A stretch of DNA of 64,000 nt from Antedon mediterranea. Taxonomy: Eukaryota; Animalia; Echinodermata. The translations under genes and the position numbers were made by a program. The notes under the pieces were generated by a model. That model was not told where the DNA came from and searched no databases. It saw nothing but the letters and a program-made list of their open reading frames with translations. The stretch spans positions 6,718,101-6,782,100 of the forward strand of contig NC_092677.1 of assembly GCF_964355755.1 (NCBI RefSeq), read 5' to 3'. Positions 1 to 64,000 of this stretch are shown piece after piece (the first letter of the stretch is position 1; each line of letters begins with the position of its first letter).

Positions 1-592
1 ATTATATTAAAAAAAAATGTTTGTATTGATTATAAACTGGAACTTTTGAAGTACTGTATTTGATTAATAATATAATTGACTCAGACTGATAAATGTAAAC
101 ATAAATTCTATAAGCAAACGCACGTTGGTATCATGCTCGTTAGTTATGAAGGAAAAAATAAATATTACTTTGCACCATGGTAGTCTATAAACAGTATGTA
201 CAATAACTACCAGTGTAATATTTATATGTTCAGCAAGTGTAAATTCTGGCTAACAGCATCTGTTTTATTTCTATTGCATAATTGACTGTTGAAGGAGCAG
301 TGATATCTTCACACTGCTGTGTACTCTCAGTAGCAAAGAATTTTAATAGCTATTAATAGAGATCATGTGTATCATTTATTAGTTATTAGTTAATCATCAC
401 ATTTGTGATTCAAATAAGATTTATTTGGTTCTTATGTTATGGAAACGCATGTAATAGGCTCATCAAAATAACATAACAGTATACAAATAATGAGGTTTTC
501 ACCCAAATAACTGGTTGAATGGCATTTCAAATACATTCAACATTAGTTGTTTTCAACTATTATTATGAGGAAATGTCAGTTACTTACTGGTT

Positions 593-700
593 ACCGTATT
601 TGAATAAACAACACCCCGCTTTGAAAGAACGCCCCTCTCGAATAAACGCCTCTATAGAACATAATTTGGAATCAACGCCCTCTTAGAATAAACGCCCCGG
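593..700 (+). mobile_element. End of a TACCGTA-type TIR element with GAATAAACGCC subterminal repeats
   Basis: TACCGTATT followed by 4-5 copies of GAATAAACGCCC-like sequence. Confidence 0.45.
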
Positions 701-1512
701 CACATGCATATACTGTACACACAAAATATTGTACAACGCATTTCTATTTGTAGTTACACTCATTGATTGATATGATCTACAATTTTCCAAGCATTTTGAT
801 ACAATTTTTACTGTATTTTATAACTTCTTAATCTTAATATTGCATTGTATTTTTTCATCTAATCTAAGGGGTATTTATTTGATTATACATGTTACTACAG
901 TATTAGAATTACATCCACAAAAATAAATGCCTCCCTCAAATAAAAAAGGTTTTTAAATTTTTCCTGTGTCTGTTGCAAAGAAATTGAGAATACTGTATTC
1001 GCATGGTTGAATCGATACTGCTGTATTGCATTGCATTTGCAGCTTTTATAACCAAATTTATCTTCTCATTTCGTTGTAAACTTGTCGTTCTTAAAATCAG
1101 ACTCAGATTGGTATCGGGTTTCTCGCGTCAAATTAGCTTTGATTGAAGACGTATCAAACGCATTCCTAATTGTAGGCTTCTGTATGCAGTATTTGATTGG
1201 ACAATCATTTTCAACATCAAGTCAATCATTTTATTCGTTAACGTCCATGTTTATTGGCATCGCGTTCTAATTGGATTCACATGTTACAAGTTAATAAATG
1301 TTTTCAGCGTCATTTCAAACTTAATTATAATCATTTATTACGAAGACTTGTCATGTCAGAATACTTCATCGTCGTGATACTACTGGAGTATCATTGAATA
1401 TGAATTGAGTTTTGCATTTAAATACCAAGTTTTTTTTAATTTATTTTATGTCTTTAGGCAATGTGAATTAATCACTGTCCTATCAGATAAGTGGTAATCT
1501 AATCTATTTTGT

Positions 1513-1744
1513 GAACCAGTTCACCGGGGTAACCCCCTACTCTTTTCGAATAATGAACTGGGTTCTTTAAAGTGCACACAGGTTATACTGTAACTGTGTA
1601 CACTGGACCTACGGTTTATAGTCCTTATCCGAGAAGACTTGTTCCATCACCAGAACTAGAAGCGAATCGGCCTCAAACCCTTGCCGATGTTGTTGGCTCT
1701 TTAGATACGGTAAACGGCGTCCCTGCCTTAACCGCTCGGCCATT
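1513..1744 (-). mobile_element. tRNA-headed SINE with Deu/Nin-like core
   Basis: Reverse strand reads TGGCCGAGCGGTTAAG...GGACTATAAACCGTAGGTCC...TTAAAGAACCC...AAGAGTAGGGGGTTACCCCGGTG; related copies elsewhere in the window. Confidence 0.75.
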
Positions 1745-4464
1745 TAACTCGTTAATAATAAATGTATTTTCACTGCAGTACAGTACTTCCAGTTCAGTGT
1801 TGTTTACTAAAGGGAACATTTCAAAATTATTCTAATGCAGTAACTACTTTCCTTTAATTTGACTGAAAAGCATACAATACAGTACAACTGCTTAGAAAAT
1901 TCCCACACAAGGCTTTGGAAAATTTGTTTTTTTACATGTTTGTATTATCGTTGATTAATAATTAACTATCACTATCATAAGTCTGGTCAGTCACAAAAAA
2001 AAAATCTAGAATTCTGTAGCTTACTTACAATAAATTGTTTATTGCATTTTATAATGATTATATTTTGCTTGAATAATAAAAAGTATTGATAACATTTCAA
2101 CTTCTTGCACTCGATTTTTCGGCATACAACTTCTTACTGTTACTAAAAATTGTATTAGCTTGGAATTTCCCACACAAGATAGTTTAAATTAAACTTGTTA
2201 TCATTAATTAATAATTAACGAGCTATCACTATCATACATGTAAGTGTAATTACTGTATATCAACATAGACCACTTTATTTCATAATCAATTGCCCTCTTA
2301 TTTATTTTAACACCATAAACCTACTTCACTACGTTATGGATGCAGTAGCTATAATTTATGGACATTATTTTGATAAATTGTATAGCTCCCTTTGTACAAT
2401 AATTAGTTGGAAACCTTTTAATTAAAATTGAAGAATTGATACAGAAGGATACTTCTTACAGTACAGTATGTAAAGAAATTATTATTATTGCCTAATTTTA
2501 AGCAAGCATCAATTAAGAAACAGTCAACAGCAGAATTTTTAAATTTAAATTATAACAGATATTTTTGGAAGAGTTTTTTGTAGTTTTGCTAAAAAATAAA
2601 TCCTCTTGAGCCAAAATCCAAATATAATAACACTTGGGCAACACCAACTATTTTTGTTTAGTTACTCCTAATCCTAATTAATAGATTTTATTTTGATTTT
2701 TTTTAACACCACTAATATAATGATTTGAGATGAAAACATGTGATAAGAAATAACAATTAAACTATAAGATCTTATAAAGACTAAATTAATATACTGTAGT
2801 AGAAAGTTGTCATTTTCTTTAAATTCTTTTCTTATCATAATTGCTAATTCAATTGTACTACAATTGAGTAATTCAAATTGTTTGTTCATTTGATATTATA
2901 AGATAGTTTGTGTATGAGACTGCCTCAGCTGTGACACACTGATGTTCATCGTTTTATCATAAATTGATTATGATTAAATATTTAAATTATTTCCCATATG
3001 GTTTATTCAATGCCAAGTCAGCAGCATATCATTGCAACACAAAAGGACACCAGATTATATAATCTTTGAAAATAAAACATTGATGCATCACGTTTATTTT
3101 ATTTGTTGAATAAGGGTTATTTCATTTGGGTGCAGGAAAGCGTCATTGCTGAAGAATTGTAAACATATTATTATTTCGTCTTCAGGAATGTTTTTTAAAG
3201 TCCGAGCAGAAATCATTCGTTGCAAACTAAATATTGCCTGCTTTTTAAAGGAAATATTAGATTCTGTTAGTTACTAATTAATAAATTTACATTCAAGCTG
3301 TTTCTATCTAGTCTCAAAAGGCTATAAATGTTTATGTTTTTACTGATTCTGGCTGAATTAACTACTTATAGTGTACAATACCAGTAAGTTAACGTTTAAG
3401 TGTGCACAGTAAAACTGGATATTGTGAGATTAATCTCAAATAGGAGTGTTGTGTCAACCAGCTTACATTTTGGATTTTTAAGTATTATACTCAATATTGA
3501 ATTATAGCTAAGCTGTATGCTGATAGTGCTCATGATGAGATTCATGTTTCAGTGTAAATACACCTTATCGAAAATGTGAAATTACCATAGGAATATCCTG
3601 TTGTATTTGATATTGTTGGAAGAATATATGGAATTTTTAAACTGATGTTTGCCTGTACAGTACTGTTTACTGTACAGTATGTATCGTCCATTAATTAAAG
3701 ATCCAGAGATAATTAATAAGGATTGCTGCAGATTGGGAAATTGAGGATTGGTGAATTTTACATTGCAAACAGAAGGATTTGCATATTGTATTTTGATTAG
3801 TAAGATATTATCATAAAATTGTACTGTTCCAGCCTGTCATGTTCTTTGATGACATATTCAGTCCTTTTAATAGAGCTTCAGACATTGAATGCAAATACAA
3901 GAATCCACTTTGGAATCCACTCAACATTATGTATTTTGATTCGCAAGATATTTTTTTAATGTACGGTTCCAGGTCAAGTTATTTGGCGACATTTAAGTTT
4001 CATTGAACATCGAAAATTCTTAGTAGAACTTGCGGAACAATTGAATTTAAGTACATGAGATTAAATAGCTTTTAATCAACCATAATAATTGATATTTAAA
4101 AAAAGTAGACGTGCTGATACTGTAACCAGGTTTTCAATGAAAGTAAAAAGCTTTTACTGAATATAATATCTTTCCTGAGATAATTCAGATTTGCATTTTA
4201 ATATTTTCTATATTAAAATTAGATTAATCTACTATCTCATCTGTAATCCGGAGAAATTGTAAGGAAATTGTGGATGTATTTAGAATGCTGTGCTCGTTGA
4301 TATCCAGAAATAGAGAAAAATCAATCAAATTTACGAAATACTGTTGTACACAAATGCATTGACCATCACATTAGCATAGTAAATAGACGAAGGTTGAATT
4401 TCACTTTGCGTGTGCACCATATTGTATTATCAGATACTGTATCACTCTGTGTGCATTTTAAAGA

Positions 4465-4618
4465 ATGGAGGACGAACTGGAATTATTAACTGGAAATGTG
4501 GAAGGGGAGAATGAGCCAGATGGATCGATTCCATGGTACCGTCGTCATATAGAGGATGTTAAATATTATCTGATGTGGTTTCTGTTTTACATTGTTATAT
4601 TATTTACATTAATACTTG
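4465..4618 (+). CDS. PIEZO: Piezo exon 1 (MEDELE...FTLILG)
   Basis: ATG, hydrophobic TM1-like end, donor G|GTGAGA in phase 1 matching exon 2. Confidence 0.8.
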
Positions 4619-7600
4619 GTGAGAATGATGTGGAGAATGTCTTTTTTTTCTGAATTTTAAAAATTATTTAATATCATGTTGTACAGTAAATGCATATAGA
4701 GTAAATTTAATTGTAAATACTTTCAGTTTAATGTTCTTAGTACTGTAAAGTATATTTCTGTTATACATGTATTTGATTGGAAGATTGTGGGTCACATGAC
4801 ATGTTAATAACCTTTCATCTTTCAGCTTATGAACTTATTTGTACCATTACATCCATGTGGATAATAAAAGGCCTACCGACATTTTTACAATATTCAAAAG
4901 ACCATAGTAGTATTTTTATGACAGTTTTCGTCTACAATATCTTTCTTAAAGCACCATCTTTACAATTGTCTTGTTGTGCTATTTTTTAGTATGAATGAAT
5001 TTCATATTTGAATAATAAAATTAAATTTAATCTTGAATTACATTTAAAATAATTTAATATCAATGTACTTCATTTCTTTTTTCTAGGTACACTATTTAGG
5101 TACAATGGACTATCATTTGTATATCTGCTCCTCTTAATGTGTGTGCCCTTACTTCAAAGCCCTACGGCGCAATCTATGAAAGGTAAGAATACATTTACTG
5201 TATAGATAAAAACGGGCAAATTGAAATTCTACATTTTCAGCCTAAAACTGTACTCTATTGTGTAAATGTTACTAGTATTAGTAATGCTAATTATGTAATT
5301 TGGTTATGTTGCCTTAGTACAGCATCAGTTGAAAAGCAAGTTTGTCCGCACAATGTTCCTTTCTCTCTCCCTTTGTAGCTGATTTTATTTTATTGTAATG
5401 TGTTGAAAAGAAACTAATTTTGGCAAAAAATTGAAAATAGAAAATAGAGATCCATAATTTTATGTGCAATATAATGATTTAAAAATGGGTTTGTTTATTA
5501 ATAATAATATAAATCTAATTTTTATTTTTTCAGGAGCTACAGGGAAATATCTAAAGATAGTTGTTGCGTTCAGTGCTGCTGCGTCAATTGGTCAGCTTAT
5601 ATTTCAAATAGTACTACTTATCATTGGCTATGGTGAACTGGACTTTCTAGATGGATGTAAGTTATTTTAGACCACAACAAAACACTGGTTTGTTTTGTTT
5701 CATTTGACTGGAATTTATTAAGTATTTCATTAAAATCTCTACATAATCTACCTTTGTTCAAATCTAACCTAAAAAAGTCTTTGGTCGCAGCATATGGCAG
5801 CTAAATCTCCTGTTCTTGTTCTTGTTTCCTTTCTTCTTCGCTTGAATTGAATTACCTTATCATATTGTTCATCTTGTAATTGTACAATTGTCTTAGCAAT
5901 TTAAGCTTCTGTATTTTTATTGTAAGCCGGACTGCTATGCTATACCTACAGTACATTATTTATTTTTTTACTTTTAACCCTTTTTAACTGGTGGTCATGA
6001 CTTAAAGTTGTCCGCAACTTATTTTAACCTCCATCTGCACATTTTTTATGTTTTTATGTTTATTGTAATTTTTAAGTTATGTGTCTATCTTATTTGCAAT
6101 TTGTAACTTTTATCTTTTATTTTAAAATGTGTGGAGAAACTAATAAAACAAACAAAACTGGCTGGTTCGTTTTAAACCTAACAGATAACCCCTGTGCAGT
6201 AATTTCCAATTTTAAAAAAAAATAGTAAAAAATTCCAGTGTTTTACTTTAAAATGTACAGAAAGTAGGTTGAGTTATTTTGAGTACCACTCAAAATGGTA
6301 ATAACCTTTGACCTTCAGATGTAATTACTGTATTGTTGCTGGTCACACAGTATGCCACAGAAAGTACTATGTTTAATTTATCCATGGAGGTATACCTCCA
6401 TGATTTATCTATCAATTACAGTTTATCAACAAATTCATTATATTAACCACTTCTACTTGACTGTTATAGAACTATCTTGGCCATCTGTGAAAGATAATAA
6501 ATATCTAGTATTTAGATAAATGCTAGATGATCAACTTTCACCATCAATTCCTAAATTGGATTTAGTTATTACATTACGTTATGGAATAAACAAGAAAAAA
6601 TTTTGAAAAGAGCAACAATAATTGTGCAAAAAAAGCAAAATCTATAACGTAAGGAATTCTGTTTGAGCATTGTTCCCAGACCCTCTTCAGCTCATCTCCC
6701 CCCATTTCTTTTTTTCAACCCATCTTGAATTGTAAATTACAATCTTTGACATTGATAATAATAGATAGTAATTATAAACTGTTCTACTTTTTTCAGGTAC
6801 AGAAGCCGAGAAAGTTCTAAGGCAAATAGGTTTTCAAAGGTATTGTTGTATTTTCTCATATTAATGTGTAAGTGAAGGTTTAGTATGACTTGAACGAACT
6901 ATAACATGACCATTTTATGACCTTAAGGATTAATGCCTCTTGTTTATATTATATGAACTTCCTTCCTTTGTACTGTAGTATAGAAGAGAGTATTTATTTA
7001 TATATAACCCTGTTTCTAAATGGTTGTAAATTCACAGGCTAGATGTTACTGCACTATCATCTATTAGACTTGTTGCTCCAGATGTTATAGTGTTTATTGT
7101 GTCTGGCATTGTCCTAGCATCATGCCACAAGCTACTGGCCCAAGAGCGGGCCCAAGAAACAACGCAATCTGCAATGTCCAACACGGTGTACAAACGCAAA
7201 AAAGAAAAACGATCAATCGTCATCGCTGGTCTGCGCGGACTTCTTACGATGACGCTGTTGGCATTCGCTGCCATCATCGAACCTTCAATGATTTCCGCTG
7301 TTTATTTTGTATCGTTTCTGGTTGTCGTCACCTGGTGGTCTTTGTACAAGACGACGGGGAACCGGTTCATCTACTGGCAGGGTTGTTGGATGGTGTTCAG
7401 TGGATTTCATCTGGTTTTACTTTATCTTTGCCAATTCCAATTCTTTCAAGATAATGTTGATTTTGATGATCTTGCAGCCAGGTAAAAATACCAATGCTTT
7501 TCTGATTTTATGTTAAAGCCTTTATTTTTATTAAATTTGCATTAACTTCTGTAAAAAAACTAGATTTATTAAAGTATAATTGATCAGGATTTAAATACCC

Positions 7601-10600
7601 ACACACTTTTCTTATCTTCCTTTAAAAAAAAAAGGTTGATTGGACTTAAAGCAGTGATAAAGACAGACTGTAGTGGAAGTGGTAAAGCTGCATATGAACT
7701 CAGGTTAAATGATGACCTTCTTTGGCCTGCGTTTGTCAACCCTGGTGCAGTATTACTCCTCTATTGGTACTGCGCCCTCGAGGTTCGTCGATGTTTGGAA
7801 GGACCAGTAAGTGTGACTTTTTACAATTTTCAAAAACTTCTTTTGATTATAAAGGCTGTTTTTGATTGCCTCCCTATGCACCTGGTTTTTTGTGCGATTC
7901 ATACCTTTCACCTATGGCGTGCTTATTGTGCCATAATTGTTCAGATGACCAATACCTTCGTTTGTACATAGGCAAATATATGCTTATTTGTATGGTTGTA
8001 ATTGGCAGGAATGGAAAGACAAATTATTGAAATCTTCCACTCAACCTAAAGTTTATCGCAAGGCCTTTCATATTAACATAGCTCCCATAAAAAAAAAACT
8101 TACCCTAAAAGTACTATTTTATTATGCATTTTTGTTTAGCTACCCATTCCTAATTTTGTTTATACCATTCCTTATATATATCTAGCTACAGTACTTACCT
8201 TAGTTTTTAATAATAATTTGTGGGTTTGGCCAATCCTCGGGTACATTGGTAAGTTAAAAAAATTCACCAAATTCATTTTTTTTTTAAATTCTTATTGTTA
8301 GAACAGAACAGTTTTCTAACCTTAAACTTATGTCACAGGTCATAGTTGACACTACATTTAACTGCAAAAAATATTTAATTTTAAAAAATGTGTTCAATTT
8401 CTTATTATAAACTCTTCTAGTGCCTTTCACTAAGAGATAAGAGAAGTAATCAGTTGACTGGTTACAAGAGGTATAAGGAGGTAATAACACAAACGCATCA
8501 ATGCTTAATTGTCCAATCATTAATAATAATGTACTTAATATCCTTATATCATTTTGTATATTTTATTTATGCTAATAGTAATAGTGTACTAATACTTTAT
8601 TATTATTAAATCGTGGTTCAGGATTTATATATCAAACAAATCATTTTAATATCTAGATTGTTTGTTTTTTGCATTGTTTTCCCTTTTAGTCCTATTGTAT
8701 TATAAGTTTAAAATTGCAAGACTAATACAATTATAATAATAAACAAATTTTTTTGTACCATGTATAAACTATGCACAAATCATAATTTCAAAGAAAAACA
8801 TTTCTCTTCTCCATTTTGGTTTAACTTTTCATTCCAAGATCACGTTTCATTTTCATTTACTGCACATACTCAACCATTATACGGCTTTACCACGTTGAAA
8901 CACCGGTTCTCGTCAGATCACCGAAGTTAAGCAACGTTGGGCCTGGTTAGAGCTTGGATGGGAGACCATCTGGAATAGCGGGTGCTGTATACGGAGCTGG
9001 GGTCCCGTTAGGCATTTGAAATCAGCACTCTTATGGCAGTCCCTACATCTAGTATCTGCCTCAGACCTCTGGTCAAGGTGGACACTGGACGAGAGAAGCC
9101 CTTGATCAATGTCAGGACCAATCAAGGTGCTTAACAGTCCTGGCTTTGTTTGTATCAAACCTGTTAGTGGCGGTAATTATCGCTGTTGGTTTCGATTGAA
9201 TAAAATAAAAAATTAAATAAAAATTCCTGTTAGATACAAAATAAACAAGGTCAGATACATGGCTTCAGTCGCGTGCTCAAATTTGAGTTGATGTTTACCG
9301 ACCGATCTATCAACAGACCGACATAGAGCTGTAGAGTCGAGTTTGCACGTAACTAAACAGTTTGGAGTTTCCTGGTTGAAGGATGAGATTGATAAAAAGC
9401 ACATTGGTGATTGTGCATGAAAATGTTTCCACATTGAGAGGGAGATACCTGGGGTATAGGCTTATACAGGGTCACCACAGCTACAGTAGAACTGCTCCAT
9501 TGGGATACCCCTTAAAGACATTTTCCTTTGAAACGAACAAGGGAAATTATTGTTGGGTCTTAAATGTGTTCCTAGTTGTTCTACTAATTGTCATTTTGAT
9601 GTTCATAAGATCATTCATGAATTATCGTTAATCAAAGACATCATCTCATTTACATAATGTTAGTTTATTTGGTGTGCTTTTATGTTGGTATTCTCACATT
9701 CCTACACAGCAACATGGGTATGACCAGTTAACTGGCCAAGATGGTCTGGTGAGTAGTGGATCAAATTTAGATTAACTTCTGACATTGTCCACAATTGTTA
9801 TCGGGCGCACTTGGCGTGCCATACTTGTCATTGTTTTTGCTTGTTGACTGATTATGCGAGGTACGCGAATTCTGGGAATAAATTAGTTGTGTTAAATAAA
9901 ATAAAAAATTCAGCTTTAAAAACAACTTAAAAGAGCAGATTTTGGAAATAACCTGTTAATTAATAGCATTTTTTATGAAACAATGCCAAAACTGTACTGA
10001 GCAACAGAGTGCTATGTAAATCATCTGCACATGCTTTCAAGCGTTGTGATAGCTCTCCATCATTGCCTCTGAGACTTTCCTGGAAGATTAGTTTTAAAGA
10101 AAGTACAGATTTTATTGACGTCCTTTGCTCTGTTACTTTTGAAGTGCCACTTCCAAAATGTCTGTCTTTTGAGTTGTACACTAATTTAAACAAATAATTT
10201 ATTCACTCAACAAGCTCATCTTGCTTAATCAGCCAATATGCAAAGACAACGTTGGTGGCATACCAAAGAAACCCCTTCACAGTTGTCAACTGACGCCATG
10301 TCACAGCCTTCTGTTGCTAAGCAACGACTGTGTTGCATGGCATCAAAATTATACTACAAGGATTAGTGACATTCTGTACTTGCGTTAACTGCTCCTTCAT
10401 CCACTTTGGTCCTTTTTTTTTTGTTCTAATTTGTTTGCTTTTTTCTGCATTATCACAAGTATCTATATAACCTTCTCTTCCTCTATTTCGGTCTTTTGAT
10501 ACAATTTTTTTTAATTTCTTTTTATGCTTTGTACTTGTAAAATATTTATTTCACCTTTTTTTTCATCCACTTGGGTTTTCTTTCTTTCTTTCTTTCTTTA

Positions 10601-13600
10601 TTTACCCATAAATATAAATTATAAACATTGTAATAATATACAAATAAAAATAATTATATCAAGGGAAGGGCTAAAAAATAGTTAAAACTAATCAAGTTCA
10701 GCCCCTAAACATTGAAGTATAAATAGTTATATAAATAAATTAGGGCAACTTGTCTAAAATAAAATTAATATACATAAACATTTTTTTTTTTTTTCTTAAA
10801 TACACTTTCTCTCAAATATATACAATATAATTAATTCTCTTATAAAATAAATAAATATCACTATACAAACAAATAGTTTTAACTTTGCTTCTAATGTTCT
10901 TGATTCTTCTGCTTTGTCGCTCATATTTATTTCACCTTATTTCCATCTTACTTTTGGTTCAATTTAGTCAATTTCTTTTTTTGCTTCTGCTTTTTACATA
11001 TCTACCTTTTCATCCACTTTAGTCTTACTTTTTTTTTTTTGCTTTTTCACTCATTTATGTCACTTTTTTTTTTCATCCACTTTGGTCTTATTCATTGTTT
11101 GGTGTTTCTTCTCTATTTCAAGTTTAAAGTTCATTTAATTCTTCATTCTACCATACCCATTAATATAATATACAACATCTGACTATCTGTACATTATACT
11201 AAGCTATTTTACTAAATACATTTTTTTTATTACTTTTTATTTACAATTAAAATCACAAATATTGTATTATTACATTTTGGTTTTCTTTCCTTTAAATAAT
11301 ATTTTTAAAAAGTCTACAATTATTTATTCCAATTAATTCTTAGAAAAATGTATAAATGCTTTCGAAAATAACAAGCAATTACTTGCCTGTTATTAATGTC
11401 ACATAATTGCCCATTCTAATATGCAGTGCAGTACTATCAAATTAACTTATAAAACAACATTATACTTTAATGTGTTCACATTTCTTCTTTAAAGTGCTGA
11501 CTTGTACTATATTGCATTGCATATTACAAATCACTAAAGGTTATACTGTACAGGCGACACAGCACTATGACATGAAACCGAGCAAGCAATTCACAGTCTG
11601 CATACATATACAAGCGTACTGTTAATAAATCTTAGTCTAGGCTATCCAACTAGTTTGACAAAAAAAGTGTGATCCATATATGGACACGATGGTGTCATGT
11701 CACTACCATATTTAGGCACATCTCACTTGTTTAGTCAAATTTTATAGTGTATACAGAGGTTTAGGCAATGAGCATCTCCCAATTTGGCGTTTTCTGGAGG
11801 TTACGTGGAAGGAGACAACGGGAGGTTGTGTAGGTACTTATTATGTGACAAAACGATTGTGTCTCGGAAAGCATCCAACGACATTCATGGTTGACTGACT
11901 TCCACATCTAACTTCCCAGTCACTATGTGACTTGCAAGAACTCCACAAGTCATAATTAGAATACCAATAACTAGCAGAGGATGTACAGTACCTGTAAACA
12001 GATAGATTTTATTGTAATTTCTGGCATTATTGCAGTATTTGTAGTAGTACTACAAATCATTTTACTTCTTACAATAAACTTTGCGTTAATCTTAAGTGAC
12101 ATGCTTATCTTTTGTTCAAAACAATATTTCTGCCAATATATGCCCCATACAAGTGCTATAATTTGCTAGCCATAATACTCGCTTAATATAAAGAAAAATA
12201 TAAAGACAATTTTCTTTTAATTATAATTTTAAAACTGCTCATGATGTTTTTTAAATGAAAAAAGGGTTATTTTTTTGGGAATTTAATAATAATAGTGTTC
12301 ACGACTTTTAAGACAGTTTTAGGAGATTTGGTTGTAAATGAAAGTGTATTGGTTGGCATCATTGACTAATTTCATTTTTGTAAAGTACACAAATCATAAT
12401 TTTCAAATTCTTACTTTCTTCCTTTAATTAAAAAAAAAAGCTACTACAGTAGTAGATGTTCTGCAAAATCTTATTTATTTAATATTATTGTACTACACAT
12501 ACTAATAGTGTAATGCTCTATTTTCATGTACACAGCTTTATCTGTATAAACTAACACTTGATTACTTACTATATTTTTTAATGTTCAAAGCCCACCATTG
12601 TGTAAGACATTTTGTGTGCGAGAAGTCGGCACCGTTGAGAGAAGGTGACACATTGTTAGAGAAGGTGGCACCGTTGAGAGAAGGTGGCACATTGTTAGAG
12701 AAGGTGGCACCGTTGAGAGAAGGTGGCACCGGTGAGAGAAGGTGGCACCGTTGAGAGAAGGTGGCACTGTGTGAGAGAAGGTGGCACATTTTGAGAGAAA
12801 GTGGCACCATGTGAGAGAAGGTGGCACTGTGTGAGAGAAGATGGCACATTATGAGAGAAGGTAGCACATTATGAGTGAAGTTGACACAGTGGGAGAGAAG
12901 AGGGCACATTATTAGAGAAGGTGTAAAAGTGTGAATGAAGGTTGACGATGTGAGTATGAGAGAAGGTGGCACGGTGTTAGAGAAGGTGGCACTGTGTGAG
13001 AGAAGGTGGCACATTATGAGAGAAGGTGGCACATTATGAGAGAAGGTGGCACATTATGAGTGAAGTTGACACAGTGGGAGAGAAGATGGCACATTATTAG
13101 AGAAGATGTAAAAGTGTGAATGAAGGTTGCACGATGTGAGTATGAGAGAAGGTGGCACGGTGTGAGAGAAGGTGGCACTGTGTGAGAGATGGCAATGTGT
13201 GAATAAAGGTTGTACAGTGTGTGTGAAGATGGAACATTGTGAGTGAAGGTGATACACTGTATTCACCCTAAAGATCCATTTATTCTGTGATTACATTATA
13301 GGCTAATAAATAAATGTTTTCAGTGATTTCTTTTTTATTTTTAAAGGAGTTAGTGGAAGTGCAGGCAAAACCAAAAAAACATCACCACAAAAAGAAGTCT
13401 GGTGAACATCAGGTACACTCTCTTACTTTATTATAAATTCATTTCTTTTAATTTTTTACATTTCAATTTCTTAATAACCCATTCATTTTGTATTACAATA
13501 TATTACATACACTTTTTAAAATGTGTTATGTATTTTTTCATTAACAGTTAATGGTCGCCTTACCATGACCTCTAATTATTTTTCAACCTTAATTACAATT

Positions 13601-16600
13601 ATTAATAAATTAAATATTTTGTATTTATAACAGTTGAATTAATTTTGTTATAAACTGCTTTTTAGGTCTTTACAGTTAATATAACCACATCAACTATAGT
13701 AATAATAGCTATTTTCACCTGGTTGCTTTTAAATTACAGTTCACATAGTTCTATAGTTCTATTCAAAGTCACCAAGCCTTTGGAGGGCTATGGTATACTT
13801 GTACAGTATGGTACATTATTATGGTGTATATACTCAAGTACAGCATGGTACACTATGGCATAATTGTGCAGTACTGCAGGTTTATTTGTACAGTATGGTA
13901 TACTATGCTGGTACAGTGTGGTATACTTGTACAGTATGGTACATTATTATTGTGTATATACTTAAGTACAGCATGGTACACTATGGCATAATTGTGCAGT
14001 ACTGCAGGTTTATTTGTACAGTATGGTATACTATGCTGGTAAAGTGTGGTATACTTGTACAGTATGGTACATTATTATTGTGTATATACTTAAGTACAGC
14101 ATGGTACACTATGGCATAATTGTGCAGTACTGCAGGTTTATTTGTACAGTATGGTACACTATGCTGGTAAAGTGTGGTATACTTGTACAGTACACTAATA
14201 CTTATATACAGTATGGTACACTATGGTATTCTTGGATACGGTGTATGTTATGAGTATGTTGTACAATAATATACTTTGGTATGCTGGTACTGGTAATCTT
14301 ACCGATCTATTGTTCTCTTCTTATCTCTCACTATGGTGTATAGTCCACAACATCAAAGAAAAAGGTTTGTTTTTGCATGAATTTTAATTTCTTTTTTCAA
14401 ACACGCATGCAGTGTATTAGCGTTGATAGTCTTCTAGCATTTCTGACTTTCTATAGTATTTTCTGTCTGTGCATGTATAAACTTTCTATAACTATCATAT
14501 TTTCTTTTTACACCTTTCCCTAACAGATAGAAACTAGTTATAATGAACTCAGACTTGTATGTATTTATAACCTCAAATTCTTAAATAGAGCTGTAACTGA
14601 CATATGCATGAGTTATTCAACATAGTTTTGTGACATCAAAAACATTCTTTCAACACAGAATTATGCATATTCAGCCATACATTCATATTAGCCTTCATTA
14701 GCCTCATCTTTATTATTATCTTGGAACCTTTATGCTTAAACCTTGGTTCCCACTAGGAAGAACGTATTAGCGCAGCGCATTATTTTTGACCAATCATACT
14801 TCAATCTGTCATTTGTAATTAGTCAACTTACTTGTGCTGTGCTAACGTTCTAGTGGGAACTAATAGTACTCCTTACAGTATTAATTTGTCTGTGCTGTTG
14901 AGTCTATTTGTCAACATCTTCTAAACCTAACATTAATCTACTTATACTATCTATGCTGCCTTTTACTGTAGTACTTTTCAAATACATGTGTTGCAATATA
15001 GTGTGTGCAGTTTCATTTGTTTAGACCTCCTTAACAAAGCCTTCACAAATGCTTTATGTTAATGTTATGTTTTTGCTTGAAAATCATGGAACTGGAAGAC
15101 TGTTTTTTTTTATACATAAATGTATATTGTTCCATCCATCCATTTTCAGCAATATAAAGTTTGCATGATGAATAGCCCCAGTAAACGTTTTTAAAGTGTA
15201 CTATGAGTTCCCAGAAAGAAAATGTATATAGTTCAATAAGTAGTAAAATAAGAATGTTTCAATGTGGCATAACAATAAAAAAAAACTAATCTTTATCTAA
15301 ATTCCTTTTTGGAACACATGAGCCACCCACTTCTGTGTTGATCATTGGCCCATAGTTTCCTCGTAGGCTATTTGCCTCATTGTCAATAAATAATTAAATC
15401 TCAAAAACCATATTTCTAGTAATTGTAGCTACATGCTATTACAACATACCTAAATATAGCAAAAAAAAAAAAAAATTCACTGAATAATTAGATTTTTTTA
15501 ACCTTTCCAGCTTCTTGTAGATGAAGATACAAGAGGAAGCTCTCCTGACTACCAGACCATGGACAGTCCACCAGCATCAGAGACATTAGTCCATGAAGAG
15601 GGTACGTCCTATCAGCATCATGATAGAACAGATAGTGACATGAGCGCAGGGGTGGAACATCCAAAAGCGAGTCCTTTGGGTACACTCGTCGCGTACATCA
15701 CTAAGCAGAGCTACATAGCTGCTCTTATACTAATGATGGTGAGTGATTTAACTACAGGCTTGGCTTTAGGAGATAATGATGGTTTTGTCTACTTGGATAG
15801 AATTGCACAGGGTTTTTAATCCTGTATACTAAGCAAGACATATTTTTTCATTTTTAATGTGTACAATTGTTAGGAATTCAATGGTAGGAACAACCTGCTA
15901 AATTGTTAGGTAGTGAAAGAAAAAAAAACAGATAGGAAGCTTTTGATTTGCGATGACTGAGGACTGATGACCAACATTGGTTAGGTCAGTTGATGTGTCG
16001 TCAGTCATCTGAACCTTAATCATCAAACCTGTGTCAAGGTGAGGAGTGAAGACACACGTCCTAATATTCCTGCATACACACATTGAACTAACATGACATA
16101 GTAACAAATCAAAAGCTCTCTGTACTAAAGAATTCTATTTACTGTATATGCCACTATTTAATTTCCGCGATTAGGAGCCTTACTAAATATCGACAGTTAT
16201 GTAGAAAAGTAGCCTTTAATTGAAAAGTTAAAACTCAGAAGAAAATTGACACACACTTATAACATATCGTCTCTAGTCAGTACCGCCACAATCTGCAATG
16301 TTTCCATCGTGACAGTTTAAAACATCGACAACTTCGACATCAGTTGAAGTTTTAATTTATCAATGTAATTCTTTAGATCATTCAGGAAAATTTTTTACCT
16401 TTTGTTTATTGATTGACTATTAAAATATATTTCCTTTTGTCATTTAGGCATGGAGTATCACCTACCACAGTTGGATGTCCTTCATACTTCTTCTCTGGGC
16501 ATGTGCTTGCTGGATAATTCCAGGTTCGAGAAAGTGCGCCCTGTACAGCTCACCTTTTCTAGTCTTTTACACAGAGTGTCTGATCATTATCCAGTTTGTG

Positions 16601-19600
16601 TATGGATTGAATTTGACAGAAGAGGAACTGCCGGAAACAACAGACAGTGGAGTGAATCTGAACGAGATAGGTCTTCAGAAATACGAATTTCCGTGTACCG
16701 TATTAGCAGTAAAGGTAATAACTATAATACTATAATACTGTCATAAAACTTATCCCGAATTATCACTCTACTATTGTCCGTGAACCTAAATCTTTGTCTA
16801 ATCTCTCCCTAAAAATCACATGATGAAGACATAAACAAGATAGAAAAGTTAAATTTATATTCCAATAATTTTTTTTTTTAAACAATAAGAATAAAACAAA
16901 ATGTGAAAGTCAGAAAAGAAGTCTCAGTAGCATATGCAGTTATGTTGATATAAAGTTTGTCGTACACCACATCATAGTTCTGAAAAACTTTTGAGTTTCT
17001 CGACGTGTCTATCAGTATAATTTGATTGTCCTCGGGAGTGAGATAGATAAATATTTTCACATTCTTTATATCAACATATTTGATTTCGCTATGCCAACCT
17101 TCGAACAATACATATGCAGTTAGTTGGTCAGACTAATTAGATTAGAATACCCTCCTTATAAAAACAATGCAACACTGGTTCTTTGTGTTAAATGGATGTT
17201 AATTCCTTACATATTTAATTGTTTACTTACAGATTCTGTATACATGCATGTTTTGGCTAACACTTCGCCAGTTCTGTCGGGAAGCTAAGCTACGTGAACT
17301 CGACCATCACCAAGCTGCAGATGGCATCATTCTTCAGCCGTTCGGAATGATTTTCTCTGATCCAACGCATGAAGTTCAAGGTATTTCTTGACGAATTTAA
17401 TCAAAATTAAGCGCATTTTCGTTTCCATATAAAAAATTCCTACTATCCCAAACACTAAAAGGTGGATCAAAATCAACTACACTCATTCTAACTCGCGCAA
17501 AACATCCTAAACCATTGCCCGGGATTGGATTGTGCTCCTAATTATGACATTCTTTTTACTTTTATTTATAAAAATACTCTTTTCTTTACAGCTTTAGCTG
17601 AAAGGACAGACACTACGGACCAGGTTGATACTGTAAAGAGTGAAACTATGATGATCATAGGCAGTGCCATTATGGACTTGATAGCCAAGTACTGGATCCT
17701 GCTGTGTGGCGGCATGTTTCTTATAGTTAGTCTGCAGGACAACGTAGATTGTTTTAAGATAATCTACATGGCGCTTTTCTTGTTCATCATGACCATTTTT
17801 GTTGTAAGAAATATTTATGTTTATTTTTAGAAATCTTAAAAAGCCATTCAATAAATTAAGAGAAGCTTTGGACTTAATAGCTTTCAACAGTGGCAGTGTG
17901 CCTGTTTTTTACTAGGCAAATTGTTTGAGTGCATCGAAACCATAATCTTGTACGCGTACGTATGAATACTTTCATATTCCAAATACCTTTCTGTGACAAA
18001 TTCTAATTGATGGAAATGAAAATTGCAGCTATTTGCCTAGTGGAAAACGGCTTTAGTGTTTTATTTTATATAATGTGGTGGCAGTATATATTTAATTGTT
18101 TGTTTGGTAATTTTATTTTCGATCTATAGAAACTACAGATACAAACAAAAGATTTCCCTTATACAAAAGAAGTTGTTTTGTATTGTAATATTTCAAAATG
18201 AATACAGGAGTTTAAATATTTTATACAAGCTCAATGGAATTTCTTGAATTTTTGGAGAAATAAATTTGACTTTGACTTTAGGATTCACCTTAAAACTAAT
18301 CATGGTTCTTATCATGTTTAAATTAAGTATAAAATTGTAAAACTACCTCAAAACTCAACAAATTTTTATTTTATCAGTTTTCCTGGCGCCTGTTCCGAGG
18401 GATTGTGTATTTGTTCTGGTGGGTTGTCGTCATCTATTCCATGATAGTACTTGTTCTCGTCTACACGTTCCAGTTTGAAGAATTTCCTGGAATATGGCAG
18501 AATGCTACCAAACTTAATAATGAAACGTAGGTGTTATGTGTTTTTTTTTAGATATTTATTTTAAGCCCATTTAACAATGATACATAGATAAAATATACAT
18601 TTCTTCTATAGAAAACAAAAAAAAATATAAAAAGAACTATAGAAAAGCTAATGTCTCTGAGAAAGAAAAACTATTTTGTTGTAGAAACATTTTTATTGTT
18701 TAAAGCCTTCCCTTCCAGATCTATTTAGGATAATAATTAAGTATATAAGGAGTCTCACATAACTAAAAATAAAATGAACATTTTAAAAAATAACAACTGT
18801 GGACCATTTTATTTCAGAATCTTCTGAGACCTTAACTTAGCCCATCAGAATTTTTTTAAATCTAATTTCCACTCTATTTATGGTCAATTTGTTGTGTCTT
18901 TCACAGGTTAAACGACATAGGTCTGGCGGTATTTAACACATCAGAACTGTTTTTGAATTTACTTATTCCTACATCGTTTATCGTTGTTGTCATGGCTCAG
19001 ATTCACTATTTCCATTCTGTCTTTCTAAAATTAAGTGACATCAAAAGACCTAGGTAATGGTAAAATTTTAACATAATAATAATATGTTTATATAGCATTT
19101 GTTGTACTTCACATTATTACCCCGGTCATTGGATCAAACATGTATGAACAGCTACCATAATTATGCAGCTATAATCACCGCAATTGTGTTTAATCTTACC
19201 TTGCACCCATTTACACCTGGGTGGAGAGGGCAAACATATTAGTGTCTTGCATAGGACACCAGCAATGCGACAAGCGTTGATCTCTAACTCTTGATTCTAC
19301 GATCAGAAGTCCAATGCCTAAGGCACTGCATCACTCATATTTATAGGGAAAATAGGTCAGTTAATACCCAATTTGATTTATTTTTATACCATACAAGAAC
19401 AAATACAGATAAAAACGCAATCATTTTGCATGGTGACCGGGATAACCCTCTAAATCGCCAAAAGGGGACTTGTTCCCTGAGGGGTCTCCAAATCTCAATG
19501 AGTTTTATTGTCGAGTCGAGTGGCCAAACGGATAAGTGCCGCCGCTGCTAACCATAGCTATACAATCGGCACACGTTCAAGCCACTCCTCGACCATAATC

Positions 19601-22600
19601 TCAAATAATGACTTAAAACTGGAGGTCCAGTGTACACATCTGTACCAGTACTTATTTCGGAAGAGTAGGAGATTACCCCGGTGTACTAGTCTATTCAGCT
19701 CCTGTCGTCGTGGACAGATGAACAGGCACCATTTGGTGGCAGCGTTCAACATGTAGAAACCCTTAGGGGAGTAGAAAGTTGTGGTATGTGTCGTCCACAC
19801 CTGTGCTCAATCATACATCAACTTGGTTTTTTTATATAGTGATGGTAACTACAGTACACCCGCTGATGATATAGAGGATAATGATGAAGGTATAAAAGAT
19901 GAAGTTGATGCAGAATCAGAACAAAGCAAAGGTGAGATCATGTGATGTTTTTCTGAAAATCTCATTATAACCAATTAATTAAATATTTTAAATAGTTTTT
20001 GTACAATAAATAAGATTTGTAGCACAACAATAGTGAAATATTTTAAGACCGTTAAAATGAAAACTCATCTTTCTTGGTGAATAATACTGTATAAAAATGT
20101 TTTTAATCGCATCAATTTTTATGTTGGTGGCTTTTATGCTGATCTTGAATATTCCTAGAAAAAACTGCTAGTTACCTGTCTCTGTATGCTTTGTATTGTT
20201 TTCCTGAATAATTTACAAATAAATAGATATAAATTTGAATTTTAAAGGTAAATTTATCGGTGTTTTGATCAAGTGTTTAATATTTGTATACAGTATTTTA
20301 AGATCATTTTGCGTTTTATTCCATAATGCTTGGATTTTTTGCAGCTAAAAAAAGCTTGAAGCTATACCTAGCACAGCTGTTCAAGACAGGTTTGGCCTAC
20401 TACCACAAGATAACGTCTACACTGTGGAGAGTCATTGAAATTCACATGATGAAAGTTGTCTTCTTTACTATTATCATGGTAGCATGCCATGAGGTATTTA
20501 TACTTTCTATATAAATTGGAATATCAAATGCTAGGCCTTGCAAAAAGTCAGATTTTAAGAGTAGAGTAGAGCATTGAACCTTTCATGTCTCACTCAATTC
20601 TCAACATTTTTACAAACAATGTTTTATGCTCATGCAATGGAACAAATAATTTCATTTCTTGAAAGAGGACCATTTGTTCTATTTTCACCTCATGAACTTA
20701 TTTGTACTATTGCACTCATTAAAATTAAATCTGGTTATTTTGATATTTGAGCAAGTGAGGTCTACATCTGAAGCTCTGTCTACACTATCAATCTGTATGT
20801 GACAAAAAAATGTGATGTGCCCATATATGGACATGATGATGTCATATAACTACCATGTTTGGGCATATCACTACCATATTTGGACACATCACACTTTTTT
20901 TGTCAAACTAGTTTGATAGTGTAGACAGAACTTAAGTAACATGGAAAATATTTTGTTTCCATGATGGATTTTAAGCACTCTTGTCTTGTATAGGTCACAG
21001 CAGTGAACTGTGTGTTTTTGTTCCTGATGTTCTTTGCCATTCCTGTCCGGAGCCTTCAAAGACTCTTCTGTCTGATCGCCATCATCTGGGCATCGATCGT
21101 CCTGCTCTGCAAGATGATCTATCAATTGAGTTTTGTAGAAATTGATGTTGAGCCAAACGAAAACTGCACAATACAGGTAATGTATGTACTGTATATTGCA
21201 GGGACTGCCTCGTAAACATCTACATTAAAACAAATTAAAATCATATTATTGCAGTAAATGTATACTGCATTCAGTGCAGTAGAATAATTTTTGACAGTGA
21301 TCCCTTAATGTTACAGTTATTCGTTTATTATGTTATCCATCAATTTATCCTCACGGTTATCTTTGGGCTGATGAACTTTGCTGTCATGCACGTCATTCTT
21401 GAAGTAGTTAGTAAATCATAACCATGATGCATCATTATGCCCTGACAAATTTTGGTTCGCACTGTTTCCACATTTAATGCGTAACAATGTGTGTCATTAT
21501 TGCACGTATTGTCATGCATATGTTATGTATAGTACACGCCTTGTGTGCCCAGTATCACCCGCATTGTTACGTATGCTATTCCACATTGTCTGCATGGGCA
21601 ACCTATATGCATATCATTCAAAAACCACCTACCGTGCAATCATGATCGCCATGTCAAGAACTAGTTGTGAACTGCACGCCAATGATACGCATACGTTACG
21701 CACAGTTCACAAATTTAGAAAGGAACAAACATGTTGACCATTTGTACCCACATTTTATGCATTGTCCCACAAGTTGCCACACACGATTCCTGCATTGTCA
21801 CGCATGCAGTGTAGGACCGAAATTTCAACAGGCTTTACTAATTTTCTTTTCTGCAGTTATGTTTAACTTAGCAGTTAGTTATATTACAGTTATTGAATTC
21901 TTTTTAGAGTAAAAGCACTGCAGACTGGCTTGGTTTTGAAATCCTAGATAAAGAAAGTTTTCCTGAATATGTACAAGTAAGTAATCAGTTTGCATTTTTT
22001 TAAATTATAGAATAGAAAATTGGTATTACAATACAAATGGATTATGTTAAGTACCACACAGTAGTTTCAACTCAACAAATTAAATATTAAGAGACTTTAG
22101 GAAAGCATGACCAAACAATAGAAGGTGCATATAGACATAGAAGACAATTCCTTGTAAGATACAAGTAATTTAAATAACAATAGATGTATATTGAGACAAC
22201 AGTACTAATTGCATAATATAAACAGCTTGCCTTCTCTACTTTCTTTGTATCCTTTGTTTTTATATTCATAACCAAGCACCTGAAGATTGAGGTACTCCTC
22301 ATGAAACAGCCTGTAGTGCATTAAAATGTTATGTAAATGCATCTTTGACTATTTCTGAAGCTCTATCTACACTATCAAATTTTAGGTGACTCAAACATGT
22401 GATGTGGCACAATGATGTCATATTACTACCATATTTGGGCACATCCCACTTTTTTTGTCCAACTAATTTGATAGTGTAAATTATAGATAGATTATATTTG
22501 TTATGTGATCACCTGTATCAAGCATTTGGTTTTCTTCCACAGGGATATGTGTTCATAATTGTAGCCTTGATTTTGAACTCAATTGTCACCTTGCATCAAA

Positions 22601-25600
22601 AGCAACATTACTATGATCAAGGGAAAGCAGTCCCAAAAGAGGTCATTATATTTGAAGGGGTCAACAGAGACAACGCCGACGAGGGCCTGGTCAATATGTT
22701 TAAGTTTATGGCTAACTACGGCTTCTATAAGTATGGTCTTGAGGTATAGTAATATGCATGGTTTCCCCCCAGCATTTCATGAGTTTTTGTTGGCGACTAC
22801 TCCCCCGAACATCATTCATCAACCCTCCGGGAGGCAGAACTTCAATTTTAGACCTGGATTAGACATTTATTGATGGCGCCAATGACACAATGATTTTCGA
22901 CAAACATAATTCTCAAAATATTTACTAAAAAGCTGAACAGTTCATTAGTACCATTCACTTTACCATTCAATAGAACTAATACTGAACGACATGTTATGTA
23001 TGTAATTAATATGTAATCAACCAATCAAAATAGTAATGATACACTCTAATGTATTATACAATTTTCTATTGATTTCTGTTTTCAGATGTCATACATAATG
23101 ATTGTGATAACGGTGTGCATTCGTCTTGACATATTTGCCATCGTCTACATCACGTTCCTTTTGATCATGATCTTCTTGGATCGCAAGGTCGTGATGGTCA
23201 TCTGGCCGATCTTCCTCATTGTCTTGGCCATTCTTCTACCAGTCACCTATTGTCTGTGCCTAGGACTGCCGCCCATTTTTTGTATCAGTGAGTTTTGAAA
23301 AATAAAACATAATTTTAACAATAATTTTTTAGTGGTTTTGCCACCTTTAAGAAGGACAGGAATTAAATCACTTATGGTTATCCTTGGCAATATGGCTAAA
23401 TTTAGAATACTTTTACTATAATAATAAGTTTATTTTATTGATTTTTTTTTTCAGATTACATTTGGGATGGTTTGAATAAACAATTAGTAACTTGGCTGTA
23501 CCTACCACTATATGACCAGCCCCTCAATGCTAAGTTTATCATAGGTAAGAAATACAGTACAAACATTAGAAGATCTAATCAATTGTTTATATTTTAGCTA
23601 CTTTTTATACCCCTTTTCACATTAAACACTCTGAATAAATAGCCAGTGTCTCCGAGGTTCTACAGCTTGGGAGAGGTTTAGGTTCATTCACATCAATTCT
23701 GTAAAGGTGCCCTTATGTACGACATGGAATTCAATTCAACTGTGTTGACAAAATGTCAACATAAGCTTAGTTGCTTTCAGTTGCCTATGTTCTATTTTTT
23801 CCGGAACTGAAAACCTTGAATCGAGTCACACATGCGATATGGGTTACCGGGATCCGTTCGCTTTTATCAAAAAGGGCTTGTGCATACTGGTTCCTATACA
23901 ACTACGAATTGCATTGCGCGCGCCGTAAGGTAACCACGATTAGTTACTATCAGTTCCAGTGGCATAATGGCTTGTACACGGATTCCTTTCTGTTCTGTTC
24001 AGTTCTGGTTAGTTCCGTTCAGTTGCTCAAACTTTTTACATAAGCACTCTTGCCCAACTAGTTCCTTTGAGTTGAGTTGAGTTCCATGTTCAAATACGTT
24101 AAGATGTTGAAAGCTTAAATACAGCCTCCTGTGTTTCCTTATTTTCTCATATATAATATTCCGCTCTAGATGATAAATATGTTAAATAAATAAACTTTCG
24201 ACCGAGGGAGATCCTTCTGACTCTAAACAACATTAAGTAACTAGATTGTACACTTTTCCTTTTCAGCTGATTTCTTTCAACTGCTGTTAGTTAGTCTTCA
24301 ATGGCAGGTATTCCTGAAGGAATCACAGACAGGATTTCCTGGAGGCAACAACAACGTGGCAAAGGACACGTTCAAAGATGATGCCGAAAGAATCACGTCA
24401 AATCCTGTACCAAACTTTACCTTTAACAAGTATGTATCAATAGAAATTTAACAAAAAGAATGTGGCAGGGTCATTGCACATTATAGCAATAAGGTTGATC
24501 ACGTTCAAGGCTATCCTCATCTATTGTAAATGTGGGGAATAACCTGCATCTTGCAGTCCAACTGAGCTGTATTGCACATATTTGTGGATGACGCACCTCA
24601 AAGGATCCCTTTGTGTCAAGTGCTTCCACCAAACGGTGTCATTCTGTCCACAACTACAGGGGCTGAAATGGACCAGCATACCATGGTAATTCCTTACTCT
24701 TCCGAAAGATGAACTGGATTATTTAAAGTGCACACGTGCCAGACTTGACATCAAAACAATGGTCGTGTGTCTTGAACCTGTGCTGATTGTATAGCTATGG
24801 TTTACAACGCCGCTTAACTGCTCGGCCACTCAACTTGATTAGAACAAATTTATAAGATAAGATAAAACTTTTAAATGGAGGTCCTGTATATCTGGCTCAT
24901 GTGCAATGCATTTTTCAGAAGGGTAGGGGTTATCGCGGTGTTTTGGTGTGGAAACTGGAGGCATGAAAGGTAGCTTATTGTGTTGTTTAGCCTAGTATCC
25001 ACAGGTTATTCTCACAATGTGAGTTCTAACTTTAGAAATATTAAATAATTTTAAAAATGTACAATGTTTTTGTTTCATTCTAGATCATACTTGGATCTTT
25101 GCAAGGTATGTCTGCCATAAATGTTATCATACTTTTTAAATATTAAATTGAACTGTTGACCTTTTATAATGGTAATGCAAGCCCTGATTGTATGTATTAC
25201 AATTATTTTTTAAATTTCAATTTTTTTGCTTTTTTATAAATCTTAAATTTTAATCCTTGTTTAAATGGTATAGATTTTATAAAATGTATATATATTTTTT
25301 TAATTGTTTATTTTATATGTTTTTTACATCACTTTTATTCTTCTACCCTACCTTTACCCACCAGAGTGCTGTCTTAGGGTACAATTTCTGGGTGTGCCTG
25401 GCTATTCTGTACATTACAGCCACAAGCCACACCAATATTCTAGGTGTAGGCTATCTTATCATAGCCTTCTCCTGCCTAGGTTTTGGCCGTAACTTACTCA
25501 TGAAACCTATGGCTGAGGCTGTCAAGTTGTAAGTACAATAAGTGCAAAAGCCACTGATTGCTGCCTGATGTAAATTAACCCACGTATTTGCATAGTAATC

Positions 25601-28600
25601 TGCATAATATTAGCATGTTAGAATATGATTGGCATAATTATCTGGGAAATACATAAACTATGTCAAATAAGTGTGTAAATATCAATTTAATATCAACCTT
25701 ATAAACAAAATCTATAGATTAATATCAAAGCACATCAGCAAATTTACACTGATTATTTTATTATCTTCTAAAAAGTCTTCAAATTATTAACCTATTGAGG
25801 AAAAAAATTTGATATCCTATCTTGACAAATTAAGCTTGGTTCGCACTAAGATGCAACGCAAAGACATAAGTGCAACACAAGGAGTTGACCAATGACAAGC
25901 GACGGTTCAAGTAAATGCTTGTGATTGGTCCTTTGCGTTGCGCTTACATCCCTGCATTGCATCCTAGTGGAAACTAAGCTTTAAATTATGTAATTTGCCA
26001 GATAATGTTTTGTAATAGCTAGATTTGTTTCGGGATTGTATATGAAAGAGAAATAATTTTATCTGGCAGTGATATCTGGTGATGATCCAATTGGCTATTA
26101 ACTTAGTGTCTCCCTCATCTACCTTCCCGAAACAAAGCTTGCTATACTGTATTGTCTTTCTCTTTTGCTAAAGCTTCTTTCCCATCATGCCCGAACTCGC
26201 TATGTCACCCTGAGAAAAATATCATAGAAAATGGGTTCATTGGTAAAGCATTGGGTCATTCACAGCATAATTGTACGATTTGGATTCGAATTCGGAAGCC
26301 ATTTTTACCTGATTTTTTCAATTGACCAATCAAAAGTGTAACACACAGGATAACCAAATTCGTACTCGATGTGAAAACATGCTTAACACTATTATTTTCT
26401 CAGGGTGCTGGACTGAATCTGGACACAATGTGAAAGAAGCTTAAAACATCATTATGGTGTTTGGCCATTTAACTACTGAATATTTATACCACAGCACCTA
26501 ATCTTATTACAGCTATGCACTATTACCACAACTAACCTAGATATGATTTAACATGTTTGCTGCCAGTTACATGATATTATTGAAGCAAAATTCCCCAAAG
26601 CCCTATTAAGCTGGTTCCCACTTGGACATGTAAGTAAGTAATTTGACCAATCATGACACGATGGATCATCCAAGCTGTTGCATGTGATTGGGCAACTCAC
26701 TTGCATTGCACTTATGTCAAGAGGAACCAAGCTTTATGCTGTTGCTGTATCTTCATGACAAGTGAAAAGGAAGAATTCTTTCGAACCTTATCAAAAAACA
26801 AATTCTAATGGCATGTCTGCAACCAAGGTTACAGACATGCCATTGGCTACCTAGGCTACAAACATGCCATTACAACAAGCAAATGTCAACCTTCAATTTG
26901 GTGTTAATAATTATTATAATGTGAATGTCTCTGAGCCAAATTTAACCTTGATGCAATTTGTTTTGTACCCTTGGAAGGCCTGGTCACGCCTGATATCACA
27001 CACTATTCAGCAAACAGGTTTTACAAAGCTTAAACTTCGCAGAATCTCAACACTGGAAAATTATCTTTTAATTCAATTTTCTTTACCTTTATTTGTTGCA
27101 ATTTGCTTTTGTTCTTTTTGTTTTGTTTTGTGTTTTTTTTTTCTGTATAACATTTCTTTATGTCATTTGTTTTTGACACTACTTTACAGACCTTAGTATT
27201 TCAATACATGTTTTACATCACCATTGCTATGATGTTTGTGACGGGCACATCTCGTATCAGCTTATTTGGTATGTTCTATGTCCTTTTCGCGATGTTCTAC
27301 TTTTTATACGGTCCTGATTACCTGATACGATCTAGACGATTCCTCCTAAGAGCGTAAGTCCAGTAATCACCATCTAAAACCATTTCAAATTTCACAAAAT
27401 TCATTTAATAGAAGTTTGAGATTTTATCATTTTACTCAAATCATAAAACACGCAAATCATTTTGGATCTTAACTGTTTATGGTTTTGTCAAGGACTTAAC
27501 AACTTAACATTACTTAACATTGAATATTATCAGTTTGTTCTTTTGAGATTGCTGGATATATCTAAAATTATGAAATACTAATTATATTCAGAAATGTAAA
27601 ACATTATTGTTTAAAAATGTGTCTGTTGCACTTTTCTTTTCAAACTTTTTAGAATTGTTTTGCAATACTAACATCACAATCATTTCAGCTTGTGTTTTTA
27701 TCTAAATAAACAGTAAAGTAGTGTATTATTTATAATTATGTAATAAGTATGGTTGAGAATTTTATTTCCTTTTGGAAACACAAGTCACAAGGTTATCACA
27801 AAACTATATTTACTAGCAATAACACTACCTAAATCTAACATAAGTTTTGTAGACTGGCAATTAACTAATCCGAAAAATAGATTCACATTAATATTAACAG
27901 ACTGCAGTAACTTTAAGGGAGTTACTGCAGCAATCATATTACGGTAATATATACATTCACTTTTTGCATGGCATGCTTTTGTGTGTAATAGTGTATTACA
28001 TGGAATGATGACCATTGATAGTACTGTTTAATAATATTTTAATTATGTTCAGCAAAAAAATTAATTAATGCTTCATATTAAACCTGATGAATGAATTTTG
28101 CATTTTAAAATTTGTAACTTTTATTCCTTGCATGTATCATCTCATATTTTCTCTATTGTATAATCAAAGTTTACCACATGCTTAGCATCTAATTTGTTTT
28201 TAATGCAAAGCATTCCATGTCAATTTTATTTATTTTCTTTTGTACAAATCATGAATACAAATTGATTTGGAGATTATGTCATATATCTGTCATTTCGCTA
28301 TTTGTAAGCTATTTTTTTATAGAAAATATGAGCATCAAATCGTTCGAATAAAATTTACAGATTATTTGTCTCAATAAATTATACGCTTATATAGACCAAG
28401 CTTTTGGAAACTTCTATATTTTTAGTCTATCCAAGAGTGTTGGCGTAAGTTAAAAAGAGACTCAACTATTACTAATAACTTGTTAACTCCTATTTTAAAG
28501 ATGGAATCTAGTTATATTATACAACCTGTGCGTAGTGATTATGAAAGTAGGCCTGCAGATTCTAACATGCGCCTACATAAATGATGTCCTGGTTGAGGGT

Positions 28601-31600
28601 AACTGTCTGTGTGCTCTCATTCAACTCCTTGGAGTTGTATGTTTACAGGAGGGTTACACACCTGAGCCTGATATTCATAGTGAGTAAAATGCTAATCAAT
28701 CAATCAATAATAATTTATTTCTCAAATAAAAACAAAATACAGTTAACATTTTCTAAAATAATATATAAAAAATTAGAAAATGGGTACCCCACTATAGAAG
28801 CCAAGCTTTAAAATGTGGAGTCCGGGCAACATATTTAAGTAAGGTAAGGTAAAAAACATGATAATGAACAAAAAAGGCATTTAACTTAAACTAATGCAGT
28901 TATAATTTAACTTAAGACCGATATATTATTAACCTAAACAATAATAGTAGAAACAAGGTATTCATGTAATTTGGACTTAAAACAAGGTATAAAATTGATA
29001 ATTTTTAGTTCTTCTGGTAAAGTATTCCATATTTTGGGTCCTTGAAAAGTAATATCATGCTTGCTTGCTAATAATTTAAAGTCAAAAGCCTCAAAATGGA
29101 GTTCCAGAAAAGATGATGGTCTTCTGATTTATCATTTGAATCTTTATCCAGTTGGTGGATCATTGTTGTTCAGATTTTTTTTAATGAATGATCTGATTAA
29201 AATATGGGGAAGGGAGAAATTTATGCTTCAACCAAACACCCTTTTCAGCAAACACCCCTCCCCCCCACCACCCCATCAAAAATAAATCCACATAGTTTTG
29301 AATAATTAAATTTAGTAATGTTTTATAATGCCAATTGGTTGACAGAGTGCCTGTTAGCATTACATTTTCCTTTCTAACACCGGACGAAGGGCACCGACTT
29401 CTCGCCAACTTCGGAACTTCGTCCTGGACCTGACCTGTTATTTTATAACCACAATTTCTTTTGTGTTTTTAAAGGTTGTGAATGCGTGCTGCCCGAGGAT
29501 GAGAGCGGTCTCAGTTGGGATATTGTCTGTTTCTGTTTTCTGATCATCCAAAAGAGAATATTTACAAGTTACTATTTCCAGTACATTGTTATTGATCTTC
29601 AAGAAGAGAAGAAGCTAGCATCAAAGTAAGATATTAGGAAGTGACCTATGACCTAGAACATATGGTGGTACTATTCGCATATTCCTAGGTCCTACATCAA
29701 CCCAAATCGTAATGTCCCTATTGTGTGGTTTTAGTAGGCAATGACATAATCTAATTAATGGGTTTGTGACTTCTTTCCCCCAGCTTTAGTGGTGAATTCC
29801 TCTCTTAGAGTTAGTCTTCTAAGATAGGACTTTAAATAGTAGGTCTGGTGTTTATCATCTACTTAAATAAAGCCTACCTAGTAATCTTTTTTGAGGTGAG
29901 TAGCGATTACCACCTGACATACTATCACTGCCTCTGTCTTTGGCATCCATATGTATAAATGTCGAGGTTTACATGACCCTAGAGAAACATGTGTAAAATC
30001 TAGTCCACCTACAGTATTAGCATGTTATGTGAATTAAGAATTGTTATCTTTTGAGAGCAGTGCTTTTCAGCTACTTTCTTATTTGGTCATATTTATACAG
30101 ATGTCTGATGTCACAATGTTCAATTTCAGATCATTGTGGATGTGGTTTGCTTTCTTTGAATTTCATTTATGATTTTTTATTACAGAGGAGCAGAATTGAT
30201 CAATGAAATCTTAGCAACTAAAGTGCTTAACAACAAAAAAGTGGAATCCCTCATTCTGGAAAAAGTTAAGCTAAAGTATGTTTTTAAATTTTGTATTTAT
30301 ATTTATGTGCACTATGTATTATTTAGTATTATGTAGTATTATTGTTTGATTGTTTTTTATGGTGGGTTACTATTAGAAGGGGGGTTACTATTAGAAGGTG
30401 GGTTACTATTAGAAGGGGGGTTACTATTAGAAGGTGGGTTACTATTAGAAGGTGAGTTACTATTAGAAGGGGGGTTACTATTAGAAGGGGGGTTACTATT
30501 AGAAGGTGGGTTACCATTAGAAGGTGGGTTACCATTAGAAGGGGGGTTACTATTAGAAGGTGGGTTACCATTAGAAGGTGGGTTACCATTAGAAGGTGGG
30601 TTACCATTAGAAGGTGGGTTACTATTAGAAGGGGGGTTACTATTAGAGTGTGGGTTACTATTAGAAGATTTACGGTAATTGATTTCCAGAAACAGATTAA
30701 CTGATTTTCACAGAGTTATATTTTCATAGCCATGTTACTGATTTGAATTTATTTTCCTTAACAAAACACAGAACAGAGAAAATTCGAGAAAAACAGATGA
30801 GGGTTAAGAATGAAGATGAGTACAAAGAGCCTTTAGACCACGGAGAAGGTAAACATTCAATTTGTCAAGGCCTTATGGACCTACAGCAGCACCACCATGA
30901 TCACCACATGTATTTCCCATACAATTTTCTTAAAATGGACCTGAAATGGATTTTCGATTTTTTTCATTTTAGAATGATGTTTTGGGGGCTATTAGGTGTT
31001 GCTAGAATGTATATTGTTACAAAATATAAATTGGCCCTTTTGAGGAAAGCCCCATTTGAAAATCAAAAAAATTCGCGGGTGACGTCACTTTGCGAATATA
31101 TTCCTATCCCTCCAATGGACAATTTGCAGTTTTTTGGCTATAACTCTTGAAATCTATGGAGTATTTTCTAAAAAATGCTTGTGCATTTGCAGAAACGTAT
31201 TTAGAATTTTTTTAGATAAAATTATTACCGTATAAACTGTTATTCATCGAGTAAATGACGATTTAAAATCTTAAAATCAACGGTTTTTTTCTGGCAATAC
31301 CAAAGTTGGCCTGGCAACGTTGTCGGGGATACAGCTCCGTGCGCAATGATGCGTATCCATATTTTCCGTTCGTGTATACTGCTAAAATGTGTTAGTTTCT
31401 TTAGTTTTTAGTTTAGCAGAATTAAATTAGTAATATGAGATGATAATTTATTTGTCACGAATCAGGCAGTTCGAAAACGAATTTTATTCATATTTTACTT
31501 TGGCTTGACAATGAGCGCAGCAAGTTGTTGATATTGCTTTGGTCCTTGGATGCACATGAAACGGAGCCTCGCCGCATGATGTAGGTGGTGGATCGACTCC

Positions 31601-34600
31601 GCGCGCTGGATTGGGGGCCTAGGCCTAGTAAAGGTTTGGGAGGTACTAGGCCTTCTAAATTCGGGTTTTAGAACAAACGATAAATTAGTATTAGTGTCAA
31701 CGCTTCGCGTATCTTTCCAGGCCGTCGATCATTCACTGACTATCGGGCGGCATACACGCTCTCGATATCATCGTGTGTATATGTGACGTCGTGAATATAG
31801 AGGGCTTCCGACGGCCGTTGAAATAGAATATTGCAATGGCGTGAGTAATTTTCGCTAATTTACCATGGTATCTTAAAATTTCGTTTTTACTCAAAATACT
31901 ATACATTTTGTTTTTATTTGTATGGGTTTGTGTTAATTTGATACATTTAAATAACATGTGTGAATTTCTTGAAAATCGAAATTCCATTTCAGGTCCATTT
32001 TAACTTAAGTTTCTTAAAATTTCTATAAACTAGAGGGTGAGCTCGCTTCGCTCGCTCCCCCTCTAGGAAGTGTAGACGATGGTTCTCGGAATGATAATGT
32101 TCTCCTTATACATTTTCTGTCGGTTACCATTATTGAAAATGCTTGACATTCGTAAAACTGAACTACTTTGTTTCACAGTGTTTTAGATGATTAATAACAT
32201 TTTAAAGTATAGTTTTTATTGTTTGGTAGGGCCCTTTGGGGAGGCGGAGGTCATTTGAGGGAGGTGCTTATTCGAGGGATATATGTTAAATTTTTTAGTT
32301 CTAATAATATGGTAACATTTATAATCAAATGAAATCCTCTCATAGATATGAAAAGTGGTAAAAAAGAATAACAAATGCTTGGTAAATTGCAGATAACAGT
32401 GCGGTGAATTCTACTACAAATAGTATAATTGTGTTATTATAAATATGTGGATGGACGTTTATTAGATAGTTGGGTTGTGGGGGGGGGGGTTATTATTCAA
32501 AGTGATGTTTTATTGGAGAGGCGTTTATTCAAATGAATACCATCCTAATAATTATTAATACATTATTTAATTTAATCATCTTTTGAAACTAACTGCCGTG
32601 ACAGAGTGGGCCCAAGAAAGAAGACATTACGGCTTGCAACATGGGCAGACATCTCGGTCCTAACGGGACACAGGAAGATAGCCTACAGTTATTCCTGCAA
32701 GCTTACTCAATAAAACTCAGCTATTGGGATTTCACTCAAAAAATGTCTTATCAAATCTCCCTATGTAATTTTATAATACTATTCCCCACAATATATTCTG
32801 ATTCTTTATGGCGTATATTTAATTTGATCTTTATTAATTTGCAGTATAATTCCTATTATTTAACTACTGTACCTTTTAAAATAAACAAAAAACTGAAATG
32901 GCTATGATTAATGGCCAATTTTTTTTTCGTCTTCCAAAGGGACACTGTATTGATTGATGGAAAGTGCCTGTTTCCAGTCACCTTTAGGGTCAAATCTATT
33001 ATTTTAACTGCTCCCTTGTGTATAAAAGAGAGAAAATATTTGAAACTAAGGTGAACTTATCTTAAACCCGGAAATTACTTTGACCGGGAAGAATTGAAAT
33101 TGAGAGGAAAATCCAATGTTGAAATCATAAATGTTGTTAAAAAACTCTTTATAATATCTTCCTAAGATATAAATATGGAACAATAGCGTCGGCGTGCACA
33201 CTAATGTTATCAAATCTACGTTTCGCGGTACATCTCGGATAGATAAAGGTAGGTATCCAAGGCGGAGATTTGTACCGAAGTTTTTGCATTGTGCTCGCCT
33301 ATGTCAGAATTAACCATAATTTATATATAGATGATTATGCTTCGCTAAAAAAGATGAGGGTGCGAAACTAGTCCTTGGCTAACAGATGATCTAGTTTTGT
33401 CAATGCTTGAACGTGATGTACTAAAAAAGAAAGCATCTAAAACTAACACATTTGAACTTTGTAAAACTAGGTAAAAATAAGTTAAATGCTGAAACAATTA
33501 AACAATTGGACACAAAAGATTTTTTTTAATATGGGAAACTTTGAAATATATTGTTCCAGCAAAGAGTATAAGTACAGAAATATCCAACCTATAAACAAGT
33601 GAAAACAAACTAACAGCAGACTAAAATAGAATCTGACCATGCAAAAAATATCTTGCAAGAATTCCCAGATTAGTTATTGAAGATAATACTTATCAAAGCA
33701 GGGACCTACTTCAATTTAGTTTAGAATACATTTATAAACAATTAAACGCACTCTCTGTAAGTAAAGCAACAATCTTGAATGAGCTTCCAGCTAAAATGCT
33801 CAAGTTGGTTATTGATAAAATTTTTGGACCTCTCACTTATTTGGTAAATCTTTCACTTTCAACTAGTACTTTTCCGAGAAAATGCAAATGTGCCAAAATA
33901 TTGCCAGTTTTTAAAGGGGGAGATAGGACAGACTATCTATGAGGAGCCTATTCACCACAAGCTTTGCTTTCTTTTAGGCTCCTCCACTTTATATTTATAT
34001 ATTTGTAAAGTGAAATAAATAAATGAAATGAAATGAAAAATGACTAGCAATTACAGACCCATATCAATTTTACCGATTCTTTCTAAAATTATCAAGAGGG
34101 TTGTATTAACTAAAAAAATTTGGATTTCATCCTAATTTCTTAACTGTATCTTCACTATTAAATATTACAGAAGATTGGATAAATGACATGAAAAGTGGAA
34201 AGTATATTGGTCAGTCATGATTGATCTAAAAAAAAGCATTTCTATACTCTAGACCATAGCATACTTATAGACAAGCTTAAATCATTTAACTTAGATGTCT
34301 AATTGGTTTAAAGACTACCTTTGTAATCGTACGCACTTAAATGGCGACCGATTACACAATATTGCTCTCGCTGTAGCATAAAACAAAATCCATGTCTTTT
34401 TTTTTTATAGCAAAGGCACAGACCCATGCATTTCACTTGCTAAATCCAAAGTCCCTTACAAAATATTGCTCTCGCTAGTAGCATAAAACAAACTTTATAC
34501 AAGTACATTTGAGAATACTTAAGAAAAAATTTGCAAATAATTCTCAGGTGGAACTCGAACCCACTACCTCCAGATCACTAGCCTGGCTTTCATACCTCTA

Positions 34601-37600
34601 GACCACTGAGCTTGCACTGATGGCTAGTGGTTAGATTTAAGCCTAAGTAAGCAGCGGGTATGGCACGAACAGGGTTGTAATTGTATTAAACTATTGTGGT
34701 ATAGCTTTGGGTCCGGGTGTTGAGTAATTGATCATATGTTTTGCCCTACTCTGACGTAATTTGTAATTATCACTAAGTACATTTTAAAATTTTAGTAATT
34801 ACTTGCAAATTTTAAGTATTCTCAAATGTACTTAGTGTAAAGTACAAATTACGTCCGAGTAGGGCAAAGCATATGATCAATTACTCAACTGCCTGACGCA
34901 AAGCTACTCTACAGTAGTTAAATACAATTACAATCCCTTATAATTACACAATATTGCTCTCGCCAGTAGCATAAAACAAAATCCATATATTTTTTCTATC
35001 TAGCAAAGGCACAGACCCATTCCTTTCACTTGCCCCTTACATTTACACCATATCGCATAAGTAGCACAAATGTGCTTTTTTTTTTTGTAGCTATCCGTGG
35101 AACAGCAGGTTACTACATGTTCATGGATGAAAGCGATGATGACTTTAGTGACCTGGAAGATGAATCAATCCATGAATATGGTCAGCCAGAAGAAGCTATT
35201 CCTTCAGGAAAGATGAAGAGAAGACATTCAGTCAGTGAATTGGAGAGGAAGCAATCTCCATGGCAGGTAAAGTCATGGCAGTAGAATTCTAATTTTATAT
35301 AAGGAATAATAATAATAATAATTTGAAGTTCTATTTTACTAGGATTTTGTTTATGTTCTCATTTTTTAGTTGGCTTTCCAAGCTTTTATGACAAGTCCAA
35401 AAACAGCACTTGAAAATGATGAAGCTATGTCGCCAACATCACCGACAGAACCAGGTAAGTAGAGAATTGTATTGTTTGTTTTATGAATCATTATTGGTTA
35501 ATTCTCTTTTATCCCATCGAGACATAAAACCACTATTGTGGCTTCCATAGTTTAAAAACAGGAGCTTAAATTTACCAGTAGGTAACCCACTACTCGTTGG
35601 TGTCTCTAGTGCAAACATGCCATCCAAGCTAGATCTGTACACTAGACCTCCAGTTTATGCAAGAAGATTTGATCAGAACTGCGGTCGAGGAAAGCCATGA
35701 AATGTGCCAATATTATTTCTGTGGTTTGCGATGCCCATGTAATAACCACTTGGCCAGGAATTTCTATAGAATTCAATATTTAAAATTACAGTCATAAGTT
35801 CATTAATAATAATGAATGTAATTTAGTATTTAAGAAGACTAGTCATTAAACTAGCATCATCTTTCTAGGCCTTCCAATTATTGATGAAGAAAAGAAAGAT
35901 GATGTTGATGAATCTCAGCCAAGTACTAGCACAACAGCATTAATAGGTAAGGTTGTGTCTTTCAATAAAGACTGTCACACAAAATGAATATTTATCTGAA
36001 GCCCTGGCATCAGCTGGGAAGTAACAGCAAAACCATGGTCAGTTGATGTCATCTGTCATGGTACAAGTCTCTAATAATCTTCCTCCATAATCTCTTTACC
36101 CATTATCTGCACTTCCACAGTCACAGAGTTGATGGTCTTACAGATACAGGTCCATAACAAACATCTTCATTCATGCCATCTCCCATTATCTGCACTATCA
36201 TAGTCATGGAGTTGATGTCATCTGCCAAGGTGCAAGTATCTAACACCCGTCTTCCTCCATAATGTCTTTACCTATGAGCTGCTCTACAGCAGCCATGTGG
36301 TTGGTGGTTTTCTATGTTGCAGATTAACAATCATCTTCCTCCATAATGCCTTTACCCATTATCTGCACTACCACAGTGATAGAGTTAATGCCATCTACCC
36401 AGGTGCAAGTATCTAACACCCGTCTTCCTCCATAATGTCTTTACCTATAAGCTGCTCTACAGCAGCCATGTGGTTGGTGGTTTTCTATGGTTCAGGTCTC
36501 TAACAATCATCTTCCTCCATAATGCCTTTACCCATTATCTGCACTACCATAGAGTTGATGTCATCTGCCAAGATGTACTACCACAGCCATGGAGTTAAAC
36601 TGACAGTGTGCAGATACTTTTCAATGTTCTTCCTTCATGACATCACCAATTCTCTGCACTACCATAGTCATGCAGTTTATGTCATCTTCCAGGGTTCCAT
36701 AGAGTTGCTGGTCTTATGTCCCATTATCTGCACCACCACATACATAATGTTCTTGTTTTTACATTTAGCAATAATGATCCCCTTGCCATTTTTACCCGAC
36801 ATATTTGTTGTCATCTTTACAAACAGATGGAGAGGGAGATGAAACTGATGTTGACCTTGGTACCAAATCAGTTGATGATGCCTTAGAAGATGCTGTCGGT
36901 GGTATACTGGATACATTTATAGATGATGAGGAGGAAGAAGGTATGTGAATCATTAAATTGGTTGCCAGCCATTTATATATACTGTTCGTGGGAAATGTTG
37001 CTTGATTATAGATACTGTATTACTTTCCTAAGGCTCTGTCTATACTTTCAAACTAGTTTGACAAAAAAACTGTGATATGCTTAAATATGGTAGTGATATG
37101 ATTAAATATGGTAGTGATATGCTTAAATATGTAGTGATATGACATCATCATGTTCATATTATGGGAACATCAAATTTTGTTGTCACATGAAGTTTGATAG
37201 TGCAGACAGAGCTTAAGTAACCATGTCAAAAATATCCTACTGCATTTGCTGCAGTAACTGCATTTTGTTAACTCTTTTACCTTGTTTGGGTATTTATACA
37301 CACTGTTTATTGCAGTGACTGCCTCGTAAACTTCTAAATTGAAACAAACTAGAATCATATTATTACAGTAAAAACATTTAGTTACTGCAGTAGAATAATT
37401 TGTACACGATCCCTAAAACAGAAAAATACAAGTTTTCCTTTTCTATTCAATATTATATAATAATATGATTATGTCTTTTTCAGGCACGGGATGTTGGGAC
37501 AAATTTGTAAACATAATGAAGTTGGCGTGGAGAATATTTTTGCGCCTAATTGATTCAGTGATAGGTTACTTGGACAAAGCCTCTGAAGAGTACAGATATG

Positions 37601-40600
37601 TTGCTAAAGAGTTGAAACGAATGTCTGCTGAGGGAAAACGAAGAAGATCTGAAAAGGTTTGGAAAAGATATACTAAAAATTAATTTGTATATTATTATAA
37701 AAAAATCTTCACACTGGCCCATGGCAGGTACATTCCAGTCCCATTCAACATTCTGTTATGATGAAAGATAGAAATGCTTGTTTCTAAACTGCCCTTCACA
37801 CTGGCTGATCAATAGCACTACAGTAGCTTAGGGACATCCCTATTAAAAGTGAAACAGGCCAATATATGTTTTAAGACTGTGATTAAAGATGTTTTTTTTT
37901 TAATTGAAAGGGACAATTTGTCCTGAATGTGTGTTTATTAGCGGTTCTACTGTATTTTAATGTATAATTTGTTTTTGAGCAGAAAGCTACCATACTACAT
38001 TCTAGTGAAACAGACGGGGACGATAAGGGAGTTGACGAAGGGGAGGATGACGAGGGAGCTGTCAAATCTGTCCCGCGGTAAGATTACAAATCATTGTCCA
38101 TTTTTAAAGATTTTATGAATAACCTTCTCTATACAGGTACCTCTAAATCTGCTGGAGATGTTGATGTTACTGTAATATAATATTTATACTACACTGTCAT
38201 GTCTACTACAATGATGATGATGGATGAAATATATTTTTGTAATTCTCCTTACTGTGAACATTTTTTTAAATTTGTATAGAATGTTTTCATCCACATTTTG
38301 TAAATAAAGTGGTATTACCTTTTGGACTTACAAAAACAAAACATTGTAAGCAAATAAATATGAATGTTGTAATGTCTTTAGTTTCACCATGTTATGTTTC
38401 TCAAAAAATAAGTTTGAATCAGTTAATTTTTACGTACTGGTCCTCCTGAATTAAATTGGTTGCACTTCAGTTTAAGTGTGAAGTCATTGGTGGAGGTTGT
38501 CACAAAAATTTACTTTCTTGAATAGTTATGTTATATCTTTACCTACACCCATCATTATAAGCCCTCCAATCTGTTGCATATATGTATATATTTTTTTCAT
38601 TTCATTTTGAATTTATCCTGTTCCACACACTATCCTGATGCGTATACCTGTAAGTTTCACGTTCCAAATACTGCTTTGTGGTTGTTTCTATTGCCTGTAT
38701 GGGAATGTTTTTCACTGCTGCACCAATATTATATCCTCATCTTTCAAGTGTTAAGATAAATGTATAGAAAACCATAGTCATAATATTACCACAGGTTCAA
38801 GGCAAAGCATTCTGGTGGTAGAACATGTCTTCTCAGAAAAGGACTTAAAACTGGATGTATAGACATCTGGCGCGTTTCACTTAAAAGAACCCAGTGCATC
38901 TTTTATTATCACTGCATTGGACTAACAACCCTGTTAGTGTAATCGGAAGAGTGCCAATTGGATAAAAATGGATTGCTAACTTTTCTTTTTCATTTTGTCT
39001 TTTGCGTAAAAAGTGTAATTTTGGTTATTTAGTTAGTTAAGAATTGATTTTGTTGTGACTACTTTTCTAACACTCTGCATGAATGCTTCTGTATTCTGCA
39101 CATTTTAAAATATTTAAATGCACCGTTTATCTTTCACTACAAATTAGTCTTGGCAAATATTATATATTTTTGAATAACTTAAATAATGGGAAAATAGCAG
39201 GGGATTGACAATAACAACTTTTTTTAATGAGTTTTTAACTTTAAAAGATTGGGCGTGTGGAGGTTCGCATCTCCACTAATCTCATAAATATTCTGTACTT
39301 TATAATTATTATACTGTAATTAAACTGAATTATATAATTTTATTTATTTATTTATTTATTTATTCAATTTCTGCCATATACATAACAAAGAAGACAAAAC
39401 AATTATAAAAGGAGGCACGGAAAGACCAAACAGGTGCTAAACACCTATGCTAGTTGGTCAACAAATAAATAAATTACGTTCTACAATAAAAGCATCGACA
39501 AGAAAGGGACCAACTACACACATTTTCAATATCAAAATTATTTAAAAAATAAATATTGAGATAATTAAGTCATTTGGTTTTAAAAGAACTAACAGAAATA
39601 TTTAAGTTGCGGATTTCACTGGGTAATAATAATAATATTACAATTTTTATCTCTTTACAGTGTTACCATTAGTGATGATGTGACAACTCTTGAGATAGAT
39701 TCTGCTACTAAGAGGTACATTTTATGCAAATTTTGTTTATTGTATTTTATTTTTATAAATTATTAAGATAAACATGTATGGTTCTGTGATTAGATTCACC
39801 TCCATGTTCATAACAAGAATACAGTACTACTATATATTTTTAATTTGTGCAAGAATGATATGTATTTTGATTTGATTCTTCCCCTCAAGTAATGAACCAG
39901 CACCGGATACTCTCCTCATGTATTTGTAAGTGGATATATGCTGCTGTTGTGTTGTTTTTTTTAATTTTGTTATAGTTGACAATTCTGGTTGAGGCTAAAA
40001 AAATGCATTACTAAAAAACCTTATAGTCTATTTATTTAGTGTCCTGTTTTAACACTTAATTACTGCACCTCTGAGAATTCACATTCTTTGAATTGAAATG
40101 AAAGGTCAGTAATCTGAAACATTTGTTGCAATAAGTTAAAATGATATTAGAATAACACTCGTATTGCGGCATACATTGCGTACTGGTGTGGACATGCACA
40201 TTTAACACTGAAGTTTGTTCTCTTTTGTTTGTTGAACAAAACAATTTCAACAATGAAGGTTACTCTTCAATATTTATCTGCATGAAGATAGGAAGAACCC
40301 ATCCATAATATTATGAACCATTTATTGCAGTTAAAAGGTTAACACCCACATATGTATAATATCACTCTTAAGACCTGATTCACATGTGTAGTTAAATGTT
40401 ACAAAATGTAACTAGGACATCCTCCAGAGATATTTCTACCAAGATACTATGCATTCACACACTAATTCTTGCACATGACCGTTTGTTGTACATCACTCAT
40501 TACCAAGAGTATAAGGCATATACTCAAGTGTAATACCACCCTCTAATTTATGCTAAATTAGGACAACATTGTTAATGCAATCCGTAGTAGTATAATTCTA

Positions 40601-43600
40601 CCCCTAAGATTCCCTAAATTTTATTTAGCTCCCTGGTAATGAAAGTATATACAGTACTGTACATTCCTTGTTAAAACTGGTGAATACCACATTTTCATGG
40701 AAGTTACATTCAATTACTTTCATACATACCACAACATGTTGCATTTGGTTACATTTTGTAAAATTTGTGTATGTTTGAATCTGGCATTAGTATCAATAGA
40801 AGGGTATTCCACAGGAAACACTAAATCTTATGTTATTAAATATTACTTACATCAATGGTCAATCTAAGGAATCTCTGTCAAACTTTATGGGACAAAACAA
40901 AATGTGATGTGCCCATGGACATGAGGATGTCATATCACTACCATATTTGGACACATCACACTTTTTTTGTCAACTAGTTTGGTAGTGTATAAAGAGCGTA
41001 AAGCTAATGTTATTAGTGATTATTGATTGCACTATATATCACCAAAGAGTTTGCCAGTAGTCACCAATACTACCACAACTTAGATTATGTTATATTTCTT
41101 CATTGACTTCGGCACACTTGCAAAGACCCTGCTTGGTTCCCACTAAATACGCAATGCAAAGGCAGAACTGCAATGTAAGTGATTTGACCAATCACAAGCG
41201 ATTATTATTCATTGGTAAACTCGCTTGCATTGCATCTACGTCCTTGCCTCTAGTGGGAACCTCGCTTAAACAAATTAATAGTTCCATTTCATCGAAATCC
41301 TTTTCCAGACACATTGCATCTACGTCCTTGTCTCTAGTGGGAACCTCGCTTAAACAAATTAATAGTTCCATTTCAGCTAAATCCTTTTCCAGACACAGTG
41401 CATCTACGTCCTTGTCTCTAGTGGGAACCTCGCTTAAACAAATTAATAGTTCCATTTCATCGAAATCCTTTTCCAGACACATTGCATCTACGTCCTTGTC
41501 TCTAGTGGGAACCTCGCTTAAACAAATTAATAGTTCCATTTCATCAAAATCCTTTTCCAGACACATTGCATCTACGTCCTTGTCTCTAGTGGGAACCTCG
41601 CTTAAACAAATTAATAGTTCCATTTCATCGTAATCCTTTTCCAGACATATTGCATCTACGTCCTTGCCTCTAGTGGGAACCTCGCTTAAACAAATTAATA
41701 GTTCCATTTCAGCTAAATCCTTTTCCAGACACATTGCATCTACGTCCTTGCCTCTAGTGGGAACCTTGCTTAAACAAATTAATAGTTCCATTTCAGCTAA
41801 ATCCTTTTCCAGACACATTGCATCTACGTCCTTGCCTCTAGTGGGAACCTCGCTTAAACAAATTAATAGTTCCATTTCATCGAAATCCTTTTCCAGACAC
41901 ATTGCATCTACGTCCTTGCCTCTAGTGGGAACCTCGCTTAAACAAATTAATAGTTCCATTTCATCGAAATCCTTTTCCAGACACATTGCATCTACGTCCT
42001 TGCCTCTAGTGGGAACCTTGCTTAAACAAATTAATAGTTCCATTTCAGCGAAATCCTTTTCCAGACACATTGCATCTACGTCCTTGTCTCTAGTGGGAAC
42101 CTTGCTTAAACAAATTAATAGTTCCATTTCATCGAAATCCTTTTCCAGACACATTGCATCTACGTCCTTGCCTCTAGTGGGAACCTCGCTTAAACAAATT
42201 AATAGTTCCATTTCATCGAAATCCTTTTCCAGACACAACATATATTATTGTGAAGGTTAATATTAACATGTAATAATTAATAGAAAATTATTAGTATTTG
42301 GTTTTCTTTTAATCTCACACTCTTCACTAAATAATAAATTGTTTTTCTTTAACCTTTAATTTTGTTTCACTGATTTTGTTTATGATTATTTATGTTAATA
42401 GTTTGTTGACTTTGTTTTATTAACATTTTTATTATTACTTCATCTTCTTAGTTGTATATAGAATGTGGAGTCCAATTTAGGATCATGTCATTTTTTGTAA
42501 CAGTATAAATTTCCTCTATTTTCTTTCAGTGGTGATTTTGAAGAATCAGTTGAAACTGGATCTAGTGATAAATTCGAGAACAGCATGCCTCGTCCCATAC
42601 GACTTCTGAATGCCATTGTCTACTGGGGAATCGCGCACTCTGAACTCATCTGCTACTTTGTCATCATTCTCAATCATTTGGTATCCGCCAGCATTCTGTC
42701 CTTGCCTTTACCCATCCTAGTCTTTCTCTGGGCTATGTTGACGGTTCCACGACCAACCAAGAGATTCTGGATTACGGTCATCACATATACTGAGGTAAGG
42801 TATAATAAATAAAACAGATAGTTATTGTATGTATAATAAAATTGTTTTTAATTCTTCTAATTACTTTTTATTATTGGGAATAGTGTAGATCCTAACTCTA
42901 ACCCTCTAAAAGTCCTACCATGATAGGTACTGGAAGACACTATTACTTTTTTCTAAATGCATTTTTCATTTCAGTTATGGCAAAATATAGGCCGAACACA
43001 AACATTATGGCAGATTTGAACTTTAATTCATAACCTTTAAAACATGTTCTTTATCATTATTTTTATGAAAATCCCCACACAATAATACATTTCTTCTTTT
43101 TCTCTCTTCAGATCGTTGTTATTTTGAAGTATATATTCCAGTTCCAGTTCTACCCCTGGTACGAAAACGCCTCTAAACAGGAGAACCCATTATGGTGGCC
43201 TCGCTTGCTTGGCATTGAAAAGGAAGATGACTATGCAGTATTTGATCTTGTAGTCTTACTTGCTGTATTCCTTCATCGTTCAATATTGCGTGTAAGTGTT
43301 CAAATGATCAACATTTCTGCACTGGAAAGCTGAATATGAGGATTTTGGTTTTTTGATATTATATTTAGTTAATAATATAGCTCTTTCTTTTAACTTAAGT
43401 GACAAATCACTAAAGATGCATTCCTAACTGAAGATTAACAAAAAAAAATATTACATAAAAAGACCAGGAACACCAAGGATCAATTGTTTGGAAACAATAG
43501 ACATAGGTAGTTTATTCCATAATACTGAGCCTAGTTTAGAAAATGCCTTGTCACCGATTGCTCGTTTTGTAAGTTGAACTTCAAGTTTAAAAGTATCTAA

Positions 43601-46600
43601 GGAAGATCTTAACCCACTTTTCTTCATGAATATTTAATATTTCCATAAGATAGATAGGCGAAGTTGTCTTGGAACAGTTATACACAGTTCACAGCACTGA
43701 TTGCAATGTGTTATGTTATTCCTTCTTTTAGAGACATGGTTTGTGGCAAGAGAGCAGGGTTCTGCCAGATTTCCATGATGTTGAAGTTGAAAAGGAAGAA
43801 AACCAGAAAGAAGTTGATGAAGAAAATACAAAAGAAGGTGCCACATTGGCTATAAAAGGTAAGGCCACTATTGTCTTCACTTTGGCTTTTTAGTAGCGTG
43901 CAACGCGACTCTACATCTCACTATGCCGGTCGGTTGGTCGGTAAACACTAACTTGAGCATGCGACTACAGCCATGTATATGGCCTTGTTCATATTGACCT
44001 TTGTCCTTTCATATTAGTTACCTGACCTCATTCGCTTGTTACTTTCATCTTATTCGTAATATATAAATTTTAATTATAATAATAACAGAAGAAATAAGAA
44101 TTTATCATTATTTTTAGAAAAGCCAGAGGGAGATGACACAGGGTCAGTCAGTTCGGAAGGATCAGAGGAAGAGGAAAAGAAAAGGTGAGTCGTTTTCTTC
44201 AAAAAGGAATAGTTCAGTTTTCCAATAATTTTCTAGACTACCATAATTACACTAATGAGATAGATGACTTTACATACACTAATATGAAAGTCTCACAACT
44301 CTATGTGGACCAGTCTTTTGGGGCATTTTTAATCTGTCGGTTTCTCTGTCTTGACAATTTTTCTGTGATGAATGAAAGTTGGTATGTCACTGCTACCTTC
44401 TGTTTTTCCATTCTCTTCCTTTCTGACTAAATGTTCTTTTGTATTATTCTCTGTGTTCCTACTAAATGCTATTGTGAACGTTTGTCATTGCTAAAGCTGT
44501 GTTTTGTAAAGAGCTTTTTTTAGAATAAAAAAAAAGTCTTAATAGCACAAAATTTGATCAACGATCAACGAAATCAGATACAGTGAAGTGTTAAAATATC
44601 AGATGAATTTGTATCTATATTGTATACTGACTGTTCAATTTATTTTGTTTTTTCTCAGTTGGCTGGATCCATTTAAACATTTTTACCAGAGGTTAATAGA
44701 CCCAACATACAGTTATGTGACAGACGTGTATGTAACCATGTTTGGATGTGATTTTATCAATTTCCTTATCACAACATTCTGCTCATATGCATTTGGGGTA
44801 AGTTGGATCTATATTGAGCGTTCAAAACAATTTGTGTTTCCCAAGCACCGATACAAGTTGGGAGATGGAATTTTTATTTATTTTATCAACATTTCTTTTA
44901 GCCGATTTTTGTTTTAATTAAGGGCCAGTAGTCATGCATGCTATTTTAACAAAACAAAGATATGCGAGTGAGTTGCCAAGCGATTAAGTGGAACCGTAAT
45001 TACATAGCCATAACATTGGCAAGGGTTCAAGGCTCCCTCGCTCCATGGTTCTGGTGGTAGAACGAGTCTTCTCCGATAAGGACTATAAACCGTCCAGAGG
45101 TCCAGTGTACACATAGCTCATGTGCACTTTAAAGAACCTCGTACATCTTTCAAGGTGAGTAGGAGGTTACCCCGTTGTACTAGTACACACAAAACACAGC
45201 CACTGTCGCACACAGCCACTGTGCAATTGGGACTGGACCGTTTTTAGAGGTGTTTACCACCTGTTGGTCCCGATCGTTCACTAACAGTATTAGTGATAAG
45301 TTGAATAAATATGTATCGATGATGTGGGGAGTGGATGGTGTGAGTAGTCCAGTAAGAAAATAATTTTGTTATTAAAATACAAGCTGAAAATTAATATACA
45401 GCTTTGAAGCCCCACAAATATGTTTTTTTTTATCTATGGGAACATGGCCTAAAGATAAATATAGGCAGCAATTTTTTTTTAAAGCAACATCAGCTTCTAA
45501 ACTTATTTGCTAAAAATTCCTTAAAATGTGTTTTGTTTAACAGGAGGAACAGGCCCAGACTGATGTAACAGAATACATCCTCAACAACCAAATCCCACTG
45601 TCTTTTGTCTTGTTGCTTCTGTTCCAATTCGTCCTCATCTTAGTCGACCGTGCCATCTACCTCAAGAAGGATGTCAATGCTAAATTTATTTTCTTGATAT
45701 TGTTAGTGGTCGCAATACATGGCTGGTTGTTCTTCCTCTTACCTTGGATGTCTAACAGGTGTGTTAGGTTTATATGTCAAATTCATGCTGCATATTATGA
45801 CATGACATCTATAACAGTAGCATACCAATAGAAATGACATGTGGCAACTTTATAGACTTAGACATGACATGTATTGCAGCAGCATACCAATATAAATGAC
45901 ATATGACAACTTCATAGACTTACACATGACATGTATTGCAGCAGCATACTAATAGAAATGACACATGGCAACTTCATAGACTTACACATGACATGTATTG
46001 CAGCAGCATACTAATAGAAATGACACATGGCAACTTCATTGACTTACACATGACATGTATTGCAGCAGCATACTAATAGAAATGACACATGGCAACTTCA
46101 TAGACTTACACATGACATGTATTGCAGCAGCATACTAATAGAAATGACACATGGCAACTTCATAGACTTACACATGACATGTATTGCAGCAGCATACTAA
46201 TAGAAATGACATATGACAACTTCATAGACTTACACATGACATGTATTGCAGCAGCATACTAATAGAAATGACATGTGGCAACTTCATAGACTTACACATG
46301 ACATGTATTGCAGCAGCATACTAATAGAAATGACATGTGGCAACTTCATAGACTTAGACATGACATCTATAACAGCAGCATACCAATAGAAATGACATAT
46401 GGCAACTTCATAGACTTACACATGACGTGTATTGCAGCAGCATACCAATAGAAATGACATATGACAACTTTATAGACTTAGACATGACGTGTATTGCAGC
46501 AGCATACTAATAGAAATGACATGTGGCAACTTCATTGACTTACACATGACGTGTATTGCAGCAGCATACTAATAGAAATGACATATGGCAACTTCATAGA

Positions 46601-49600
46601 CTTACACATGACGTGTATTGCAGCAGCATACCAATAGAAATGACATATGACAACTTCATAGACTTACACATGACATGTATTGCAGCAGCATACTAATAGA
46701 AATGACACATGGCAACTTCATTGACTTACACATGACATGTATTGCAGCAGCATACTAATAGAAATGACATGTGGCAACTTCATAGACTTACACATGACAT
46801 GTATTGCAGCAGCATACCAATAGAAATGACATATGGCAACTTCATAGACTTAGACATGTATTGCAGCAGCATACCAATAGAAATGACATATGGCAACTTC
46901 ATAGACTTAGACATGTATTGCAGCAGCATACCAATAGAAATGACATATGGCAACTTCATAGACTTAGACATGTATTGCAGCAGCATACCAATAGAAATGA
47001 CACATGGCAACTTTATAGACTTAGACATGACATGTATTGCAGCAGCATACCAATAGAAATGACATGTGGCAACTTCATAAACTTAGACATGACATGACAT
47101 GCATCCCTCTTTTTTCATTTCATCCTTTTTATCTTGGTGAAAAGGGAGGATACTACATTTTCCTCCCCTGAGTTTATAGCCTCTCTACTCGAACACAAAT
47201 AAGATCACAAATAAGATAGTTTAACAAGGAAATTTTAATCATGTATTTTACCGCCATTTTCATTTTGACATTTTAATTAACATCGTATCTAAAATTTTAA
47301 TGAATACAAATATGGTTAATACTGAATTCAAGCATCTTATTATGTAAATATTCCTGTATTTTAACTACTTTAAACACTTACTTTTAATTGTCACAAATGT
47401 ATATAATGTATATATTCACCAATGAGAATTTAAATAAACGTGAGATGAACTCACACTAAGACAAAAAAAAAACTTAGACATGACATCTATAAACAGCACC
47501 ATACCAATATAAATGACATATGGCAACTTTATAGATTTAGACATGACGTCTATAACAGCTTCATAGACATAGACTTAGACCATGATCTATGGCAGCATTA
47601 TGCCAAAAGGCATGACAGCTTCATAGGCTTAGACATGACATATATAGCAGCTCCATAATCTTAGACCATGATCTATGCAGCATCATGGCCAACGACATGG
47701 TAACATCATAGGCTTAGACATGACATATATAACAGCTCTATTTGACATAATATTTTTTTTTTTTTTTAGGATTCTACAACAACATTTATTCAATATTCAA
47801 TATTTTACAAAGTTTATGGGTTAAGATACACAGAAGCCAAAGTGGCTTGTCTATGGTAGCTTCATAGCTACCAAATTCATTCCTGTTTTTGCTTAAAACC
47901 TAAATTGTTATTTTATACAGGGAGTTCACCGATAATACACCAGCTCAAATCTTCTATTTTTTTAAATGTTTGTACTTTGGATTGTCAGCGTATCAAATCC
48001 GCTGCGGATACCCAACAAGGATTCTAGGAAACTTCCTTACGAAAACCTACAATTATGTCAGCCTTTTCCTGTTTTATGGGTAAGTTAGCACCCTTTTTCA
48101 AATAGTTCTCCACTGGCTGGGTTCTTTTTATTGCTATTTCGAACCCTAAAGCCTTTCCAACTTACTACCAATCATTAGGGTGTGACAGCCATGAATGTTA
48201 AGTAGTGTATGGCTAGTATTTGGCACATGTAGATGAGTTCAAGTATTCCCAATAGTTCCTGTGTAAGCATCATTAGGGTGTGACAGCCATGAATGTTAAG
48301 TAGTGTATGGCTAGTATTTGGCACATGTAGATGAGTTCAAGTATTCCCAATAGTTCCTGTGTAAGCATCATTAGGGTGTGACAGCCATGAATGTTAAGTA
48401 GTGTATGGCTAGTATTTGGCACATGTAGATGAGTTCAAGTATTCCTGCCTATACTGTAAACTTAACTTATTTTTGTTTTAGTTGGCAGTTGATTCCTTTC
48501 TTGATGGAGATCAGAATTGTAATGGACTGGATGTTTACAGCCACTTCGCTATCTCTTGCTCATTGGTGCGAATGTGAAGATATTTATGCAGATTGTTTTA
48601 TTACAAAATGCTGGAGGAAAATGGAAAAGGTTTGTTGAAGTTTGTTATAATTATTTAATTGCTCATTTGTTGGTTGATTGTGATAGAGAGTAGTATTTGA
48701 AAGTATACCTGTTGTGTGATAGAGGCGGACCTCTTTGAGAGTATACCTTTTGTGATAGAGGTGACTTCTTTGAAAGTATACTTCAGTCATAGAGGCAACT
48801 CTTTTGAGAGTATACATTTTGTGTTAGAGGTGACTTCTTTGAAAGTGTACCTTTTGTGATAGAGGAAACTTTTTTGAGAGTGTACTTTTTGTGATAGAGG
48901 CAACTCTTTTGAGAGTTTACCTTTTGTGAGTACCTTTGAGGATACCTTCTATGATAAAGGCTACTCTTTTTGTAGTTAAGAAACCTTTTTTGAAACCAAA
49001 GAAAATATTTTGTACAGAGCCTGAAATGTGGAGTGTTTTGCTCTCTATAGAAATATCCAGCTGCAAGAGGTGTAACCAAAAGCTCAATGGTGAAATACGG
49101 CATGGGTGGTGTGATGCTCTGTGGTTTAGTTCTTATCATTTGGTTCCCACTTCTCTTCATATCATTTGTGAATACTTCAAGCATTCCAAACCCACCCAGC
49201 ATAGCTACAGTACAGATACAAATTGCAGGCTTTGAGGTAAATATCATATATTTGATTATGCATAGGCCTAGTTCTCAAAGTATGTAACAAGGGCTTTCTA
49301 AACCTTACAGATTGGATACTTACACACATGCAGGTTTTTGTCAAAATAGCAGGATGGTGGGAGAGGGATTATACTACTGAGGAATTACTGGTCAATTCTC
49401 TCACTATTATTGATGATAATCCATCCAGGATGGGTGCTCTAGTCATTGTTAATGCTCGTCGTTACTTTTTGTATTATTATAGAAACACTTACTTGTAATG
49501 AATCCGTTCAATGTTTATATATAGGTATAATTATTTTATTAACTTTATTTTTATTTATTCTTTTCAAAATTTAAATTTTTAAAAGCAATCCCGTCACAAG

Positions 49601-52600
49601 ATAATTCCAATCTTTTTGAGATTTGCCTTCGTCCATTTTCTTTTATTATCACTTGCCATTTTGTGTTTGTTACTCTTTGTCTTCTGGACATGAATAAATG
49701 TTCTTTAAATTGAATATTTTTCTGCAGCCTCTATTTGATATGAATAGTCAGGATCAGAATCTTATGGTGATGACACCGGAAGAGTTTAATAAATTCCGAA
49801 ATCGAGATGAATACAAGACCAGTCTGGTAAGTCATTAAAGAGCTTTCGCTTTCATGATACTGTACGCCACTCAAATGTGCAGATGTTGAGTATAAAAAAA
49901 CATGCTACGAAACACATGATCAGAATGACCTTTGCGCTCGTTAACTACGTGTAGTATGTAATGTAATATTGTATATAAAACAAGTGACAACAAATTTATA
50001 ATAAAGTGTTGTTTCAAATTTGTCGACGGTACATATTAGTCTCGGGAAGTAGTACGTAGTTTCCAATTCAACTTTGGCTCTCTACACAGTTTACTTATTT
50101 GTATAATATGAGTTAAAATATAATAATAAATATATGTTCGCTACACAGGAGGCACAATCATTCTTCAACCAGTACCAATTCGATGATGTGTATATCATCA
50201 AATTTGTTGGTGAATCGTCGTCAAGTTGGGATATCAGCCCACCTGGCCGATTAGAACTTCAAAATTACCTGAATGACACCACAAGTAATGTGTCCGTTAA
50301 ATTTACATACACATTTACAAGGTAAGTTAAATGAAATGACAAAGGCATTGATAAAGATCATTATTTGTTGATAGGAACACTGATGATTATTATGATAATG
50401 ATTAACAATCAGGAACAATGAAGATAATGATGATGATTAAGATAATGAGATGTTGGTAATAATATATTAATGGAAAGCAATAATAGTTATGATAACCACT
50501 TTTCTTTTTCTTTTTTCAGGCAAACATCTAGTACTATAGTAACACAAACTGTAGGTAACAGTCATACAATAGAACTTCAACCAGGAAATGAAAATAGAAA
50601 AAAACTGATAAATATGCTTGAGTTTAGAGATAGAAATGCTCCGTAAGTATCTTGTTTTGTCTACCTTAGCACCCTTCACCCCATAATGGTTTCTCTGTAC
50701 CACACTATCAAACTAGTTTGACAAAAAAAGTGTGATAATACATAAAGTTTTATGGTGTAAACAGAGCTTTAGACAAGTTAGGTTGGCTAGAAAATTCGAC
50801 CAACTTTATTTATTAACATTAACAACAGTTGCATTACTGCAGTATAACAGTTATTAAAGAAATTCAAGTCTACAATCGATAGTCACCAGAAAGAGCCTAC
50901 AGCTTGGTCATTGTTTCTGGAGTGTTTTCTCTGATTTTTGGATTGTCACTGTCCAACTTCTTTGTTCTGTCTTGTATACTTACCCCAGTTATATTGTTCC
51001 AACATATTGACATTTCTAATTTAAATTTTGCATAAAGAATGTGGTGTTCTATACAAATGATTGCTGTGACTGTTAATGTTTACAGCCGGCAATTAAAAAT
51101 ATTATTTGAGTAATCGTTCTTAATCTTAATTTCAGAGTATTCAAAGATCTTTTCCCACCATATGTGAAGTTACCAGCCACTGGGTCTGTTAGCCCTGTTG
51201 ATGTACTGCTAATGGGAAATTCTAGTAAGTAAATCTAATTTTTAGCATACTGGAATATATAAAATGACCGGTTTTTTTTCTTATTTGATCTTTGGCCTTT
51301 AAAAGACACATCAGCATCGTTTTGAGATGGCCTTTCATTCAATTAATTTTTGTCTGTTTTCAGTCTAAATTTTTTAATAATATTTATTCGGCATGTTGTT
51401 ATCAAGCACAAGAGTAAGCAATAGGCATACTGTAGACAAACTGCTCTTGCCCCAACGTCAATATAAAGATTTTTACCAATCATTTACAGCTCTCGCAAAC
51501 ATATTGTTTTGTTGCATATGAGAGAGAATGATTGATAGCATCATTAAGACACTTAAAAAACATATCACCTGAAATCAGAGACTAAATATCAAAGACCCTG
51601 CATGCGCACAAACCCTGCTTGTTTTGATCCTTAAGGATCGTTAAGCAGTATTCCAAAGAAGAAGACACTTAAAAGACATTGTTAGTAAAAAACCAAAATA
51701 TAATTGGATCAGTCAAATAAAGTAAGCTCTACAAGAACAAACATCGCATCATCTACATACTATCCTGCCCTAAACAGAACAAACTTGAACAAAATGGTGG
51801 AAAGCGCAAGACAGATCATAATACTAGAAAAATAAATTTGTTGTATTCATGCAATGAGTTATAAAAAATAAGGTAATATGGTGTTTAGTTTTAATTTTAA
51901 TTGTTCTTTTTCTTTACTAGCTTATGATGATTACACTGATGTTTCTGCCACATTGGTCAAAGGAAATATTACAGATCTTGTTGGTGATAAGGAATGGTGG
52001 AGTGTAAAGGATAACAAATGTTCGAAGAAAGCTTGTGAATATCTCGAAATTTACACTTTCAACGATCGTGTTGCATCTGATGTTTTTGCACCAGTGTCTA
52101 GCTATGGGTATGTGTATTTAGTGCTATTCTGTATTTTCATTTGATTGGTCGATTGTGGGTCACATGGCGTACAATACTATGAAGCCTTAGCAACTGTACT
52201 GGTGGATATGGCCCTGAAATATAGACAATATGAAATTTACAATCAAAATGTCTTTAAAAGAAACATATCCAATGATGTACTGGATTTTGCATGCAAAGAA
52301 ATGTTGATGAAAAAGGTTTTTAATAATAATAGAATAATTATATTTATTTTTTTCAGTGTCATTGGATTGTACGTTTCTCTCGTCCTTGTGGTCGGTCGTT
52401 TTGTACGAATGTACTTCAGCGGTATCCGCTACCAGATAATGTTTAACGAACTTCCGAACGTTGATCGAATACTGAAACTGTGCCTTGACATTTTCCTTGT
52501 ACGCGAATGCCAAGAAATGGCGCTGGAAGAAGACTTAATGGCGAAACTTATTTTCCTTTATCGCTCTCCGGAGACATTGATACGTTTCACAAAATACAAA

Positions 52601-52609
52601 CGAGATTAA
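4465..52609 (+). CDS. PIEZO: Piezo-type mechanosensitive ion channel, 49 coding exons, about 2421 aa (whole-gene span)
   Basis: All introns are GT-AG and phases match from ATG 4465 to TAA 52609; the exon sum is 7266 nt using one of the 23A/23B pair. Piezo hallmarks: LFRYNGLSFVYL, AWSITYHSW, LSAYQIRCGYPTRILGNFLTK, PFLMEIRIVMDW (PFEW motif), KYGMGG, ELPNVDRILKLCLDIFLVRE, EEDLMAKLIFLYRSPETLIRFT. Confidence 0.97.
5087..5182 (+). CDS. PIEZO: Piezo exon 2
   Basis: ttctag|GT...AAAG|gtaag; TLFRYNGLSFVYLLLLMCVP. Confidence 0.95.
5534..5656 (+). CDS. PIEZO: Piezo exon 3
   Basis: tttcag|GA...GGAT|gtaag; ATGKYLKIVVAF. Confidence 0.95.
6797..6839 (+). CDS. PIEZO: Piezo exon 4
   Basis: 43 nt, CTEAEKVLRQIGFQR, phase 1-2. 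Confidence 0.92.
7038..7481 (+). CDS. PIEZO: Piezo exon 5
   Basis: LDVTALSSIRLVAPDV...PSMISAVYF...HLVLLYLCQF. Confidence 0.95.
7635..7806 (+). CDS. PIEZO: Piezo exon 6
   Basis: LIGLKAVIKTDC...WPAFVNPGAVLLLYW; donor gtaagt; A-rich acceptor. Confidence 0.9.
8878..9224 (+). mobile_element. 5S rRNA-derived SINE (SINE3-like): 5S head about 8878-8993, body about 200 nt, A-rich tail
   Basis: 5S-like ACCACGTTGAAACACCGGTTCTCGTCAGATCACCGAAGTTAAGCAACG...TGGATGGGAGACC; no T-run terminator after the head; ends in AATAAAATAAAAAATTAAATAAAAA. Confidence 0.8.
9710..9748 (+). CDS. PIEZO: Candidate Piezo cassette exon (QHGYDQLTGQDGL)
   Basis: cctacacag|39 nt open, phase 0-0|gtgagt. Confidence 0.6.
12617..13262. 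repeat. GA-rich minisatellite, unit about 20-21 nt (GAGAGAAGGTGGCACATT-like)
   Basis: Direct tandem repeats with a higher-order duplication. Confidence 0.9.
13347..13412 (+). CDS. PIEZO: Piezo exon 7 (ELVEVQAKPKKHHHKKKSGEHQ)
   Basis: T-rich acceptor ttaaag, 66 nt, phase 0-0, donor CAG|gtacac. Confidence 0.8.
13789..14232. repeat. Tandem repeat, unit about 116 nt built from GTACAGTATGGTA subunits
   Basis: About 3.5 near-identical copies. Confidence 0.9.
14344..14364 (+). CDS. PIEZO: Candidate Piezo microexon (STTSKKK)
   Basis: CT-rich tract then tag|21 nt|gtttgt, phase 0-0, TGCATG 10 nt downstream. Confidence 0.5.
14527..14556 (+). CDS. PIEZO: Candidate Piezo microexon (IETSYNELRL)
   Basis: tttccctaacag|30 nt|gtatgt, phase 0-0. 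Confidence 0.6.
15511..15738 (+). CDS. PIEZO: Piezo exon 8
   Basis: ttccag|LLVDED...KQSYIAALILMM|gtgagt. Confidence 0.93.
16448..16714 (+). CDS. PIEZO: Piezo exon 9
   Basis: AWSITYHSWMSFILLLWAC. Confidence 0.97.
17233..17380 (+). CDS. PIEZO: Piezo exon 10
   Basis: ILYTCMFWLTLRQF. Confidence 0.95.
17592..17803 (+). CDS. PIEZO: Piezo exon 11
   Basis: AKYWILLCGGMFLIVS...KIIYMALFL. Confidence 0.96.
18378..18526 (+). CDS. PIEZO: Piezo exon 12
   Basis: FWWVVVIYSMIVLVLVYTFQF. Confidence 0.96.
18907..19053 (+). CDS. PIEZO: Piezo exon 13
   Basis: LNDIGL...LLIPTSF...QIHYFH. Confidence 0.96.
19088..19335 (-). mobile_element. CORE-type (MIR-like) SINE
   Basis: CCCATTTACACCTGGGTGGAGAG...GTGTCTTGC; homologous to 62895-63168. 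Confidence 0.62.
19513..19800 (+). mobile_element. Deu/Nin-like SINE copy
   Basis: GTGGCCAAACGGATAAG head; GGTCCAGTGTACAC; AAGAGTAGGAGATTACCCCGGTG. Confidence 0.7.
19840..19931 (+). CDS. PIEZO: Piezo exon 14
   Basis: Acidic loop; its phase 2-1 is required to keep the frame. Confidence 0.88.
20345..20493 (+). CDS. PIEZO: Piezo exon 15
   Basis: LWRVIEIHMMKVV. Confidence 0.95.
20772..20932. mobile_element. PIF/Harbinger-type MITE family 2 (copies near 11635-11761, 22359-22478, 37031-37212, 40870-40998, 50691-50768, 54009-54111)
   Basis: TIR AGCTCTGTCTACACTATCAA...TTGATAGTGTAGACAGA(A/G)CT; internal palindrome TGTGATGTGCCCA...TGG(A/G)CACATCACA; at least 7 copies. Confidence 0.8.
20994..21176 (+). 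CDS. PIEZO: Piezo exon 16
   Basis: VTAVNCVFL...CKMIYQL. Confidence 0.95.
21448..21825. mobile_element. Non-autonomous TIR element (Harbinger-like)
   Basis: Imperfect TIRs AATTTTGGTTCGCACTG...CAGTGTAGGACCGAAATT around a GC-richer interior. Confidence 0.45.
21908..21976 (+). CDS. PIEZO: Piezo exon 17
   Basis: SKSTADWLGF...YVQ|gtaagt. Confidence 0.9.
22543..22743 (+). CDS. PIEZO: Piezo exon 18
   Basis: KFMANYGFYKYGLE. Confidence 0.96.
23086..23287 (+). CDS. PIEZO: Piezo exon 19
   Basis: RLDIFAIVY...YCLCLGLPPIFC. Confidence 0.96.
23455..23544 (+). CDS. PIEZO: Piezo exon 20
   Basis: NYIWDG...WLYLP. Confidence 0.95.
24267..24429 (+). CDS. PIEZO: Piezo exon 21
   Basis: ADFFQLLLVSLQWQVF...NPVPNF. 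Confidence 0.96.
24655..24832 (-). mobile_element. Deu/Nin-like SINE copy (degenerate)
   Basis: Similar to the copy at 1513-1744. Confidence 0.6.
25084..25105 (+). CDS. PIEZO: Piezo exon 22 (22-nt microexon, SYLDLCK)
   Basis: ttctag|A TCA TAC TTG GAT CTT TGC AAG|gtatgt; supplies the conserved SYLD motif; phase 2-0. Confidence 0.92.
25365..25528 (+). CDS. PIEZO: Piezo exon 23A (mutually exclusive with 23B)
   Basis: ccaccag|164 nt open|gtaagt, phase 0-2; SAVLGYNFWVCLAILYITATSHTNILGVGYLIIAFSCLGFGRNLLMKPMAEAVK. Confidence 0.85.
25833..25980. mobile_element. PIF/Harbinger-type MITE family 1 (other copies 14741-14863, 26609-26733, 41131-41266)
   Basis: TIRs AGCTTGGTTC(G/C)CACTA...TAGTGG(A/G)AAC(T/C)AAGCT; TTA target duplication. 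Confidence 0.78.
26609..26733. mobile_element. MITE family 1 copy
   Basis: TTA|AGCTGGTTCC...GGAACCAAGCT|TTA. Confidence 0.72.
27190..27353 (+). CDS. PIEZO: Piezo exon 23B (mutually exclusive with 23A)
   Basis: tttacag|164 nt open|gtaagt, phase 0-2; TLVFQYMFYITIAMMFVTGTSRISLFGMFYVLFAMFYFLYGPDYLIRSRRFLLR. Confidence 0.93.
28501..28679 (+). CDS. PIEZO: Piezo exon 24
   Basis: WNLVILYNLCVVIMK...LIQLLGVVC, phase 2-1. Confidence 0.96.
29475..29625 (+). CDS. PIEZO: Piezo exon 25
   Basis: GLSWDIVCFCFLIIQKRIFTSYYF. Confidence 0.96.
30186..30275 (+). CDS. PIEZO: Piezo exon 26 (beam)
   Basis: GAELINEILATKV...LEKVKL. Confidence 0.94.
30361..30677. repeat. 18-nt minisatellite GGGTTACTATTAGAAGG(T/G), about 17 copies, ending in TTTACGGTA
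   Basis: Direct tandem repeats. Confidence 0.93.
30772..30848 (+). CDS. PIEZO: Piezo exon 27 (end of beam / plug)
   Basis: TEKIREKQ...PLDHGE. Confidence 0.93.
30934..31999. mobile_element. Non-autonomous DNA transposon with TTAA target duplication (Kolobok-like)
   Basis: TTAA|AATGGACCTGAAATGGATTTTCGATTTT ... AAAATCGAAATTCCATTTCAGGTCCATT|TTAA; purine-purine termini; no transposase ORF. Confidence 0.8.
32030..33331 (-). mobile_element. Non-autonomous Helitron, both ends intact
   Basis: Minus strand A|TCTATATATAAAT...GAGGGGGAGCGAGCGAAGCGAGCTCACCCTCTAG|T: 5' TC, subterminal hairpin, 3' CTAG, A|T target; second copy at 56809-57774. Confidence 0.82.
33480..34335 (+). pseudogene. Degraded non-LTR retrotransposon (CR1/L2-like) ORF2 reverse transcriptase fragment with a nested LINE 3' tail (about 33935-34045)
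   Basis: LSVSKAT...PLTYLVNLSLSTSTFP...AKILPVFKGGDR..SNYRPISILPILSKI...IDLKKAF...DHSILIDKL with frameshifts; the insert ends in (ATGAA)n and is flanked by GACT. Confidence 0.82.
34500..34937. mobile_element. tRNA-related element with an internal inverted duplication
   Basis: Minus-strand A/B boxes at 34545-34615; 34672-34782 is inverted at 34826-34937. Confidence 0.55.
35091..35266 (+). CDS. PIEZO: Piezo exon 28
   Basis: AIRGTAGYYMFMDESDDD...SPWQ. Confidence 0.94.
35370..35454 (+). CDS. PIEZO: Piezo exon 29
   Basis: LAFQAFMTSPKTALE. Confidence 0.92.
35869..35946 (+). CDS. PIEZO: Piezo exon 30
   Basis: 78 nt, phase 1-1, acidic loop. Confidence 0.85.
36040..36740. repeat. Degenerate tandem repeat (CCCATTATCTGCACTACCA / TCTTCCTCCATAATG modules)
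   Basis: Recurrent modules, including an internal duplication of about 170 nt. Confidence 0.75.
36827..36940 (+). CDS. PIEZO: Piezo exon 31
   Basis: 114 nt, phase 1-1, acidic loop. Confidence 0.87.
37484..37656 (+). CDS. PIEZO: Piezo exon 32
   Basis: LIDSVIGYLDKASEEYRYVAKEL (clasp-like). Confidence 0.94.
37983..38077 (+). CDS. PIEZO: Piezo exon 33
   Basis: Its phase 0-2 is required to keep the frame. Confidence 0.87.
39661..39714 (+). CDS. PIEZO: Piezo exon 34
   Basis: 54 nt, phase 2-2, VTISDDVTTLEIDSATK. Confidence 0.8.
39890..39925 (+). CDS. PIEZO: Candidate Piezo cassette exon (NEPAPDTLLMY)
   Basis: ttcttcccctcaag|36 nt, phase 2-2|gtaagt. Confidence 0.55.
41229..42236. repeat. 84-nt satellite, 12 copies
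   Basis: Near-identical units ATTGCATCTACGTCCTTGCCTCTAGTGGGAACCTCGCTTAAAC...CCAGACAC. Confidence 0.96.
42530..42794 (+). CDS. PIEZO: Piezo exon 35
   Basis: [46 protein letters not shown]. Confidence 0.97.
43112..43291 (+). CDS. PIEZO: Piezo exon 36
   Basis: KYIFQFQFYPW...PRLLGIEK...FLHRSIL. Confidence 0.97.
43732..43858 (+). CDS. PIEZO: Piezo exon 37
   Basis: RHGLWQ followed by acidic loop. Confidence 0.93.
43888..43989 (+). mobile_element. Short Helentron/DINE-1-like (HINE) element; second copy at 53840-53956
   Basis: TTTTAGT.GCGTG...GCGACTCTA...(GTCG)n...GCGACT...GGCCTTGTT, inserted in T-runs. Confidence 0.55.
44118..44184 (+). CDS. PIEZO: Piezo exon 38
   Basis: Its phase 1-2 is required to keep the frame. 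Confidence 0.88.
44659..44797 (+). CDS. PIEZO: Piezo exon 39
   Basis: TDVYVTMFGCDFINF...AFG. Confidence 0.96.
44965..45305 (+). mobile_element. Deu/Nin-like SINE copy (further relics near 29735-29930, 35575-35757 and 38785-38900)
   Basis: GGACTATAAACCG...GGTCCAGTGTACAC...TTAAAGAACC...GAGTAGGAGGTTACCCCG. Confidence 0.72.
45544..45758 (+). CDS. PIEZO: Piezo exon 40
   Basis: NQIPLSFV...VDRAIYLKK. Confidence 0.96.
45797..47100. repeat. 62-nt satellite with 57-nt variant units, about 21 copies; degenerate continuation at 47472-47745
   Basis: ACATGACATGTATTGCAGCAGCATACTAATAGAAATGAC...TTCATAGACTT. Confidence 0.95.
47921..48079 (+). CDS. PIEZO: Piezo exon 41
   Basis: KCLYFGLSAYQIRCGYPTRILGNFLTK. 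Confidence 0.98.
48171..48445. repeat. 98-nt tandem repeat, about 2.8 near-identical copies
   Basis: ATCATTAGGGTGTGACAGCC at 48171, 48269 and 48367. Confidence 0.93.
48482..48629 (+). CDS. PIEZO: Piezo exon 42 (anchor, PFEW motif)
   Basis: IPFLMEIRIVMDWMFTATSLSL...EDIYA. Confidence 0.98.
48680..48968. repeat. Degenerate 31-35 nt minisatellite (GTGATAGAGG...TTTGAGAGT)
   Basis: Recurrent GATAGAGG / TTTGA(A/G)AGT. Confidence 0.75.
49051..49236 (+). CDS. PIEZO: Piezo exon 43 (outer helix)
   Basis: KYGMGG...IIWFPLLFIS. Confidence 0.97.
49728..49826 (+). CDS. PIEZO: Piezo exon 44 (cap/CED)
   Basis: PLFDMNSQ. Confidence 0.94.
50149..50321 (+). CDS. PIEZO: Piezo exon 45 (cap/CED)
   Basis: GESSSSWDISPPGR. 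Confidence 0.96.
50520..50642 (+). CDS. PIEZO: Piezo exon 46 (cap/CED)
   Basis: 123 nt, phase 2-2, open. Confidence 0.9.
51136..51224 (+). CDS. PIEZO: Piezo exon 47 (cap/CED)
   Basis: DLFPPYVKLP. Confidence 0.92.
51921..52107 (+). CDS. PIEZO: Piezo exon 48
   Basis: EWWSV...IYTFNDRV...YG. Confidence 0.95.
52357..52609 (+). CDS. PIEZO: Piezo exon 49 (inner helix and CTD, stop)
   Basis: VIGLYVSLVLVVGRFVR...LYRSPETLIRFTKYKRD*. Confidence 0.98.
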
Positions 52610-53670
52610 ATGATTAAATTAATTGCATTAAAATGAAACTTCAGGACCAAACAACATGTGGTGTCCCATAAGGGAGTTTCTACTGTATGGGATTATGGGA
52701 GGGGATTAATTATATATTCTTCTAGCCTATCTCTGTGAAGATTAGTGGTTTGTGTTTGTAATTTGTAATGCTTATTGAAGATGTTACTGGAAAGTTCAAG
52801 ATGGCACTAATGGTGCTAGCCTACCTCTAGTGTTGGCAGAAGGACTTGCTGTTACAGGTTGCTAAAGCCTATATGCATTATCTTTCATTTGTGGCATATG
52901 TCAAGTTCTGACAAGGTTGCTGTGGTATGCAAAGATGAGATCATAACCTCATTTGATTTAATGACAATATTTTTAGTACTGTACTGTAAGATTGGTAATC
53001 ATAAAACCAAAGAAGTTTTGTAATTTGGTTTTCTCAAGGTTATTCAGATGTAGTTAAGGTATTTAAGTAAACACAAGTAAAACATATGGCTTGGTAAGTT
53101 TAAGCTATGATCATAATTATTCCACCAGTACTAGACATAACGGTGTATTTTTCTTTCTTTTTCCTCGTCGTCCTTTTTGGAATATGTGTTGAAGATTCAA
53201 CAAATTTCCACCGATTTACACCAAAGCATGTTGCCTCCTCAATTACCTGTCTAGTTTAAATACTGCCTTTCATATTATTTTTGTTTTATATGGAAAGGTA
53301 TATGTATATTTAGTACTGTTTTTCATATTAAATCTTTTTAAAGAAAGTGTAAAAATCGGTAGTAGTTTTAGTATCAATGTCTAAACTACATGTTTCATTT
53401 TTGTAAGGATGATAACCGTTAATACAATCTAGATCTATTCAATAGAAAAAAAGTAACATAAATATCGTTTCTTAAATATCATTTCTCGTCTATTTATTCA
53501 TTTTATATGGAAGCTTATAGCGATGACAAATATACATACTATTAGATCATAGTGTCGCCTTAATATGGTGTCCCCTGAAAAGGCGATGGATGTCCGTAGT
53601 GTTAAAACAAAGGTACAAGAAATTGTTAAATATCATACCTTTTTTTAGACAGAAACTTACAACAATGTTA

Positions 53671-53676
53671 AATAAA
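53671..53676 (+). terminator. Candidate Piezo polyadenylation signal (3' UTR about 1.1 kb)
   Basis: AATAAA followed by a T-rich then GT-rich tract (53693-53720). Confidence 0.5.
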
Positions 53677-54339
53677 AATCTTAATTTACATCTTTTTTTT
53701 TCTTATTTTGTTGTGGTTATGTACTAAATGTTTTACCAATGTGTACATATTAATGCATTTATACATGCATTCATTATTTCATCAACGTTTTGTTTAATAT
53801 AACCATGCAATAATATGTATGTTATTACGTATCTTAAGTTTTTAGTCGTGTGGATGCGACTCTATAGTTCACTATGTCAGTCGGTCGGTCGGTCTGTCTG
53901 TCGGTCCGGTATCACTATGCATTGTAGCACGCGACTTCATGGCTGTTGGCCTTGTTTTAATTACAATGCTTTTATTTGATAGAATGTTTTAATTTAAAAT
54001 ACAACTAAAGCTCTGTCAAACTATCAAACTAATACTACTGCCAACAAATGTGATGTGCCCATATATGGACATGATGACGTCACATCACACTTTTTTTGTG
54101 TGATAGTATAGATAAGAATTTATTCGGTGCAGTTTCCTAACTGAAACAGGCATAATAAAGCATACTTTTCTTTACTTGTTTTTTTGTTTGTTTTCCACAA
54201 TACTTTTTTTCTGTTTCATCAGTATGTGATGCAGTAGGTCTTAATTAGGCTCTCTACGACAATATTTTATTTTTGCTTATGGATTAATTTCGAGCGGTTT
54301 GGCCATATGTGTGTTTGCATATAGAACAATATTTCGAAC

Positions 54340-56810
54340 ATATTTCGACCTTTTCTATTTTCGAAAAATGGCCGAAATATACACTTTTTTTAATTCAATA
54401 ATTATGCGATAAAACTGGTTACTATAGCACAATTGACTCTGCACAATGTTTATTATGATATAGTAACCATTTATGTCAAAAATAAAAGGGCCGAAAAATT
54501 TTTCAAAAAATTGCCATTTTTCGACCTTTTTATTTTTCGATAAAACTGGTTACTATTGCACAATTGATATGCGCAGAACGCATTATTCGACTCTGCGCAT
54601 GTTTATTATGCTATAGTAACCATTTACGTAAAAAATGGTTACTATATCACAATTTACATGCGCAGAACGCATTATTCATAATTACATGCACAGAGTCGAA
54701 TAATGCGTTCTGCGCATGTCAATTGTGCTATAGTAACCACTTTTGACATAAATGGTTACTATAGCAAAATAACCATGCGCAGAGTCGAATAATGCGTTCT
54801 GCGCATATCAATTGTGCTATAGTAATCAGTTTTATCGAAAAATAAAAAGGTCGAAAATTGGTCTTTTTTTGAAAAAATCCCTGTACTATAGTACAGGGAA
54901 ATTTCCGAAAAATGGCCAATTTTCGACCTTTTTATTTTGTGACATAAATGGTTACTATAGCATAATAAACATGCGCAGAGTCGAAAAATACGTTCTGCGC
55001 ATGTCAATTGTGCTATTAACCACTTTTGACATAAATGGTTACTATAGCATAATAACCATGCGCAGAGTCAAATAATGCGATCTGCGCATGTCAATTGTGC
55101 TATAGTAACCAGTTTTATCGAAAAATAAAAAGGTCGAAAATTTTTCATTTTTTGAAAAAATACCTGTACTATATAGTACATGGAAATTTGCGAAAAATGG
55201 CCAATTTTCGACCTTTTTATTTTGTGACATAAATGGTTACTATAGCATAATAAACATGCGCAGAGTCGAAAAATACGTTCTGCGTATGTCAATTGTGCTA
55301 TTAACCACTTTTGACATAAATAAAGGGAAATTTTCGAAAAATGGCCAATATTCGACCATTTTATTTTGTGACATAAATGGTTACTATAGCATAATAAACA
55401 TGCGCAGTCTGCGCATGTCAATTGTGCTATAGTAACCACTTTTGACATAAATGGTTACTATAGCATAATAAACATGCGCAGAGTCGAATAATGCGTTCTG
55501 CGCATGTCAATTTTGCTATAGTAACCACTTTTGACATAAATGGTTACTATAGCATAATAACCATGCGCAGAGTCAAATAATACGTTCTGTGCATGTCAAT
55601 TTTGCTATAGTAACCACTTTTGACATAAATGGTTACTATAGCATAATAACCATGCGCAGAGTCAAATAATGCGTTCTGCGCATGTCAATCGTGCTATAGT
55701 AACCACTTTTATCGAAAAATAAAAAGGTTGAAAATTTGTCATTTTTTGAAAAAATCCCTGTACTATAGTACATGGAAATTTTCGAAAAATGGCCAATTTT
55801 CGACCTTTTTATTTTGTGACATAAATGGTTACTATAGCATAATAAACATGCGCAGAGTCGAATAATACGTTCTGCGCATGTCAATTGTGCTATTAACCAC
55901 TTTTGACATAAATGGTTACTATAGCATAATAAACATGCGCAGAGCCGAATAATGCGTTCTGCGCATGTCAATTGTGCTATAGTAACCAGTTTTATCGAAA
56001 AATAAAAAGGTCAAAAATTGGTCTTTTTTGAAAAAAATCCCTGTACTATAGTACAGGGAAATTTTCGAAAAATGGCCAATTTTCGACCTTTTTATTTTGT
56101 GACATAAATGGTTACTATAGCATAATAAACATGCGCAGAGTCGAATAATGCGTTCTGCGCATGTCAATTGTGCTATAGTAACCACTTTTGACATAAATGG
56201 TTACTATAGCAAAATAACCATGCGCAGAGTCGCATAATGCGTTCTGCGCATGTCAATTGTGCTATCTATAGTAACCAGTTTTATCGAAAAATAAAAAGGT
56301 CAAACATTGGTCCTTTTTTGAAAAAATCCCTGTACTACAGTACAGGGAAATTTTCGAAAAATGGCCAATTTTCGACCTTTTTATTTTGTGACATACATGG
56401 TTACGCATAATAAACATGCGCAGAGTCGACTAATGCGTTCTGCGCATGTCGATTGTGCTATAGTAACCACTTTTGACATAAATGGTTTACTATAGCAAAA
56501 TAACCATGCGCAGAGTCGAATAATGCGTTCTGCGCATGTCAATTGTGCTATAGTAACCAGTTTTATCGAAAAATAAAAAGGTCAAACATTGGTCCTTTTT
56601 TGAAAAAATCCCTGTACTATAGTACAGGGAAATTTTCGAAAAATGGCCAATTTTCGACCTTTTTATTTTGTGACATAAATGGTTACTATAGCATAATAAA
56701 CATGCGCAGAGTCGAATAATACGTACTGCGCATGTCAATTGTGCTATTAACCACTTTTGACATAAATGGTTTTATTTTTCGATAAAACTGGTTACTGGTT
56801 ACTGGTTACT
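54340..56810. repeat. Composite palindromic satellite (two hairpin modules) with an inverted left arm
   Basis: Module A GGTTACTATAGCA..CATGCGCAGA..TCTGCGCATG..TGCTATAGTAACC; module B centred on CCCTGTACTATAGTACAGGG; orientation flips near 54685. Confidence 0.93.
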
Positions 56811-57774
56811 CGCTTCGCTCGCTCCCCCTCTAGGAAGTGCAGACGATGGTTCTCGGAATGATAATGACTCGGGTAAAAAGGTTTTAGAAGGACGTTCTCC
56901 TTGTACGGTTTCTGTCGGTTATCATTATTGAAAATGCTTGGCATTCGTAAAACTAAACCTCATTTTCAAATATAGTGTTTATTGTTTGGTAGGGCCGTTA
57001 TAGGTCGTAGGTGGTTAGGCTGAGATCATTTGAGGGAGGTGATTATTCGAGGGATACGTTTAATTTTTCAGTTTTAACAATATGGTAACATTTATAATCA
57101 AATGAAATCCTCTATAGATATGAAAAGTGGTAAAAAAGAATAAAAAATGCTTGGTAAATTGTAGATAACAGTACGATAAATTCAAGACGGCTTGCAACAT
57201 CCCGGGACACAGATAGCCTACAGTTAATCCTGCCAGCTTACTCAATAAAACTCGGCTATCGGGATTTCACTCGATTTTAAACAAAATGTCTTGATCAGAT
57301 CTCCCTATGTAATTTTATAATACTATTCTCCACAATATATTCCAATGCTTTATGGCGTATATTTAATTTGATCTTTATTTTTGCATTATAATTTTTATTT
57401 TTTAACTACTGTACCTTCACAAGTGCGGTCCGTTCAGAAAATAAACAAAAAACTAAAATGGCTATAACGGCCAACTTAGTTGAAACCAGGTTGTTGCAAG
57501 GTGAACTCATCGTGAACTCGGAAATTACTTCGACCCGCGTACAATTGAAGTTGAGTTGAAAATCTACCGATGAAATCGGACATTTTGTTATAAAAACCTT
57601 TATAATATCTTCCTAAGATAGAAATATGGAACAATATCGTAATAGTGAAAACTATAATGTTATCAAATTTACATTTCACAGTACATCCGAGATAGGTATC
57701 CAAGGCAGAGATTTGTACCGAAGTTTTTCCATTGTGCTTGCCTATGTCAGAATTAACCATAATTTATATATAGA
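56809..57774 (-). mobile_element. Non-autonomous Helitron copy, 3' terminus truncated
   Basis: Colinear with 32030-33331; the CTAG end is missing and satellite sequence abuts instead. Confidence 0.8.
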
Positions 57775-59589
57775 TGCGATAATATTGCCATAGATGCGAT
57801 AATATTGCCATATATGCGCATTGTGTTATTATCATCTTATAGCCATAGTAAGTAATTAAGTAAAAAAATGAAAGGGTTAGGATTTTTTTTTTAAATGGCC
57901 ACACTACTGTACACCAGCCAGCTTTTTGCCTTTGATCCTACTTGCCATCCATCCACCTGCAAATTCTCTGGATGCAGCCAAACCTGAAACTTGCTATAAA
58001 AAACTTTACTTCTTGTTTCTCCAAGACCAACGAACGTCTTCACACATCCCGCCAACATTTGGTATTATGCACACATATGTTTGTACTGACGCTTCACGCA
58101 AGCCTCTTGAAACGCCTTACACTTGTCCGTTTTGTGTGGTCAGCAGAGCATCCATACTATATTTAGAGTTACTCCAACAGCAATCGTAATAATTAATTAA
58201 AACAAATATACAAAGACGTACAGCACATTATTTATTCTACATACACAATTGTAAATTTTGGTCATTAATTCAGTAGAGATTTTTTAATATTTATACATCA
58301 AAACATCAGATACATTCCTTGTGAAAACACATCTATTACATTTAACATTTGAACACAAAATTATTTTTTTGAAATTAACAAATTATTAAACAGTGGTTTA
58401 TACTAAGAACCACTGATTTTTTTTTTTACATAATGGTTTTAATAATAAAACTGGTGCATATAAAAATCAGTTAATTGAATGTGCTCTTGAACAATTTAGA
58501 ATTATCTTGATTATTTAATTGTAACATTTTAATTTGAACATAGAGAATAGGCCAATAAATAATTTCCAGTGGTATAATAATTTACATTATTTACTAAAAA
58601 ATATGATGTTTTAGGACAACACTACTGTACACCTGTTTAACAACTGATTTAATACTTAATTCTGTGTCATGTTTCAATTAGCCTCCTTTTGAGCTTCAAG
58701 AGGATTTTTGCTCTTTCTTTAGCCGATTGTTTATTTTGTAAACTTAGGACAAATAAAAAATAAAAGAGTTACTTTAAAACAAAAATCCTACAGTAACAGC
58801 AACTAATTTATATTTTTATTGCCTAATGTTAAACTGCCCTAAAATCATCATTTGAATATTATCACCATACAAGTTTAATAATAACACCCTAAACTTGAAT
58901 CGGACAGAAGATTTTGGTTAACGCCATTGCAATCTGAATATTTTCAATAAATGTCATACCCAGTCAACCTCGGTTCATATGTGTGTTGATTATTATACCA
59001 TTCCTTGTTATATTAAGTTGCACTAAAAAAAGTGATGCACGCACCTTCCCCTCCCCCCCCCCACCCCATCAAAATTAAAGAGGCATTAAATTTAATTTAT
59101 ATTATAATATACAGTAGTTTATTTTTGATAAGCTTTGTAATGATGAACTTTTGGTATTGAATTCTAAAACAAGAATGCATGTATGGGGTTCGATGGCAGT
59201 GAATAGATCAGTATATATAAGAATGTCATTCTAATAGTGTTCAATGCCCTAAGAGCTTGTTCACATTATTCCCATGGTCATATTTGATCAAACAAATACG
59301 GAAACATACTTAATTTATTGTATGAATCAGTAAGACTTAATTTAGTTCATATACAGTTCAGTAAGACTAAAGGTGGGCAAGTTGTGTAAGCGGTCACTTA
59401 TTACCGGTCAAACAATATCTGTCTAACATGATAGACTCAAGCAAACTGTAGCTTATGATTGGTCAACTCACTTACAGTACGTCGTTGCAAGTTGGACCGA
59501 AGTTTACTCTAACTCACTGAGCATTAAATTTCCCTCCAAATATTCTCTACAACCCTAGGGCGGTTTAACAAATTATTGCTTAATACCCA

Positions 59590-60425
59590 TCATTCATGTG
59601 TTACACGTTCAATTGCTACGTAAAAATTGTTAACATCCTTAGGATCATACCAGCCTATTGGTCCAACTTCACAGTCTGCGCATATAAGATATTTTACATT
59701 GTCGACTACATTGGTAAATCCTATATTTTCAAATGTGTACATTCCCTCGATTCGCCAATGATCAGATAAAGTCTCTCCGTCACCAGGGGCTTGGTTTGGT
59801 TTCTTATGTTTCATATATGGTAAGAAGATCTAATAAAAATATATTTGACAAGGAATTGAAAAAAAAATGCTTTATAAAATTTAAATAAAATTTGAAAACA
59901 AATCTTGAATATTTCAATCAATGTCCCACATTTAAAAGTGCTAAAAGTTGGACTAGGTCCTAACCTAGGCCAGCCTAGCTAGCTAGGCTTAGTAGGCCTA
60001 GCTACTGTCTAGAGATAGGCCTAGGCCTAGAGGCCCCCCTGGCCCCTAGGCCCTAGTTAGGCCTAAAAGTAAATTTTTTAATAAAATTATAAAATACTCA
60101 CCTCTTTTTTTTCGTATGTTGCGTTTTCTGGCCTTAACACAATACTTCCACAACGTAAACATTTTAAAGATTTGCAGTTTTTATCATCAATTAAAAGACT
60201 TTTAATATCTAGGCCTCCAGTTGCTGCAGTCGCACCCACGTCTGTGTTGTCTCCTCCCCCTTCAGCAACAGTAGCTGTTGAGCTTGCATTGGTGTCGTCG
60301 GGGCTAGCTTTGTTTGGTTCAGTAGAATCGCTTCCATTTTCTTGGTGAACATTAGCTTGAGATGCTTTTGGTGGTAAATCTTCCGCTTGAGCTGCTAATT
60401 CTTGTTTTGGGTTGATTTCTGCCAT
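59590..60425 (-). CDS. RABIF: RAB-interacting factor / guanine nucleotide exchange factor MSS4; exons 60425-60102 and 59829-59590; 187 aa
   Basis: Zn ligands CLRC and CADC; motifs FENIGFT, KYLICADCEVGPIGW, FYVAIERVTHE; phase-0 intron GAG|gtgagt...ttattag|ATC. Confidence 0.95.
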
Positions 60426-61023
60426 TTATGAACTAAAAATATTGGGTTTGGTTAGTGTCGAATGAAAATATCGATCATGCCGCCGCCCTCTCTTGATAGA
60501 AATTGATGTGTAGGAGGCTACGTAGGCTACTTATAACCACCGATATGCACCAAACTCCCTGCACAAACTATTAGGCTAATAGCCAAAAAAAAAACTGAAT
60601 TGAATTACGTGCAACGTTTAGGCCTTCGTACTTTTAATTCTCTAAATAATCTTTACTTTGAAAAAAAAAAATTAAGTAATAAATTAATGATGGTTATAAA
60701 TTAAAAAAAACCAACCAATATTCAATAAATTAAGGTGTAAGTATCCCTATAATTAAGTAATAATAATACTGATGACTATAAAGAAAAATAAAATCAAGAT
60801 AACAAAATATTAAAAATTGAAGATCATTTGAATGAACTTAAATTTCAAACACTGAAAAACTTTCAGTCGGAGTGGTGCAACTAACATGATTTCAACTTTA
60901 GAACATGAGTCACCAATCAGGCAGGAACTCAGCCTTCGAAATGCAACCGTTTTGGAGAATTAGACAACAAGACAACAACAGTATAATTGATATCATGTTT
61001 TAGTGCTTGACTTTATAATAATT
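60426..61023. promoter_or_regulatory. Probable bidirectional promoter between RABIF and the CUB-TM gene
   Basis: Divergent ATGs about 600 bp apart; GC-rich GCCGCCGCC near 60478; CCAAT near 60913. Confidence 0.5.
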
Positions 61024-62757
61024 ATGCCGAAGCTAGGAGTTTTACTGACTTTTATGTTGTCTGCTCGTATATCATCTACCGCTAAAACAAGTAAGATTTC
61101 GGTGACATTTACAATCTCACATATATAGGCCTAGTATTTCAGACTATAGGAAATAACAAATTTCTACAATCTATTGTATATTCATTAACATTGGATTTAG
61201 TAATTGGACGATTCCATATTTAATGTCAGTGAACAGCTTCAAGGAAGAACTGTGTCATAATCTTGGTGAGATTTTATTATAGTAAACACTATACAGTACG
61301 AGTCAAATCAAAGTTTGTTCATGATCAATAGTCGTGTTAACTTGAGCTCTTGGGTTTAGCCAGTGAGGGCTGCTCACAGCCATTACGTCATATCACTGTC
61401 ACTGGGGTGACATGATTCATCTATTTGGGAGTGATATACTGTATTATAGACATAAACATAAGCTTGTTCTCATGAGCCATATCCATACCAGAATCGGTTC
61501 ATCATTCACTTTTTTCTGGTATAACCTTCATATACAGTACCACGACAGTGTGCATGGGGCCAACCAAATAACAGCACATTATGTATGTACTGTAGGCCCT
61601 ATACTGATAGTTATGTGATACTCTGACTGCACAATGTTGCAACAAACCGCAAAACGTTACTGCAAGATGGTGAAATATAAGTCAAGCAATATACCATGTA
61701 ATATTATTACCAGGTAACCGTTTTGTCCACATTAGTAAACCATACCGGGACCTAAAATTGGTTGTGAATCCATTTAGACCTAACTACCTAAAATAATTGT
61801 TTCAATTTCAGTTGAAATAGGTCCGAACAAGGAACAACTTTGCGGGCAAACAATCAGTCTCGATGAGGGTTGGCTTATCTCATCTTTTTCTCAACTGCGG
61901 GATTTAAAAATCAACTGTATCGTTACCATTTTGGCACAGCCAGACTACCTTTTCCAGCTAGATTTCATCGCATACAAACTTCCCGCCGAAACTCCACATT
62001 TATGCGATAACATTCATTTAAATATTTACGACGGTCCAACAGTAAGCAGCCTACAACTTCAGCCTTTACCATCTTGTACTGAAGGAAAGCCCACATCATT
62101 GCCTGCTCCAGTAGTCACTTCTGGAAACTCATTTACTTTTAGCCTAAGGTACGATGGACAGGTTAGGTCTCAAGAACCGATAGACGTGCAGATACACTTT
62201 TCTTCATGGAAAAAGAACATAAAAGTAAAAGGTAAAATATAAAATTGTGTACACTGTAAATAACATTTTTTGTAGTATTGTTTATTCAATTATAAATTCC
62301 ATTTTCTACAGATCTGCCTAAACCAACAGGACATGCGCACAAAATCGCATTCATTGTGCTTGAAACCATAACTGGACTATCAATTACTGCCGTAATACTC
62401 GTTGGAATTGTCATCTTTCTCTGTCGTAATTGTCGTCCAAAACCAGAGTACGAACCACCTCTGGTTGCTCGTGAGATCTCATCGCCGACACACGGTGGTC
62501 ATAGCTACTTCTCAAACACCGACAACCAAGTTCTACTTCGAGGACCACCGCCCCCCACTGGAAGAGCTCCACCAGCGCCACATGATCAACACCACCATGG
62601 ACATTCATTACCACCGCCTCATCGTGTTCAGTCCTTTTATCCTAGTAGTGCATTGCATCCATCATTAACAAGGGTTAAAGTTCTGCCAGTTCCTAGACAA
62701 GCACATGGAACTGTTGCATATGACATTGGAAATGAACTGGTTTACATGAACCGTTAG
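61024..62757 (+). CDS. Single-pass membrane protein with signal peptide, one CUB-like domain, TM helix and Pro/His-rich tail; exons 61024-61090, 61812-62231, 62312-62757; about 310 aa
   Basis: Signal-like MPKLGVLLTFMLSA; phase 1-1 exon with CUB pattern CGQTI...NCIVTI...LDF...CDN...IYDG...TSGNS; TM IAFIVL...VGIVIFLC; GT-AG sites in frame. Confidence 0.82.
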
Positions 62758-62894
62758 GTGTTCCCATTAGCATTCCACATTAACGTGATAACATGGCGTT
62801 ATCCTGTTAACGTTATAACTTTATAATAGGCCTAATGTTTTGTTACAGTATCTCGCTAACATTTCATTTGTTAATAATAATAATAATATCCTGG

Positions 62895-63168
62895 ATTTAT
62901 ATAGCGCCTAATGTTGTGAAACCTCTAAGCACTGAACATTATTACTGCAGTCATTTTTTTTGGATCAAACACGTATGGAAACATACTCCCATAATGCAGC
63001 TAGTAATCAGCGCAAAGTTGTGTCTTGATCTAACCAGGTTCCCATTTATACACCTGAAGGAGAGAGGCAAACGTAAGTAAAGTATCTTGCCTAAAGATAC
63101 AAGCAATGCAGCAAGAGTTGTATTCGAACCTCAGTAGTCAAACGTCCAACACAATGCGCCACACGCTC
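62895..63168 (-). mobile_element. CORE-type (MIR-like) SINE
   Basis: B-box (TTCGAACC on +), core-like CCCATTTATACACC...GTAAAGTATCTTGCC, tail ATTTATATAGCGC. Confidence 0.65.
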
Positions 63169-64000
63169 TTACATTTGTTCCAGTAAATGTTATATTATTC
63201 AATTAAATTTACGTGATAATATAACTTAAAAAGGTATAACGCTACATTATCACATTAATGTTTCATTGTCTTGTTAAAGAATATCACACAATGGAGGAAT
63301 TAACCACGATTACACTTCAGTTAATTTTTCATTTCATTTATTTGTTAGACTTTATGTCCTGGGACCCCAAAACAACATAGTCACCATAGCATGATATGTA
63401 TGGGGCCCAGGACGAACTTAGCTACATCACTTACAGTACAAAATACATTTAAAAGTTTAAAAACATACAAAAGTGGAAAAAAGAAAAAGAAAGCACACAG
63501 AATTCAAATTAATAATCAGTAAAATTAAAAATTGTAACTGCCTGAGGAAAACAGAAAGAGAAGAGAGGACAGACGAGTCTTTAAGAGAGGAAGCAAGAAG
63601 ACCAAAGAACAGAGAAACGATGGATAGGCTAATATTCCGGTAATGTTTCAGTTAATGTTACCATTACTACAGTACCGAAGTTAGTTATCTCAATAGCATC
63701 TACACTTATCTTGTCTATAAAACACTATCTTAATATTAACGCATGAAACCATACGATGAAACACCGAGAAAGATAGAATGATATTCTTAACTTTGTTTTC
63801 CATTTGGAGAAACATGGTGTACTGTGGCGTACTTCAAACCAACTTTGCTAGTGTTTATTTCCCATGCAAAGCTTAAAAAAAAACATTATATAAACAAAAA
63901 TTCAGTTATAGCTCCCTCTATGAAGGAATGTGCTGAAATTCATTAGAACTTTTTCTTCCAAACAACGCACACTATTTTGTAGGCCTACAAGGTAATATTT

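Follow-up and report, generated by a model that had tools for sequence, protein, structure and literature searches.

In the feather star Antedon mediterranea, the gene for Piezo contains two adjacent, homologous, tandem-duplicated exons, which we call A and B, and the reading frame is kept with either one. We consider it probable that they form an ancient, conserved pair encoding TM25-26, from which A alone or, likely, B alone is used, and that the two resulting channels, as we predict, differ mechanically. The gene lies in the window, by which we mean the whole stretch of 64,000 nucleotides that was analyzed, and corresponds to XP_071959086.1 (2432 aa); its first annotated coding exon falls outside the window. 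Five Piezo Pfam families are found far above cut-off and in order (TM1-24, TM25-28, THU8, THU9-anchor and cap), and on the basis of these domains, and of predicted folds matching Piezo1 and Piezo2, the protein is a Piezo channel for which a mechanically activated cation current is predicted. RefSeq gives a single isoform, which carries exon A, and leaves exon B unannotated. The features discussed below are as follows.

5087..52609, plus strand: Piezo gene from residue 25 to the stop, by exon-by-exon mapping (2405 of 2432 residues matched exactly)
24267..24429, plus strand: common upstream exon, 163 nt (end of TM24 and loop), used in the length arithmetic on the transcript contig
25084..25105, plus strand: common micro-exon, 22 nt (SYLDLCK), with a donor that can join A or B; phase 2 to 0
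25274..25362, plus strand: AG-free U-rich stretch before acceptor A (91-nt zone), candidate branch points at about -67 and -115; putative regulatory role
25365..25528, plus strand: exon A, 164 nt, TM25-loop-TM26-tail, likely main form (splicing in run X1, XP_071959086.1, match to Anneissia)
25529..27189, plus strand: intron between A and B, 1661 nt, GT-AG, with dispersed repeats
27043..27187, plus strand: AG-free U/UG-rich stretch before acceptor B (147-nt zone), candidate branch points at about -122 and -17; putative regulatory role
27190..27353, plus strand: exon B, 164 nt, alternative TM25-loop-TM26-tail, likely minor or tissue-restricted (match to Anneissia isoform X2)
28501..28679, plus strand: common downstream exon (TM27 and outer loop), phase 2

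A self-comparison of the peptides of the window yielded mainly tandem repeats among the matches listed.

The initial annotation had described the two exons as equal in length and interchangeable, and we found that both are indeed 164 nt long, stop-free and of phase 0 to 2, with CAG acceptors and GTAAGT donors. As it had also reported, they align without gaps and have few residues in common: 12 of 54 residues (22%) and 73 of 164 bases are identical. This likeness is not due to chance, because none of 20,000 shuffles reached the ungapped BLOSUM62 score of 68 (mean -40.6, sd 14.6). Between 25106 and 28500 there are 11 stretches of 164 nt bounded by AG and GT, and only A and B are open in frame 0. 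Each peptide, queried alone, matches the same segment of the Piezo structures in the PDB (mouse Piezo1 1156-1204 and Piezo2 1309-1361; E 3e-6 to 1e-3). When A or B alone was used to look for homologues, no match was obtained among proteins up to 2000 aa. Outside the annotated exons, B is also the one stretch with significant likeness to Piezo, and accounts for five of the six tblastn hits there (E 4e-21 to 5e-8); the sixth has an E of 0.17. Inclusion of both exons, or of neither, shifts the frame as had been claimed: with A and B together a stop is reached at the second codon inside B, and with both skipped a stop is reached in the next exon.

To learn which exon is spliced in, we took advantage of the contigs of sequencing run X1, a single probable RNA run of unrecorded tissue, available as contigs only, whose RNA nature was guessed and is borne out by a spliced contig. 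That contig is 3685 nt long and has a depth of 43.1. Immediately ahead of 28501 it carries the final 30 letters of exon A, and 28501 is located at contig position 2489, the position predicted with exactly one 164-nt exon. The X1 transcript joins A to 28501, bridging B. Among the junctions that the initial annotation had listed, 25528>28501 is therefore present in this one RNA-like run and 25105>25365 is deduced there from length and depth rather than displayed, while no B junction was seen. Spliced B is absent from X1, in which B occurs only in an unspliced contig at intron level (depth 3.2 versus 3.3-8.3); this is weak evidence, because contig assembly drops rare variants. X1 may have fed the RefSeq model, and the run and XP_071959086.1 are not surely independent. 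The idea that A is a dead or unused duplicate fails nonetheless, because A is the form that is both spliced in X1 and annotated in XP_071959086.1. It is A, and not B, that looks like the main form, and splicing of B in Antedon is a prediction; A is likely the main form, and B is likely a minor or tissue-restricted one.

Additional support comes from Anneissia japonica, which belongs to another feather-star family. Of its 14 RefSeq Piezo isoforms, 13 are of A-type and one is of B-type, and none has both exons or neither. Isoforms X1 (XP_033122821.1) and X2 (XP_033122823.1), both 2581 aa, differ only at 1274-1328, by 42 residues; the use of B in Anneissia rests on this one predicted isoform, which is known as a gene model only. 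Antedon A is identical to Anneissia A at 50 of 54 residues (93%), Antedon B is identical to the segment of isoform X2 at 40 of 54 (74%), and the micro-exon peptide SYLDLCK is the same in both species at 7 of 7. Across the whole protein the two species agree at 1874 of 2406 residues (78%), so that B falls within the range of Piezo exons, 8 of 30 having an equal or lower value, and only 4 of 30 reach the value of A. The orthologous copies pair with one another (A with A and B with B, both 100/100). Between A and B, identity at codon positions 1, 2 and 3 is 29, 29 and 15 of 54, near random at the third and conserved at the first two. In simulations with 0.2 substitutions per site, 1.5% of neutrally evolving copies of B were still intact with 40/54 identity; with 0.4 or more, none of 20,000 were. 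These distances are assumed values. The earlier proposal of an old, selected duplication agrees with these data in that both copies are kept in Anneissia and neutral decay rarely leaves an intact B, and the sequence comparison supports the conclusion that both copies are conserved and under selection. Homology, the frame constraint and the Anneissia isoforms likewise support tandem duplication with either-or use. The duplication probably predates the split of the two feather-star families, for which we found no published date in the literature.

Relative to the rest of the family, the two exons depart equally from the consensus. Each agrees with the consensus in 11 of 21 columns, against the family profile both rank close to the lowest scores, and the description of B as simply canonical is not borne out. 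Nor is LL.KP a PIEZO2-like mark, as had been suggested for A: K and P each occur in 79% of 42 non-crinoid segments and are family consensus. Both copies keep G41, Y30 and a basic residue matching Piezo2 R1361. None of 30 other exons is as far from the outgroups as these two (-0.09 versus -0.07 to +0.09), and A shows a long stem followed by near stasis, with a distance ratio of 0.084 that is the lowest compared with 0.10-0.50 in the 30 other exons; this pattern fits a new constraint. Complementary retention, with consensus residues of TM25 and the loop kept in B and those of TM26 and the tail kept in A, was considered and is not significant (p 0.13 and 0.10).

The placement of the segment at TM25-26 of THU7, the unit leading into the beam, was confirmed: Pfam Piezo_TM25-28 starts at residue 1118, and A spans 1140-1194. 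Within the segment 42 of 55 residues differ between the two forms. Both isoforms were modeled, as had been proposed, and gave normal Piezo unit folds (segment pLDDT 91-97, TM-score 0.80-0.83 to Piezo structures); the near-identity of the folds is uninformative on function because the models are driven by a shared alignment. Exon A encodes a thin TM26 with 3 aromatic residues, in which C and G replace the family F and W, and H replaces the loop R; B encodes a bulky TM26 with 8 aromatics and a tail without K-P. In the portions of the literature available to us, the bend of the blade is located between TM13-24 and TM25-36 (PMC7796548), the pivot of worm PEZO-1 is THU7 (PMC12951647), and in simulations TM25 aromatics and R1361, the last residue of the matched Piezo2 segment, take part in lipid sites (PMC9532583). 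The swap would keep the fold but repack THU7, altering stiffness or lipid contacts at the inner/outer blade bend, and the altered packing would change the tension threshold or inactivation. The pore itself is unaffected by the swap. We give this repacking, with its predicted mechanical effects, about an even chance, and a gating difference between A and B channels is a plausible prediction. More tentatively, the pair may act as a hinge switch, in which a flexible, thin TM26 from A and a stiff, aromatic TM26 from B at the THU6/THU7 elbow would give low- and high-threshold sensors, mixed trimers, and use in different tissues. If this were true, it would be a natural swap experiment on the blade curvature that sets the opening tension.

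Concerning the choice of exon, the zones free of AG before the two acceptors are 147 nt for B, the longest of 51 acceptors, and 91 nt for A, longer than in 46 of 49 other acceptors; the median is 42. We think it reasonably likely that these two acceptors, with pyrimidine tracts that stay free of AG over an unusual length, compete under regulation, that A is taken by default, and that nonsense-mediated decay would remove double-inclusion and empty products. Following an old tandem duplication, A is spliced in alone and B likely so in some tissue or stage, and the outcome would be two channels of equal length whose mechanics are predicted to differ at the blade elbow. Steric hindrance, in which donor A would be less than about 50 nt from the branch point of B, is ruled out because the intron between A and B is too long (1661 nt); the candidate branch points are within 200 nt of acceptor B. 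U2/U12 incompatibility was likewise rejected, in that the donors are GTATGT, GTAAGT and GTAAGT and all acceptors are AG; none is a minor-class donor, judged against the U12 consensus. For docking-site/selector pairing of the Dscam type, the best duplexes (-8.5 and -14.1 kcal/mol) were no stronger than those of 12 controls (-12.9 to -19.8), a set sized for the downstream test only. Counts of splicing-factor motifs around A and B revealed nothing clear beyond the U/UG-rich tracts and three TGCATG.

We weighed several other explanations. Because annotation can miss an exon, as it did with B in Antedon, the duplication might be far older than crinoids, arising in an echinoderm or deuterostome ancestor, with the second exon lost or unannotated elsewhere. 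In a tree over 54 columns, which gave no date for the duplication, B groups with the segments of other echinoderms (SH-aLRT 93.7, bootstrap 88) and A stands apart on a stem of 1.04. The placement of A is unsupported, however, and the data reject neither a single crinoid clade of A and B (AU p 0.29) nor a position of A among the echinoderms (p 0.42). Other echinoderms, hemichordates, amphioxus and molluscs have one version each in their annotated isoforms, and a second version is absent from the listed isoform sets of 15 non-crinoid groups; we regard the older date as unlikely. An assembly artefact, in which two alleles or paralogues were merged in tandem, might be suspected from the fact that no single contig spans both exons. 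Yet in three DNA-like runs of one sample, which may be the source of the assembly, A and B contigs are at flank depth (in run X5, 254 and 275 versus 248-270), alleles would be far more alike than 22% at the protein level, and Anneissia, an independent genome, has both versions between identical flanks. We consider this explanation scarcely credible.

It is also conceivable that A took over and that B, used in Anneissia or until recently, is now silent or fading in Antedon. The lack of B in the spliced X1 contig and in RefSeq points this way, as does a rate of change in B about 4x that of A between the two species (14 versus 4 of 54). However, B has kept its length, its frame and both of its splice sites; an identity of 74% is nothing unusual among the exons of this gene, the single listed variant of B (27309) is synonymous, neutral decay seldom leaves such a copy, and one run of unrecorded tissue cannot prove silence. 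Fading of B appears quite improbable. A better contender, though still doubtful, is that both exons are used and the isoforms gate alike, the swap serving lipid preference, partner binding, folding, surface delivery, or a tissue-divided need with no biophysical difference. Both models fold alike, both copies keep the three residues named above, and known effects of Piezo splicing are described as modest in the available part of one report (PMC12951647); on the other hand, the 42 differing residues are inside the membrane, both copies exceed all 30 other exons in outgroup distance, and the history of A suggests a changed constraint. We continue to favor a conserved exon pair giving mechanically different channels.

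The mechanism by which the Piezo blades open the pore under membrane tension is a matter of debate, in which recent worm structures suggest that THU7 serves as a pivot. With A and B, nature has supplied two versions of one half of THU7, long kept by selection, in a channel of 2,400 residues that is otherwise identical. They provide a clean test of the role of this unit, and the A and B segments could be grafted into mouse Piezo1 or Piezo2. The finding covers two feather stars, and the functional difference is a prediction. It corrects the Antedon gene model, and adds a mechanically gated channel to the voltage-gated ones in which either-or duplicated exons have evolved repeatedly.

Such exons are well known in ion channels, including CACNA1C/CACNA1D, fly cacophony and Ca-alpha1D (PMC9741552, PMC5740500, as available in part); the Antedon copies differ from these in being only 22% identical and in belonging to a mechanically gated channel. 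Piezo had no matches in the accessible portion of a curated human table (supplement of PMC8373072) or in that of a fly list of 154 genes, and we found no report in the literature of a transmembrane swap in any Piezo. Human PIEZO2 has a 43-nt intronic candidate (hsapMXE24958264), NA in all three expression tables in the part of PMC5740500 available. Like A and B it is a predicted either-or pair in a Piezo gene, but it is a 14-residue exon near the N-terminus, without a membrane helix, and is missing from the later curated set. The Anneissia models contain the same A/B pair as automatic, unremarked predictions, and a literature search found no paper on it. According to the accessible text of PMC12490864, Piezo1.1 arises by skipping of exon 30, which encodes the intracellular lateral plug segment, and Piezo2 has cassette exons 18, 19, 33, 35 and 40. 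As is predicted for Antedon, splicing of one Piezo gene tunes the channel, with cell-type differences; those cassettes, as described there, add or remove segments, whereas Antedon replaces a membrane helix pair at constant length. The other four spliced segments are usually described as cytoplasmic. In C. elegans, isoforms G, K and L of pezo-1 likewise provide, from one invertebrate gene, channels with different blades (PMC12951647; bioRxiv 10.1101/2021.05.24.445504), and the word "mutually" is absent from the available portions of both texts. As far as those portions describe them, the worm isoforms lose whole N-terminal units through later starts, whereas Antedon substitutes helices, and the unit described there as the pivot of PEZO-1, THU7, is also the unit to which exons A and B belong.

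Two exons of the Antedon Piezo gene, here called A and B, share length, frame and splice-site sequences:

25365-25528, + strand: exon A, 164 nt, CAG acceptor, GTAAGT donor, frame 0 open
27190-27353, + strand: exon B, 164 nt, CAG acceptor, GTAAGT donor, frame 0 open

These coordinates, lengths and splice sites, called in the initial annotation, were confirmed directly in the sequence. The two peptides share 12 of 54 residues, and the exons 73 of 164 bases. Their likeness is not a matter of chance, because the alignment score of 68 was reached by none of 20,000 shuffles, and among 11 stretches of the form AG, 164 nt, GT in the region only two, A and B themselves, are open. Each exon matches mouse Piezo1 1156-1204 and Piezo2 1309-1361. 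Either exon alone continues the frame of the upstream micro-exon (SYLDLCK) into the common downstream exon at 28501; both together, or neither, give an immediate stop, so the either-or constraint that had been proposed holds. We conclude that a conserved, mutually exclusive duplicated exon pair replacing TM25-26 of Piezo in feather stars is real.

Representative proteins were searched with a nearby exon as query, which returned P0001 (100% identity over the query), which the source record gives as XP_071959086.1 of the feather star Antedon mediterranea. This protein was mapped exon by exon to 5087-52609, with 2405 of its 2432 residues exact; residues 1140-1194 are exon A, and B is unused. Because the Pfam domain Piezo_TM25-28 starts at residue 1118, the A/B segment comprises the first two helices of THU7, where the initial annotation had placed it. 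Apart from the annotated exons, B alone in the window resembled Piezo. A, B and their flanks have equal depth in DNA-like runs of one sample, possibly the source of the assembly.

The gene model has other notable features. The RefSeq first coding exon lies outside the window, and an unannotated alternative first coding exon is present at 4465-4618 (+). An ATG opens it at 4465, a donor follows at 4619, and its frame continues into the exon at 5087; its product shows homology with the N-terminal part of Anneissia isoform X13 (36.5%, E 5e-8). The 22-nt micro-exon at 25084-25105 (+) is identical in Anneissia at 7 of 7 residues. The table of PMC7796548 includes a splice-donor mutation of human PIEZO1, S1153Wfs21; since PIEZO1 residue 1153 aligns with the first full codon of the micro-exon, the preceding intron may be common to humans.

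The region is covered by five runs from two studies, none recorded as RNA, of which four were examined. One of these, run X1, is probably RNA and contains a spliced contig of 3685 nt at depth 43.1. The 30 letters preceding 28501 in this contig match the final 30 of A, which occur once in the window, and 28501 stands at 2489 in the record, as the upstream exons and a single 164-nt exon would place it. Exon A is therefore included and B skipped in this contig, the micro-exon-to-A joint being deduced from the length sum and bin depth. B occurred in run X1 only in an unspliced contig of depth 3.2, comparable to the intron background of 3.3-8.3. No spliced B was seen among the run X1 contigs, which does not make B silent, because rare forms drop out of contigs.

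Comparison with Anneissia japonica (Comatulidae, as against Antedonidae for Antedon) revealed both versions among its gene models. Of its 14 RefSeq isoforms, 13 carry an orthologue of A (50/54 identical) and one an orthologue of B (40/54), between identical flanks; none carries both or neither. Isoforms X1 and X2, each of 2581 aa, differ solely at 1274-1328. RefSeq models of this kind generally rest on RNA reads. The Anneissia set (P0174, P0201-P0213) also has three alternative N-termini and short in-frame gaps, presumably in loops, near 455, 468, 489, 1740 and 1761. In 15 non-crinoid groups, only a single version of the segment was found among the listed members containing it: Asterias (8/11), Patiria (6/6), Acanthaster (1), Diadema (6/7), Lytechinus (10/15), Strongylocentrotus (7/14), the Holothuria cluster (2/2), Saccoglossus (2), Haliotis (7), Owenia (5), Tubulanus (8), Crassostrea (1), Ptychodera (15, among 15 members listed of 20), Branchiostoma (16; 15 listed of 45, plus one) and Octopus (16; 15 listed of 23, plus one). 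The remaining members were fragments without the segment. A hidden second exon in these groups is possible, since B is unannotated even in Antedon.

Compared by codon position, A and B agree at 29, 29 and 15 of 54; silent positions are close to random, and coding positions are retained. Between Antedon and Anneissia, A is 93% identical and among the most conserved exons (4 of 30 others are as high); B, at 74%, is ordinary (8 of 30 as low or lower; 78% over the whole protein). In a simple simulation of neutral decay at 0.2 substitutions/site, 1.5% of runs left B intact and as similar as it is; at 0.4 or more, none of 20,000 did, these being assumed distances. In a tree of 25 rows the A copies of the two species group together, as do the B copies (support 100/100); B nests among echinoderm segments, and A has a stem of 1.04 with very short tips. 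A duplication confined to crinoids is neither rejected nor shown by the AU test (p 0.29). The ratio of within-crinoid distance to distance from other echinoderms is 0.084 for A, below all 30 other exons (0.10-0.50), and 0.32 for B. Both copies lie 9 points further from outgroups than single-copy echinoderm segments, exceeding any of the 30 other exons, and score 58-64 bits on the family profile against a median of 82 for 42 held-out natural segments, only one of which scores lower. Both copies thus left the consensus, and A then froze, a pattern that fits specialisation.

AlphaFold models of THU6-THU7-beam, built for Antedon A and Anneissia B from alignments of 57 and 56 rows, both have two helices across the segment (pLDDT 91-97) and resemble Piezo structures at TM-scores of 0.80-0.83; both forms are predicted to be foldable, the models being no test of function. 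Aromatic residues in TM26 number 3 in form A against 8 in form B. In A, a loop R (83% conserved) is replaced by H, and F and W (93% and 90%) by C and G; missing from B are W in TM25, G and F in TM26 and K-P in the tail. In structural reports, the blade bends between TM13-24 and TM25-36, with TM25 among the L-shaped helices (PMC7796548), and PEZO-1 pivots at THU7, with TM28 running into the beam (PMC12951647). Simulated lipid sites include TM25 aromatics and R1361 (PMC9532583). The most likely reading, to which we give roughly an even chance, is that the swap would alter packing at the blade elbow and hence the tension threshold or inactivation. Its main rival is that A and B gate equally and differ in lipid, partner or trafficking behaviour.

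Where the choice between the exons is concerned, the 1661-nt A-B intron rules out steric blocking, and GT-AG sites with ordinary donors throughout rule out a minor-spliceosome mismatch. No docking pair stood out. Long AG-free zones commonly mark regulated exons; with some acceptor positions snapped by rule, the zone at B is 147 nt, the longest of 51 acceptors, and that at A is 91 nt, exceeded by 3 of 49 others (median 42). Acceptor choice is probably regulated, with A as the default, and nonsense-mediated decay probably acts as a safeguard. Such decay is relied on by 14 of 19 C. elegans clusters whose exons are not a multiple of three in length (PMC4165533).

The A-B intron also holds inverted repeats of 18-48 nt (26015-26442 and 26803-26875), in or beside multi-copy sequence, which are probably transposon remnants. 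Elsewhere, very high-copy dispersed repeats occur near 20900-20940 and 22358-22460, and tandem arrays at 30330-30710, 41060-42260, 45800-47170 and 54400-56800, in introns and downstream of Piezo, produce long spurious open frames. Downstream of Piezo on the opposite strand is an Mss4/RABIF-like gene (59593-60425, -; PF04421, E 2e-27 for 59593-59829). Two long open frames at 61784-62757 (+), with no Pfam match, resemble exons encoding a protein that spans the membrane once; its outer domain would contain cysteine and its tail would be rich in proline.

In Antedon B is probably an alternative form, and a gating difference between the two forms is plausible. Piezo is absent from a fly list of duplicated-exon genes and from a curated human table (PMC8373072, supplement searched); human PIEZO2 has one predicted 43-nt candidate in another, N-terminal exon. 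No report of the pair was found in full-text searches of the open literature, judged from the papers listed; genome-paper supplements could hold one. Many ion channels have either-or exons that arose by duplication (PMC9741552; PMC5740500). The Piezo variants described in the papers examined are cassette exons or truncations (PMC12490864; PMC12951647; bioRxiv 10.1101/2021.05.24.445504). The pair belongs to a known class, is new for Piezo so far as searched, and was already implicit in the Anneissia gene models.
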